NCBI GenBank assembly: GCA_032718475.1 | Contig: JAUCBJ010001719.1 | Span: 1 to 64,000, forward strand | DNA: 64,000 bases | Direction of reading: 5' to 3' | From: Nemertoderma westbladi | Taxonomy: Eukaryota > Animalia > Xenacoelomorpha | Shown here: positions 1 to 64,000 of the stretch, one piece after another | How positions within the stretch are numbered: position 1 is the stretch's first letter | Layout: the number at the start of each line of letters is the position of its first letter | Notes under the pieces: generated by a model | What the model was told of the DNA's origin: nothing | What the model saw: the letters and a program-made list of their open reading frames with translations, nothing else | Databases searched by the model: none | Translations under genes and position numbers: made by a program

Positions 1-1
1 G

Positions 2-2140
2 ACAAATAGTAAAGCCGCAGTTTCTCTATTGGAGCGGCCTTCTATTGACAAACAACCAGACGCGTTACTAGACGGTCAACCAGACATTTTGCCAGACACG
101 TCACTAGATATTTCGCCGGATGTTCCGCGAAACATTTTACCAGACATGTCACAAAATGTTCTACCAGACACTAGTAACATATTGACAAACAGTAAAGCCG
201 CAGTTTCCCTATTGGAGCGGCCTTGTATTGACAAACCACCAAATTTGACACACTTGAGCAACCATAAGCACAGTGAAACCTCATGTATTACAGATGTGGG
301 TAGTACCTACGCTAATGTAAATACAGGTGTTACTTTGCGCTCAAGAGACATACCAAACTTGCAACCTATGGTGAGACCCGGGATTAATATCGGCAGAAAA
401 ATAAGTTTATCGAAACCCAGTGACCCCATAGAGTTCAAACCACCATTAACGATCGACTTACAAAGTACTGACAACCAAGGTAAGAAAACAAAGAAGGACA
501 AATTACTTGTAGACCCGGACGGATTAACAGTCAACAAGGGAATACCTACCGGCGGACCCGTGGGCCCTTCTAGTAAATCAAAACCTTCCAAATTCTCCAT
601 TGACTTACCTGATGACGTCACAAATACTTACGTCGACCGTATTGTAAACCTAACAGATTCTTGGACAAACGCTTGCCGAAAATTAGCGTGGATTGTACGT
701 TTTGTACAATACGTTAAAGGCAAACGCGACTTTACACGTCGACTTACATTGACTGAGATTGACAGGTGTGAAATTAAATTAATTCGCCATTACCAACTGC
801 GATATTTCGCGCGCGAATTCACATCTATAAATCAAGGTCAACCAATCAAGTCGTCACCAATATTGAGTTGGAGTCCGATAATTTATAATGGCTTAATTTG
901 TCATAAATCTCGGCTTCAAAACATTGACTTTAACACAAACTTTAGATACCCAATAATAATACCGCAGCATCACGAATTACAACGTGCAATGATACTGGAC
1001 GCACATTTACATCTGAAACACGCTGGAAGACACCACTGTCTTTCCTACTTACGTACAAGATTTGTATTAATTAGACCCAGTAAAGCGTTAAGTTCAGTGA
1101 CACGTACGTGTATTATTTGTAAAAAGGTACATTCTAGAATAGGTACCCAAGAAATGAGTGAACTTCCACAAGCACGACTTCAAGCATTCAGACCACCTTT
1201 TACAGAGACTGGAATTGATTGCTTTGGTCCCATACATACGAAACGTGGACGTATACTAGTAAAACGCTGGGGACTGATTTTCACATGTATGTCCAGTAGG
1301 GCAGTTCATATTGAACGTGTGATGGATCTTTCCACCAACGCGTTTATACTAGCATTGCGGCGATTTATCGCTAGACGCGGACTAGTGAAATGCTTGTACT
1401 CAGACCAAGGGACAAACTTTGTTGGTGCCCGAAATGAAATTGCTAGAGCCTTTAAGAAATTAGATCATGATCAAATCTCAAACGAACTACGTCCTTACAA
1501 GATTGTTTGGAAGTTTAATCCTCCAGATAGTCCATGGAGAGGCGGAGTCTGGGAGAGATTGATTAGATCTATAAAAACAGCCATGGCAAAAGTAATTCCA
1601 GTAAACCACATTTTGACAGACGACCAACTGACAACACTGTTTGTTGAAATCGAGGCAATACTAAATACTAGACCAATAGTATTAGTACCCGATGACAAAC
1701 AATCCCAGTTTGCTTTGACACCGGCACACCTGCTTATGCAGGCACCGACTACATTGACGCCTATTTCTATTCCAATGGAAGGCGATAGCTACGGTAGAAA
1801 AGCGTGGAAAATCACGCAACTACTGGCTAACAAATTCTGGGAAATATGGCAAAACCATTATTTGCCCTCTATTTCTGCCAGAACAACATGGTACAATAAC
1901 ACCCGCGCATTAAAGCCGGGAGATCACGTGCTGTTAGCAGAAGTGAATCTAAAAAGACGCTTCTGGATAACAGGTGTAATTTTAGACACACATCCATCTA
2001 TGGATGGAGTGACAAGAACTGTGACGGTACGGACAATTGACGGTCGTACAGTAGACAGACCGACTCAACGTCTCGTACTTCTTGAAGAGACTCGTAACGA
2101 GTCTGGAGACTACAAATCTCCAACTAATGTTAGTAAATAA
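2..2140 (+). CDS. pol: BEL/Pao pol C-terminus: low-complexity linker, integrase zinc finger (HHCC), DDE core and C-terminal domain; open from the window edge
   Basis: Motifs HLHLKHAG...CIIC, GIDCFGP, FTCMSSRAVHIE, YSDQGTNFVGA, PWRGGVWERLIRSIK and LNTRP are typical of BEL/Pao integrase. Confidence 0.93.
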   Translation, partial: TNSKAAVSLLERPSIDKQPDALLDGQPDILPDTSLDISPDVPRNILPDMSQNVLPDTSNILTNSKAAVSLLERPCIDKPPNLTHLSNHKHSETSCITDVGSTYANVNTGVTLRSRDIPNLQPMVRPGINIGRKISLSKPSDPIEFKPPLTIDLQSTDNQGKKTKKDKLLVDPDGLTVNKGIPTGGPVGPSSKSKPSKFSIDLPDDVTNTYVDRIVNLTDSWTNACRKLAWIVRFVQYVKGKRDFTRRLTLTEIDRCEIKLIRHYQLRYFAREFTSINQGQPIKSSPILSWSPIIYNGLICHKSRLQNIDFNTNFRYPIIIPQHHELQRAMILDAHLHLKHAGRHHCLSYLRTRFVLIRPSKALSSVTRTCIICKKVHSRIGTQEMSELPQARLQAFRPPFTETGIDCFGPIHTKRGRILVKRWGLIFTCMSSRAVHIERVMDLSTNAFILALRRFIARRGLVKCLYSDQGTNFVGARNEIARAFKKLDHDQISNELRPYKIVWKFNPPDSPWRGGVWERLIRSIKTAMAKVIPVNHILTDDQLTTLFVEIEAILNTRPIVLVPDDKQSQFALTPAHLLMQAPTTLTPISIPMEGDSYGRKAWKITQLLANKFWEIWQNHYLPSISARTTWYNNTRALKPGDHVLLAEVNLKRRFWITGVILDTHPSMDGVTRTVTVRTIDGRTVDRPTQRLVLLEETRNESGDYKSPTNVSK

Positions 2141-2801
2141 TTAGGAGTTTACAAATAGATTTCCACGTACCTGTACACTGTAGTAAGGACAGCGGTAGAA
2201 TTCCATTGTCTTTATATGTGAACATTGAGGAGAGTACCCTTATGTGTCACATAGGAGCGGGATTTGTAGGTATAAGAAATGGAATTCTACTTGGAACTCA
2301 CAATATTGAGACATTTTCGAAATTTTAGACAATCCATTTGGATTTGAATAATTTTTAAAATTTTCTCCAGTGAATAGATTTCAGGGTACAGTCGGGTGGA
2401 ACTTAAAATTAGAGAAACAAGAGAGGAAGACTTGTGAGCCTTTCTTAAAATTTTAATTAAATTTTACACGGTCTTGTTTCAATAAGTTACGTCAATAAAT
2501 AGACTTCCCTATATTTATTACTAATTCTTGACTGCTTATTTTCTGATAATAGTTTGGGATCAAAAAGTGAGTATTTTAGACTCACAGCCAGTTTAGCCCA
2601 AATTCGTTTTTATTTCGGCAAAAAATTTTAGATAAGAAGCAGCGTGTCATTAAAGAAACCCTAGATCTTAGGCTATGGGTAGGAGGTTAGAGCGTTGTCG
2701 AGCCAAAAGGGCAGACGAAAACTCTCACATCTCCTCACAACTAACTACAAACTCTGTTGTATTCCCTCTAGTAGTATGATTATGTAACTACACTTCTAAT
2801 T

Positions 2802-4313
2802 ATGGAGAAAGGGATACAAGGAGAGCCGAGATGGGGATATGATATCCAAGAGGAAGCAGCAGCGCCATTCGAGAGATTTGGAGCCAAAGACTACACTATA
2901 TTTGGTATAAAAGAATTATCAGAAAGTACTGCGAAACTCGCGAGAACTAAATATGACTCGAATGTATTAAAGAGAAGGCAAAACGCATTAAATGAAAGAA
3001 TCGAAAGTTTGCGCAAAACCTTCAATGAACTTTACCCGTACGACGCTTTGTGTGATACGGGAGACATTAGCGAAGACCCCGATACTGAAATTAGTCGTTT
3101 GTATCATACCATGCAATACCTAAAGGCGCACGAACCTATGCCCGCGGTACGAGATGAATTCGATGGAATGCACCTTTACAGACGAACTCGAGGGGACGAT
3201 AGAGAAACCAAGGAAGCATTTTCAGTTTATAAACTTTATTATCAATGCGGTTCTTGTATGCGCGAACAACGAAATGCGATTCCGATGCGTTTGAATAAGG
3301 AAAATCCGAACCGATATTGGCGAGGTGTTCGAACCATCAACAACTACGCTACCAGGAAGGAGGGTATCCTTTATCAAATCCATATCATTCGTTTGCTATG
3401 ACTGGACCAAAGGCGGGAGAAATTGTCGTTTACCCACCTAAGGTTGTTGAACCCGATGCATTTGAACTTACGCTGGACGAGGCGAATCAGTCAACCCGCA
3501 AAAAGAAAGAAGCTCTTAGCCTATACAGAGCCTACAAGGCTTACGAGAAAGGTGAGATGGAAGAATGGGGCGGAAGACTCGCGAGCCTACCTTACCATTG
3601 GACGTCACACGATCAAACTTCAGCTAAGGAGATGACACCGGAAATTTTCGAAAGTATAAACTTTGCCCAAAATGTTCAATCGTATCACATATGGTGAATT
3701 TGACCGTTTTCGAACAGAAAAGCGAAATAAGGGAGCTTGGTTAACCGTCGCATGGGCGTACCGAGCCGCGTTTTACCACAAACGTATACGAGCGAGCGTA
3801 TTCGAGGAAGAGGAGATCCTAGAGGCGACAAATATACCAGCCACTCCGGTTGCGCCGTCTGCACGTCACCCTTGGGAGGACGGACAGGGTAGGATCATAA
3901 GGGTCCAGAAAGTGAGCCAACAATTAAAGAAGTCTATTAATATAGAAGAATGCAAGGGAGTTGAGCCAACCATTCGAATTACTCGGGATACGGTATCGCT
4001 TCCTAGAGAACCAACAGGAGGATCGGGACATACACCAGCTGATCAAAAGGGGGCGCAAGCTACTCTTGGGTCTGCGTCGTCCGCTTCCCGCGCGTTCCCA
4101 GACGTTTTACCAACTGTAGTGACAACTGATCGGTCACGAGGAATCGGTCGAGGTTTCGGGATACCAAATAGACGAATTTGCGAGGAAATAGTCACACCGT
4201 CTCCCAACGTCCAAACGAAACCAGTAACTCGCCCCACGAGTCCCATATCGCGAGCAAAGTCACCTGTGCGCAGTTTTCGAGGACGCGGCAGGGCTCGATC
4301 TACTAAGCGATAA
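2802..4313 (+). pseudogene. 3' accessory ORF of element A (unknown protein, ~500 aa, two frameshifts, basic C-terminal tail)
   Basis: Three overlapping ORFs (2802-3401, 3317-3697, 3663-4313) between pol and the PPT, with collinear similarity to the accessory ORF of elements B/C. Confidence 0.75.
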
Positions 4314-5142
4314 AAGGGAGGGCAAGGGTGGACGGAAGACTCTAAGATTTATATTTAGTAAGAATTTATATTTTGCAAGATTTATATTTTATATTTGTGA
4401 TTATTCCGAACTTATGCAATTTATATTGTTCCGAATATTATGCAATTTATATCTTATAAGCAGTATTTGTATTTACAGTGAAATAGAAAGTAAGAGTAGA
4501 TGGAAGACTCGTGGGCCTTTCTTATAGTTTCATTTGTAAAGTGTTATATTTGTATTTAGAAAGTTTTATAGTTAGAAAGTTTTGTACTTAGAAAGACTCA
4601 TATTTGTAATTATTCCGAACTTATGCAATCTACATTTAGGCACGAAAGTATTTGTAATTATTTGAATTTATGCAATATTTGAGATGCAATAGTAGATGGA
4701 AGACTCGCGAGCCTTTCTTATGATTTTCATTTATTTGTATTTGTAATTGTTTGAATTTATGCAATATTGAGATGCAATAGATTTATATTGGTGAATTTAA
4801 TTTAGATTGATATTGTACTTACTTAGTAAAGCCTTAAATATGTAAAGTTTGAATTTGTAATTATTTTGTATCGAATCATTATGTAGAAAGGAAGTATTGC
4901 TTGAAATTTAATTTGTAAATATGTAAGTACGCCCTAAGTATTCTATAATTTGATTGATTATTGGTGAAAACCGTATATTTTATGCACGATAATATCCTGT
5001 TTTCATGGAGCGGTATAGAATTATACTCTCTAAACGCCGTGGATTTTCAAAATTTTATTTTATTCGAATTAACTTTGTTAAAAGATTACATTAAGTCCTC
5101 ATTTGTATTTGCTATATCTATTTGTACGATGATTAGTCAAAT

Positions 5143-5227
5143 GGTTCAGTAGCTCAGTCGGTAGAGCGTTGGAAATTATATGTAGTGTGTATTGAGTTCG
5201 AATCCTAGTAGGCGCGAATTATTTTTT
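5143..5227 (+). ncRNA. tRNA-derived Pol III unit (A box, B box, oligo-T) inside the putative LTR of A; not a functional tRNA
   Basis: TAGCTCAGTCGGTAGAGC (D-arm/A box), GAGTTCGAATCC (T-arm/B box) and TTTTTT after it. The acceptor and anticodon stems do not pair. Confidence 0.7.
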
Positions 5228-5289
5228 GTGCAGAATTTCAACTAATTTAAATTGACCACTACAAATTAATTGCATTTGCTCGAAGTAAG

Positions 5290-5470
5290 ATTAACCAATG
5301 AGACTGTAGTTATTAGATTGTAACCAATGTCGTACGAGTTATATATTCGCTGGACCAATAGTTATCTTTAAAAACCTGTTAGAACTCATAGAACAATCGA
5401 GAATTTTCTCGATTGATTGCGGCACAAATTTGGTATAAAAGGTGCGATTTCGTTCATTAGTTCACTTCAC
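5290..5470 (+). promoter_or_regulatory. Pol II promoter-like block in the LTR of A
   Basis: Three CCAAT boxes (~5294, ~5324, ~5355), TATAAAA at ~5434 and a pyrimidine-rich Inr-like stretch ~25 nt downstream. Confidence 0.5.
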
Positions 5471-6914
5471 ACATTTCCCAATTATCATCTATCTCGGTAT
5501 TAGTTTATTTCAGATTACATTGTATACATTATTATGATTGTTGGTTATCTGTAATAAAGTCAGAATTATCGCTATATCTGCTCCTTTTCTATCTGTTTTA
5601 TCATGCTTCACCACGGTGAACTCAATTGAGGGACAGGATGGCTGGCTAAACATCGGGCCACAGCAATGAACGGGAACATCTAAGGAATGTAGACAGGAGA
5701 CAACCCGCAATATCACTCTTAGTTATTCGCCCATCGCCTGAAAGGTTAGACAGCGTTCGATGCCTTGCTACCTAAGTATAAGACCAAAGATCGAAGGTAG
5801 AGGTAGTGACACGCTGTACGCCTAAAATTACATCTAGGGACTGTACTGTTTTAATTCAGGAAAAAACCGCAGTAGACCTTCATATTCCTACGGGGGGGAG
5901 AGAGCAGGCAGAGATACTAGTACGCAGATAGGACATAGGCACACCGGTACAAGGCATACACATTGGTAGGGTGCAGCAAACTGTACGCCTAACTCTTGCT
6001 AAGTACAGGTGCGTCTGTGACTATTTGTAGTACAACGGTGTCCATTGCATTAGAACTTGTAGGCCAGGAGAGTTACTGTGTTTCACCTGAATTAGGATTG
6101 TACCGTTCAGGCGGTAGGGCAGTTTACGACTAGGCGCAAATAAATTGAGGCTATTTAGGGATACTAACATCTACCGTGTCCCCGCCGACATCCTGATAGG
6201 AAGTTACCAAGCCCACCTAGGTAACCAAAATTCTAGATAGGACGCCAGGCTAGCTATTAGTAACCGTACGCCTACTGTAGTAAACTAACACATTTCTTCT
6301 TAGTATTAGGGACCTGGTAAATTAAAATTGCCGAATTCTGGGCGTAGTATTAACCTTATGCCTGAATTTGAGTCCTGGAAATACGCAAGAGGGGAAGGAG
6401 CCTTATCATTCGTGAGTATTGGACCTACAAGTTATAAAATTAGAATATTTGTAAAATGCACACCGTACCCAGTAATTATATATATGAAGGAGCAAAACTG
6501 ATCTTGACTGTTCAGAATTAACACACGCGCGTTAGAAATTATTTACACCTCAAAATATATAAAATTAACTTTTGTCCGTACTGCACTTTGCCCGCTAGTT
6601 AGACATCTCTAGTCTCTTCTTTAGGCGTCTCTTTCGCCCAACCATATAAATCACACCGCGGCAAAGTATACGAGCCCCTTAGTCCGTCAGTGAGTCAGCC
6701 TGATTTTAGGATTCGCTGCGCGGGATTTTGTTTTATCGAAGTTTGTCTGTTCGTAGACTGTTTTCTGCCTCACCGGTTATAAGGGACCGATACTGCAATA
6801 TATATTCGCTTACTTGGAGTTTACTGTTTTGGTGAGAAGGGCGGATTTATGATTTGATTCACAAACTTTACAGTAAGATATTGCAGGTATTGTTACTGTC
6901 TCTTCCAAATAACG

Positions 6915-9900
6915 ATGGCCCAAGAAAGTTTTACGCGTCAAATGGCTAGAACCGAAGCCTGGCAAGCGGTAAAGGTGGGAGAGATCGTCAAGTTCAACGG
7001 AGATGAGATGAAATGGTTACCTTTTATTGAATATTATAAAGATAACATACAGAACTCTGTGCTATCTAATGGAGAGAAGCTTAGATTCCTCATCGAGTGC
7101 TTGGAAGGATCTTCCAAGTTAATGGCGTTAAAGTTTATGATGGATTAAGACAAGTTTGGGATACACTAAACATCAGGTATGGTAATAGGAATAACATGGC
7201 TAGGTATTTGTATGCGAAATTGGTAGCGCCACGAAAGTTTCTTAGCAGCGGGATTATAGAATTTTCCGATGAGATCCAGGATATTTGTAGACAATTAGAT
7301 TGGCTAGGTAAGTCTCATGAGTATCAGAGTTCTATGGTTATTGGAGCTGTAGCATCTACCTTGCCAAAGAGTGGAGTAGGTACTCGTTGGGACAAAAGAG
7401 TTCTATATATGATGGAACAACAACGAAGAGACCCTACCATGGCTGATCTCATGTCATTCTTAGATGGAGAGGTAAAATTACAGCTCCTAAAGCAGTCCAG
7501 AGAGAAGACACCGGAAAATAAGGTAAGTGAAAAACCCGTTTCTAGGAGAAAGGTAACACCAGTGTGTTATACAGACGACGGCGAAAGCCAGACCTCTCAA
7601 GAGGAGAACAACGGGAAAGACACCAAAAGATCTTACTATGTCAACAAAACACCTAAAGACGTAAGTAAATTTAAGTCTCGAACCAGTGACAGGAGAGAAC
7701 AGGTAACAAAAACTCCTCCTACGTCTCCCAAGAGAGTTCATGGAAGAAAGCCCGAGGAAAGAACGAGTGTGCACAACATTACCCAAGGTAAAGTATGTAA
7801 CATCAAACCAAAATGTGCATTGTGCGACGGGCCCCACCGTTTAAGTGTGTGTGATGAATTCGGCGAACCTGTTACTCCGATGCGAGGTGTGCTAAGTGCG
7901 GCGCGAAACATCATATCTTGTTGCACACCGAATTGGAAAGAAACAGCCGGAGTCAGGTAAGTGAGTCTGAACTACATGTCCAATTCAGTGATGTGAACGA
8001 TACTGACCAAAGTTCTGAGATGGAAGGATTCTACACGGATGAATTCTCCGACGAAAATGAATCCTGTTATCTAATAAACACCGCAGTGTATCGAGCGCTT
8101 ACGTATGAGACCGAAACCGATAACGAAGCGCACCCGGTTATTCCTGACCGACAACCATCCTGGAAAGCACCAACTTCCAACGTCGGAATCCGGGAATTCC
8201 CCGTAGTTCAGCTAAGAGTCCATGGGTCGAGTAAGAGTTTTATAGTCAACGCACTCCTGGACTCCGGCAGCACAGGAACGTTCATCGATAAAGAACTAGC
8301 CGAAGACATCTTTGCAGGACAACCCAAGTTCCGAACTAAGTTGAACCTTTCAGGAATTATGCAGGTTTGGAAATCTACCGTAGCTACAGACTACTATGTA
8401 GGTGCGTTGTCCACTCCCCAAGACGAACTAGGAGAACACAGTATAAGGTCAGTAAAAATGGTGGTGATAAAGAACTTTGCTACCAGCCAAGTAGAACCTT
8501 ACAACTGGGATGAAGACGATTTTACCCAGCAATATAATATCCCTAGATTCAACACCGACTACTCAGGGGTGCAAATTTTAATCGGCCAAAATGCGCATGA
8601 GGCGCTTGAGACATTAGAGAAACGACCTGCTCGACCGCAACCATTGCAAACTTATGCGGGAAGAACTAGAGTAAGTTGGTACTTCACTGGACCTTCCCGT
8701 AGAATGCTCATGGAAAGATTACCCCCTGAACAAGTGCACCAGGTGAGTGAATGGGAAGAAGAAATCAGTGAGGGAGAAATCACACCTGAGGGAACACCAT
8801 ACTCCTCAGATAACGACGATATTACCCAGCTATTTGACGAGGAAAATACGATAGACCTCCTCACTGAAAGTGAAGCTTGGAGAAACCAAGTGCACCTTTG
8901 CCATCTCATCCATCATGGCGGACAACTCAATTATGACGATGAGCTAAATGAGGTGATAGATCGACATAATGCTAAGATTCGTGACGAACACGCCGTACGA
9001 TTCTTTACTCAAGAAGCTGTAGAACCTAATTCCTACGACAAAGCACTATCAGTCAAGGAGGAAAGAGCCAAGCAGATCCAGGCAACGACTACACGTTTCC
9101 TTAGGGATCAAGGGAGGTATGAAATTGGTCTGCCATTTCGAATGCGAGAACCTAATTTTATAAATAACCGACCCTTGGCTGAGAAAAGAATCGCTCAACT
9201 ACATCGACGTCTTACGGCAAACGCTTCAGCTAAAGAGATGTACAAGACACAGCTGAAGAAATTCATCGATAAGGGATATGCGGAGCGAGTACCAGAAGAA
9301 ACACCCATAACTGAGAGAACGTATTATTTAACGTTACCAAACCCGGTAAACCCAACGAAGTTCGGGTAGTATTTGACGGCTCCGCCCTCTACATGGGCCA
9401 ATCCCTTAATTCGGAGTTGTTGCCGGGACCCAACTTACTCCAATCCTTGTTGGGAATACTCTTAAGATTACGGCAATATTCGATCGCCTTCGCCTCAGAT
9501 ATAGAAGGCATGTTCTTACAAGTTAAGGCGCTGGATAGGGATCGAGACAGCCTGCGATTTCTGTGGTGGCCTGAAGGAGACCTCAGCCAAAAACCTGTGG
9601 AGTACTGGATGACCATCCAGGCTTTCGGAATCATCTCGAGCCCCTCGAACGCCTGTTCAGTAGTGCGCACCACTGCTGATGACAACCGAGACACCTTCTC
9701 TAAAGCGGTTATCGACAACATCAAACGGGATATATACATGGACGATAATTTAAAGTCCCTCCCATCGGTGGAAGAAGCCATTGATGTTGCCAAGGGAATG
9801 GTAGAGTGTTTAAAACGTGGTGGATTTCGACTAACTAAATTCACCAGCAACTCCCATGAGTTTCTGGAATCGATCCCGGTAGAAGACCAAGGAGTTAAAG

Positions 9901-12614
9901 ATCTAGACCTAATCAAGGATGATCTTCCAGAAACCAAGACGCTTGGTTTGAAATGGGACACGGAGAGAGATATCCTGTTTTTCCAGCAGCGAGATAATCC
10001 AGTTCGAACTAAACTGATTTGTCTAAGTATCCTGAGCACTTATTTCGATCCATTGGGAATCATTAGCCCAGTTATATTGGTTGCTCGGAGTTTAGTTCAA
10101 CAAATGTGGCTTGAAAACCACTCGTGGGACGATCCACTTAAGGGAGAACTACTAAAGAAGTGGATGAAATGGGAAGATTCTCTATCATCCATCGAGAAAT
10201 TTATGATTTCCCGTTCATATTTTGGTCAGTCATGTTCTTCCAATGTATTCGTATCAACTCCATGTGTTTGGAGACGCCAGCAATATGGGAATAGGTATAG
10301 TAGCCTACCTGAGGGTTGAAACTCCGGATGGAATTAAAGTTGCCTTGGTTACCTCTAAGGCCTTGATAAACAACAAGCTACGAGTTCCTCGAGTGGAGTT
10401 AAAAGCGGCTCTATACGCTACAGCCATCGGCCGGAATGTCACAGAACAGATCGACTATCCACTGGAGAAAACTGTCTATTGGACTGATGCTTTACTCGTT
10501 TTGGAGTATATAACCAATGAAGTCTGTCAGTTCAGCGTCTTTGTTACCAACAGAGTAGCCGTTATACTTAGTCGCACTAGTGTAGATCAATGGAGACATT
10601 GCCCTGGGACGATTAATCCAGCCGACATTGCCTCCAGAGGAGCAACTCCTCAAGAACTGGTAGACACTCCGGACTGGTTAGGTGGACCCGACTTCCTAAG
10701 TAAAGAAGAAGATGAATGGCCTCCTCATCTTACCACGGCTGAGATTAGACAAGCCAAGGGAGCAGAGAAAGTCAAACCTAAAACCCGGACGAGTAAATCG
10801 AAGTTATTTAAACCCGTGATAGATCTGTCTGTACTACATCTTTCCGGAGACGACGCTGTGGATCTAAACTTCCCCGCCACAAATAAGTCTGTTGTGGAAA
10901 TCAGAGAGAGAGACTGGAAATCTGGAACACCAGACGTTTCGCAGGGACTCTCACCTCTCCTACAGAGGGCGATACATCACTATAGCTCCTGGAATAGGCT
11001 TTGTAAGGCCGTTGCGTATTTGAAGCGATGCTTCCATTATCACTACTCCAGGATGAAGATCACTAGTGATACCGCTCCACCGACATCTGTGCAGGTCCAT
11101 GCTATTAAAGATCTTCCCAAATATAAAATCTCAGATAGGTTTCTGACGGAGAAGATCAGTTACCAGGTGCATGAAGAAACCAATAAGCAGATACTGAGAC
11201 TCCTGCAATGCTATGAAGATTCCGATAAGTATTTCCTGTAGTTGAGAAATCCACAGATGCGCTTAAGGGATCGTTTCTCTAGCACAATGATAGATGGGTT
11301 AATGTTGGAGGGAGACTAACTAATGCTCCATTATCCTTTGACACTAAGTTTCCCAAACTTATTAGAAATCTTGAAATACAAATCAAGATGATTGTAGATG
11401 TTCACAGTAAGCTTTACCATGCTGGTAGAGAACGAGTTCTTAGCGAAATTCGAACTCGCTATTATTTTCATAAACCCCGTAGAGCTCTGAACCAAGTTCT
11501 TAGGAACTGTATACCCTGTAGGAAAGCATTCAGTAGGCCTTTAACACAGCGAGAGGTAGAATTACCTAGGGAGTGAGTAAGCTTCTATGAACCACCCTTT
11601 ACTAATACCGGTGTGGATTTATTTGGCCCTATTGAAGTATATCGTGCCAGGACTATAGTCAAGCGATGGTGTGTCATCTTTTTCTGTATGACTTGTAGAG
11701 CGATCCATTTAGATATGGTGAACGATCTATCTACCAACAGCTTCATACTGAGTCTACACCGACAGATCGCTCGCTTTGGAACTAGCAACACTATGAGATC
11801 TGATAAGGGGACGAACTTCATTGGGGCCAATAATGAGATCAAGGCTTACGTTAGAGATTGGAACCAAAGACAGGTGGACGATCAGCTAAGAGTAACAGCG
11901 TCTAGCTGGACATTCAACGCCGCCGACGCCCCTTGGTGGGGAGGAAGTTGGGAGAGATTAATAAGAAGCATGAAGACCGCATTTCACTTTATAGTGCCGT
12001 GCCGCGCGTATCTCACCGACGAACTTTTGCGGACGTTAATGGAAGAAATCGCCGCCTATCTTAACGAAAGACCGCTTATGCCAGTCTCATCGAGTCCCGA
12101 CTCCCTGGAAGCGCTAACACCCGCGCACTTCCTACTGAAGAAACCTGTAGCCATGCTCCCCCGATCGGAAATCACGGATGGAGATGAATACTGCCGACAA
12201 ACTTGGCAACTTATGCAGTTATTATCCCGTCGTTTCGCTGACCATTTCGAAAAACATTATCTGCCCATGCTACAACTTCGAACCAAGTGGTTTGCGCAGC
12301 AAGAAAACGTCAGCGCCGGAGACATGGTCCTTATTTTGGAAACAGATCTTCCATGTAAGCGGTGGCAGACAGGTCGTATCATCGAGACTCATATCTCAGA
12401 TGACGGTTTAGTGCGATCGGTAGAACTCGTCGTCATGCGACGTAACTTTAAGAAACCGGGAATTGTATTCGAAACACAGCAGCTCAATCGCCCAGTTGGT
12501 CGTTTATGTTTACTGGAGAGAGACAGAGAACTGTCCGGAAACTATGGAAGGCAAGATACTCTTCCCACGACCACCTCCCTAATCCAACAGACATCTAGGG
12601 ACTCCCCAACGTAA
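6915..12614 (+). pseudogene. pol: BEL/Pao gag-pol polyprotein with frameshifts, stops and deletions
   Basis: gag FNGDEMKWLPF; protease ALLDSGSTGTFI; RT SDIEGMFLQV and YMDD; Pao RNase H LHVFGDAS, RVELKAA, WTDA, NPADIASRG; integrase DLFGP, SDKGTNF, WERLIRSMK. The second gag Zn knuckle is deleted at ~7861 relative to C. Confidence 0.93.
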
Positions 12615-13140
12615 TAGCGTCTGGAGTGGGTGTGTGACCATATTATTTTATATTCGTTTTTTATTATTTTTATATTTAGGTATGTATTATTATGTAATTT
12701 TATAATAATCGTTTTCTTTAATTTTATTTAGTAGAATGTTATTTTAGCGATTATTTAGTAGATTAGTGCAATATATACTCGTGTTTATTACTTAATTACT
12801 TATATTATATATTTAGTGCAACGGCGAGAAATACTTCTTTTTTCTCTTTCCTTACTGTCTGTATCATATTATAAATGCGTGACTACAGTAAGATGAAATA
12901 TCCGTACTTATTAAAGTACAATAAAGCTCCTACTATACTTAAGTATTATTGGTAAGTAGAGTATTAGGAATGCAAAGTTCAGATCCTCGTGTCTCGGCTA
13001 AACCAAGCTCTGGGTAGACCTTGGAAATGACTTGCCTCTTCTCACTGACATTGCTTCTTGCAATATTGCTCTCATACCGTATATTAAATAATACATATAG
13101 TAGTGTGATGTCCCTTTAACAGTAGCGTACAACGCAAATA

Positions 13141-13531
13141 AATCTGTTAAACCCTTTGACCATCTTTAATTCTAGTCGATTAAGATATCGCGGCACCCAC
13201 CGATATACTTGAAAGACAAAATTTCTAGAATCAGTGGTTAACGTCCCCAGACATGTTCTGGAATAAATCGGTGCCCATCCTAAATATTACATAGTTAATA
13301 TTTATAAAAATCTATTAAAACAAATGTTATAATAGAGTAAATGCACGCAAATAAACTCTAAGGAGTTTGTAAACCGAGAAAATCTATAAATCAAGATCTG
13401 TTAAAATTTAGATCCTTTAAAAATTCTAGTCGATTAAGATATCGTAGCACTTACCGATACTCTTAAAAGGACAAATTTCCTAGAATCAAGGATCCTAGTC
13501 CCCAGACATGCTCTGGAATAAAATTGTGCCT
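13141..13531 (+). ncRNA. Two tandem copies of a ~135-nt structured RNA motif between pol and the accessory ORF (element B)
   Basis: Copies at 13141-13276 and ~13396-13531 with nested pairings and a fully exchanged outer stem; also present twice in element C. Confidence 0.65.
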
Positions 13532-14342
13532 ATTTAATATTAAATAATAAAATTTACGGGAATAAATTTAAATTCATATCTTCTCATGAATTTGATAAAT
13601 TGTATTTTATACAATTTATAATATTCCCAAAATTCTTTTAATTAATAGATCATGGGAGCGGAGATTCACCCTATTAAGTGTATTAGTGTGCGAGAATCTC
13701 CAATATATAGTCAATAGCCGATAAAATTCATAAAATCATGTATAAAGGGGAATATTGACAATTAAAGAATTACTATTAAATAGCATCCCAGATCTGTATG
13801 CATGAGAATTACCCTAATTCTACTGCTAGCTTTCCATAATGTCACCATGGCAACAACCACGCTAGAATTAGAAGTGAGTTAAAAGAACAATAAAAAGCTT
13901 GCCCCATTGAATAGCATACGGAATAAATAGCGCACTGCTAGTATCCAGAGATACATAATAATAACGTGGCATTCTGGAAGGCACTTGACTAACGGACAAA
14001 TGGCCCAAAGGTGTACAATTTGTGACAGTTGTGTGGAATTTGTGCGTTTATAGGTGAATGTTACTACTAAAGTGTGTTTACAGTAGCGAGTCGCAGTTGT
14101 GAAAGTAGCCCTAACCCTGCAGTAAGAACCTGAAGTAAATCTAAGCCCTTGGGACGGACAGTGGAGTGACTCGCGCTGGTTGTTGTTGTCATTGTGCAGC
14201 TACTACGTTGGCGATAGACACAGCGGTGACAGTACATCAGCGCTGAGGATCTTGCGCTGTCCGGGGGCTGTGAGGGGTAGGCAGCGACGCCCGCTAGCCT
14301 AATTATAATTAATTATAATATTGATAAACTCATATAGCAGCT

Positions 14343-15101
14343 ATGTCTGAGTTGATAGAAGATGATCTGGTATCAGGGAGCAATATACCCTACCATTGCA
14401 AGCGTTGTTGATAGTTTAATACGCGGTGACGCTAGTCCCTCTACTACGGAGGACGATGGCTGTTATATCGAACCGCCAATGTCCAAGGAACAACTCACGC
14501 GTGAATTGGACTATAGAAAATTCACCGCTCGCTATACGCATCGTAATGGTACGTATATAGACTTCTTTACTACTGGCCATCCTATCGATTTACACGATAT
14601 GGACGATGTAGACACCAAAAGGGAAATGATCCTATTTAAATATCATACCCAGCGCAGTCGGAACAATAAACTGAGAATCGAACACGAAAATTCTATTCGA
14701 AACTAACTCGAAAGAGAAGACGTTAAAGAACCGGATAAACGCAGTGACTTCAACGTATCTTTGGAATTCTTGAGAGAGACATTGTAAAACTGGAGAAAGA
14801 TCACCAGCATTTCCCCTACAAGACGTGCGTCTTTGGTATTATTACGATGAATGCCCTAGACCCAACCAACACACGGAAAGACATAAACATCCGCGGAGAC
14901 GTTGCGCTAAACACAGTTTTTACTCGCTATACTTACGGGAGTTTCGAGCGAAACTTGTTCGACGTATCACCTACGCTCGCTCGACGCAAACAATCCTTAA
15001 ATAAACCGATGATCAGAGTTCCGGAATACTCGGTCAGACCTCCTCATTCCCTAGTGAGACCTCAGACTCTTGATCCTAATAGTATGACGGATCCTCCTGA
15101 A
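14343..15101 (+). pseudogene. Accessory ORF of B, first (partial) copy
   Basis: Near-identical to 17774-18532; ends at the gypsy fragment. Confidence 0.75.
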
Positions 15102-17295
15102 TTCCTGATTCCTCGAGCGATGCCGGACCAGCGGTATCTGTCTACACCCCGCTAAAGTGCAACTCGCTCAACACGAAGTCTAGTTCGGTGGCTTCCTAGT
15201 TGGGGCCGACGGCATCCGCGTTGATCCGAATAAACTCTAGGCCATCGCCTGCTTTCCACGACCGGATAATCTCACTGACCTGCGGAGCTTTGTGGGCCTT
15301 GTGGAGCAATTGGCTCCGTTCTCCGCATCCATTGCCAAGTCAATACTCCCACTCCGACCACTCCTCAGCATTAAATCTCAATACATATGGACCAGCGACC
15401 ATGAACGAGCATTTGTCGCGACCAAAAACGCTCTCACTTCGCCTCCAGTCCTGGCTCCATTCGACGCATCACACGAAACTCGCCTTGTTACGGACGCTTC
15501 CCGCCTCAAAGGACTGGGCTACGCGCTCCTACAACTCCACGATACCGAGTGGAATCTTATCGAATGTGGATCCCGCTTCACAAGCGACACCGAGTCACGG
15601 TACGCCACAATCGAACTCTAACTCTTGGCCGTTGTCTGGGCGGTTACCAAATGCCGCACTTTCCTCCTCGGGCTCCCACACTTTCAGCTGGTCACTGACC
15701 ACCAGCCATTGGTGAGCATTCTTAACACCAAAGGTTACAGCGACGTCGACAACTCCCGCATACAACGGCTAAAGTCGAAACTCGCCCCCTACATTTTCAC
15801 CACCACGTGGTGCCGCAGCAAGGACCATGCCATTCCCGATGCGCTGTCACGTTCCCCCGTGGACCAGCCCACCACTGCGGACCTTGTGGAAGATGGTGAA
15901 ACCGCTTTCCACCTCCGCACCATCACTCTCGGTACCGTCTCCTCCATCGCCGGGGACGACCATCTGGAGGACCCCGTCCTCGCAGAATTTTCAGTGGTTG
16001 CCAGGGAGGACCCACACTATGTGGCTCTCCACACCGCGGTTCAGACCGGTTTCCCCCCCACTTCGCGTAATGACCCCGCAGTGGGCATCTATTGGTCGAT
16101 TCGAGACTCACTCACCACCGACGGTGACCTAGTTCTCTACGGCCAGCGTCTTATTATCCCCGCAGCAGCACGCCAGACTACTCTGGAACGCCTCCACACT
16201 CCTCACCAAGGCGTTGATAAATCGCTGCGACGAGCCCGGCAGTGCGTCTACTGGCACGGGCTCACCAATGACGTCAGGACATCAGTGGCCAGCTGCCCAT
16301 CCTGTTTACGCCACCGGGCGACCCCGCCCAAAGAACCATTCCTGGAGGAACCCCCACCCACCCGCGTGTTCGAGGACGTCTCTGCAGACTTCTTCTCCCT
16401 CAATGGTCGCCACTTCCTCGCTATGGCGCACCGCTACAGTGGCTGGCCGGAGCTATATACATTCCCAAGTCCTCCAAATGCCATTCAAACCACCAACGCC
16501 CTCCGCCAGTGGTTTATTCGATACGGCATCCCTACCCGGCTCCGCTCAGACGGCGGAACACCACTCACAGCCGCCACAACTACCGACTTCCTACGTGAGT
16601 GGGGCGTTACCCCGGTTACCTCATCTGCGGAATACCCCCAGGGTAATGGTCATGCTGAGGCCACGGTAAAGGCCCTCAAAGGCCTCCTCAGCAAAACGGG
16701 AGGGTCCCCAAATTCGGCAGCTTTCACTGAGGGTCTCCTGGCCCTCCGTAACAGCCCGCGTGAGAGCAGATTCTCGCCGTCCCAGATCCTTTACGGGCAG
16801 CCACTACGAACACGCATTCCCGCGCACCATAGTGCCTTCAAATCAGACCACCAGGCCGCTAGGCGGCGCCTGGACGAGGTCTCCCCAGCGTTACACGCTG
16901 CCCGAGTCACCAACTACAATAAAGCGGCTCACAACCTCCCTCCCCTTGCAGTCAACGACCCGGTCCTCATCCAGGACCCCCGTACCAAGCGGTGGAACCG
17001 CAAGCGTACGGTTGTAGAGGCTGGACCCCACCGGAAACTCACGGTCCGGACCCCCTCCGGCTGCACCATCACCCGGAATCATCGGTTCCTACTCCCTCCC
17101 AGTGACACCTCCCTCCCAGGGTCTTCCGGCGATGCCAAACTCCTGGCCAATACACCAGCGGCCGCGGCAGACATTGACTCATCCCGGCCACCTAAAACTG
17201 TCACATGGGACCACCAGCTGGTCCAAGCCCACACAAGCCCAGCACAACCCCGCAGATATCCCTCTAGGCGCAGAAAACCACCTGTGCGTTTATAA
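15102..17295 (+). pseudogene. pol: Ty3/gypsy pol fragment with in-frame stops
   Basis: LVTDASRLKGLGYALLQ, YATIEL*LLAVVWA, LVTDHQPL, IPDALSR, LHTPHQG...CPSC, VSADFF, LRSDGG, YPQGNGHAEATVK. Confidence 0.9.
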
Positions 17296-17600
17296 CTCGC
17301 TACACACGAGCTCGAAGGGGGGTGTAGTGACATCAGGACTTCAGACTATATTACATGGCTCGCCCCATATACATAGGCCATGCGACTACTGATATATAGG
17401 ACTCAGTACTAACTGCAGTATCACGGTTTTACATAGTTTGGCCTTGGGTATATCTCCGTACTGCATGCATCAGTACTGCATGCACTACCGGGATACATTG
17501 CACTTCTGTATGTGGACATTTATATATTATATATTACTGTATTATACAGCCAGATATGTTGCTATATTATTACTTTACTATAATCTCTATAGAATCTAAA
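15102..17600 (+). mobile_element. Ty3/gypsy retrotransposon 3' fragment (RT end, RNase H, integrase, PPT, partial LTR)
   Basis: GC-rich block; PPT GAAGGGGGG (17314-17322) followed by TGTAGTG; no 5' LTR, gag, protease or YxDD. Confidence 0.88.
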
Positions 17601-17640
17601 AAAAACCACAGGGGGGGGGTGGGTGGGGCTGGAGGAAGGG

Positions 17641-18532
17641 GGCGATAGACACAGCGGTGACAGTACATCAGCGCTGAGGATCTTGCGCTGTCCGGGGGCC
17701 GTGAGGGGTAGGCAGCGACGCCCGCTAGCCTAATTATAATTAATTATAATATTGATAAACTCATATAGCAGCTATGTCTGAGTTGATAGAAGATGATCTG
17801 GTATCAGGGAGCGATATACCCTACCATTGCAAGCGTTGTTGATAGTTTAATACGCGGTGATGCTAGTCCCTCTACTACGGAGGACGATGGCTGTTATATC
17901 GAACCGCCAATGTCCAAGGAACAACTCACGCGTGAATTGGACTATAGAAAATTCACCACTCGCTATATGCATCGTAATGGTACGTATATAGACTTCTTTA
18001 CTACTGGCCATCCTATCGATTTACACGATATGGACGATGTAGACACCAAAAGGGAAATTATCCTATTTAAATATCATACCCAGCGCAGTCGGAACAATAA
18101 ACTGAGAATCGAACACGAAAATTCTATTCGAAACTAACTCGAAAGAGAAGACGTTAAAGAACCGGATAAACGCAGTGACTTCAACGTATCTTTGGAATTC
18201 TTGAGAGAGACATTGTAAAACTGGAGAAAGATCACCAGCGTTTCCCCTACAAGACGTGCGTCTTTGGTATTATTACGATGAATGCCCTAGACCCAACCAA
18301 CACACGGAAAGACATAAACATCCGCGGAGACGTTGCGCTAAACACAGTTTTTACTCGCTATACTTACGGGAGTTTCGAGCGAAACTTGTTCGACGTATCA
18401 CCTACGCTCACTCGACGCAAACGATCCTTAAATAAACCGATGATCAGAGTTCCGGAATACTCGGTCAGACCTCCTCATTCCCTAGTGAGACCTCAGACCC
18501 TTGATCCTAATAGTATGACGGATCCTCCTGAA
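17641..18532 (+). repeat. 892-bp direct duplication of 14210-15101 flanking the gypsy fragment
   Basis: Constant offset of 3431; about 10 substitutions by eye. Confidence 0.95.
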
Positions 18533-19325
18533 CTGTACTCATTGTTCAAAGATCTGGTGTTACCCGAACAATTAGTCGATGGCATCCGGTTGTGGGCTCC
18601 CTAGATATTCGCCCATCCTACCTAGCCGGATTGAGACGCGGACATTTAATATCGCCGTTCAACCCGTATAATCGTACCAGTTTAACCCCGATACAACCTG
18701 TCACCGAGGTGGAGGAGAGAGTTGAACGAAACGCGTTAGACACTAGTCGACAAAAGATCGGAAAAGGAACCTACGATTGTTTAGAGAAACGTAAAAGGCA
18801 GCAGCAAGTCCAAGCGGTAAACGAATTAGCTTTATCTCAGTTCGATCGGGAAATCCAGAACCTCGAAGAAGATATCGAACTTGGACGACCCTACTCTCTG
18901 AAAGAGTTTTGGACGAATGCTTCCAACGACAAGCGGAGGAAAATCAGCTCGAGGAGAAGCATATCGATTCCAACAGAGCCCGAGAATGCGAGTCGGAAAG
19001 AACCATCAATCCGAGGAAATTTCTCACTACACACGGTCCACCTACCGCTCTCATGCAAACGACCCGTCAGGGACCAGTAAGGGCTGCTGTCTTAAAACGC
19101 ACTCTCAAGGTTGTTCAACCTCATTCCACTGAGGTTGATACCGATCAACCGGGTACCTCGACCGGCGGACACATCGACCGTAACCCTAAACCTTCCGATG
19201 CAATTGTATTGCACCCTTCACCCAGGAGTTATAGCCCTCCTAGTAAAGTGGCTCGCCCGGAAGAGATAAGGACTCTTGCTAGCCTCAAAAAACCGCGTAA
19301 ACGCCGTTCTCGTAAGAAAGACTAA
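17774..19325 (+). pseudogene. Accessory ORF of B, second copy (frameshifted, internal ~170-bp deletion relative to C), ends KKPRKRRSRKKD
   Basis: ORF fragments 17793-18137, 18278-18604, 18592-19080 and 18909-19325 are collinear with element C 56352-57872. Confidence 0.78.
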
Positions 19326-19403
19326 CTGTTTAGAGTATTTTTATATTTTAGAAACTGTGATTTTTTATATTTTATAGAATTAAATCCCATTTTCTGGGAG
19401 CGG

Positions 19404-20631
19404 TGTAAAAGCTTTTGCGGATATAACCAGTCATTTTCTCCGCAATTAACTGTTTAGTTGTTTTAGCGGACATAACAAGCCATTTTCTCCGCAATGTACC
19501 CTGTAGGTGTTTTAGCGGACATAACAAGCCATTTTATGCCGCAATACGCCAAATACTCTAAATAGAGTGTAGTTTCAGATGACGAAATCTGTCAGCTGAT
19601 TTGCTGTCGATGTGGAACTTTCTTTGTTCAGGCTCGCTCGACCAATCAGAGCGATTTTCATTTTATTTGCACAGAGGCCTATGGGAAAACGCGCAATGCA
19701 TTACGGTCTTTGTTTACCTTTCTGAGCGAGAACAACTGCTTGGGAATTCTTCTGTACTTCTGTGTTGGAAGTTTCAGACTTTGGCCAGCATTAGACGGCT
19801 TTGATTACAAGAACGTAAATCTATTATCTGCAAACCAAACTACCAACTGCGGTACCGGTACTACCGATACTGCACCTGTCAACTTGTCAACCGATCACCT
19901 GCACTGCGCAACTGTGCAACAAACTGGTCAACTGGCTGACTATCACCGCATTATTTTACTTCTGTTTACTGTCTGTTATTAATGGTTATATGTTGATGGA
20001 TATGTTGTTATATTTGGAGAATATCGATAAATAATCATAAAACCCCCAATCTTCTTGATTACTAAAGGTTAGAGGGACCGGTTACCGGTAGCAATTGCGA
20101 CTTACATTACAGTGGTTTTAGTGTGCATCAAATGCTATTTCATAATCCCTACATGTGTCAGTTGCTATCCTCCTTATATATGATCAAATTCAGTGACGGT
20201 AGGCAGATCAGTGTGAAACAGTGTGAAGTCGTGTGCAGTAGTGTGACAGATAATAAAGCATCTCCTAAAGAATGCGCTATTTACGAAAATCAGTAGCCAT
20301 CTCGTTGTGTTTAGTATAAGTCATAACTCTGTTTTATACTTAAAGCGCCACGTCCTAAAGGAACTGTTAATATTTCCTTGAAAGTGAATAATATTGTCAG
20401 AGATTATATAGTAACAATCAATCGAATAATACAGTAGGTCTGCAACGCAATAAGGTCAAAGCATCCGAATCCAGTCTCCCTTAACTGTGGGTGAATGATC
20501 GCGCATAGACTGGCTTCGGCTAATGTTACTTCATGTGCATTAAATAATTGCTATAGGCTAAAGTCGATTTATAAACAAGAGGACACCTAAAATTGGCAGG
20601 TTAAACTGCTAAAGGTCTGAAAGCGCGAACA
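19404..20631 (+). repeat. 3' LTR of element B (1228 bp)
   Basis: Preceded by CTGGGAGCGG; starts TGTAAAAGC and ends GCGCGAACA like the LTRs of C; three imperfect repeats with a GCGGA(C/T)ATAAC core near the 5' end. Confidence 0.92.
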
Positions 20632-21009
20632 CCATGGCAGTTTTCGTTTCGGCACGAATGCTTTAAAGTGACCAGCCAGGGCGCATCTCTGCCTTGCATC
20701 CTTAAGTGGTAGCTAAATGTGTACTGGAGTCCTCTGGGGAGTACAGTTCTGGGGGTACCGCACTGGAAATAAGTCGTCAGACTTTGTGCGTAATCCCTGG
20801 CCTATCAGCCGAAGAAAATGTACTTTTACTTTTTACTTTACTAAAAAGAAAGTATATGAATACTATAGCTAATAATTGAATAGATGGTACAAATACTTGT
20901 ATTATAATATTGTAATTTATAGTATTATAATACTGTATTATAATATATAATATTGGCGGTGTAATCTAACATGGAGACATTATTACTTATTTTATTTTCC
21001 AATACAGGA

Positions 21010-21308
21010 TTCGTTTAAAATAACGTTAAAAATCGATGTTAAAATTCAACGTCAGTTAAACGTTTGGGTTTAGTCATTTATGTACATCATTAAATTTAAG
21101 CAATGTTAGACGTTTCAAAATAACGTTTAAGATATTTGTTAAAATTCAACGTTTGGGTTTAGTTGTTTATAGACATGTAGTTTTTAAACGTTTATAAGAC
21201 GTTAGGAAACGTTTGTTCTAAGTTATTTTTATAACTTTATTTTTCTAACCTAAAACAGACTTAAGTCTAACGTGAGATTAGCGTAATTAATGTAAAATGT
21301 TTGCAGGG
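21010..21308. mobile_element. AT-rich MITE-like remnant with repeated AACGTT palindromes
   Basis: Repeated AAAATAACGTT and AATTCAACGT blocks ending TGTTTGCAGGG; no partner TIR found. Confidence 0.35.
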
Positions 21309-21448
21309 AATTAATAATCATAATAAATGTATTCATTTGCATTTTCGGTTAGCAGCTGCTGTAGGTTGTAGGTGGCTTAGCGAAACACTGAAAGAAGAAA
21401 GAGGCTTGTAGGAGTTTCAAGTTTCAACCACATATCAGCCAGCATGCA

Positions 21449-23171
21449 GGGTGCATGTAAAGAGCGGACTGCGGACTGGCGGACTACGGACTGGGGATTG
21501 CCAAAATCCGCGCGGTCAATTTGAATTATCGACTTCCAAACTAAGAATCCGCTCTTTGTTGTCTGGACAAATGGCGGACTGAAGCCGGTAAATTGTAACC
21601 TGATTGGCTCAATCATGTACATAGGCTGAAGCTGAAAGGTAACTTAAAGAATGAATCATCCCATTTGGCTTTTAAATGTTTACCATTGTGCAACACTGTA
21701 ATATAGGAAATAATTATCCTATACAGTAATTAGGTGGACTGTTGATTAAGGGCCTACTATATAATCAACATTCTACGGATTTTCAGATTATTTATTTCAA
21801 TAAATATTTTTATATACTTCCTGGCCTTTAGAGTTTATGTCACAGTTGTCTGTTCGCAAATACTGTATAAAAGAGCGAATATTCGGACATCCTAAGCGCA
21901 GGAGCTGGGGAAGATCTTCTCTGTGCTGGGGGTAAGAGAGCGTAAGAAAAGGGGGAACAGGGGCAAAGAAAAGGGGGAACAGGGGCAAAGAAAAGGGGTG
22001 TGGATCTATAAATAGCATCCAATAGGACGCATCTAATTACTGGCATTTAATTCTGTCCAAATTTTTATGACAGCCTTAAAATGAAAACCACGAACACCTG
22101 ATCGGCTAGTGCTTTTTTTAATGCTTTTTTATTGTGGGCTGTGATATCCTACATATCTGACACTGACATACGATTAACTGGGCCCATGTGAAGTATACCA
22201 GACTTTCTGCCGTTATATTTCACTTTGCAGTTACCCCCAGGTGAAGAATACCAGGTTTTCACCAAATATACAGGTTACAGAAGGGCTGAATCTAACCAAA
22301 ACAATAAACGAATTAGTATATGTACAGGTTATAAGAAGAAATAAGCGATATAAAACACTTAATAAAGATAAATTAAAAAAAATAAATAATCTTCATATAT
22401 AAAATTCCAATAAAAAGTCGACCGAAAAGTGAAATCCTGGTATTCTTCACAAGGGCGATTAACTGTGGAGCGAGCAACGTAAGTCCAGGTGAGCCTTAGC
22501 ATATGGGTATAAGTGGTGGACCCGTCTGTCGTTGTCATCGTCGGAAATGTTTGAACGCTAATAAGTCGGTCAATCTTGGAAAAATAATGTTTCACTACTA
22601 GTCTGCTAGTATGTACGACTAATATGTTTCAATTATGTTCCAATTTTGTTTCAACTAACAGAGACATAATAGTGGCAGTAACAAGCAAACAAGGAATATC
22701 TTATAAGGTCGCGGTTCACACCTTTAAGCAATAAGCATAACTCTGCTTCGGCAGCAGAAGTACATACAGTACTACAGTAGTCCCAAAGTCTTCATCCAAA
22801 GTAGAGTTACGAATGAATCATGCTTAAAAGAGTGAACCGGCCTTAACCCGAGAGATTTTATTGAAAGTTCAAGAGTTCTTCCTACTGCCTACATAATAGG
22901 TTTTCAAAATAATAAGTTTCCATCTCTGTGTCACAATGAAAACATTTAAGCCAATAAGAGGATTCAGGAAAGTTCCCTTTGGGCCTATGTAAATGATTGA
23001 GCCAATCAGGTTACAATTTTCTGGCTTCAGTCCGACGTTTGTCCAGACAACAAAAGAGCGGATTCTTACATTATAATGCTATAATTCAAATTGACCGCGC
23101 ATATTTGGGCTTTTAATTGACAATCCGCAATCCGTAGTCCGCAGTCCGCAGTCCGCTCTTTACATGCACCC
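21449..23171. mobile_element. Non-autonomous Mutator/MULE-like DNA transposon (1723 bp)
   Basis: ~180-bp imperfect TIRs (GGGTGCATGTAAAGAGCGGACTGCGG...) and a 10-bp TSD CCAGCATGCA at 21439-21448 and 23172-23181. Confidence 0.85.
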
Positions 23172-25117
23172 CCAGCATGCATGCATTGTGCATAGGCAGA
23201 TAGGCCTATAGTTTAGTGCTCTATCCTGACTGCCTGAATCTGGAATCCATACCACCAGCAGCTGAGCAGACCAGTAGCAGTACTGCAGACCAGTCTGCGC
23301 TGCCGCTGCTGCCAGAGTGATAAACTCATCTCCCCGTATCCTGATATCTGTTAGCGTTAGGCCTATCTGTTTTCAGAACGCTCCTACCTGCTGACCTGCC
23401 TACTGCTGTACTGCCTGACTGCTGTACTTTCCTACCGGGTAGTAAAATTCTATCAGGCATCAGGCATTGTTCAACCTATAGGCCTACTGCTGTACTGCTA
23501 TATCAGTCTGTCAGTAGGCCTATGTAGCAGTAGGCAGGTTGCAGGTAGGCCTACTGCTATTTCAGTATTTCCGCTTCGCGCAGCACACATTTAAAATGGG
23601 CGACATTTCCTCAATTTTCATTAAATTTAGGCCTATCTGAAATTCGATAGGCCTATACCAGTATACAGACTGACAGTGACAGACAGTCCAGTCCTGCAGT
23701 CCAGCATAGGCAGATAGGTAGTCAGGTAGTATTTTATGATGTTAACAAAATTTTATCATGAGAAGTCGGGCTCGATCTGTCAATCGGAGCTCCGGCCTCC
23801 GGCTCCGGCCATTTTGGCACCTCCGGCTCCTGCTCCGGCTCCATTATTGCCGGACAGCCGGAGTTAATTTTTTAATAAAATATTATATTTCGTGCATGCA
23901 CGAATAGTACTTATAGTTACTTCTGTACTTATAGTTATAATTTAATTTACTTATAGTGTAGGGTAAGACGGGGTAAAATGGGACATGGGGTAAAATGGGA
24001 CATGTCGGGGTAAAATGGGACATGCATATTTTTGGCCAATTTTTTGTTAAAGAACACTTTTAGGTCTGTTTTAATATATTTTTAATTGAGAAACTAAATG
24101 TTACATTTTTATATAGCACATACTGACATATGATGAGATCAAGATCACACGATGAAAGCAATTTGTTAATCGCGTATACATTTTAACGTTAGGACACTTC
24201 CTATCATTCATTTTCTTCGATATTATATGCATTAAAATCGCAATCATCGATTTAGTGGGTGTAGAACAAGTCCAAATGTTCAAATTCCTGATCGTTTTTG
24301 AGTTACATAGATTTGTAGTTTTACCTTGATAGACAGATAGATGTAGATAGGTGTAACTCCGTAAATAATGCCTAGATGATTTTTCTCTGTGATTGTTGAG
24401 TTTTATAGCTTTTATAGCTACTACTGCATTTCAGCCATTCCAGCGTAACGGTCGTGACATTCCGCATGGGTTTCCGGTATTAATGAGTATTCTAAGGGCA
24501 CATAGAACAGTCGGGCACTTTGTCAATATTGACATGTGTCAATATTGACAGGTAAAGCTAATTTCTCCAGGATGGAGCATGTCAAAATTGACATGGACAT
24601 GTCAATATTGACATTTTTTTACCTGACGTGTTCAAATATTTCCATACGTGTTTTCTAAATATAAAAATCGAAATTATAAGTAAATTAGAAACTTTTGACC
24701 GTGCGGAAAATTTTTTCACCGTGCCGTTTAGTTAATATAAATACTTTAAGTTTTTCTCATGTTAAAATTGACATACATGTCAAAATTGACATGTAATGAT
24801 GAGAACATAAGTGTGGGGTTAGGCTGTAGGCCACGCCACCCTATAGACTCTACTATAACTAGGGCTCAACAGAAGCTTCGGCTTCGGTTCAGGCCGAAGT
24901 TTGGCAATTTCGGTTCGGCTTCTGCAATTGATACTACAGAAGCCCGGAGCAAACTTTGCTAAATATTCCAAGTATTACATTGACTGATTGAGCTAAGACC
25001 AGAAAGACAGTAAGACTAATCAATCTGTCCATCGTGTTGTACAAATTAATTTTGGGGTGTAAACGTTAAGCAGACACTAGTGCAGAGCAGACAGTCAGAC
25101 AGTGGTGCAGAGCAGAC

Positions 25118-25602
25118 CCAGGTTGGAATTTATGTAGAGTTTGCTCAACATGTGTGGCGCGCATTTAGGATCCTGGCGCGAAGGAACAGGGGCGTGTGGC
25201 GCGCATTTAGGATCCTGACGCAAAGGAACAGGGGCGTGTGGCGCGCATTGAGGATCCTGGCGCGGAAATGGATGTCATGTACAGTAGCAAAATGCATTGG
25301 CATGGCAACATATCCAGCCACTCTAATTGAAATTATATCGGTCTACCAGTAGAGTCTATTTTTAAAAAGAGTTAGGCCTAGGCCTTAAAGATTTTCGCTC
25401 ACTTCGGTCGCGTTTGTATATTATATGCCTGCCCACTGTACGCTCTACTGTGTCTACTCTTATTCATCATTCTAATAACTTTTAATTTAAAAATTTAATG
25501 GTCAATCTTTCAATGGTTGGCGCGCTTTGAATGTCATGGCTGGCGCGCTTTTCGTTTAACCCGAATCCGTGTGGCGCGCTTTTTGTCAATATTCCATATA
25601 GG
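25118..25602. mobile_element. hAT-like MITE (485 bp)
   Basis: Ends CCAGGTTGGAAT...ATTCCATATAGG (imperfect TIR); 8-bp TSD GAGCAGAC; TGGCGCGC subterminal repeats. Confidence 0.75.
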
Positions 25603-27379
25603 GAGCAGACAGTGATGCAGACACCTGGTGCAGACAGTGGTGCCGACACTGGTGCAGACAGTGGTGCAGACAGTGGTGCGGACACTGGTGCAGACACTGG
25701 TGCAGACAGTGGTGCAGACACTGGTGCAGACATTGGTGCAGACAGTGGTGCAGACAGTGGTGTAGACAGTGGTGCAGTGTGCAGACATTGGTGCAGAGTG
25801 GTGCGGACACTGGTGCAGACAATGGTGCAGACAGTGGTGCAGACAGTGGTGCAGACTTTGGTGCAGACACTGGTGCAGACACTGGTGCAGACTGTGGTGC
25901 AGACACTGGTGCAGACATTGGTGCAGACACTGGTGCAGACAGTGGTGCAGACAGTGGTGCGGACACTGGTGCAGACAGTGGTGCGGACACCTGGTCCAGA
26001 CAGTGGTGCAGACACTGGTGCAGACCCAGGTTGGAATTCATGCTGCAAAACTCGGACGCGTACCTGCGCGAATGACCGCAAACCAGATGCGCGTTGCGCG
26101 TTTGGGTGAGACAGGTGCGCGTTCGGGTGTGAGACAGGTGCGCGTTGCGCCTCAGCGCGCAGCTCTGCCTCTGATGCGCACCACAAATTAATTGAAATCA
26201 CGAAAATACACAAAAAAATTTCGCTCGCTGCGCTCGCATTAGTTTCTCATTTACAATTCTTCAAACAGTCAAATCACTTCACCATAATACTGTCAGACTG
26301 TAATACCGGCAACCTGAGCTGAATTTGTCTATTTATTTTAACTACAGTACTCTATTGTTGTATTGTTATTAGGTCTATGCTATGCCGAGCCGATGTTACG
26401 TTAGTAAACAGGTAAAGTCAGAAAGTAACAATGTATTATAAGTATGACTTAATTATAAGCCAACTGTATGTTTAAGCCTAATTGTTAGGTAGGCCTATAC
26501 AAAGTATTATTGGCAGACTGGTACCTATTTCAATATTCGTTTTTTTGAAATTACCGGTACATGTTTTGTTTGTAATCTAAAATAATATTTTCTGTTATAA
26601 AAGCAGTGAGCCCGATGGGCCACCATAGTAGTGGATTAAAAAAATATTTTTTAATATTAACAATTTTGATGTTGCAAAAATTACATTTATTATGTAAGCC
26701 TAGATTCAACGTACAGACAGACAGACGTAAAGATAAGCTTAAAACGCTCAAACTTGTAAAATATGAATGTAAAATTGTTCTTATGAACTGTGCGATTTTT
26801 TGAGATATGCATGACATGAGCTGCGCGATTTTGTTTGGATTATGACATATGATGAGGTGCGCGACGAGCCAATTTCAGGTGCGCGGTGATTTCAAAACAA
26901 CAAAGCGTACCTGCGCGCTCATGCATGAATTCCAACCTGGGTGCAGACAGTGGTGCAGACAGTGATGCAGACAGTGATGCAGACACCTGGTGCAGACACC
27001 TGGTGCAGACAGTGGTGCAGACATTGGTGCAGACAGTGGTGCAGACAGAGGTGCGGACAGTGGTGCAGACAGTGGTGCAGACACCTGGTGCAGACAGTGG
27101 TGCAGACAGTGGTGCAGACAGTGGTGCAGACACTGGTGCAGACAGTGGTGTGGACACTGGTGCAGACAATGGTGCAGACAGTGGTGCAGACACCTGGTGC
27201 AGACAGTGGTGCAGACACTGGTAAAGACTTTGGTGCAGACAGTGGAGCAGACACTGGTGCAGACAGTGGTGCAGACATTGGTGCAGACACTGGTGCAGAC
27301 AGTGGTGCGGACACTGGTGCAGACAGTGGTGCAGACAGTGTTGCAGACACCTGGTGCAGACAGTGATGCAGACAATGAT
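25603..27379. repeat. 12-bp minisatellite (GGTGCAGACAGT)n, interrupted by a MITE
   Basis: Tandem units with CACT/CATT/CACCT variants. Confidence 0.95.
26026..26940. mobile_element. hAT-like MITE (915 bp)
   Basis: Perfect TIR CCAGGTTGGAATTCATGC; 8-bp TSD GTGCAGAC; the empty site is visible in duplicate copy 2 (~31160). Confidence 0.9.
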
Positions 27380-30261
27380 CAGTTACCCCCAGGTGAAGAA
27401 TACCAGGTTTTCACCAAATATACAGGTTACAGAAGGGCTGAATCTAACCAAAACAATAAACGAATTAGTATATGTACAGGTTATAAGAAGAAATAAGCGA
27501 TATAAAACACTTAATAAAGATAAATTAAAAAAAATAAATAATCTTCATATATAAAATTCCAATAAAAAGTCGACCGAAAAGTGAAATCCTGGTATTCTTC
27601 ACAAGGGCGATTAACTGTGGAGCGAGCAACGTAAGTCCAGGTGAGCCTTAGCATATGGGTATAAGTGGTGGACCCGTCTGTCGTTGTCATCGTCGGAAAT
27701 GTTTGAACGCTAATAAGTCGGTCAATCTTGGAAAAATAATGTTTCACTACTAGTCTGCTAGTATGTACGACTAATATGTTTCAATTATGTTCCAATTTTG
27801 TTTCAACTAACAGAGACATAATAGTGGCAGTAACAAGCAAACAAGGAATATCTTATAAGGTCGCGGTTCACACCTTTAAGCAATAAGCATAACTCTGCTT
27901 CGGCAGCAGAAGTACATACAGTACTACAGTAGTCCCAAAGTCTTCATCCAAAGTAGAGTTACGAATGAATCATGCTTAAAAGAGTGAACCGGCCTTAACC
28001 CGAGAGATTTTATTGAAAGTTCAAGAGTTCTTCCTACTGCCTACATAATAGGTTTTCAAAATAATAAGTTTCCATCTCTGTGTCACAATGAAAACATTTA
28101 AGCCAATAAGAGGATTCAGGAAAGTTCCCTTTGGGCCTATGTAAATGATTGAGCCAATCAGGTTACAATTTTCTGGCTTCAGTCCGACGTTTGTCCAGAC
28201 AACAAAGAGCGGATTCTTACATTATAATGCTATAATTCAAATTGACCGCGCATATTTGGGCTTTTAATTGACAATCCGCAATCCGTAGTCCGCAGTCCGC
28301 AGTCCGCTCTTTACATGCACCCCCAGCATGCATGCATTGTGCATAGGCAGATAGGCCTATAGTTTAGTGCTCTATCCTAACTGCCTGAATCTGGAATCCA
28401 TACCACCAGCAGCTGAGCAGACCAGTAGCAGTACTGCAGACCAGTCTGCGCTGCCGCTGCTGCCAGAGTGATAAACTCATCTCCCCGTATCCTGATATCT
28501 GTTAGCGTTAGGCCTATCTGTTTTCAGAACGCTCCTACCTGCTGACCTGCCTACTGCTGTACTGCCTGACTGCTGTACTTTCCTACCGGGTAGTAAAATT
28601 CTATCAGGCATCAGGCATTGTTCAACCTATAGGCCTACTGCTGTACTGCTATATCAGTCTGTCAGTAGGCCTATGTAGCAGTAGGCAGGTAGGCCTACTG
28701 CTATTTCAGTATTTCCGCTTCGCGCAGCACACATTTAAAATGGGCGACATTTCCTCAATTTTCATTAAATTTAGGCCTATCTGAAATTCGATAGGCCTAT
28801 ACCAGTATACAGACTGACAGTGACAGACAGTCCAGTCCTGCAGTCCAGCATAGGCAGATAGGCAGATAGGTAGTCAGGTAGTATTTTATGATGTTAACAA
28901 AATTTTATCATGAGAAGTCGGGCTCGATCTGTCAATCGGAGCTCCGGCCTCCGGCTCCGGCCATTTTGGCACCTCCGGCTCCTGCTCCGGCTCCATTATT
29001 GCCGGACAGCCGGAGTTAATTTTTTAATAAAATATTATATTTCGTGCATGCACGAATAGTACTTATAGTTACTTCTGTACTTATAGTTATAATTTAATTT
29101 ACTTATAGTGTAGGGTAAGACGGGGTAAAATGGGACATGGGGTAAAATGGGACATGTCGGGGTAAAATGGGACATGCATATTTTTGGCCAATTTTTTGTT
29201 AAAGAACACTTTTAGGTCTGTTTTAATATATTTTTAATTGAGAAACTAAATGTTACATTTTTATATAGCACATACTGACATATGATGAGATCATGATCAC
29301 ACGATGAAAGCAATTTGTTAAGCGCGTATACATTTTAACGTTAGGACACTTCCTATCATTCATTTTCTTCGATATTATATGCATTAAAATCGCAATCATC
29401 GATTTAGTGGGTGTAGAACAAGTCCAAATGTTCAAATTCCTGATCGTTTTTGAGTTACATAGATTTGTAGTTTTACCTTGATAGATGTAGATAGGTGTAA
29501 CTCCGTAAATAATGCCTAGATGATTTTTCTCTGTGATTGTTGAGTTTTATAGCTTTTATAGCTACTACTGCATTTCAGCCATTCCAGCGTAACGGTCGTG
29601 ACATTCCGCATGGGTTTCCGGTATTAATGAGTATTCTAAGGGCACATAGAACAGTCGGGCACTTTGTCAATATTGACATGTGTCAATATTGACAGGTAAA
29701 GCTAATTTCTCCAGGATGGAGCATGTCAAAATTGACATGGACATGTCAATATTGACATTTTTTTACCTGACGTGTTCAAATATTTCCATACGTGTTTTCT
29801 AAATATAAAAATCGAAATTATAAGTAAATTAGAAACTTTTGACCGTGCGGAAAATTTTTTCACCGTGCCGTTTAGTTAATATAAATACTTTAAGTTTTTC
29901 TCATGTTAAAATTGACATACATGTCAAAATTGACATGTAATGATGAGAACATAAGTGTGGGGTTAGGCTGTAGGCCACGCCACCCTATAGACTCTACTAT
30001 AACTAGGGCTCAACAGAAGCTTCGGCTTCGGTTCAGGCCGAAGTTTGGCAATTTCGGTTCGGCTTCTGCAATTGATACTACAGAAGCCCGGAGCAAACTT
30101 TGCTAAATATTCCAAGTATTACATTGACTGATTGAGCTAAGACCAGAAAGACAGTAAGACTAATCAATCTGTCCATCGTGTTGTACAAATTAATTTTGGG
30201 GTGTAAACGTTAAGCAGACACTAGTGCAGAGCAGACAGTCAGACAGTGGTGCAGAGCAGAC

Positions 30262-30746
30262 CCAGGTTGGAATTTATGTAGAGTTTGCTCAACATGTGTG
30301 GCGCGCATTTAGGATCCTGGCGCGAAGGAACAGGGGCGTGTGGCGCGCATTTAGGATCCTGACGCAAAGGAACAGGGGCGTGTGGCGCGCATTGAGGATC
30401 CTGGCGCGGAAATGGATGTCATGTACAGTAGCAAAATGCATTGGCATGGCAACATATCCAGCCACTCTAATTGAAATTATATCGGTCTACCAGTAGAGTC
30501 TATTTTTAAAAAGAGTTAGGCCTAGGCCTTAAAGATTTTCGCTCACTTCGGTCGCGTTTGTATATTATATGCCTGCCCACTGTACGCTCTACTGTGTCTA
30601 CTCTTATTCATCATTCTAATAACTTTTAATTTAAAAATTTAATGGTCAATCTTTCAATGGTTGGCGCGCTTTGAATGTCATGGCTGGCGCGCTTTTCGTT
30701 TAACCCGAATCCGTGTGGCGCGCTTTTTGTCAATATTCCATATAGG
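30262..30746. mobile_element. hAT-like MITE, duplicate of 25118-25602
   Basis: Same ends and GAGCAGAC TSD. Confidence 0.75.
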
Positions 30747-31822
30747 GAGCAGACAGTGATGCAGACACCTGGTGCAGACAGTGGTGCCGACACTGGTGCA
30801 GACAGTGGTGCAGACAGTGGTGCGGACACTGGTGCAGACACTGGTGCAGACAGTGGTGCAGACACTGGTGCAGACATTGGTGCAGACAGTGGTGCAGACA
30901 GTGGTGTAGACAGTGGTGTAGTGTGCAGACATTGGTGCAGAGTGGTGCGGACACTGGTGCAGACAATGGTGCAGACAGTGGTGCAGACAGTGGTGCAGAC
31001 TTTGGTGCAGACACTGGTGCAGACACTGGTGCAGACTGTGGTGCAGACACTGGTGCAGACATTGGTGCAGACACTGGTGCAGACAGTGGTGCAGACAGTG
31101 GTGCGGACACTGGTGCAGACAGTGGTGCAGACACCTGGTCCAGACAGTGGTGCAGACACTGGTGCAGACAGTGGTGCAGACAGTGATGCAGACAGTGATG
31201 CAGACACCTGGTGCAGACACCTGGTGCAGACAGTGGTGCAGACATTGGTGCAGACAGTGGTGCAGACAGAGGTGCGGACAGTGGTGCAGACAGTGGTGCA
31301 GACACCTGGTGCAGACAGTGGTGCAGACAGTGGTGCAGACAGTGGTGCAGACACTGGTGCAGACAGTGGTGTGGACACTGGTGCAGACAATGGTGCAGAC
31401 AGTGGTGCAGACACCTGGTGCAGACAGTGGTGCAGACACTGGTAAAGACTTTGGTGCAGACAGTGGAGCAGACACTGGTGCAGACAGTGGTGCAGACATT
31501 GGTGCAGACACTGGTGCAGACAGTGGTGCGGACACTGGTGCAGACAGTGGTGCAGACAGTGTTGCAGACACCTGGTGCAGACAGTGATGCAGACAATGAT
31601 GCAGACACCTGGTGCAGACACTGGTGCAAACAGTGGTGCAGACACTGGTGCATACATTGGTGCAGACAGTGGTGCGGACACTGGTGCAGACACCTGGTGC
31701 AGACAGTGGTGCAGACACTAGTGCAGACAGTGGTGCAGACACTGGTGCAAACAGTGGTGCAGACAGTGGTGCAGACAGTGGTGCAGATACTGGCTGACTG
31801 GTGCATACAGTGGTGCAGACAC
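30747..31822. repeat. 12-bp minisatellite (GGTGCAGACAGT)n
   Basis: Uninterrupted array of ~90 units. Confidence 0.95.
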
Positions 31823-31825
31823 ATG

Positions 31826-32590
31826 CATCATGCTGCATGAAGGCCTTTTAGCAGTTTCTACAGCCCTTTTCAGCATTTATCATGCTGCACGAAGGCATCT
31901 GAACAGTTTCAACAGTTATTTTCAGCATCCTCATATTGCACAAAGCCCTCTGAACAACTTCAAATGTTATTTTTTAGCATTTATGCTGCATGAAGGACTT
32001 TGAACAGTTTTATAACTTTCAACAGCAATTTTCAGCTTTTCTCATGTTGCACGAAGCCATCTGAACAATTTCAACTGTTATTTTCAGCATTTATCATGCT
32101 GCATGAAGAACTCTGTGAACAGTTTTATCAACTCTTTTCAGTATTTCACATTCTGTGCGAAGGCCTGAAAGTTTCAAAACTTATTTTCAGTCTTTCTCAA
32201 GCTGCTCGAAGACCTCTGAACAGTTTCAACAGCTCTTTTCAGCATTTATCATGCTGCGAACAGTTTTAACAGCTCTTTTCAGCATTTATCATGCTGCACA
32301 AAGCTCTGAATAGTTTCATTTCAAAATCTTTTTTCAGCGTTTATCATGCTGCACAAAGGTCTCCGAGCAGCTTTGAGAGATCTTTTATGTATTTTTCAAA
32401 CTGTGCGAAGGCCCCTGGGCAGTTTTATCACTTATCAGTTCTTTTCAGTTTTTCTCATGACACATGATACCCTCTGAATAGTTTCAAAAGCTCTTTTCAG
32501 TATTTAAAATGCAGCAAGAATGTCTCTAACTAAAGCGTTTTGACAGTTCGTTTCAGTATTTGTGATGCTACTTGACTGCTTGAAGGCCTC
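31826..32590. repeat. Degenerate ~50-55-bp tandem repeat
   Basis: Recurrent CATGCTGCA-GAAGGC-TCTGAACAGTTTCAACAG-TCTTTTCAGCATTTA. Confidence 0.8.
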
Positions 32591-33309
32591 TAAATAGATT
32601 TGGTGGGGTTGAAATGAACATAAGAACCCAGCGTTCATGTCAATAGGGCCTATTGACATTAGATGTCAATATTGACATGAAATAAAACATATCATTAAAA
32701 TTATTACAAACAACAATATACATTGGTTGGATTCAACAATATTTTAATTAAAATAGATATTCTCTTTACAAAAAAACATTTTCTACTTTTCAAATCACAA
32801 TATATAAAAAATTTATGATCAAAACATGTCAATATTGACATCATGTCAATTTTGACATGGAACATGTCAATATTGACAACATGTCAATATTGACAAAGTG
32901 CCCGACTGTAGAAGAATGATATTGAAAATATATTACTATGATATGATCCTAAGATATGGACCTTTAATAAAATAGAAACCGCACTGGAATACATTACGTT
33001 TTATTGATTGTATTCCAGTTTAAAGTTGGCGTAACGGTCGTGACTGAAATGGACAAGCTTTTTAGAGACTCCTACACATTATAAATTTCTATCGAATTTA
33101 CTGTACTTATTTAGCGTTACTTATGTCAGACTAACATGTTAATAGATAGAGTTTAAAATGAAATTAACAGTATGGCAATATAGTATCATTAGAGAATGTG
33201 GCAAACAATTAACCAGCGTAACGGTCGTGACATAGTTTCGTAACGGTTGTGACATTATCGATTTTCACATAAATCTGAATTTCAAAAAATGGTAAGGTAT
33301 TAGAGTTAG

Positions 33310-34450
33310 GTATTGATATCGATTTCAGGCAGGTTTTCTTGTACGCTGATTTTAATAGAAGGATTTTTACATTCCGCAATTGAACACATCTACCATTTTT
33401 GGTGCTAAAATGAAAAGTGCAAGTAACAAGTATTTTTCAAATTAATGAAAACAAGACTTGTAGGAATGGTATTTATTTCAATTACATATAGGTTTTCTGG
33501 TACGCCGATTTCAATGGAAGGCTTTTTAAATTCCGCAGTTGAACACATCTACTATTTTTGGCACTAAAATGAAAAGTGCAAGTAAACAGCATTTTTCAAA
33601 TTAATGAAAACAACTAGACTTGTAGGAATGGTGTTTATTTCAATTACATACAGGTTTTCTGGTGCGCTGATTTCAATGGAAGGCAGGAAGGCTTTTTAAA
33701 TTCCGCAGTTGAACACACCTACCATTTTTGGTGCTAAAATGAAAAGTGCAAGTAACCAGCATTTTTCAAATTAGTGAAAACAATAAGAATTGTAGGAATG
33801 GTATTTATTTCAATTACATACAGGTTTTCTGGTACGCCGATTTCAATGGAAGGCTTTTTAAATTCCGCAGTTGAATGCACGCACCTACTGACCTACCGTT
33901 TTTGGTGCTAAAATGAAAAGTGCAAGTAACCAGCATTTTTAAAATTAGTTGCAAAACAATAAGAATTGTAGGAATGGTATTTATTTCAATTACATACAGG
34001 TTTTCTGGTACGCCGATTTCAATAGAAGGCTTTTTAAATTCCGCAGTTGAACACATCTACTGACATACCATTTTTGGTGCTAAAATGAAAAGTGCAAGTA
34101 ACGAGCATTTTTCAAATTAGTGAAAACAACTAGAATTGTACGAATGGTGTTTCTTTCTCTATTACATACAGTTTTTCCTGCTGTTCTGGTACGCCGATTT
34201 CAATGGAAGGCTTTTCAAATTCCGCAGTTGACTGGTTGAACATACCTACCATTTTTGGTGCTAAAATGAAAAGTGCAAGTAAACAGCATTTTTCAAATTA
34301 GTGAAAGCAACTAGACATGTAGGGATGGTGTTTATTTCTATTACATACAGGTTTTCTGGTGCGCTGATTTCAATGGAAGGCTTTTTAAATTCCGCAGTTG
34401 AATACACCTACAATGTTCGGTGCTAAAATGAAAAGTGCAAGAGTAAATAA
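33310..34450. repeat. ~160-185-bp tandem repeat (about 7 units) inside the Sola1-like element
   Basis: Recurrent GGTTTTCTGGTACGCCGATTTCAATGGAAGGC...TTCCGCAGTTGAA...GGTGCTAAAATGAAAAGTGCAAG. Confidence 0.88.
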
Positions 34451-36368
34451 ACATAATTTTTCAAATTTTGCAGATTATATGTAAGCAGCCATACGTTCTA
34501 CTGATCTATGTAGTATTGTAAGCTGATATTTTGGTTATTATGTGTACTACCTGATTACAGTATAATTATAATTACATCCCACTGCAGCAGTGGTATCATA
34601 AATGATACAAATTAATTTATACTGTATAATAATGATTCCTAAGTTTGTGTCACAACCGTTACGGTCATAAGTGCTCTTATGGCACATTATAGGTTAAGAA
34701 GAAACCTTTGTACACCCAATATTACAATTATCACTTTGTGTGGAATCATATTCCAAAATGTAATCTAAATGGAGAGTAAAAAAGACGACCTTTCGTTCCT
34801 TGAATTATACATGCTATGCTAATATTCCCATTTCCCACATGTTAATGTCACGACCGTTACGCTGATTACTACAACTGAAACATATAGTCAAGTTAAACTA
34901 TATGACCCAAACAATTGATACGAACCACCTAACGATAGATATAAAAGATTATAACCATTACTGCCAGGGATATGGAGATACTGGAAAAACTTGTTCTTCA
35001 GCGTAACGGTCGTGACATATTTTCCATCCACTCATTACTGCATTACAATGCTATTAGAAAAATATTTATTAGTTGTACATTATTTAACCGACATAGCTAA
35101 TTACTACATAGATATAAGATTCTGAAAAACATATGGCATTGCCAGTTTGGTAATTATCATGCCATTTTGGTTTGTATGTAATTATGCCAAAAATATTGAA
35201 TTTTTGGCATTTTTTAAATCACATTTTGCGGACGCTGTAAAAAAAATTGGCGAGGGTTATGGAACATTTGAAAGCAGTTTTATGAAGCACAATATGTGTG
35301 CTACACACTCAATACAAAATAAATGCATTTCTAAGTACTTTCATTTTTCACCAAAAGGTTTACTTTTGCTTGGAATGGCTGATTTAGTTATTAGGCCTAG
35401 CTCATACTGGTCTTAACTACTCATACTCATACTGCTATTTCAACTCATACTGTCATAGGCCCTAATCTTAATCTAACTTCTGAACTTGACTAACTAACAC
35501 TAACAATGCCTCATGTCCCACTTTACCCCGGATGTCCCACTTTACCCCACTCGGGGTAAAGTGGGACACTGCGATTTTTTTAAAATTCAACCAACTGAAC
35601 CAAAGGCTCAGGGGTTTATTTTGGTACAATCTGATAGCCCAGAGTTCAAATGTACAGAATATGCTTTAATTATATCCATCCAGGAAAATCCCTCTTGCTT
35701 ATAGAACCAAACATACCAAACTTGTCCCATTTTACCCCGTCTTACCCTAAATAATTGTTCAGATTAGAATATGCATACCGGTATTCTAATCTGAACAATT
35801 ATTTACACTCAGACACTATACGGTAAATACTGGGGTCCTACGAATTACCCCAAAATACCCCGTCTGTCCGTGATAAATTAATTAATTAAATTTTAAATTG
35901 AAAATTCATAAATCTATAAATTATGAAATTAATTAGACCTACAGTATGATTGATTATGAGCGATTGGTGATTGGCGAACGATAACCATACTTTATTTTTT
36001 TTAAATAAATAATTAAATTTTTAAAATTTTTGAAAAACTCCGGCTCCGGCTCCGGCCAAATTGTCCAACTCCGGCTCCGGCTCCGGCCAAATCCCAACTC
36101 CGATCGAGCCCTACAAAATAGTCAAAAATTTCCCCAAAATACCCCAAAAAGGCTAAAAATTACCCCAAAATAAGCTAACAATGTTTTTTAACAGCGAGGG
36201 AAAGGAGCAGGTTACAGTGGCAAGTTTTTTTAACCAAAACAATAAACGAGAGTGAAGAAAAAATTTTTAATTATTTTGGGGTAATACGTCATTATTTTGG
36301 GGTACTACGTCATTATTTTGGGGTACTATTTCGTCATTTTGCCATATTCCATATTTTAGGGTAAATGG

Positions 36369-37148
36369 TAGGGTTCGACCGGAGCTCCGGCTCCGGCTCC
36401 GGCCGGACTTGGCATGTCCGGCTCCGGTCCGGCTCCGGTCAAGTCAAATTAGGTGCAGGAGCTCCGGCAAAAAGTATTTGTGCTGCACGATGCATAGCTA
36501 CATGGATAGGCAAGGCAAACATACAGCCAGACACCGGACGTCCGTCTGCGAACTGATCAACGTCTACCAGTCTACTGGCAGACTGTACTGCTGAGTGCCG
36601 ACTGTATTACGGTATGGCCGTAGGCTAAACACTGTAGGCCTATCTGCCTATTGCTGTCAGTTAGGTCTGTAGGTACAATGGCCAAATCTGGCAATGATTG
36701 TGATTGCCATATTTGGCAACCAAGCAAAATCTGGCAACATTTCTGATTGCCTGATTTGGCAACTATATAAAGCCGTTGTTGCCATATTTGGCAACTTAAC
36801 TAACTCATTGAATATGGATTATATGGTTCTGCGTCTTTAAGTCCTTCTATGGCAGTATGGTCATTCCTTAGATCCTGAAATGTTAATGTTAGGCCTAGAA
36901 AAAAGGCAAGGCAAGGCCAGGTTACAGGTTATACTTATACCAGTAGTGGCATATTCTAAGTTCTAACTAGGGCTCGATCGGAGTTGGGATTTGGCCGGAG
37001 CCGGAGCAGGAGCCGGAGTTGGACAATTTGGCCGGAGCCGGAGCAGGAGCCGGAGTTTTTCAAAATTTAAAAAATTTAATTATTTATTTAAAAAAAAATA
37101 AAGTATGGTTATCGTTCGCCAATCGCTCATAATCAATCCTACTGTAGG
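36369..37148. mobile_element. Two further hAT-like ends (36369-~36470 and 36968-37148)
   Basis: TAGGGTTCGACCGGAG and TAGGGCTCGATCGGAG; the latter is an inverted copy of ~35935-36113. Confidence 0.6.
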
Positions 37149-40079
37149 CCCTATTGAAAAGTTTTACATGTACGCCGAGCACGTTCGGCGCAGCACTAGA
37201 ACTTGCGCCGGGAGCTGGCGCAGAAATGTGCTACGCCGGGCAATGAGCCGGAAGGGTCGGCGCAGAGATGTGCTACGCCGGCGTAGCCGGCGGAGCACTG
37301 CCAATGGTAGAGATGCTGCGCTCGGCGCAGCAGGCGTCGAAATATTCCCGGCGTCGACGCTGCAGAAATTGACCCGGCGCCGGAGCAGGAATCAGCCCAG
37401 CACACCCGGCGTACATATTTGCCTGGCGCAGAAATCAGCCGAACCTAGCACCAGGCAGACAGTGAGACTGAGACAACAGACATGCGTTCATCAGACCAAC
37501 AGCACAGCAACACAATAACAACTGGCATTGCAGGAGGGAGAAAGGAAACTCACACTGCAGCACTGGCTGACTGCAACTGGTCATTTATTTACGTATTTAA
37601 CCTTATGCTGTTATGCAGTAGGCAGGTAGGCTATCACAGTTCCAGCTATCAGCTGATCAGTCATTATTGCTATTGGTCATAGTCAGATTATTTATTTTAC
37701 ATAATATTGCTGTATTGTATAAGCTATATTTATATTATATTATATTATTTGGATGGAGACACCGCTGTCATAGAAGCGTATAAATAAAACTGCACATATA
37801 ATAAAACAGGCAGACAGAATGAAGTTGAATAGTGAATAAAACAAAACGACTTATACTATGGCACTATTGATAATGAAACAATTTATTACCGACACACATG
37901 TGTAACCATTGGAAATTGAGTTCAATGACTCCAAGTGCAAGGTCATGCATGCATCTAGGTTCTAGAAATCCCCAAGCAACTTTTTACACAATGAATGTAC
38001 GGACACTTTTATCGGCAACCGAGGAACGTGATTTTGGAATTACATTTACACCAGACTTGTCCTTCACAGCATCACAGCTCACTGCACAAAGACTGCAGCC
38101 CGCTCTATGCGAGTCGTACATTTAATACGAAGAACTTTTACATATTTGGAAGCTCCGATGTTTACCCTCTGACCCTGTTATACAAATCCCTTGTTCGGCC
38201 TCTCCTTGAATACGACACAGTTGTTTGTTCGCCATTCCTCCGACATGATAAATATTGAACGTCTTGAACAAGTACAACACCGTGTGGTCACTCGCCTTGT
38301 ACAGTTGTACTATCGCTGGCTGAGTTGTCATATGAAAACCGACTACTTGCACTCAAACTACCGACATTAATATATTGCCGTGTACTAGCCGACCTTATAA
38401 CAACATACAAGTTTATCAACGGGATTAACAAAATTGAGCGAAGTAATTTCTTCCAGTTTCGTTCCTAACTCCACCAATGCTAACACGCAACAACTTTGCA
38501 GACACCGTTGTAAACATTTGGAATCCTTTACCATTACCGGAAAGTGTTGTTAATGCACGTAATACCCTTGGTACTCAATGATTGAGCATATTCAAAAAAA
38601 GACTAGACTGCGAAATGTCCCTTAAAATGAATATATAGTGATACTCCTGTGCCCCAAGTGGCAGTAGCGAAAGCGAAAACGATTTCTTTATTAAAATCTA
38701 GCTACAGTACCTATTATTTTCATTTTTTCAATCCCAAAAAAACATTTTTTTGTGTTAAATTTTAAAATAGAGTTTTTTATGTTTAATTGTTTTCCTATCT
38801 TTTGTAGTTACTTTACTTTGCGCGTTTTATTTCTACAGTAATATTTTACTTATGCGACATACGGTACTACTGTACAGTACAGTGTACCTGCGGTACCAAA
38901 TTTATGTTCCGTATAACTATGTATTGTTGTGTTGTATCCTATAGTGTATTGTAAACTTGTCCTTATTAATATGTTTGCCTTTAGTACTGTATGTTGTTGA
39001 AGCCCTTGAACCTACTGTAAGTATGCTTTGCCGGTTTTTAATTTAATTTTAGTGTAATTTCATTTTTTTTTATAATTAATATGCACCAACTGTACTGTAA
39101 GTACTGTAAATAAACTATAATTTTAAATATTTTACTAATTTTACCTGAATACCATTATCCGTATTTTTAGTACAATAGTACATACGCTTATTAGCGTACT
39201 TTGCCAGATGTGTTCATTTTATTTTAATCTACTGTACGTGTATGTACATGTGCAAAAATTAATATTATATTGTTATTCTGGCGATATTAATAACATAACA
39301 TATATACAGCTAGTCATTATTCATTCAGACATACCGTATCTGTAGCATAGACGTATACCAGACCACAGTACGTAGTATGTAATAAAGTAGAACGTAGTAC
39401 ATAAATACAAGGACTAGGCCTACACTGAAGTAGTCTTTAATATTCTTTCTATAATTCATATTGTAACATTTGAGTAATTTCAAAAAATGTATACTTTACT
39501 TGACAACAAAAATTTACATGCAGTGTTTCTTAAGTAGTTGTTTCGTAATGTTACACTTTTGGAATAAAACAACGTACCTACTGTACTTGTTGCATTTGTC
39601 TTTATTAAGGTTTTCCGTCTCTGTATCCTTATTTTCATTTCACCCACCCACAACTTTCGTTCGTTTACAGGTTTAAGTAAACTCGGATTTGTGCAGCTGC
39701 AGTATTATAGATAACCGAATAAACTACAGGTACTGTACAGTATAACAGGCTGATTTTATGTTTTATACCAGTCAGCCCGATGCGGCTTTGAAGAGCCGGT
39801 GGAAGATTTTTCACCCGGCGCAGAATTTTGCATTGCACAGAGCCGGCGCAGGATTTTTGCACCTGGCATGGGCGTTGGTTTGCACAGAGCCGGCGCAGGA
39901 TTTTTTGCACCCGGCGTGGTTTTGCACAGAGCCGGCGCAGGATTTTTTGCACCCGGCGTGGTTTTTCACAGAGCCGGCGCAGGATTTTTTGCACCCGGCG
40001 TGGTTTTGCTCAGAGCCGGCGCAGGATTTTTGGCACCCGGCGCCGCGTTCGGCGCAGAAAATAAAACTTTTCAATAGGG
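37149..40079. mobile_element. Non-autonomous TIR element with GC-rich subterminal repeats (CMC/EnSpm-like CCC ends; assignment tentative)
   Basis: TIR CCCTATTGAAAAGTTTT; CCGGCGCAG repeats at both ends (~41-bp units at 39810-40060); no clear TSD. Confidence 0.65.
37880..38640 (+). pseudogene. CR1-group LINE, 5'-truncated decayed RT C-terminus
   Basis: Fragments KCKVM..HLG, EERDFGITFTPDLSF, LYKSLVRPLLEY, IERLEQVQ, SYENRL..LKLPTL, DLITTYKFING. Confidence 0.85.
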
Positions 40080-42999
40080 TATATAGCTTGTACCACAGTC
40101 TGACAGTACCATAATCTGATAATCAGCACAGTCAGCCTACGCTAATTTCACAGCAAAGTCCTCGTAGTAGGCCATGGGTGGTACCTACGGTGCGCACTAC
40201 AACTGACAACGGCAGTACAGCAATACGGTGTACCGTACCAATGCAGCAATGACTGAATGATTAGCGGTAACTATCTAAACTATTATATTATTATTACCGG
40301 TGGGCTAATTACTACTAGTACTGGGCTAATTAGGCCTAAACTTTAATCACCGCAAGGGTTGCCGGGGTTAATTAGATTACATGATATGGCATGTCTGCAG
40401 TGTATGGTACCGGCTGACCAGTATTGCAGTATTGAGTACAGCCTGACAGTACCGGTACACATGGTACATGCAGACAACCCCAATGTATTGCAAAATTTGT
40501 CAGAAAACCCAGCTGATTTATCCTACAGTAATAATAATTTAACGCATTTTAAATTTGGATAAATAAATTTATTATAACTGCAATAACAGTTACACTGATG
40601 CTGCACGAAGACCCCACGCAAATTCTACTTGGAAAATTTTCAAACTTTTGCTAAACAACATGTGTACCAAGTTTGGATAGATTTCATCAAGGATTGGCCG
40701 AGTTATTAACGTTTAAAATAAAATACTGAAAAAAAACGCGACAGAACGACAGAACGACAGAACGACAGGTTGATTAATGGTACCCCTACGCTAAGGCTCA
40801 CTCACTTCGTGGCTCGCCCCACATGTGTACAGGCCGGTAGACAGATTGGCCATAGATAGCTAACGAGATGGAAATCTGAATTCCATACTATTCAGTCTAT
40901 TATTGTGTTATTGCCGTGTTAGACAGATCTCGTTTAATAAATGTCAGTCAATAACATTTTACCACTGCAGAAGACTTATTTATATCCATACTTGTTTTTT
41001 CCTCATAAATATTGGGCTTATTATTTTTTGATGGGATTTCTTTGTAGTTGAATTGTCTAAGTTTTTACGCTGAGGCATTAACAGAGGGTACTGGTATTAA
41101 ATTATTTATTTGAATATCATTACTGCATCGACTGAATTTAGTACTGCGTTCTGCATTGATTATATTCCTATAAACCATTCCTGGTTTCGCATATTGCACG
41201 TATCCATAGTTATAAAGATTGCCAGTCTGCGTTTAGGAAATATATTTAAATACAAAACAGGACGAGCGCAACGACGCTTATAATAATTAAGACGAGTACG
41301 GCGTTGATTATATTCCTATACACCACCTGGCTTTGCATATTGAACGTGCGATTGGAAATAAGTTCGTTCTACCCTTCCGTGGGTGGTAGATGTCGCGGTT
41401 ATGTATTGGTGGTTGGGAAGGGTGGGGGGGTGGAGAGATTAAAAGGGGTGAACACGTACTATCCCCCTTTCTTGGATTGATTGGTGGTGTGGGTAAATTT
41501 CTCAAAATCTGATTTTGTGATACAGTCGCTCAATTTTAATTTGTATCTCATAACTGGGCCTCGTGCTGCGCGAAGGCCCCACGAACGTGTCCTGGAATAT
41601 AGTGTCGTTATTCAGGTACCTGCCCCCCCCCCCCCAAATTGTTCTACAAATCTTAATGAGATTGCATGAAATTTGAAACAGAGATAATTTCACCTCCCTC
41701 CTCTTTGCTGGGTGAGCCAGAATTTTTATTTTCGCTTTCAGTCTTTAGCTTCAAGCGTTTGAAAAAGGTGTCTCCGTCGATATTGCACCAGTTACACCGC
41801 AGTTAACCGCATTAATGAGCGTTCGAAATTTGCTTGGTTTTACATCTGCGCTAGGCTATTTTATTCTATTTAATAAATACCCAAAATTCTGGAACATTAT
41901 ATTTATTTCACATGTAGCTACAGTATGCAATAGTAATACAAAGCAAGTTATACTAAGGAAAACAGTTACAGATAGTTACAGATAGTTCTTGATAGACAGT
42001 ATCGGCGCTGCTTTTTTTTCACATTTACATTTAAAGATTAATGAATTTAAATTATTTATAATGTTAATAAAATATTTCACATATTATTGGGTGGGATCCA
42101 ATGATCAATCGTTTATTTTTACTTATGAAAATTCAACAAAAGTTCAAGTTTTTTACACTGAATTTTCGAAACATATATGATATTAATTTCATGTGCGCAT
42201 TTTTAAAACTATGATAAATTTGTCTTTTAATTGGGAATCGGTTATGCTCGCTGTCACGTATCAGCCGTGAAAATTTATTTCAGTGCTTGAGTTTAATAAA
42301 TTAATCTGAGTTGATTTAGTCTGTTTCTTACGATTTTGCTAACTTTATTAACACAGGTAGTAGATCTAAAAATATAAATCGGAAGTCACTAAGACTGTTC
42401 AATCTACCTTAATAATTTCTACAAATTTATATTAATATAGCGAACTCATAGACATATGCTTCACACAACCAGCTCGCTTGGTATTAATACCGCTGCCGAG
42501 GTATCAGGTATCGCATGGAGTTGGGTACGAGACAAACCCGATTAACTTTAAATCAATGTCTATTCCGAGTTCGATGGCTTCGAAAATAAAGTTCGCTACA
42601 GCAAACGTGCTGGTGGTTTCGAAGTTGGGTGCTGCTCCCCACTCTTTGAGTGTGATAGCACTCACTTCTGTCCAGTACATTTTGTACTTCACTCCTCCCC
42701 TCTCCTCCCACATGCTTCTTTCCCAACCGCTTATTCGTCACCCCAACCGCTTTTTCGTCCCCCCCCCCCCCCCCCCCCCCCCCTCCATTCCATAGGCGAC
42801 GGTTCCCTGCATCCACCCGTGTTAGTTGTACTGGTACTAATTCTTGCCATAGTTTGGGATACTACAGTATATTTAACAATTTACAGCACCCCGACAGTTC
42901 ATGATAAAAAATAATAAGAAAAAATAAGAAGTTCGATGGTAAGTATCCAACGAAGGGAGTGTATTGCTTCAACTGTTGTATAAAGTAGAATCAGATTTT

Positions 43000-43790
43000 T
43001 ACAGTAGTTATTATGTCGTAACACAAGATCGTTTGTTATCATGTAGGCTCAAATGTTAATTTGAGTGGTTCTTTGTAAATGAGTTTCAAATAATGATTTC
43101 ATAATGGCGCAAGGATATTCTTTAAGGTTGGTGCGCGGCGAGTTACAACTTCCAATTTATCTCGTATCCAAATCAAAACGTCAAATGTATTTTTTAGAAA
43201 AGCATCATGTTTGCTACCAAACTCGTGTAAATAATATTCAACAAACTTGCCCAAACGCTCAGTAACTGATCCACAGGCGGAATGAATATACCTCAATGGA
43301 TGATTTTCCTTGTGTGTTTTCACATTTCCAAATACTGTACCTGGTTGTGGGTCCTGGCCAATGAGCCAATCCTTGCATTCAATGATTGTTTTCAAATTTT
43401 CCATTTTAAAACAAATTGAGTCACTTTAACTAAATAATCTACAGAAGGATCCAAATCGTGCTGTTTAAAGCAAGATTTATCTTCTAAGTGTCGTTCAACA
43501 CTACTACAATATGTTGAATTTTTCAGAACAACAAATCGTTGTGAACCTTTATCTTGAATCCTAATAACACTTTCGCTCCCTATGGTGCCACATGTTTTCT
43601 TTAATTTAGTTAAAGCAATTCTCTCACTTTTACTTAAATTATCTTTTGTTTTAATTCGTTTAGATACATCAAATAAATCAGTTCTAACCTCATTCAAAAA
43701 TTGTTCTAGAATCGGATTGTTAGAGTTCAATGAAAAACGAGATTTACCGGGCCACGGTTTTTTTCGTGGATGAAAATCAGATGCTGTTTC
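43000..43790 (-). pseudogene. Penelope-like element RT, N-terminal fragment
   Basis: NLSKSERIAL..L, VIRIQDKG..FVV and VKTHKENHPLRYIHSACGSVTERLGKFV...FLKNT match the PLE pattern NL...E..AL / ADKG / PK.HK...P.RPI.S..GS.TE; frameshifted, no YxDD seen. Confidence 0.8.
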
Positions 43791-46266
43791 GCGAAGGTAA
43801 TGCAAGCTAGTATGTTGTTGACGATGACTCACTATCGGAACGAAGGTAATGCAAGCTAGTATGTCGTTCAGGATGACTCACTATCGGCACAAAGGTAATG
43901 CAAGCTAGTATGTCGCTGAGGGTGACTCACTATCGACACGAAGGTAATGCAAGCGAGTATGTCGTTGAGGCTGACTCACTATCGGCACTAAGGTAATGCA
44001 AGCTAGTATGTCGTTGAGGGTGACTCACTATCGGCACTAAGGTAATGCAAGCTAGTATGTCGTTTAGGGTGACTCATTATAGGCACGAAGGTAATGCAAG
44101 CGAGTATGTCGTTAAGGCTGACTCACTATCGGCACTAAGGTAATGCAAGCTAGTATGTCGTTGAGGGTGACTCATTATCGGCACGAAGGTAATGCAAGCT
44201 AGTATGTCGTTGAGGGTGACTCACTATCGGCACTAAGGTAATGCAAGCTAGTATGTCGTTCAGGGTGACTCATTATAGGCACGAAGGTAATGCAAGCTAG
44301 TATGTCGCTGAGGGTGACTCACTATCGACACGAAGGTAATGCAAGCGAGTATGTCGTTGAGGCTGACTCACTATCGGCACTAAGGTAATGCAAGCTAGTA
44401 TGTCGTTCAGGGTGACTCACTATCGGCACGAAAGTAATGCAAGCTAGTATGTCGTTCAGGGTGACTCATTATAGGCACGAAGGTAATGCAAGCTAGTATG
44501 TCGTTCAGGATGACTCACTATCGGCACAAAGGTAATGCAAGCTAGTATGTCGTTGAGGGTGACTCACTATCGGCACTAAGGTAATGCAAGCTAGTATGTC
44601 GCTGAGGGTGACTCACTATCGGCACGAAGGTAATGCAAGCGAGTATGTCGTTCAGGGTGACTCACTATCGGCACTAAGGTAATGCAAGCTAGTATGTCGT
44701 TCAGGGTGACTCACTATCGACACGAAGGTAATGCAAGCGAGTATGTCGTTGAGGCTGACTCACTATCGGCACTAAGGTAATGCAAGCTAGTATGTCGTTG
44801 AGGGTGACTCACTATCGGCACTAAGGTAATGCAAGCTAGTATGTCGCTGAGGGTGACTCACTATCGGCACGAAGGTAATGCAAGCGAGTATGTCGTTCAG
44901 GGTGACCCACTATCGGCACGAAGGTAATGCAAGCTAGTATGTCGTTGAGGCTGACTCACTATCGGCACTAAGGTAATGCAAGCTAGTATGTCGCTGAGGG
45001 TGACTCACTATCGGCGCTAAGGTAATGCAAGCTAGTATGTCGCTGAGGGTGACTCACTATCGGCACGAAGGTAATGCAAGCGAGTATGTCGTTCAGGATG
45101 ACTCACTATCGGCACTAAGGTAATGCAAGCTAGTATGTTGTTGAGGGTGACTCACTATCGGCACTAAGGTAATGCAAGCTAGTATGTCGCTGAGGGTGAC
45201 TCACTATCGGCACTAAGGTAATGCAAGCTAGTATGTCGCTGAGGGTGACTCATTATCGGCACTAAGGTAATGCAAGCTAGTATGTCGCTGAGGGTGACTC
45301 ACTATCGGCACGAAGGTAATGCAAGCGAGTATGTCGTTCAGGGTGACTCACTATCGGCACGAAGGTAATGCAAGCTAGTATGTCGTTGAGGGTGACTCAC
45401 TATCGGCACGAAGGTAATGCAAGCGAGTATGTCGTTGAGGGTGACTCACTATCAGCACTAAGGTAATGCAAGCTAGTATGTCGTTCAGGGTGACTCACTA
45501 TCGACACGAAGGTAATGCAAGCTAGTATGTCGTTGAGGGTGACTCACTATCGGCACGAAGGTAATGCAAGCGAGTATGTCGTTGAGGGTGACTCACTATC
45601 GGCACGAAGGTAATGCAAGCGAGTATGTCGTTGAGGGTGACTCACTATCGGCACTAAGGTAATGCAAGCTAGTATGTCATTGAGGGTGACTCACTATTGG
45701 CACGAAGATAACGCAAGCGAGTATGTCGTTGAGGGTGACTCACTATCGGCACTAAGGTAATGCAAGCTAGTATGTCGCTGAGGGTGACTCATTATAGGCA
45801 CGAAGGTAATGCAAGCTAGTATGTCGTTCATGGTGACTCATTATCGGCACGAAGGTAATGCAAGCTAGTATGTCGTTCAGGGTGACTCATTATCGGCATG
45901 AAGGTAATGCAAGCTAGTTTGTCGTTGAGGGTGACTCACTATCGGCACGAAGGTAATGCAAGCGAGTATGTCGTTGAGGGTGACTCACTATCGGCACGAA
46001 GGTAATGCAAGCTAGTATGTCGTTCAGGATGACTCACTATCGGCACGAAGGTAATGCAAGCGAGTATGTCGTTGAGGGTGACTCACTATTGGCATGAAGG
46101 TAATGCAAGCTAGTATGTCGTTCAGGATGACTCACTATCGGCACGAAGGTAATGCAAGCGAGTATGTCGTTGAGGGTGACTCATTCTCAGCACGAAGGTA
46201 ATGCAAGCGAGTATGTCGTTGAGGGTGACTCACTATCGACACGAAGGTAATGCAAGCGAGTATGTC
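43791..46266. repeat. 49-bp minisatellite, ~50 units
   Basis: Unit CACGAAGGTAATGCAAGCTAGTATGTCGTTGAGGGTGACTCACTATCGG with a few two-state variant positions. Confidence 0.96.
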
Positions 46267-46269
46267 ATA

Positions 46270-47041
46270 CTGGAACAGCTGTCAACTCGTCGTCACGAGA
46301 TGTTTGCGGTTCACCCCCTGTCCCTCCAGAGATTGATTCGCTAACTAGGAGATCCATGCAGGATCGAATCTCCTCGTACGTGTCGGGGATGATGAGCGAT
46401 TGAGGTTTCTTTGATCCCAGAACGTCCTCGATGTCCTCGAAGGTCGTAATCCTTATGTGTCAAGATTTTGCGGCCAGCTGTACGCTAATGTTGCCATTAC
46501 GTGAGCCACAGCCATATATGATACCATCCGCACGGATCTTCCTAAGGAAGTTTAGCAAACGCGAGCGATAAATCGTAAGATGGTCGCTAATCTGAACGCC
46601 TTTAGGAACATGTTTGATATTTGAAAATATTTCAGAACGCGGGGAATGGTACTTAAACTTAACAATAATTGGTGGTGGTCGTTTAGAACCAGGGCGTTGA
46701 GGGCCAAGTAGATGACAACCATCTACTGACTTCAATCCGTCGGAGACTTTTAGTGACCCCAAGATAGGTTCAATGATGTTTCGGACATCCTCACGTTTTC
46801 CTGTGGAACGAATTTCGATACCGTGTAGCAGAATGTTGCATCTGCGTCGATATTGGTGTTCAGAGTCATTGTTTAGGAAACTGGCTGTAAGGAATTGTTG
46901 GTGTTCGTTAATCTGCCTGCGTGTGCTTTCGCTTGCAGCTCTAGATATATCAATGCTGTGTTGCAGGTTCAGATAATTCGCCTCACTAGTTTTGCGTTGT
47001 TCAATTATTTCTCGGTAAACCGCGTCAAGTGTTATAGACAT
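46270..47041 (-). pseudogene. LINE ORF1-like protein (coiled coil plus RRM-type; L1/L2/CR1 ORF1 pattern), premature stop at 46460
   Basis: YRRRCNILLHGIE, HLLGPQRPGSKRPPPIIVKF, ISDHLT; the frame continues ~65 codons past the stop to the array. Confidence 0.78.
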
Positions 47042-47629
47042 AGTTGAATATCGATATCAACTGGAGCCAGGGCCTGGCATTGTAGGACCGCGGTCAGTAT
47101 GTAAAATGTATGTTGGTTGCAGTAGGTAGGCCTACGGCAGTAACAGTGCTACATAGTGCTCAGTTAATCAGCGGAAGCCAGCGGAAGTTAATACACTAAT
47201 AATTTTCGATTCCGGTTTTAGGGCTTTTGGTATAACCATCGTCGAAAGCTCCATTTTAAAACGTGCTCTCCTGATCCTCTTTGATTAGATGATAGTTTCA
47301 CGATCGTCGATCTTTAGGGGAAGACAAGTTGATGGAAGGGGTAAAGGTTTGATGGGCAACCCGGAAAACCGGCGCCAACGCAAATTACGGTACTTAAAAT
47401 ATAGCTCTATACAGCAGAATTAGCCTTCAGTAGTTCAACTGGTATGTATGTGTTGGATTACACTCCTGTTGCATGATGACAGACATTCATTTGTAAATAG
47501 GATCCAAACGTATAGTTTGTCCTACGTAGTCACGTTTTGATTGCCCAACGCCGATACGTTTCTATATGTGCTATTATATCGAACCGTGTAGGTTGTCCAG
47601 TGGCGTCACGTTTCGTTTACCAAACACTG

Positions 47630-48780
47630 TGTAAAAGCTTTTGTGGGATATAACTGGCCCTTTTGCTTCGCAATCCAGTTTCCCTTAATGCGCTCAAATA
47701 CTCTAAAGAAAAACTCCCTAACTCAAATGATGCAAGCTACCGGCTGATTGGCTGATTTGCTGTATGTATGGCCTCTTTGTTCTGTTCGATCAACCAACCA
47801 GAGCAAGGTCAACCAAGCAGAGTGATTCATCCTGTGTGTTGGCCAAGGGCTGCAAAAACCCGAATAGTTCAGCATTTAGACATTCGTGGAATCTGTGGAA
47901 TATGGAGCTCTGCCAATGAGAGCTTTTCCTCTTTGTGCTGAAAGCTACCTGCAACAGCTCACAGGGTTCAGTGTGTTGGTTTTTCCAGAGCCTAGAACAT
48001 CGGCTATGGAGTTATTCTGAATTATTCCAACATTAGAACGACTTTAATTATAAGAACACATAACTGTTACCGTACGGTACCTACTGCTGTATTGCACATT
48101 ATTTACTGCGATTTACTGTTTGTTATTAATTGTATCAGTTGTTTACATATTGTTATTTGGAGAATAACGATAAACGATCAGAAACCCCGATCTTCTTGAT
48201 ACACTAAGGTTAGAGAGACCGGTTACATATAGCAATTGCGACTTATATTATCGTGGTTTGTAGTGAATTGAATGCTATTTTATAGGCCCTACAAATGTCG
48301 GTTGCTATTCTCTTTATATATGATTAAAATCAGTGACTATCGGCAATTCAGTGTGCAGCGGTGTGCAATAGTCTGTATGTGCTTGTCCGTGTAACAAAGC
48401 ATCTCCTAAAGAATGCACCTTATGTGTAACTTATAATCCATTCCGTTGTGTTTAGTGTAAGCCATAGCTCTGTTTATATAGATAGAGCGCCACGTCCTAA
48501 AGGAACTGCTAATATTTCCCGAAAGTGAATGATATTTGTCAGAGATTATATATTAACGATCAATCGAATAGTACGGTAGGCCTGCACCGCAATCAAATTA
48601 AAGCATCCGAATCCAGTCTCCCGGGTATATCCAGCGGGTGAATGGTCGCGCATAGACTGGCTTCGGCTAATGTTGGATTTATTTGTGTCAAATACTTGTC
48701 ATAGGCTAAAGTCGATTTATAACCTAGAAGACATATAGATTTGGTGGGTTAAACTGCCAAAGGTCTTAAAAGCGCAAACA
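47630..48780 (+). repeat. 5' LTR of C
   Basis: About 7 mismatches by eye to 57951-59101. Confidence 0.96.
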
Positions 48781-48791
48781 GTAACAGTTAT
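48781..48791 (+). promoter_or_regulatory. Putative self-priming primer-binding site of C (GTAACAGTTAT)
   Basis: Abuts the LTR end, has no TGG, and is the exact complement of 48060-48070 (ATAACTGTTAC). Confidence 0.75.
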
Positions 48792-49119
48792 AATTCTGAT
48801 TGCAGTGTAGGCAATAAATACAGTTTACTATTGTTCTGATAAGAACAATAACGGTTATTGCTTCTTTATTGCCGTAAGCAATAAAGCTGAAGTACCGGTC
48901 GACCGGTAACCTGTAGGCCTAACTACCTAACCACCGGAACCGGTACTTACAGCAGTATACTGGTAGGTACATCAGTATTATTTCGATTGTGATATATTGT
49001 GTATATTGTAGGCTGTTAGGGGATTAGGGATTGATCACCCCTTATTCCTTTGCATGATTTACTTATTTCTGTCAGTTTTATTTACTAGTAGGCTAATATT
49101 GAGCAGAAGACGTGTAAGC

Positions 49120-49740
49120 CTGCTCAGATCGTACAGATAATTTGTAGGCTGGACTGTTGTCTGACTGTTGATAGGTCTGAACGGATTGCAGTGCATGTAG
49201 AGTGTATGTCCGATAAAGTGCCGGTTAGGAACGTAGGGGCAGCTAGAGCTGTAAGGTAAACCCCCCCCCCCCCCCGAAAGAATAAGTCGTACTACTAGGT
49301 TAGAACGCATACTAACTAACCATTTCGGAGTCTGCATGTCCTGTAGTTTATTTAGGCTTGATAGTAGTCTGCCAGCGTTTGGTCTGTACTTTGTTTGTAT
49401 AATCTGTACAGGTACCGTAATATTTCTCATTCAGATAATTTATAGGCTAGATTGTTGTCTGGCTGTTGTTAGGTCTTACGAGATTGTGGTGTGTGTAGAG
49501 TGTATGTCCGATAAAGTGCCGGTTAGGAAAGTAGGGGCATCTAGAGCTGTAAGGTAAATCCCCCCCCCCCCCCCCCCCGAAAGAATAAGTCGTACTACTC
49601 GGTTAGAACGCATACTAACTAACCATTTCGGAGTCTGCACATACTGTAGTTTATTTGGGCTTGATAGTAGTCTGCCAGCGTTTGGTTTGTATTTTGTTTG
49701 AGTAGTTTGTACGGGTAGCGTAATATTTATTATTCAGAGT
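49120..49740 (+). repeat. ~300-bp tandem duplication in the 2.3-kb leader of C
   Basis: Two copies of the block containing GCTGTAAGGTAAA-polyC-GAAAGAATAAGTCG; single copy in D. Confidence 0.85.
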
Positions 49741-51063
49741 TTATGCGATTATTCGCAACATTCATAACCCCAAGTTTATTCCTACAGTAATTGTGCTTGT
49801 TATACATACCGTTATAGTTAAATTAACCCCGGTACTACATCAGGGCTGCTTGGCATAGGTAAAGACTGGTGATTTTGTGCCCCGGTCACTCCAGCAGATG
49901 CCATGGTTCTTTTAGCTGTTCAAGTATTTTTAACTACTGATAATTTGTTGTACAAGTACTTGTACCTAATTTAGGGTTTAGTGTACAGTGCTTTCCGAAG
50001 GTAATTAGCGTGTAGGCAGTATATTTGTGTTGTAAAGTGGTTAATAGGCACGTTGGTTCTGGTAGACCGCGGTAATTAACTTCTAGGTAGGAACACTCCG
50101 TGATACATAACCTAGTACTTATAGCGATACGGCTATAAGTCGTCAGACGGTGGTATTTTTCCTATCTGGACAACGCAGTATATTTACTACTACTTATTAT
50201 TTTCAAATGCCATAGTACTCTGTCCGTTGTAATAACCAGATAATCTAACCCTTTGTTAGGCTGGTTTGTAGACTTCTTGTAAAATTACCCTAAAAATTCG
50301 TACGTGTAATTTTTGTGTTTATTTAGAGATTGTAATCTCACCCCGAATTGTATGTAATTTGTAGTATTAAGTAACTTAGGTAAATTAGAATTATTTGTTT
50401 TAGTGTCCAACAAGTAGCACTTCACTGAGAGCACACAGCTTCTGTGTGGTGACTCTTTCCCAGAAATAATAACATTTATTTCAAATATTGACAAAAACCC
50501 ATTAAAACGGGTATATATATTATAAATCAACTCAAACGATTTATAAATAGTAGGCCTGCCATACAACAACTAGGTCTCAATATCAGTTGGACTACTGCTC
50601 AAATAACGGTAATAAAGTAAGTTAAAGTAACCAAGTAACCCCTAAAATTCAGAAATTCAATTATTCTAAAATAATTGATATACCGGTATTTACAATAGGC
50701 TTATTATATTTATTTCTATAAATTTAGGCGGCAATTATTCCGGTATTCTGTAATTAATTCTAGTCCATAATTATACTTATATATACTATAAGTGTAAGCT
50801 GTATACCGGTATTCACGATAGGCCTATTATATATTTATATATATTTGTGCTGAAATTACATACCGGTATTCTGTGACAAACCTAGTCTGTAATAATACTT
50901 ATATATATTGTAAGTGTATACCGGTATTCTAATATATTATATATATATCACGTTACACTGAGTAACAGTATCGGTAATTAATTACTAGGCTAACAGTGAT
51001 ACTGAATTACTAGACTTGCTTAAACTGTAATATAGCAGTAGGCATTCAACTGTACAAACAAAC

Positions 51064-54000
51064 ATGTCTGACTCAAAACGGGCACTGTCAGATAGTCTTT
51101 TGAAAGGTGTTAGAATGAGTCTTCGACTTGGACAGTGTCTTGAAAGGATAGAAGACGGAAAAGAAGGGGAAAGAAAAGTAGCAGCGGCAGAAGCGGAAAG
51201 AAAAGCGGCAGAGGCAGTGGCAGAAGCAGAACAGAAGGCGTCTGAAGCGACTACCCAACTAGAGATTGAAAGCCTTCAGGCGAAACAAGATTACTTGAAA
51301 AAACAAACCAGAAGACAGGGATTTGCCCCCTCCGATGAGGGTGATGTAAGAGATCCTGAAAGTGGAGGTAATAAATCTCGTTCAAGCGGACGTAGAAGAA
51401 CGCCACACCGTCGGAGGTTGTCTGATTTCCCTCTTGGGGTGAGAGGGCGAATCTTGTATCATTCATTAGGTAATCTTGAACCCACAGACCAAATTATTAC
51501 AGTAGAAAGACTCCCTACTATAGTAGATGAGCCTGAAATAATTAGGGAGGTGGAGGTTGTCTGATTTCCCTCTTGGGGTGAGAGGGCGAATCTTGTATCA
51601 TTCATTAGGTAATCTTGAACCCACAGACCAAATTATTACAGTAGAAAGACTCCCTACTATAGTAGATAAGCCTGAAATAATTAGGCCTGTTCTCGAAGCC
51701 ACCCCTTCGGTGATAGAGACACCTGTACTCCCAGAACCTACCTCTAAATTCCCTTTGCACAGCACGAAACTACCTGTGCCCAGTAGGACTGTTCCCGAGT
51801 CCGAACCCATCCCGGACGCCGAGCGAGATATCAAGAATTTATCGCCCGTCGTCTCTCGCTTGCCCGCTACTACGTTGGCGACTCCCGCTTCGGCGGTCGA
51901 GTGGGTAGCTGAGGGACGACGGGCGATGGGTCTCCTGCTCGGGCAGCTGAGGGAACATTGTAAATGTTCCTCCCAGCAGGTCCGGGAGTTGGAAGGGACT
52001 GTTCAGCAGTTAAAGGGAGCAGTAAGAGAGGGTAGGTTAGCGTTGCAAGAAGTGCAGCAGAGTATCGCGTCAGAACGTGATAAGTTAGTAAATTTACAAA
52101 AGGGTATACCACCACCCTCTGTAACAATGTGTCAACCTGTTAGGTCTGAAGTATTTCATGCGCAAGGTGTGGAGCCTACACGCATCTATACTGCTAGTGA
52201 AGTAGAAACTCCTATAGTAAACCCTATTAAGGGTAATTATAAACCTGTTGACAGTGATATTCCATATAGACTTGATAATAATCCGCGAAATTTATATACC
52301 GATAACTCGATATTAAATAATACGATGGCCCAAGAAAGTTTTACGCGTCAAATGGCTAGAACCGAAGCCCGTCAAGCGGTAAAGATGGGAGAGATCGTCA
52401 AGTTCAATGGAGATGAGATGAAATGGTTACCTTTTAATGAATATTACAAAGATAACATACATAACTCCGTGTTATCTAACGGAGAAAAGCTTAGATTCCT
52501 CATCGAGTGCTTGGAAGGATCTCCCAAGTTAATGGCGTTAAAGTTTATTGGACATCCAGATGGATTAAGACAAGTTTGGGATACATTAAACATCAGGTAT
52601 GGTAATAGGAATAACATAGCTAGGTATTTGTATGCAAGATTAATGGCGCCCCGAAAGTTTCTTAGCAGCGGGATTATAGAGTTTTCCGACGAGATTCAGG
52701 AGATCTGTAGACAGCTAGATTGGTTAGGTAAGTCTCGTGAATACCAGAATTCTATGGTTGTAGGAGCCTTAGCATCTACTTTGCCCAAGGGTGGAGTAGG
52801 TATACGCTGGGACAAGAAAGTGTTATATATGATGGAACAACAATGAAGAGACCCTACCATGGCTGATCTCATGTCATTCTTAGATGGAGAGGTAAAATTA
52901 CAGCTTCTAAAACAGTCCAGAGAGAAGACACCGGAAAATAAGGTAAGTGAGAAACCCGTTTCTAGGAGAAAGGTAATACCAGTGTGTTATACAGACGACG
53001 GCGAAAGCCAGGCTTCTCAAGAGGAAGACAGCGGGAAAGACACTGAAAGATCTTACTATGACAACACAACGCCTAAGGACGTAAGTAAATTCAAGTCTCG
53101 AACCAATGACAGGAGAGAACAGGTAAGAAAAACTCCTCCCACGTCTCCTAAAAGAATTCACGGAAGAAAGCCCGAGGAAAGAACGAGCGTGCACCACACA
53201 GCACATGTTAAAGTAAGTAACATCAAGCCCAAATGTGTGTTGTGCGACGGGCCCCACCGTTTAAATGTGTGTAATGAATTCCTAAAGAAATCATTAAAGG
53301 ATAGACGTGAAGTCATGTGGGATAAGCGGTTGTGTTATAATTGTCTCAGACGAGGACACCAATGGCGAACCTGTTACTCCGACGCAAGGTGTGCGAAGTG
53401 CGGCGCGAAACATCATATTTTGTTGCACAGCGAATTCGAAAGAAACAGCCTGAGTCAGGTAAGTGAGTCCGAACTACATGTCCAATTCAGTGATGTGAAC
53501 GACACTGACCAAAGTTCTGAGATGGAAGGATTCTATACGGACGAATTCTCCGACCAAAGTTCTGAAATGGAAGGATTCTATACGGACGAATTCTCAGACG
53601 AAAACGAATCCTGTTACTTAATAAATTCCGCAGTGTATCGAGCACTTACGTATGAGAAGGAAACCGACAGTGAGCTCCCCCTAACTACTTCTGATCGACA
53701 ACCATCTTGGAAAGCGCCAACTTCCAATGTAGGAATCCGAGAATTTCCTGTAGTACAGTTAAGGGTCCACGGACCTAAAAGGAGTTATATAGTGAATGCC
53801 CTCCTTGACTCCGGTAGCACAGGAACATTCATCGACAAAGAACTAGCCGAGGACATCTTTGCTGGACAACCCAAGTTCCGAACTAAGTTAAACATGTCAG
53901 GAATTATGCAGGTTTGAAAATCTACATTAATAGCGGATTATTATGTAGGTGCGTTGTCCACCCCCCAGGATGGACTAGGAGAACACAGCATAAGGTCAGT

Positions 54001-54708
54001 AAAAATGGTGGCGATAAAGAACTTCGCTACCAGCCAAGTAGAACCTTATAACTGGGATGAGGACGATTCCACCCAGCAGCTTAATATACCTAGATTCAAC
54101 ACAGATTACCCTGGAGTGCAAATACTCATCGGCCAAAATGCGCATGAGGCGCTTGAGACATTGGAGAAACGGCCTGCTCAACCGCAACCGCTACAAGCCT
54201 ATGCGGGAAGAACTAGAGTAGGTTGGTACCTTACTGGCCCTTCCCGTAGAACTCTCATAGAAAGGTCACCAAAAGAACGGGTATACCAAGTAAGCGAATG
54301 GGAAGCGGAGAGCAGTGAGGTAGACGACCCAACTGAGGGAACACCATACTCCTCAGATAATGACGATATTAACTCCAATGTAGATCAATGGAGACATTGC
54401 CCCGAGACGATTAATCTAGCCGGCATCGCTTACAGAGGAGCAACTCCTTAAGAACTGACAGATACTCCAGACCAGTTAGGTGGACCCGACTTCCTAAATA
54501 AAGAAGATGAATGGCCTCCTCATCTTACCCCGGCGAAGATTAGACAGGCCAAGGGAGCGGAGAAAGTAACACAACCACTCAATCGCCCAGCTGGTCGTTT
54601 ATGTTTACTGGAAAGAGACCGAAAACTGTCCGGAAACTATGGAAGGCAAGATACTCTTCCCACGACCACCTCCCTAATCCAACAAATATCTAGGGACACC
54701 ATAACGTA
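51064..54708 (+). pseudogene. gag: gag-protease of C plus pol remnants
   Basis: ATG at 51064; three Cys/His knuckles (CVLCDGPHRLNVC, CYNCLRRGHQWRTC, CAKCGAKHHILLH); ALLDSGST; stops at 52844 and 53915; internal duplications; deletion junctions at ~54375 and ~54567. Confidence 0.92.
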
Positions 54709-55233
54709 ACAACATACGGAGTGGGTGTGTGACTATATTATTTTATATTTATTTTTATTATTTTATATTATGTATGTATTATTGTGTAATTTTATTATAA
54801 TCGTTTTCTTTAATTTCATTTAGTAGAATGTTATTTTAGCGATTATTTAGTAGATTAGTGCAATATATTAGCGTTTATTACTTAATTACCTGTATATTAT
54901 ATATTTAGTGCGACGGCGAGAAATAATTCTTTTTCTCATTCCTTACTGTCCGTATTACATTATAAATACGTGACTACAGTAAGATGAAATCTCCGTACTT
55001 ATTAAAGTACAATAAAGCTCCTACTATATTTAAGTATTATTGGTAGGCAGAGTATTAGGAATGCAAAGTTCAGATCCTCGTGTCTCGGCTAAACCAAGCT
55101 CTGGGTAGACCTTGGAAACGACTTGCCTCTTCACACTGACATTGCTTCGTGCGATATTGCTCTCATACCGTATATTAAATAATACATATAGTAGCGTGAT
55201 GTCCCTTTAACAGTAGCGTAAAACGCAAAATAA

Positions 55234-55533
55234 ATCTGTTAAACCCTTTGACCATCTGCAATTCTAGTCGATTAAGATATCGCGGCACCCACCGATATAC
55301 TTGAAAGACAAAATTCTAGAATCAGTGGTTAACGTCCCCAGACAAGTTCTGGAATAAACTGGTGCCCATCCTAAATATTAATTATTAATATTTACAAAAT
55401 CTGTCAAATTTTAGATCCTTTAAAATTCTAGTCGATTAAGATATCGTAGCACTTACCGATACTCTTAAAAGGACACATCCCTAGAATCAAGGATCCCAGT
55501 CCCCAGACTTGTTCTGGAATAAAATTGTGTCTG
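55234..55533 (+). ncRNA. Two tandem copies of the ~135-nt structured RNA motif (element C)
   Basis: Same pairings as 13141-13531; the spacer between copies is shorter. Confidence 0.65.
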
Positions 55534-56351
55534 TTTAATATTAAATAATAAAATTACGGGAATAAATTTAAATTCATCTTTTAATGAATTTGATAAATTG
55601 TTATTTTATACAATTTATAATATTCCCAAAATCCCATTAATTAATAGATCATGGGAGCGGAGATTCACCTATTAAGTGTATTAGTGCGCGAGAATCTCCA
55701 ATATAGAGTCAATAGCCGATAAAATTCATAAAATCATATATAAAGATGATATTGACCATTAAAGACTTACTATTAAATAGCATCCCAGATCTGTATGCAT
55801 GGGAATTACCCTAATTCTACCGCTAGCTTTCCATAATGTCACCATAGCAACAACCACGCTAGAATTAGAAGCGAGTTAACAGAACAATAAAAAGCTTGCT
55901 CATTGACTAGCATACGGAATAAATAGCACACCGCTAGTATCCAAGGATACATAATAACAACATGACATTCTGGAAGGCACTTGACTAACGGACAAATGAC
56001 CCGAATGTGTGATAGAATGTGTACCATTTGTGACAGTTACGTGGAATTTGTGCGTTTGTAGGTGAATGTTACTACTAAGGTGTGTTTACAGTAGCGATTC
56101 GCAATTGTGAAAGTAGCCCTAACTCTCCAGTAAGAACCTGAAGTATATCTAAGCCTTTGGGACGGACAGTGGAGTGACTCGTGCTGGTTGTTGTAGTCGT
56201 TGTGCAGCTACGAAGTTGGCGATAGGCACATCGGCGAAAGTACACCAGCGCTGAGGATCTCGCACTGTCCGGGGGCAGAGAGGGGTAGGCAGCGACACCC
56301 GCTCGCCTAAATATAAACTCATTATAATATGGATAAACTTATATAGCAGAT

Positions 56352-57872
56352 ATGATTGAGTTGATAGAAGATGATCTTGGTATCAGGGAGCGATATACTC
56401 TACCTTTACAAGCGTTTGTTGAAAGCTTGATACGCTGCGACGCTGGTCCAACTACTACGGAGGACGATGGTCGTTATATCTAACCGCCAATGTCCCGGGA
56501 GCAACTTGCGTGTGGGTTGGACTGTAGAAAATTCACCGCTCGCTATACGCATCGTAATGGTACGTATATGGACTTCTTAACTACTGGTCATCCTATCGAC
56601 CTACACGATACGAACGATATAGACACCAAAAGGGAAATGGTTTATTTAAATATCATACCCAGCGGAAGCGGAACGATAAACTGAGACTCGAACACGAAAA
56701 TTCTATTCGAAACCGACTCGAAAGTGCAGATGTTGAAGAGCCGGATAAACGCAGCGACTTCACCAAAATATCTGGAATTCTTGAGAGAAACATATCTCGA
56801 TATTACCAGTCAACAGAATCTAGAAACTCGATATCCTCAAGGTATACATCATGACCGCATGGTAGAACTCAAACGGCTCTATTCCACTATGATGTATCTT
56901 ACCGCCGATCGATCGCTACCTGTTGTACCGGATAGCTTCGAACAGATGGAGGAATATTGTAAGCTGGAGAAAGATCACTCGCGTTTCCCCTACAAGACGT
57001 GCGTCTTTGGTATTATTGCGATGAATGCCCTAGACCCAACCAACAAACGGAAAGACCTAAACATCCGCGGAGACGTTGCACTAAACACGGTTTTACTCGC
57101 TATACTGGCGGGAGTTTCGAGCGAAATTTGTTTGACGTATCACCTACGCTCGTTCGACTCAGACGATCCTTAAATAAACCAATGATCAGAGTTTCGGAAT
57201 ACTCGATCAGACCTCCTCATTCCCTAGTGAGACCTCAGACTCTTGATCCTATTAGTATGACGGATCCTCCCGAGCTGTACTCACTGTTCAAAGATCTAGT
57301 GTTACCTGAACAATTAGTCGGTGGCACCCCGGTTGTGGGCTTCCTAGATATTAGCCCATCCTACCTAGCCGGATTGGGACGCGGACATTTAATATCACCG
57401 TTTAACCCTTACCATCGTCCCGGCTTAACACGATATAACCTGTCACCAAAGTGGCGGAGAGCGTTGTACCCAATGAGTTGGACGCTATTCTACAAAGATC
57501 AGAAAAGAACTTACGCTTGTTCAGATAAACGTAAATTGCACTAGCAAGTCCAAGCCGTAAACAAAGTAACTTTATCTCAGTTCGATTGGGAAATCCAGAA
57601 TCTCTAAGAAGTTATCGAACTTGGACGACCCTATTCTCTGCGAGAGTTTTGGATGAACGTATCCAGCTACAAGCGGAGGAAAATCAGCTCGAGGAGAAGC
57701 ATATCGAAACGGCGGATACCCCAACCATAATCCTACACCTTCTGATACAATCATATTGCACCCTTCACCCAGGAGTTATAGCCCTCCTAGTAAAGTGGCT
57801 CCCCCCAAAGAGAAAAGGACTCTTGCTAGCTCTAAAAAACTGCGTAAACGCCGTCCACGCAAGACAGACTAA
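56352..57872 (+). pseudogene. 3' accessory ORF of C (frameshifted)
   Basis: Collinear with B 17774-19325; retains the ELKRLYSTMMYL block shared with element A. Confidence 0.78.
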
Positions 57873-57950
57873 CTGTTTAGAGTATTTTTATATTTTAGAA
57901 ACTGTGATTTTTTATATTTTATAGAATTAAATCCCATTTTCTGGGAGCGG

Positions 57951-59101
57951 TGTAAAAGCTTTTGTGGGATATAACTGGCCCTTTTGCTTCGCAATCCAGT
58001 TTCCCTTAATGCGCTCAAATACTCTAAAGAAAAACTCCCTAACTCAAATGATGCAAGCTACCGGCTGATTGGCTGATTTGCTGTACGTATGGCCTCTTTG
58101 TTCTGTTCGATCAACCAACCAGAGCAAGGTCAACCAAGCAGAGTGATTCATCCTGTGTGTTGGCCAAGGGCTGCAAAAACCCGAATAGTTCGGCATTTAG
58201 ACATTCGTGGAATCTGTGGAATATGGAGCTCTGCCAATGAGAGCTTTTCCTCTTTGTGCTGAAAGCTACCTGCAACAGCTCACAGGGTTCAGTGTGTTGG
58301 TTTTTCCAGAGCCTAGAACATCGGCTATGGAGTTATTCTGAATTATTCCAACATTAGAACGACTTTAATTATAAGAACACATAACTGTTACCGTACGGTA
58401 CCTACTGCTGTATTGCACATTATTTACTGCGATTTACTGTTTGTTATTAATTGTATCAGTTGTTTACATATTGTTATTTGGAGAATAACGATAAACGATC
58501 AGAAACCCCGATCTTCTTGATACACTAAGGTTAGAGAGACCGGTTACATATAGCAATTGCGACTTATATTATCGTGGTTTGTAGTGAATTGAATGCTATT
58601 TTATAGGCCCTACAAATGTCGGTTGCTATTCTCTTTATATATGATTAAAATCATTGACTATCGGCAATTCAGTGTGCAGCGGTGTGCAATAGTCTGTATG
58701 TGCTTGTCCGTGTAACAAAGCATCTCCTAAAGAATGCGCCTTATGTGTAACTTATAATCCATTCCGTTGTGTTTAGTGTAAGCCATAGCTCTGTTTATAT
58801 AGATAGAGCGCCACGTCCTAAAGGAACTGCTAATATTTCCCGAAAGTGAATGATATTTGTCAGAGATTATATATTAACGATCAATCGAATAGTACGGTAG
58901 GCCTGCACCGCAATCAAATTAAAGCATCCGAATCCAGTCTCCCGGGTATATCCAGCGGGTGAATGGTCGTGCATAGACTGGCTTCGGCTAATGTTGGATT
59001 TATTTGTGTCAAATACTTGTCATAGGCTAAAGTCGATTTATAACCTAGAAGACATATAGATTTGGCGGGTTAAACTGCCAAAGGTCTTAAAAGCGCGAAC
59101 A
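57951..59101 (+). repeat. 3' LTR of C
   Basis: Preceded by the PPT-position motif CTGGGAGCGG, followed by TSD CACTG. Confidence 0.96.
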
Positions 59102-59117
59102 CACTGATACGTTTCTA

Positions 59118-59823
59118 TGTCACATGACCCATGTCCTCGCCAGCCCATAAGATGCAATAGGGTCGAAACATAACTGTTTGGCCAACCAGCAGATCCGACC
59201 AATCAGGCACGAGCTATGGCTAATCAGATTTCAGAAAGTTCCGATCCCGATTTGCATAATGTCTGGCTATAAAAGGGCCTGTTTTGTCACTTTCCTCACC
59301 TTCTTGCACCTTCACCCTCTGCTTGCGAAAGCCCCTGACTTTTACAACAGTTAAAGTTCTTATATTTTTAGCAGCATTTTTATCTGTAAATAGTATTTCT
59401 GTATTTCTGCAATTTCTGTGATATATTTTAACTTCTAACTCATTCTAATGATATAATAATGTTCCGGAAGTTCTCAGAGATCTCTAATTGTTTTACCTCA
59501 ACTTCCCTTCCCAGATACAGTTCACTTCATTGAACACTTCAACGGGAGGTGTCGAATAGCCGTCTCACTTGGTAATACCCGACGGAACAGGTGCAGTCTC
59601 ACTCTCTCTCTCTCTCGCTCTCTCTCTCTCTCACAACTCTGCGCCGTTCCTCACAGCTGTACGTAGCCTATGTAAAGGGCCTTGTTTAATAAACCAATGA
59701 AGTTAACAGCCTGATTTGTTACTGTCATGTAATCGTTAGTATCAACCTTTAGTTTAGAAGTGTATCTGAATACAGGTGACTGTAGTCACAGGGCTTCCAC
59801 CGACAGGGGTGTCTTCACGTACA
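59118..59823 (+). mobile_element. Possible solo LTR of another family
   Basis: TGT...ACA ends, CCAAT, TATAAAA (~59268), (CT)n, AATAAA (~59688); no convincing TSD. Confidence 0.35.
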
Positions 59824-60419
59824 GTATGTGTGTATTATTTAGAAAATAAAGCATTAAAAACACACGGGTGATGATTTTTTTTTAATATATTTAGAAAACA
59901 ATAAAATAATTATCTGAAATGTCGATGATATAGGAAATGGCCGGTCATTAATAGAAATTGCTATTGCTATGCAGCATTAGCTAAAGGCCCGTTAACACTC
60001 ACCGGTGCGAGAGCTGTTCACTACCGTTGACAGGTAGTTTAGGCCCACTGGAATACCGCAGAGTCGTTCACACTCAGCGGTGTACCGCTGGCCCTGCGGT
60101 ACACCGCGCGGTGAACCGTTCCTTTGGATGTAAACAGGCCTTAAGTCAAGCCAATTCAAATGGTATTTACGTGTGGTATTTTCGCGAGCCAAATATTGGC
60201 CATATGGTAAATAGCTGTAATGCAATTGCTAATAATAGCGATTGCTAGTTTTCTAATGGAAGAATGTTGTTTGCAAACCTCAATATTATGCATTACCGAT
60301 ATTCATACAACCACTATGTGTTATATATTATATAATATATGAAATAATAAACAAATTACTATTGCTAATCTACACGTTTCGGAATGGCGCCAATAGGATT
60401 AACTAATTGCCAATTATAT

Positions 60420-61251
60420 TTACGGTGCTAGAATGCTAAGGCTGTAATCTATAACTCCATCGTCGTAAACGGCTTCCCACGTGGTCTGAACTCTCGCTGT
60501 CTCCAACAACTTCACCCACTGATCTCTTGTCCATTTCGATGTAGTATTTATTTCCCCCAATCGAACTGTATTTCCCTTACGAAAACCTATCTCAAGGCCT
60601 ATGTTACTGAAATGGACATCAATATCTTTTTTAACTACGAAATATGTAGAGACATAGTTCAACTCCGATGTTTCAACAAACTTTACTTTTCTTTCGAAGT
60701 TGCGAGTGTCTAAGTCGCACCCAAACTCTTCATTTAGTCTGTTAACCCAGTTGTATGTGAACCTTTAATCCGCCCCCCCTTTCTCCCCGTAAGCCTCGAG
60801 TAGTCGTTTTTCGGATTGGGTTTTATCCGCTCCAATCAGCATCCGACCCCCGGTACCGATATTATGAAACATTCGGGAAATAAACTCACCCTGATCGCGA
60901 TACTTTAAACCACCTAGAGAACTCCCAAGAAACATAACTAAACTCATCAGCGGGCGAGACATCACGGAGACTATTCGTCCATACTCCTTCAAACACGAGG
61001 AATATTCTCCTTGGATCGTAGATATTTGAAAATTTTTATCGCCGTACTTGTTGAGCAAATATGCTTTCCCATCATCCAATGCATCATGACTGATGTCCAA
61101 CGTTGTAAAAGCCTTTGCTGAATTGCCCCGTTATTTTTATTATCTTTTACATTAAAATACTCTGTAGTTGATTTAATAAGTGTAAGAGACCGTATTATTG
61201 CTGTATCGGTGTTTTTAGAGGATCTAAGACCTATTTCCTCCGTATGTGTAC
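60420..61251 (-). pseudogene. egtD: EgtD-like histidine N-alpha-methyltransferase (Methyltransf_33 family), intronless, one in-frame stop, one frameshift, cut by element D
   Basis: LDISHDAL, MFLGSSLGGL, LIGADKTQSEKRLLEAYG..GGAD*RFTYNWVNRLNEEFGCDLD..NF and FRKGNTVRL...SKWT follow the EgtD pattern; the two track ORFs are in one frame separated by TAA at 60765-60767. Confidence 0.78.
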
Positions 61252-64000
61252 TGTGAAAGGCATATTTTATGATTCTATGGCAATTCGTGACGCAAAGGGG
61301 TGATAGCTACTCTTGAACAGTAGTTACTATGACTACGGTTAACAGCTGACATTCATACGTGTTGATTTCCTTTGTTCTACGGCGTCTCTCAGTTCAGTCA
61401 GCCAATTAGAGCGTTTTTGTGGCTCCTTGTACAGAAAATTTCCGAGAAATGACGCAATGCCTATGTGCAGTGTTTACATTCAGTCCTGAGCCAAAGAAAG
61501 AACGGCTTGGAAGTATTTTGTGCTTTACTGTTTTTAGTCTTACACTAGTAGGTTTAATTACAAGGACATATATCCTTTAACTACCTGACTCATGGAATCA
61601 CTGCTGACTGATCATACATGCTGACTGCTGAAACATTGCAAACTCATAACAATCAGTGTTTTCATTGTTGTTTTATACTGCTATTTACTGTCAGTTCTTC
61701 ATAATATGGTTGATGAATTATTATATTTGGAATAACGATAAATAACCCCGAAACCCAATATTCTTGATATACCGAAGGTAAGAGAGAAAGGTTACCAATA
61801 ACGATTGTGACTTATGTTAAAGTGGTTTGAAGTGAATCCAATGTTATTTGATAGACCCTACATGAGTCAGCCTGTGTTCCTTTTATATGTGACTAAAATC
61901 AGTGAAGATTGGCAGATTAGTGTGCAGCATTGTGTATGAGTGAGTCTGTTAAAGAAGCAATTCCTAAAGAATGCGCCATATATGTGAATTATAATTAAGC
62001 CATATCGTTGTGAGTAGTTTAAGTCATAACTCTGTTTATATAGATAAAGCGCCACGTCCTAAAGGAACTGTTAATATTCCCGAAGGTGAATAATATTGTC
62101 AGAGATTATATAATACTGTCAGTCGAATAATACATTAGGCTTACATAGCAATAAAATTAAACCGTCGAACCCAATCTCCCGGGAATCTCCAGCGGGTGAA
62201 TGGTCGCGCACGGATTGGTTTCGACTAGTGTAGTGAATCAAATACTTGTCAAAGACTAAAAACTGATTTAATATCTAGAAGACATCTTAATTTGGTGGGT
62301 TAAACTGCCAAAGGTCTGAAAGCGCGAACATTAAAGGATATAGCTTCTTTGTTGCAGTAAGCAATAAAGTTGAAAGTACCGGTCAACCGGTAAACCTGAA
62401 CGGTACATCTGTAGGTCAGTAGGCCCAACAGCTAGAACCGGTACTGCCGTATAAGTACACTAGTATTATTCGATTTGATTGTTGCATACCGGTAGGCTGT
62501 TTAAGGGATTAGGGATTGATCACCCCTTATACCTTTATATGGTTTACTTATTTCTGTCAAGTTTTATTTATTTGTAGGCCAGTATTGAACAGAAGGCGTG
62601 TAAGCCTGATCAGATAGTACAGACGATTTGTAGGCTGAGCTGTTGTCTGATTGCTGTTAAGTCCGAACGAATTGCAGTGTGTGTAGATCACCTACTAGAT
62701 AATTTGTAGGCTGGATAGTTGTCTGGCTGTTATTAGGTCTGAACGGATTGCCGCGTGTGTAGATCATCTGTCCGATTAAGTACGATTAGGCAGTAGGGGC
62801 AGCGAACGCTGTAAGGTAATCCCCCAACTAAAGAATAAGTCGCACTACTGGGTTAGAGCGCATACTCCCTAATCATTTCGGAGTCTGCATATACCGTAGT
62901 TTGTTTAGGCTTGATAGTAGTCTGTCAGTGTTCGGTCTGTATTTTGTTTGAGTAGTTTGTACGCGTAGCGTAATATTTATTATTCAGAGTTTATGCGATT
63001 ATCCGCAACATTCATTCCCCAAGTTTGTTCCTACAGTAATTGTGTTTGTTATACATACCGCTATAGTTAAATTAACCCCGGTACTACACGGGCTGCTTGG
63101 CGTAGGTAAAGACTGGTGATTTTGTGCATCGGTCACTCCAGCAGATGCCGTGGTTCTTTTAGCTGTTCAAGTATATTTAACTACTGATTGTCTGTTATAT
63201 AAGTACTCGTACCTAATTTAGGGTTTAGTGTACAGTACTTTCCGAAGTAATTATTGTAGACATTATATTTGTGTTGTAAAGTGGTTGATAGGCACATTCG
63301 ATTAGCTCTATTAACTTCTAGGTAGGAACACTCCGTGATACATAACGTAGAACCTATAGCGATACGGCTATAGGTCGTCAGGCGGTGGTATTTTCCTATC
63401 TAGACAACGCAGTGTATTTACTACTACTTATTATTTCAAATACCGTAGTACTCTGGCCGTTGTAATAACCAGTTTTCTAACCCTTTGTTAGGCTGGTTTG
63501 TAGACTTCTTGTAAAATTACCCTAAAAATTCGTATTTGTGTTTTTGTAAATTTTTGTGTTTATTTAGAGATTGTAATCTCAACCCGAATTGTACGTAATT
63601 CGTAGTATTAAGTAACTTAGGTAAATTAGAATTATTTGTTTTAGTGTCCTATACGTAACACTTCACTGAAAGCGCACCGCTTTGTGTAGTGATTACTCCC
63701 CAGAAATAATAACATTTATTTCAAACATAGACAAAACCCATTAAAACGGGTATATATATTATAAATCAAATCTAACGATTTATAAATAGTAGGCCTACCA
63801 TATAACAATTAGGTCTCAATATCAGTTGGACTACTGCTTAAATAACGGTAATAAAGTAAGTTAAAGTAACCAAGTAACCCTACAGTTCAGAAATTCAATT
63901 ATTCTAAAATAATTGATATACCGGTATTTACGATAGGCCTATTATAATATTTATATTTGTGCTGAAAGCATACCGGTATTCTGTAATTAATTCAGTTAAT
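61252..64000 (+). mobile_element. BEL/Pao LTR retrotransposon D, 5' LTR and leader (continues beyond the window)
   Basis: LTR 3' part homologous to B/C, ending GCGCGAACA at 62330; the downstream leader is collinear with C 48860-50850. The LTR start (TGTGAAAGG) is inferred. Confidence 0.88.
62331..62342 (+). promoter_or_regulatory. Putative self-priming primer-binding site of D (TTAAAGGATATA)
   Basis: Abuts the LTR end and is the exact complement of 61569-61580 (TATATCCTTTAA). Confidence 0.75.

Follow-up and report, generated by a model that had tools for sequence, protein, structure and literature searches.

A selected, non-envelope third ORF in the env position of sister BEL/Pao elements: a candidate nuclear factor that regulates the RNA of its own element

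Among BEL/Pao retrotransposons, roo and Cer7 are elements that carry Env genes. In the literature that we found, the extra genes reported so far for this family are captured envelopes: according to the available part of PMC9094657, Atlas has a phlebovirus-like Gc with a C-terminal transmembrane helix and Tas a gB-like Env, and env is the only third gene mentioned in the ICTV profile (PMC8742986) and in the available portion of a survey (PMC3118150). No description of a non-Env ORF3 in BEL/Pao was found in the literature searched, and prior annotation, e.g., in Repbase/GyDB, is possible. Other LTR elements carry third genes of different kinds. CERV, of the Ty3/gypsy element Cer1 of C. elegans, is a 517-aa protein made from a spliced mRNA and needed for genomic RNA export, and it has an L-x6-L-x6-L-x6-L repeat in a helix-hairpin-helix as well as a KRKK signal (PMC10309623, in the part available). 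As far as the accessible text of the respective reports goes, bdelloid LTR elements have non-Env ORF3s of the DEDDy exonuclease, GDSL esterase and coiled-coil types (PMC5408684), plant elements have extra ORFs after pol and before the 3′ LTR, e.g., Grande gene23 with its nuclear product (PMC7264820), and small membrane ORFs have been described for Ty3/gypsy (PMC11952523).

The window, i.e., the whole stretch of 64,000 nt that was analysed, is repeat-rich eukaryotic DNA with three BEL/Pao elements (A, B and C), all of them on the + strand. A, B and C each have an ORF that follows pol, in sense, and precedes the 3′ LTR; the name ORF3 is used for it here. The three elements and the parts of A that flank its ORF3 are:

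1 to ~5611, + strand: element A, whose 5′ end lies outside the window
~6900-20630, + strand: element B, BEL/Pao
47630-59101, + strand: element C, bounded on either end by an LTR of ~1150 nt (TGT...ACA), with a CACTG target duplication and pol mostly deleted
2..2140, + strand: 3′ part of A pol, an integrase region with an H2C2 zinc domain and DUF5641
5007..5611, + strand: purine tract (GGAGCGG, as in B/C) and probable 3′ LTR of A, the right end being approximate and taken from the drop in matching contigs

In the pol part of A, Pfam matched DUF5641 (E 2e-21) and Integrase_H2C2 (E 1.5e-4), and in B the domain order was DUF1759, Asp protease, RVT (weak), Peptidase_A17 and DUF5641, i.e., a Pao-type gag/pol with PR-RT-RH-IN. 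The LTRs of 0.2-1.2 kb, target duplication and purine tract by which BEL/Pao elements are recognized were all present in C, with the GGGAGCGG tract, and the two LTRs of C were unlike at 8 of 1152 positions; of A and B the window has the 3′ LTR only. A tRNA-Arg/Gly primer-binding site is a BEL/Pao trait in the ICTV profile (PMC8742986), and in C, which alone of the three elements could be tested for a tRNA-type site, no TGG followed the 5′ LTR. The first 10-11 nt after this LTR (48781-48791) were complementary to a stretch of the element's own LTR (48060-48070), just past a TATA-like word, and an 11-nt match arose in 7 of 2000 shuffles. We take this primer site to resemble Tf1-type self-priming, and no description of self-priming in BEL/Pao was found in the literature searched. 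We class C as BEL/Pao by gag/pol descent, with an atypical primer site. Primer processing had been one of the roles proposed for ORF3; the one link is the co-occurrence with the self-complementary site of C, and ORF3 gave no nuclease match.

Several other repeats were observed in the window. Another member of the B/C family starts at 61676 and runs off the window (61676-64000), its LTR being 73-76% identical to that of C and its 5′ region 87%. The long pol-ORF3 spacer of B/C has a ~165-nt direct repeat, at 55247-55529 and, in the corresponding part of B, around 13160-13540. A 3.8-kb duplication (22228-26025 and 27380-31169, 99.2% identity) ends in arrays of a 12-nt unit, and satellite arrays are formed by a 49-nt unit (x50, 43792-46266) and a 170-nt unit (x6.7, 33309-34441). 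An Rfam search of 2100-7000 gave no match.

The ORF3 of A runs in sense from an ATG at 2802 to a stop at 4313 and starts 662 nt past the pol stop. The first-pass annotation had assigned it to the env position, and its location between pol and the 3′ LTR of a BEL/Pao element, with counterparts in B and C, confirmed this assignment. In copy A the ORF lies in three pieces:

2802..3305, + strand: piece 1, 168 aa, with the ATG in a strong context (A at -3, G at +4)
3308..3676, + strand: piece 2, in another frame, with the RKKK motif
3693..4313, + strand: piece 3, a low-complexity Ser/Pro/Thr/Arg-rich end with a basic tail and a net charge of +12 in the last 56 aa
3676..3692, no strand: junction with loose contig ends and depth changes, a probable internal deletion in the window copy

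ORF3 is broken in all three window copies. Copy A was compared with public contigs of five runs, i.e., four DNA runs, from three studies under a single species label, and a fifth run whose RNA nature is a guess; this fifth run had a share of 0.10 on copy A, with patchy contigs. Family A proved abundant, since 7375 (X1) and 2970 (X3) contigs match copy A. In contigs of 4/4 runs the length differed from that of the window near 3305, the sole indel place listed in the ORF, which puts the first frame break near 3305 rather than at 3345, where it had been placed before. Because of this position of the break, the stretch previously quoted as 'PNRYWRGVRTIN' is probably out of frame, and the second of the three blocks of similarity proposed at that time was probably read mostly in the wrong frame. 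At 3676-3681, contigs of other copies departed from the window on both sides and ran on with unlike sequence. In both X3 and X4, contigs had loose ends to the left and right of the junction, together with a depth dip in X1-X3 and a depth jump in X4, and in an X4 contig of 1887 nt, 817 nt matched 2861-3676 and the remaining 1070 nt were without match to this stretch. In the simplest reading, the window copy of A has probably lost 1 kb or more of internal sequence at ~3677, the alternative being a recombinant joint. Because of this deletion or joint, past which other copies continue with unlike sequence, the size of ~500 aa given earlier is not established for family A. In X4 the summed depth was about ten to twenty times higher to the right of ~3677 (3678-5600) than in pol or in the 5′ half of ORF3, which suggests a non-autonomous derivative, present in high copy number, that retains the 3′ part. 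In addition, contigs with joints from 2446 to ~4400-4600 were present in X1 and X3, and these represent variants without any ORF3.

The counterparts in B and C, and the block that A has in common with C, are located as follows:

2973..3197, + strand: block 1, common to A and C (A aa 58-132, 24/77 identical, P~1e-6)
17774..19325, + strand: ORF3 of B, with frameshifts and a stop; 163 nt of C are absent, block 1 among them
14343..15101, + strand: truncated duplicate of the B ORF3, before a nested Ty3/gypsy fragment
56352..57872, + strand: ORF3 of C, with frameshifts and stops; 193 nt of B are absent; block 1 is at 56766-56975

The truncated duplicate is part of an 892-nt duplication of B sequence (14210-15101 vs 17641-18532, 98.9% identical). 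The Ty3/gypsy fragment in the B ORF3 (15101-17640) has an RNase H, an integrase, a probable LTR and a GC content of up to 60%, and with its flanking duplication it looks like the outcome of recombination, not of an ordinary insertion.

As had been noted before, A could not be aligned to B/C as DNA: blastn of A (1-5700) against the rest of the window gave no match at E<=0.1. When piece 1 of A was searched as protein against all six frames of the window, the best score (91) was in the ORF3 of C, and 30 shuffled piece-1 queries gave best scores of 46.8 ± 5.1 with a maximum of 65; furthermore, in an A-C alignment with an X at each break, the score of block 1 was reached by 0/1000 shuffles. Hence, the similarity claimed for block 1 passed the shuffling check. 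B is without block 1 because of the 163-nt deletion. The collinear similarity over three blocks that had also been claimed did not survive, block 1 alone passing. Past block 1, the local alignment had P=0.42, and the anchored global alignment over blocks 2 and 3 was reached by 19.6% of 1000 shuffles with the original framing and by 35.5% with the break at 3305, so that block 2, largely out of frame, and block 3 are both at chance level. A weak local match between A2 and B2 (P~0.01, one of 12 tests) was rejected, since it pairs non-equivalent regions. Both ORF3s do end in basic tails, as stated earlier, and the likeness between the tails of A and B/C is in composition only. As judged by these alignments, the homology of ORF3 between A and B/C is significant in one helical block only. 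If the two ORFs were unrelated captures, and block 1 a product of chance or of a common helical composition, one would expect little more than the 75 of roughly 500 residues that align, with the rest at chance level; we consider this very improbable, however, given that the best match in six frames of 64 kb is the same-position ORF of the sister element, with a score far above those of the shuffles.

The sister relationship comes from a FastTree analysis of 64 integrase regions, in which A and B were grouped with a support of 0.999. The tree contained A, B, L001, the best 60 of the 120 pol relatives listed and the Ty3/gypsy of the window as outgroup; the pol relatives, all found with A as the query and limited to polyproteins of at least 1247 aa, come from fish, molluscs, echinoderms and tunicates, and on their strength the host is taken to be an animal. 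The integrases of A and B are identical at 141/320 positions (44%). The description of A and B/C as two distant families is thus right about their divergence, but each is the other's closest relative in the tree. Because A and B are sisters, sharing across lineages is the less simple account; most simply, and likely, the gene was captured once, in the common ancestor, and then inherited vertically. Six of the seven nearest relatives checked had 193-1336 nt outside the polyprotein on their contig (the seventh, on a long contig, was uninformative), and in L001 the + strand past pol contained no ORF of 80 aa. These observations hint weakly at a restriction of ORF3 to the A-B/C clade, the contigs of the relatives possibly being cut short.

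We then considered selection. Over 409 codons, the ORF3s of B and C differed with a dN of 0.107 and a dS of 0.215, which corresponds to a dN/dS of 0.50 (bootstrap CI 0.35-0.73), below 1. The N-terminal part gave 0.37 (0.18-0.74), the intervals of the other four parts included 1, the wrong frames gave 0.71 and 1.11, and gag gave 0.17 and 0.13; post-insertion decay raises these ratios. Among copies of family A, 23 of the 40 ORF3 differences listed (45 more are unlisted) were at third codon positions (p=0.0014), the share among those listed being 8/9 in piece 1 (p=0.001), 4/9 in piece 2 and 11/22 in piece 3 (p=0.08). One indel place was listed in the 1512-nt ORF vs 48 in the 5700-nt stretch, the two run sets differing by one run. 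These results indicated that ORF3 is coding and under purifying selection, which is weaker than that on gag and strongest in the half that contains block 1. Both the B/C ratio and the third-position excess in family A bear out the earlier view of a selected gene, and its description as old and selected agrees with one significant common block and purifying selection.

The first-pass annotation had also argued that ORF3 is not an Env. In none of the ORF3 pieces did a 19-residue stretch exceed a hydropathy of 1.25 (maximum KD19 0.56-1.25), and no transmembrane anchor was detected in the parts present in A, B and C. No signal peptide was seen by hydropathy, the only measure used: the N-terminal maximum KD11 was -0.06 in A and about 1.4-1.5 in B/C, where the frame is uncertain, and an upstream exon is possible. 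Each copy has 3-6 Cys and no Cys-rich ectodomain, and 0/9 ORF3 pieces matched the Env families of Pfam at E<=1. The nine pieces gave no Pfam match to the DEDDy exonuclease or the GDSL esterase either, and no known domain rose above the cut-off; the sole match, HydF_tetramer (E 0.06), fell below it and was discarded. In the parts present, ORF3 lacks envelope features, and the argument that it has no signal peptide, transmembrane helix or Cys-rich pattern, and is no Env, holds for them on the strength of hydropathy, Cys counts and the lack of a fusogen match in Pfam. An Env whose membrane parts had been deleted from all window copies would fit the position, the candidate splice acceptor described below and the 1 kb or more of sequence that A has probably lost. 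It would fit poorly with the hydrophilic N- and C-termini, the 3-6 Cys per copy and the helical block 1, and the deletions of B and C are in different places, neither copy having a transmembrane stretch (maximum KD19 0.57 in B and 1.25 in C), so that we regard a deleted Env as improbable.

Relatives of ORF3 were then sought among known proteins. A word-index protein search, among longer proteins only, yielded 0/299 candidates for piece 1 of A and 0/134 for block 1 of C. A HMMER profile of A and C had 0 matches at E<=0.001 among 1.84 billion representatives, PDB sequences gave 0 at E<=10, and no match was obtained in the ESM Atlas (two pieces), in IMG/VR and phage records, or in JGI metagenomes (0/215 stretches); the collections searched are poor in animal repeats, and these blanks do not prove absence. 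AlphaFold2 with 2- and 4-row alignments returned unusable folds (pLDDT 40 and 36), and Foldseek against BFVD found 0 at E<=0.001 with the pLDDT-40 model, which is too poor to be meaningful. ORF3 could be a captured viral structural or nucleocapsid-like protein, packaged with RNA via its basic tail, or a non-Env aid to the cell-to-cell movement of particles. The Env position, where viral genes have been captured several times by BEL/Pao (PMC9094657, in the part available), and the Arg/Ser/Pro-rich tail would be in keeping with such an origin, as would the codon use in A, which is slightly unlike that of pol (NCG codons 39/130 in ORF3 vs 25/173 in pol, p=0.002). This codon signal, however, was not repeated against pol/gag in B or C, where the comparison is unreliable because the pol/gag frames are partly wrong and some contain stops, and there was no match in BFVD (with the pLDDT-40 model), IMG/VR, PDB sequences or the 1.84 billion representatives. 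We hold this origin to be unlikely.

Three further features of A bear on what its ORF3 may do:

2740..2771, + strand: candidate 3′ splice site for the ORF3 of A (CTAAC branch motif, pyrimidine tract, TAG)
2967..3032, + strand: L-x6-L-x6-L-x6-L heptad, A aa 56-77, in a predicted long helix
2425, 3572 (inside ORF3), 4502 and 4698 (span 2425..4714), + strand: a 17-nt imperfect palindrome, centred on CpG and present in four copies

The candidate acceptor has 12/15 pyrimidines, the highest value of the three candidates that passed among 53 spacer AGs. Its end at 2771 is 30 nt upstream of the ATG, and other copies show indels between 2771 and the ATG, as fits untranslated sequence; the use of this site in splicing is a prediction. 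The acceptor candidates of B/C, with 10/15 pyrimidines and without a branch motif, are weak. The heptad arises in 11/5000 shuffles of A, a low-confidence model of A has a helix at 53-77, and this zipper leads into the conserved helical block 1. It is complete only in A, B/C having a hydrophobic counterpart only for the second half. Basic motifs of the K(K/R)xK type were found in A (RKKK), B (KRKR, KRRK and RRKR) and C (KRRK), and all three ORF3s have Ser/Pro-rich basic tails.

Our preferred reading is that ORF3 is a selected non-envelope accessory gene that encodes a nuclear RNA-export regulator of its own element, and to this explanation as a whole we assign a probability of about 0.4. The gene would have been acquired once, in the common ancestor of A and B/C, and would be expressed from a spliced sub-genomic RNA. 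Its protein would act in the nucleus, the predicted helical domain (block 1) would let it self-associate, its basic segments and tail would bind the unspliced RNA of the element, and the bound RNA would be exported with its help, in the way that CERV serves Cer1. Splicing to an internal acceptor leaves an element with the need to export its unspliced RNA as well. The broad class, a soluble nuclear nucleic-acid-binding regulator, is somewhat favoured; RNA export in particular would be the likeliest job, and is put forward tentatively, with the odds against it. The "nuclear or nucleic-acid-binding factor" proposed before is plausible, its basis being the basic tails, the NLS-like motifs and the zipper. 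The preferred reading draws on the selection, homology and descent described above, on the acceptor-like site and zipper of A, on the basic motifs and tails of A, B and C, and on the precedent of CERV in Cer1 (PMC10309623, in the part available). It is weakened by the fact that neither sequence nor structure ties ORF3 to CERV, Rev or RNA-binding families, by a zipper that is complete in A only, by the lack of a Cys finger like that of CERV, by the weak acceptors of B/C, and by the fact that basic motifs are common in Arg/Lys-rich tails. Moreover, at least 1 kb of family A is probably absent from the window, and a domain in that stretch could alter the interpretation; the nearest pol relatives, too, seem to get by with no space for such an ORF, which would not then be a general need.

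The palindrome raises a different prospect, in which ORF3 binds DNA sequence-specifically, at repeated sites in its own element, and serves as an anti-silencing factor or a transactivator. Plant VANC and foamy-virus Tas are models for such proteins. There are four matches to the 17-nt palindrome in A, around and inside its ORF3, vs 0 in each of 100 shuffles; a helical, dimer-like domain and basic tails would suit a DNA-binding protein, and selection weaker than on gag is expected for a gene in conflict with the host. The palindrome is absent from B/C, however, no DNA-binding family was matched, and the CpG o/e of 0.88-1.35 in the coding parts and LTRs of the elements shows no depletion, so that DNA methylation may not be a barrier here. 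We view this prospect as doubtful.

Returning to the export regulator and its wider setting, A and B/C may belong to a "complex" belpaovirus lineage, i.e., a BEL/Pao clade with a new family of trans-acting regulators in the env slot, spliced like env and either Rev/CERV-like or anti-silencing on the repeated 17-nt site, plus tRNA-independent self-priming. This is a speculative proposal that we would hesitate to favour; if true, it would give Belpaoviridae their first non-Env regulatory gene within the literature searched. A soluble selected orphan kept across a divergence to 44% integrase identity, in a family with thousands of matching contigs per run, would show retrovirus-style accessory regulation in BEL/Pao, and ORF3 would supply a new protein family for the study of transposon RNA export or silencing evasion in animals. 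Without a function, ORF3 is another orphan third ORF, of a kind known from rotifer and plant elements.

Compared with the BEL/Pao Envs, ORF3 shares their element family and their place after pol and before the 3′ LTR, but its parts present have no signal peptide, transmembrane anchor, Cys-rich ectodomain or Pfam match. The bdelloid ORF3s (PMC5408684, in the part available) are likewise lineage-specific, separate third ORFs, found where env would sit in invertebrate LTR elements; they belong to the Juno, Vesta, TelKA and Mag clades, whereas the BEL/Pao ORF3 has no DEDDy/GDSL match and its purifying selection is measurable. The plant additional ORFs, as described in the accessible part of PMC7264820, are also conserved orphans with a proposed regulatory role, but they are found in Ty3/gypsy and are antisense to gag-pol, whereas ORF3 is in sense and in an animal BEL/Pao element. 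With CERV, again as far as the available text of PMC10309623 goes, ORF3 has in common that it is an accessory protein of an invertebrate LTR element, without known homology outside its lineage, and, for ORF3 as putative features, a length of about 500 aa, a leucine zipper in a helical hairpin, a monopartite basic signal and a spliced mRNA. CERV differs in that it has exons in common with gag, contains a G-like domain as well as a Cys finger, and belongs to a Metaviridae element; its function has been shown, whereas that of ORF3 is predicted, and no sequence link between them was found among the representatives and PDB sequences. If it resembles any of these systems at all, ORF3 would work like CERV or the nuclear additional ORFs of plants, as a member of neither.

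What the first reader, a model, noticed from the sequence alone, without database searches (positions are those of the whole stretch)
48060..48791. BEL/Pao family that appears to self-prime reverse transcription (no tRNA PBS; covarying LTR-PBS complementarity)
Seen: neither 5' LTR is followed by a TGG-type tRNA PBS. In C, the 11 nt right after the LTR (GTAACAGTTAT, 48781-48791) are the exact complement of ATAACTGTTAC (48060-48070) inside the LTR. In D, the 12 nt after the LTR are a different sequence (TTAAAGGATATA, 62331-62342), yet are the exact complement of TATATCCTTTAA (61569-61580). That match lies at the homologous LTR position, just after the shared TTTAATTA(T/C)AAG(A/G)AC motif. In both duplexes the 3' end of the LTR strand pairs with the first base after the LTR, the register needed to prime minus-strand synthesis. 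A chance 11-mer match in a 1.15-kb LTR is ~3e-4 at uniform composition (somewhat higher if AT-rich), and here it occurs twice at the same place. Established: this is the geometry of self-priming in S. pombe Tf1 and related Ty3/gypsy chromoviruses, where the first 11 nt of the mRNA pair with the PBS and are cut off by RNase H. BEL/Pao elements are generally described as tRNA-primed. Inference: self-priming arose independently in a BEL/Pao lineage; I know of no prior report but cannot search.
Basis: partly seen in the sequence, partly recalled or inferred. Interest (0 to 1): 0.92.

Follow-up and report, generated by a model that had tools for sequence, protein, structure and literature searches.

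The report
Self-priming signature in BEL/Pao retrotransposons
A high-copy animal jumping-gene family of the BEL/Pao type has no tRNA-type landing site; that site instead pairs exactly with a fixed 11-12-letter stretch of the element's own terminal repeat, whose letters change in step between subfamilies, so the element likely starts DNA copying with a piece of its own RNA.

Summary
Observation confirmed. In elements C and D the 11-12 nt after the 5' LTR complement the same LTR position, and there is no TGG-type PBS. One correction: the two 11-mers are homologous (7 of 11 identical), not independent hits. All 4 differences are compensated (about 4e-5). Among distant BEL/Pao relatives, 20 of 70 loci (14 families; control 2 of 70) carry an 11-15-nt complement split by a GT-AG intron in the LTR. 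Two loci keep a TGG-type PBS. So the trait is not peculiar to this family, which looks like an intron-less version. A covarying second helix 1-12 nt upstream suggests the RNA starts about 10-15 nt before the paired core, unlike Tf1's first 11 nt. No RNA data were available, so start site, cut and priming are inferred. Eight literature searches showed no BEL/Pao self-priming report. This scan noted the same thing on other genomes (5 notes), and the splice lead came from them. Self-priming confidence 0.8; new variant of a known kind.

The parts
47625..47629 (+). Target-site duplication, left copy (CACTG); right copy 59102-59106
47630..48780 (+). 5' LTR of element C (TG...CA, 1151 bp)
   Evidence: 7 differences from the 3' LTR
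48043..48059 (+). Motif shared by all LTRs of the family directly upstream of the paired core; inferred to hold the transcription start and the upstream pairing arm
   Evidence: motif; second helix across 16 families; weak for C alone; start site inferred
48060..48070 (+). Candidate self-primer core of C
48740..48761 (+). Predicted hairpin 20-40 nt before the LTR end, present in all four LTRs
   Evidence: (RNAfold)
48781..48791 (+). PBS of C, exact complement of 48060-48070, no TGG
48848..48858 (+). Second, degenerate PBS copy in C, part of a roughly 70-nt duplication of LTR end + PBS + hairpin; preferred partner of the core in the whole-leader fold
48864..48886 (+). Predicted hairpin just after the PBS, shared with D (about 62347-62369)
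51031..57544 (+). Broken coding region of C: gag-type DUF1759 present; the stretches matching B 8825-10580 (RT/RNase H) and 10773-12472 are absent, so C is non-autonomous
57951..59101 (+). 3' LTR of C, preceded by a purine-rich tract
61104..62330 (+). 5' LTR of element D
61569..61580 (+). Candidate self-primer core of D
62331..62342 (+). PBS of D, exact complement of 61569-61580; predicted pairing probability 0.62-1.0 in the whole-leader fold
9315..12614 (+). Element B pol pieces: RT/RNase H (Peptidase_A17 hits) and integrase (DUF5641), interrupted by frame changes
19404..20631 (+). 3' LTR of element B
19816..19827 (+). Candidate self-primer core of B; its complement was predicted as the B-type PBS and appears after LTR ends in run contigs
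   Evidence: joints among B-like contigs cluster at 19826-19832

Best explanation
This BEL/Pao-type LTR retrotransposon family has, where a tRNA site should be, an 11-12-nt site exactly complementary to a fixed stretch of its own LTR, and it likely primes minus-strand DNA synthesis with that stretch of its own RNA. Inferred steps: (1) Transcription starts about 10-15 nt upstream of the core, within the shared motif. (2) The RNA 5' end folds across the roughly 720-nt R-U5 onto the PBS, forming the core helix and often a short second helix beyond an internal loop. (3) A nuclease cuts just 3' of the core (after 48070, 61580, 19827). By analogy with Tf1 this would be the element's RNase H, supplied in trans for RT-less copies such as C. 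(4) The released 3'-OH is extended from the terminal CA of the LTR. (5) Plus-strand synthesis later copies the primer into the new PBS, which would explain why the PBS tracks every change in the LTR. Most readable distant relatives appear to build the same core by splicing an intron out of the LTR; this family carries it ready-made.
For: Shown: exact complementarity in priming register and no TGG. 4 of 4 C/D differences are compensated, about 4e-5, and swapped partners pair at only 7 of 11. Out-of-sample test: of 24 loose-end rows shown (64 in all), the X1 row behind 62334 (7 contigs, agreement 0.56 over 30 letters) begins with the 8 letters that complement B 19816-19823. The three aligned letters before it fit too, and 62331 is often read as the letter B predicts (41 contigs). 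12 of 15 listed joints among B-like contigs start at 19826-19832, at the predicted cut (16 more hidden). Relatives: 20 of 70 loci, 14 families, have an 11-15-nt post-LTR complement to a splice junction, against 2 of 70 on the reverse strand. L050, L052 and L074 have contiguous 10-11-nt complements. The PBS offset of 0-3 nt resembles the 3-5 nt of the two TGG-type loci. Second helix: cognate -5.71 against -4.08 +/- 0.50 kcal/mol in swapped pairs, 24 of 20000 permutations, with no signal further upstream. Precedent: Tf1 mechanism (PMC7175516, PMC10085805) and PBS copied into cDNA ends (PMC11042837).
Against: No transcript 5' end, cleavage product or cDNA intermediate was seen. In C the whole-leader fold pairs the core with the second, degenerate PBS copy rather than the first. 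The second helix is not supported for C's first PBS alone (rank 8 of 16). The full-duplex version of that test is only marginal (967 of 20000), and the -12..-1 window was chosen after a sliding profile. The B test is partial: the same-sample run X2 matches 7 of 8 letters, X3 and X4 rows do not match, and the first PBS letter cannot be tied to the same contigs. The strict intron scan was tightened after a looser scan gave control hits in 24 of 70. A Tf1-like duplex 3' of the core was not supported. C has TATAAG at 48049, which, if it were a TATA box, would put the start downstream of the core; B and D have TACAAG there.
Confidence: 0.8

Rival explanations
1. The primer is the same LTR sequence but supplied in trans, as a short processed RNA from other LTR transcripts (solo or 3' LTRs), not cut from the 5' end of the genomic RNA.
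For: The LTR family is abundant and diverse in the runs (thousands of contigs laid). Complementarity and covariation are equally expected.
Against: Each element matches its own LTR and not its neighbours' (4-6 nt across elements), which cis priming explains most simply. Trans priming would tend to mix PBS and LTR types.
Confidence: 0.07
2. The pairing is real and selected but structural (packaging, dimerisation, translation switch), while priming uses something else.
For: Long-range leader pairings are known in retroviruses (recalled). The leader has other conserved predicted hairpins. No priming intermediate was observed.
Against: The duplex ends exactly at the first base after the LTR (0-3 nt off in relatives), the place the TGG-type PBS holds in L041 and L066. 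No alternative primer site is visible.
Confidence: 0.08
3. Priming by an internal tRNA fragment or another host small RNA, the LTR match being secondary.
For: Half-tRNA priming exists in Ty1/copia lineages (PMC6317226). Host tRNAs could not be compared: no genome is held and the window has no tRNA gene.
Against: It needs a different host RNA for each of three PBS types here and 14 more in relatives. It leaves unexplained that each complements its own LTR, across a splice junction in relatives.
Confidence: 0.03
4. Chance or a local inverted duplication without function.
For: The sequences are AT-rich. C's core is nearly palindromic. C and D are homologous, so one old event could be inherited.
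Against: 4 of 4 changes are compensated while the LTRs diverged by 20-25%. The B prediction was largely met. The pattern recurs in 14 distant families against 2 of 70 control hits.
Confidence: 0.02

Closest known systems
Tf1/Tf2 of Schizosaccharomyces pombe and the Tf1/sushi group (Ty3/gypsy chromoviruses)
   Same: No tRNA PBS; an 11-nt-scale PBS directly after the 5' LTR, complementary to the element's own LTR-derived RNA (PMC7175516, PMC10085805 passages).
   Different: Different superfamily (Pao-type Pfam families, no chromodomain hit). The core lies about 720-810 nt from the PBS. The RNA probably extends 10-15 nt upstream of the core, with a second helix on that side. A duplex just 3' of the core was not supported. 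Relatives appear to build the core by splicing. Cleavage is proven for Tf1 only.
Belpaoviridae / BEL/Pao as described by ICTV (PMC8742986, whole text read)
   Same: Pao-type gag, RT/RNase H and integrase-end domains in the order RT-RH-IN, LTRs near 1.2 kb, purine tract, 5-bp target duplication.
   Different: ICTV gives an 18-nt PBS complementary to tRNA-Arg or tRNA-Gly and tRNA-primed replication. Here there is no such site. Among relatives with an LTR end fixed by the repeat itself, 8 of 11 are self-complementary, 2 TGG-type and 1 unresolved.
Plant TAR lineage (Houba, Osr-1) of Ty1/copia and Tcn1 chromoviruses
   Same: Self-priming predicted from sequence outside the yeast model (PMC6317226 passages), so separate origins are already proposed.
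   Different: Other superfamilies and hosts; no intron-split primer in the passages seen.

Membership tests
BEL/Pao (Belpaoviridae) | Pao-type polyprotein: DUF1759 gag region, RT-RNase H (PF05380), integrase with DUF5641, in that order | tested here: met
   on B (PF05380 1.7e-16 and 2.7e-14, PF18701 1e-20) and C (PF03564 1.6e-13); most of the 120 listed homologues carry PF05380.
BEL/Pao (Belpaoviridae) | TG...CA LTRs, polypurine tract, target-site duplication | tested here: met
BEL/Pao (Belpaoviridae) | 18-nt PBS complementary to a tRNA 3' end (ICTV description) | tested here: not met
   No TGG after either 5' LTR. Filed as BEL/Pao-type by its proteins; it departs from the ICTV description in this trait.
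BEL/Pao (Belpaoviridae) | Assignment to a named clade (Pao, Bel, Tas, Sinbad, Suzu, Dan, Flow, Sailor) | not tested
   No named reference sequences were among the hits; the tree has none.
Tf1/sushi self-primed group | Ty3/gypsy chromovirus polyprotein with chromodomain | tested here: not met
   Pao-type families, no chromodomain hit. Not a member.
Tf1/sushi self-primed group | PBS complementary to the element's own LTR, directly after the LTR | tested here: met
Tf1/sushi self-primed group | Primer is the first 11 nt of the mRNA | not testable with these tools
   No RNA data. Indirect evidence points to a start 10-15 nt further upstream.
Tf1/sushi self-primed group | RNase H cleavage releasing the primer | not testable with these tools
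   Needs RNA ends or biochemistry.
Tf1/sushi self-primed group | Three-duplex 'pretzel' with two duplexes flanking the PBS | tested here: inconclusive
   The 12 nt after the core against the LTR end gave cognate -3.0, swapped -3.4. A U5 hairpin and a longer stem ending 3 nt before the PBS are predicted from only three sequences.

The most novel reading that the evidence does not exclude
Self-priming is a major, possibly ancestral, mode of replication across a large marine-animal branch of BEL/Pao. The primer is a capped 5' fragment of about 20-25 nt that binds the PBS through two helices and, in most families, is created by host splicing of an intron inside the LTR. The family in this window lost that intron and carries the primer ready-made. 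The textbook description of Belpaoviridae as tRNA-primed would then hold for only part of the family.
Probability: 0.5. Interest if true: 0.9.

Novelty: new variant of a known kind. Interest (0 to 1): 0.74.

Why it matters
Self-priming is proven only for Tf1-type Ty3/gypsy elements and predicted for some plant Ty1/copia. A third superfamily would show that escape from tRNA priming is recurrent. It would correct the ICTV description of Belpaoviridae and explain why tRNA-based PBS finders would miss such elements. It also gives exact, cheap predictions (RNA 5' end, cut site, primer-linked cDNA). In relatives it ties the start of reverse transcription to host splicing, a control point not found in my searches. 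Escape from tRNA-fragment silencing is a speculative benefit.

Tried and rejected
No whole genome is held, so copies and host tRNAs could not be collected. No RNA holder was listed. ARAGORN found 0 tRNA genes in the window; Rfam gave 2 weak miRNA-family hits far below threshold. A protein scan of viral contigs found no relative. An LTR DNA pattern gave 0 hits in viral and prokaryote contigs. MAFFT misaligned the upstream motif; pairwise local alignment was used instead. Laying contigs on the B LTR end did not show post-LTR sequence, because the flank is another repeat. The loose blind scan was uninformative for contiguous matches (control hits in 24 of 70). The careful tree did not finish; the quick tree leaves B on a long branch (1.53) in a 96-support set of 11 rows mixing split, contiguous and TGG-type loci, so origin and direction are unresolved (24 of 80 loci dropped as near-duplicates). 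An intron splitting the core in B, C or D was rejected: the cores are contiguous and no AG precedes them. TTTAATTATAAG as a TATA box was judged unlikely because B and D have TACAAG. Self-complementarity for element A was only 7-8 nt, at an uncertain LTR end. L044 gave no match and has an uncertain boundary; L074's boundary is uncertain (LTRs 74% alike, no CA end). Two Tf1 primary papers were not held.

Full report
Setting. The window is eukaryotic repeat-rich DNA, and no whole genome is held. Self-comparison and Pfam show four BEL/Pao-type pieces. A is an integrase end at 2-2140. B has broken pol from 6907 and a 3' LTR at 19404-20631. C has both LTRs, 47630-59101. D has a 5' LTR at 61104-62330 and a leader running off the window. 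B, C and D share the 3' 650-700 bp of the LTR at 74-80% identity. C's LTRs differ at 7 of 1151 columns and are flanked by CACTG, so it is a young insertion. It lacks the stretches matching B's RT/RNase H and most of the integrase, so it must have moved with enzymes supplied in trans (inference). B's RT/RNase H piece has 281 homologues at E <= 1e-30; the 120 listed are 37-51% identical, and the named ones come from corals, a sea anemone, hemichordates, a crinoid, bivalves, a tunicate and a fish. The host and the named clade were not determined.

Observation. Both complementarities are exact and begin at the first base after the LTR. The expected number of such matches is 5e-4 for C and 3e-4 for D. 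Among 1599 leader positions only the PBS reaches 11 nt in C; in D three positions reach 11 or more, two of them the PBS. Each PBS matches the other elements' LTRs for only 4-6 nt. No TGG follows either LTR. The shared upstream motif occurs once per LTR, and the candidate 11-mers of C, D and B all start 17 nt after it. They differ pairwise at 4 of 11 columns. The telling result is that all 4 C/D changes are matched by complementary changes in the PBS (chance about 4e-5 for coincident columns and letters).

Out-of-sample test. Contigs of four public DNA runs (at most three samples) were laid on D's LTR end and PBS (24 of 64 loose-end rows shown). In run X1, seven contigs fit up to 62334 and then run on with letters whose first eight complement B 19816-19823 (agreement 0.56 over the 30-letter cell). 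Position 62331 is read as the predicted letter in 41 contigs, but I cannot tie that to the same seven. Run X2, the same sample, matches 7 of 8 letters. The X3 and X4 rows at this place do not match and may be genomic flanks of 3' LTRs. Four single-contig rows in X1, X2 and X3 show a C-like PBS beginning with A directly after an LTR end; their LTR partner could not be read. On the B LTR, 12 of 15 listed joints (31 in all) start at 19826-19832, so copies agree up to the core's 3' end and diverge right after it. That fits a strand-transfer junction at the cut but also plain hypervariability.

Relatives. Notes from this scan on other genomes (unchecked AI notes, used as a lead only) reported self-complementary and splice-built PBS partners in BEL/Pao. 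I tested this on 80 loci from metagenome contigs, 40-45% identical to B's RT/RNase H. Eleven loci had the 5' LTR end fixed by the repeat itself. Seven have an 11-15-nt complement split by a GT-AG intron (L022 as found, L023, L024, L029, L040, L070, L078). One is contiguous (L074, uncertain boundary), two have a TGG-type PBS (L041, L066; my label tRNA-Tyr for it is recalled), and one is unresolved (L044). A blind scan required CA, an offset of 0-3 nt, and at least 10 nt complementary across a GTRAG/GTACG...YAG intron. It hit 20 of 70 loci with room upstream (10 of 80 had none), against 2 of 70 on the reverse strand. These are 14 families by 90% clustering; introns are 75-426 nt and 19 of 20 PBSs begin GT, as C's does. 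The criteria were tightened after a looser scan gave control hits in 24 of 70, mostly contiguous. L050 and L052 have contiguous 10 and 11 nt. The introns are predicted from sequence; no RNA was seen. In B, C and D the core is contiguous.

Where does the RNA start? In one locus per family plus C and D (16 sets), the 12 nt upstream of the core pair better with their own 14 nt after the PBS than with others': -5.71 against -4.08 +/- 0.50 kcal/mol, 24 of 20000 permutations. Three windows further upstream show nothing. The window was picked after a sliding profile, and the full-duplex form of the test gave 967 of 20000. D ranks 1 of 16 and C's first PBS 8 of 16. An A two bases before the core is present in 14 of 16. 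This suggests that the upstream 10-12 nt are in the RNA, which argues against a start downstream of the core. It also argues against Tf1's exact geometry, where the first 11 nt are the primer. A spliced first exon in relatives points the same way. C has TATAAG at 48049, but B and D have TACAAG, and no TATA(A/T)A lies within 80 nt upstream in any of the three. Folding the leader from the core gives the core:PBS duplex at probability 0.62-1.0 in D. In C the core prefers a second, degenerate PBS copy at 48848-48858, part of a local duplication. A duplex 3' of the core was not supported. A hairpin 20-40 nt before the LTR end is predicted in all four LTRs.

Mechanism. Shown: position, complementarity, covariation, absence of a TGG-type site, recurrence in relatives. 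Inferred: a start 10-15 nt upstream of the core, fold-back over R-U5, a cut just 3' of the core, extension from the LTR's terminal CA, and copying of the primer into the next PBS. [quoted passage not shown] An intron inside the primer lies upstream of the cut, so it would be inherited from the 3' LTR of the RNA and could persist. Its precise loss would give the state seen here (inference). The quick tree (74 rows, 24 near-duplicate loci dropped) leaves B on a long branch among split, contiguous and TGG-type rows, so neither direction nor the number of origins is shown.

Literature. Searches were made; no listing showed self-priming in BEL/Pao. Seen: PMC8742986, whole text (tRNA-primed, 18-nt PBS, replication 'poorly understood'). 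Passages: PMC3601003, PMC7175516, PMC10085805, PMC3286476, PMC8220671, PMC2774666, PMC6317226 (self-priming also predicted for plant TAR copia and Tcn1), PMC11042837, PMC5341516. Term searches found no PBS or priming mention in the main texts of PMC3118150, PMC554778 and PMC6238403. The Levin primary papers were seen only as citations. Subscription journals, Repbase and GyDB entries are outside the library and no supplements were read; a remark there, for instance in Repbase family descriptions or supplementary PBS tables, cannot be excluded.

Verdict. The feature is real and selected, and it works like Tf1 self-priming without belonging to the Tf1/sushi group. Confidence in cis self-priming is 0.8. 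It is a new variant of a known kind, already noted by this scan on other genomes; interest 0.74.

Noticed in passing
window 5141-5218: tRNA-like segment (A-box-like and B-box-like motifs) inside the probable LTR of element A; not called by ARAGORN or Rfam.
   Followed up: partly
window 5013-5613 and 5604-6906: Probable LTR of BEL element A with a clear TATAAAA (5434) and AATAAA (about 5553), followed by 1.3 kb unrelated to the C/D leader and then, abruptly, B's coding region. A 7-nt complement links 5616-5622 to the likely start at 5459: too short to call.
   Followed up: partly
window 15102-17640: Ty3/gypsy-type RNase H-integrase piece (RT_RNaseH, Integrase_H2C2, rve) inside element B, flanked by an 892-bp direct duplication of B sequence at 98.9% (14210-15101 and 17641-18532).
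   Followed up: no
window 48206-48213 and 48510-48543 (homologues in B and D): Conserved splice-donor-like AAGGT(T/A)AG 146-249 nt after the core, and a conserved acceptor-like TTGTCAG with a branch-like motif about 330 nt later, in all three LTR types; possibly a donor for a subgenomic RNA or an LTR intron.
   Followed up: partly
window 48097-48780: The roughly 680-bp 3' part of the LTR is much better conserved among B, C and D (74-80%) than the 5' part; the consensus fold from three sequences has a positive covariation term and is not informative.
   Followed up: partly
window 12615-19400 and 55400-57950: Long region after the integrase in B and C with short ORFs (160-195 aa) that have no Pfam hit.
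   Followed up: no
window 2775-4313: Two ORFs (208 and 217 aa) without Pfam hit between A's integrase and its LTR.
   Followed up: no
window 48848-48852: The second PBS copy in C begins ATAAC, the same five letters that begin the Tf1 PBS according to PMC11042837; probably chance.
   Followed up: no
window 22228-31169 and 43790-46266: A 3.8-kb duplication at 99.2% with minisatellite arrays, and a 49-bp-period tandem array.
   Followed up: no
L048:613-690 and L067:70-255: 17-nt and 20-nt inverted matches near the 5' ends of two related loci, found by the loose scan; not at established LTR ends.
   Followed up: no
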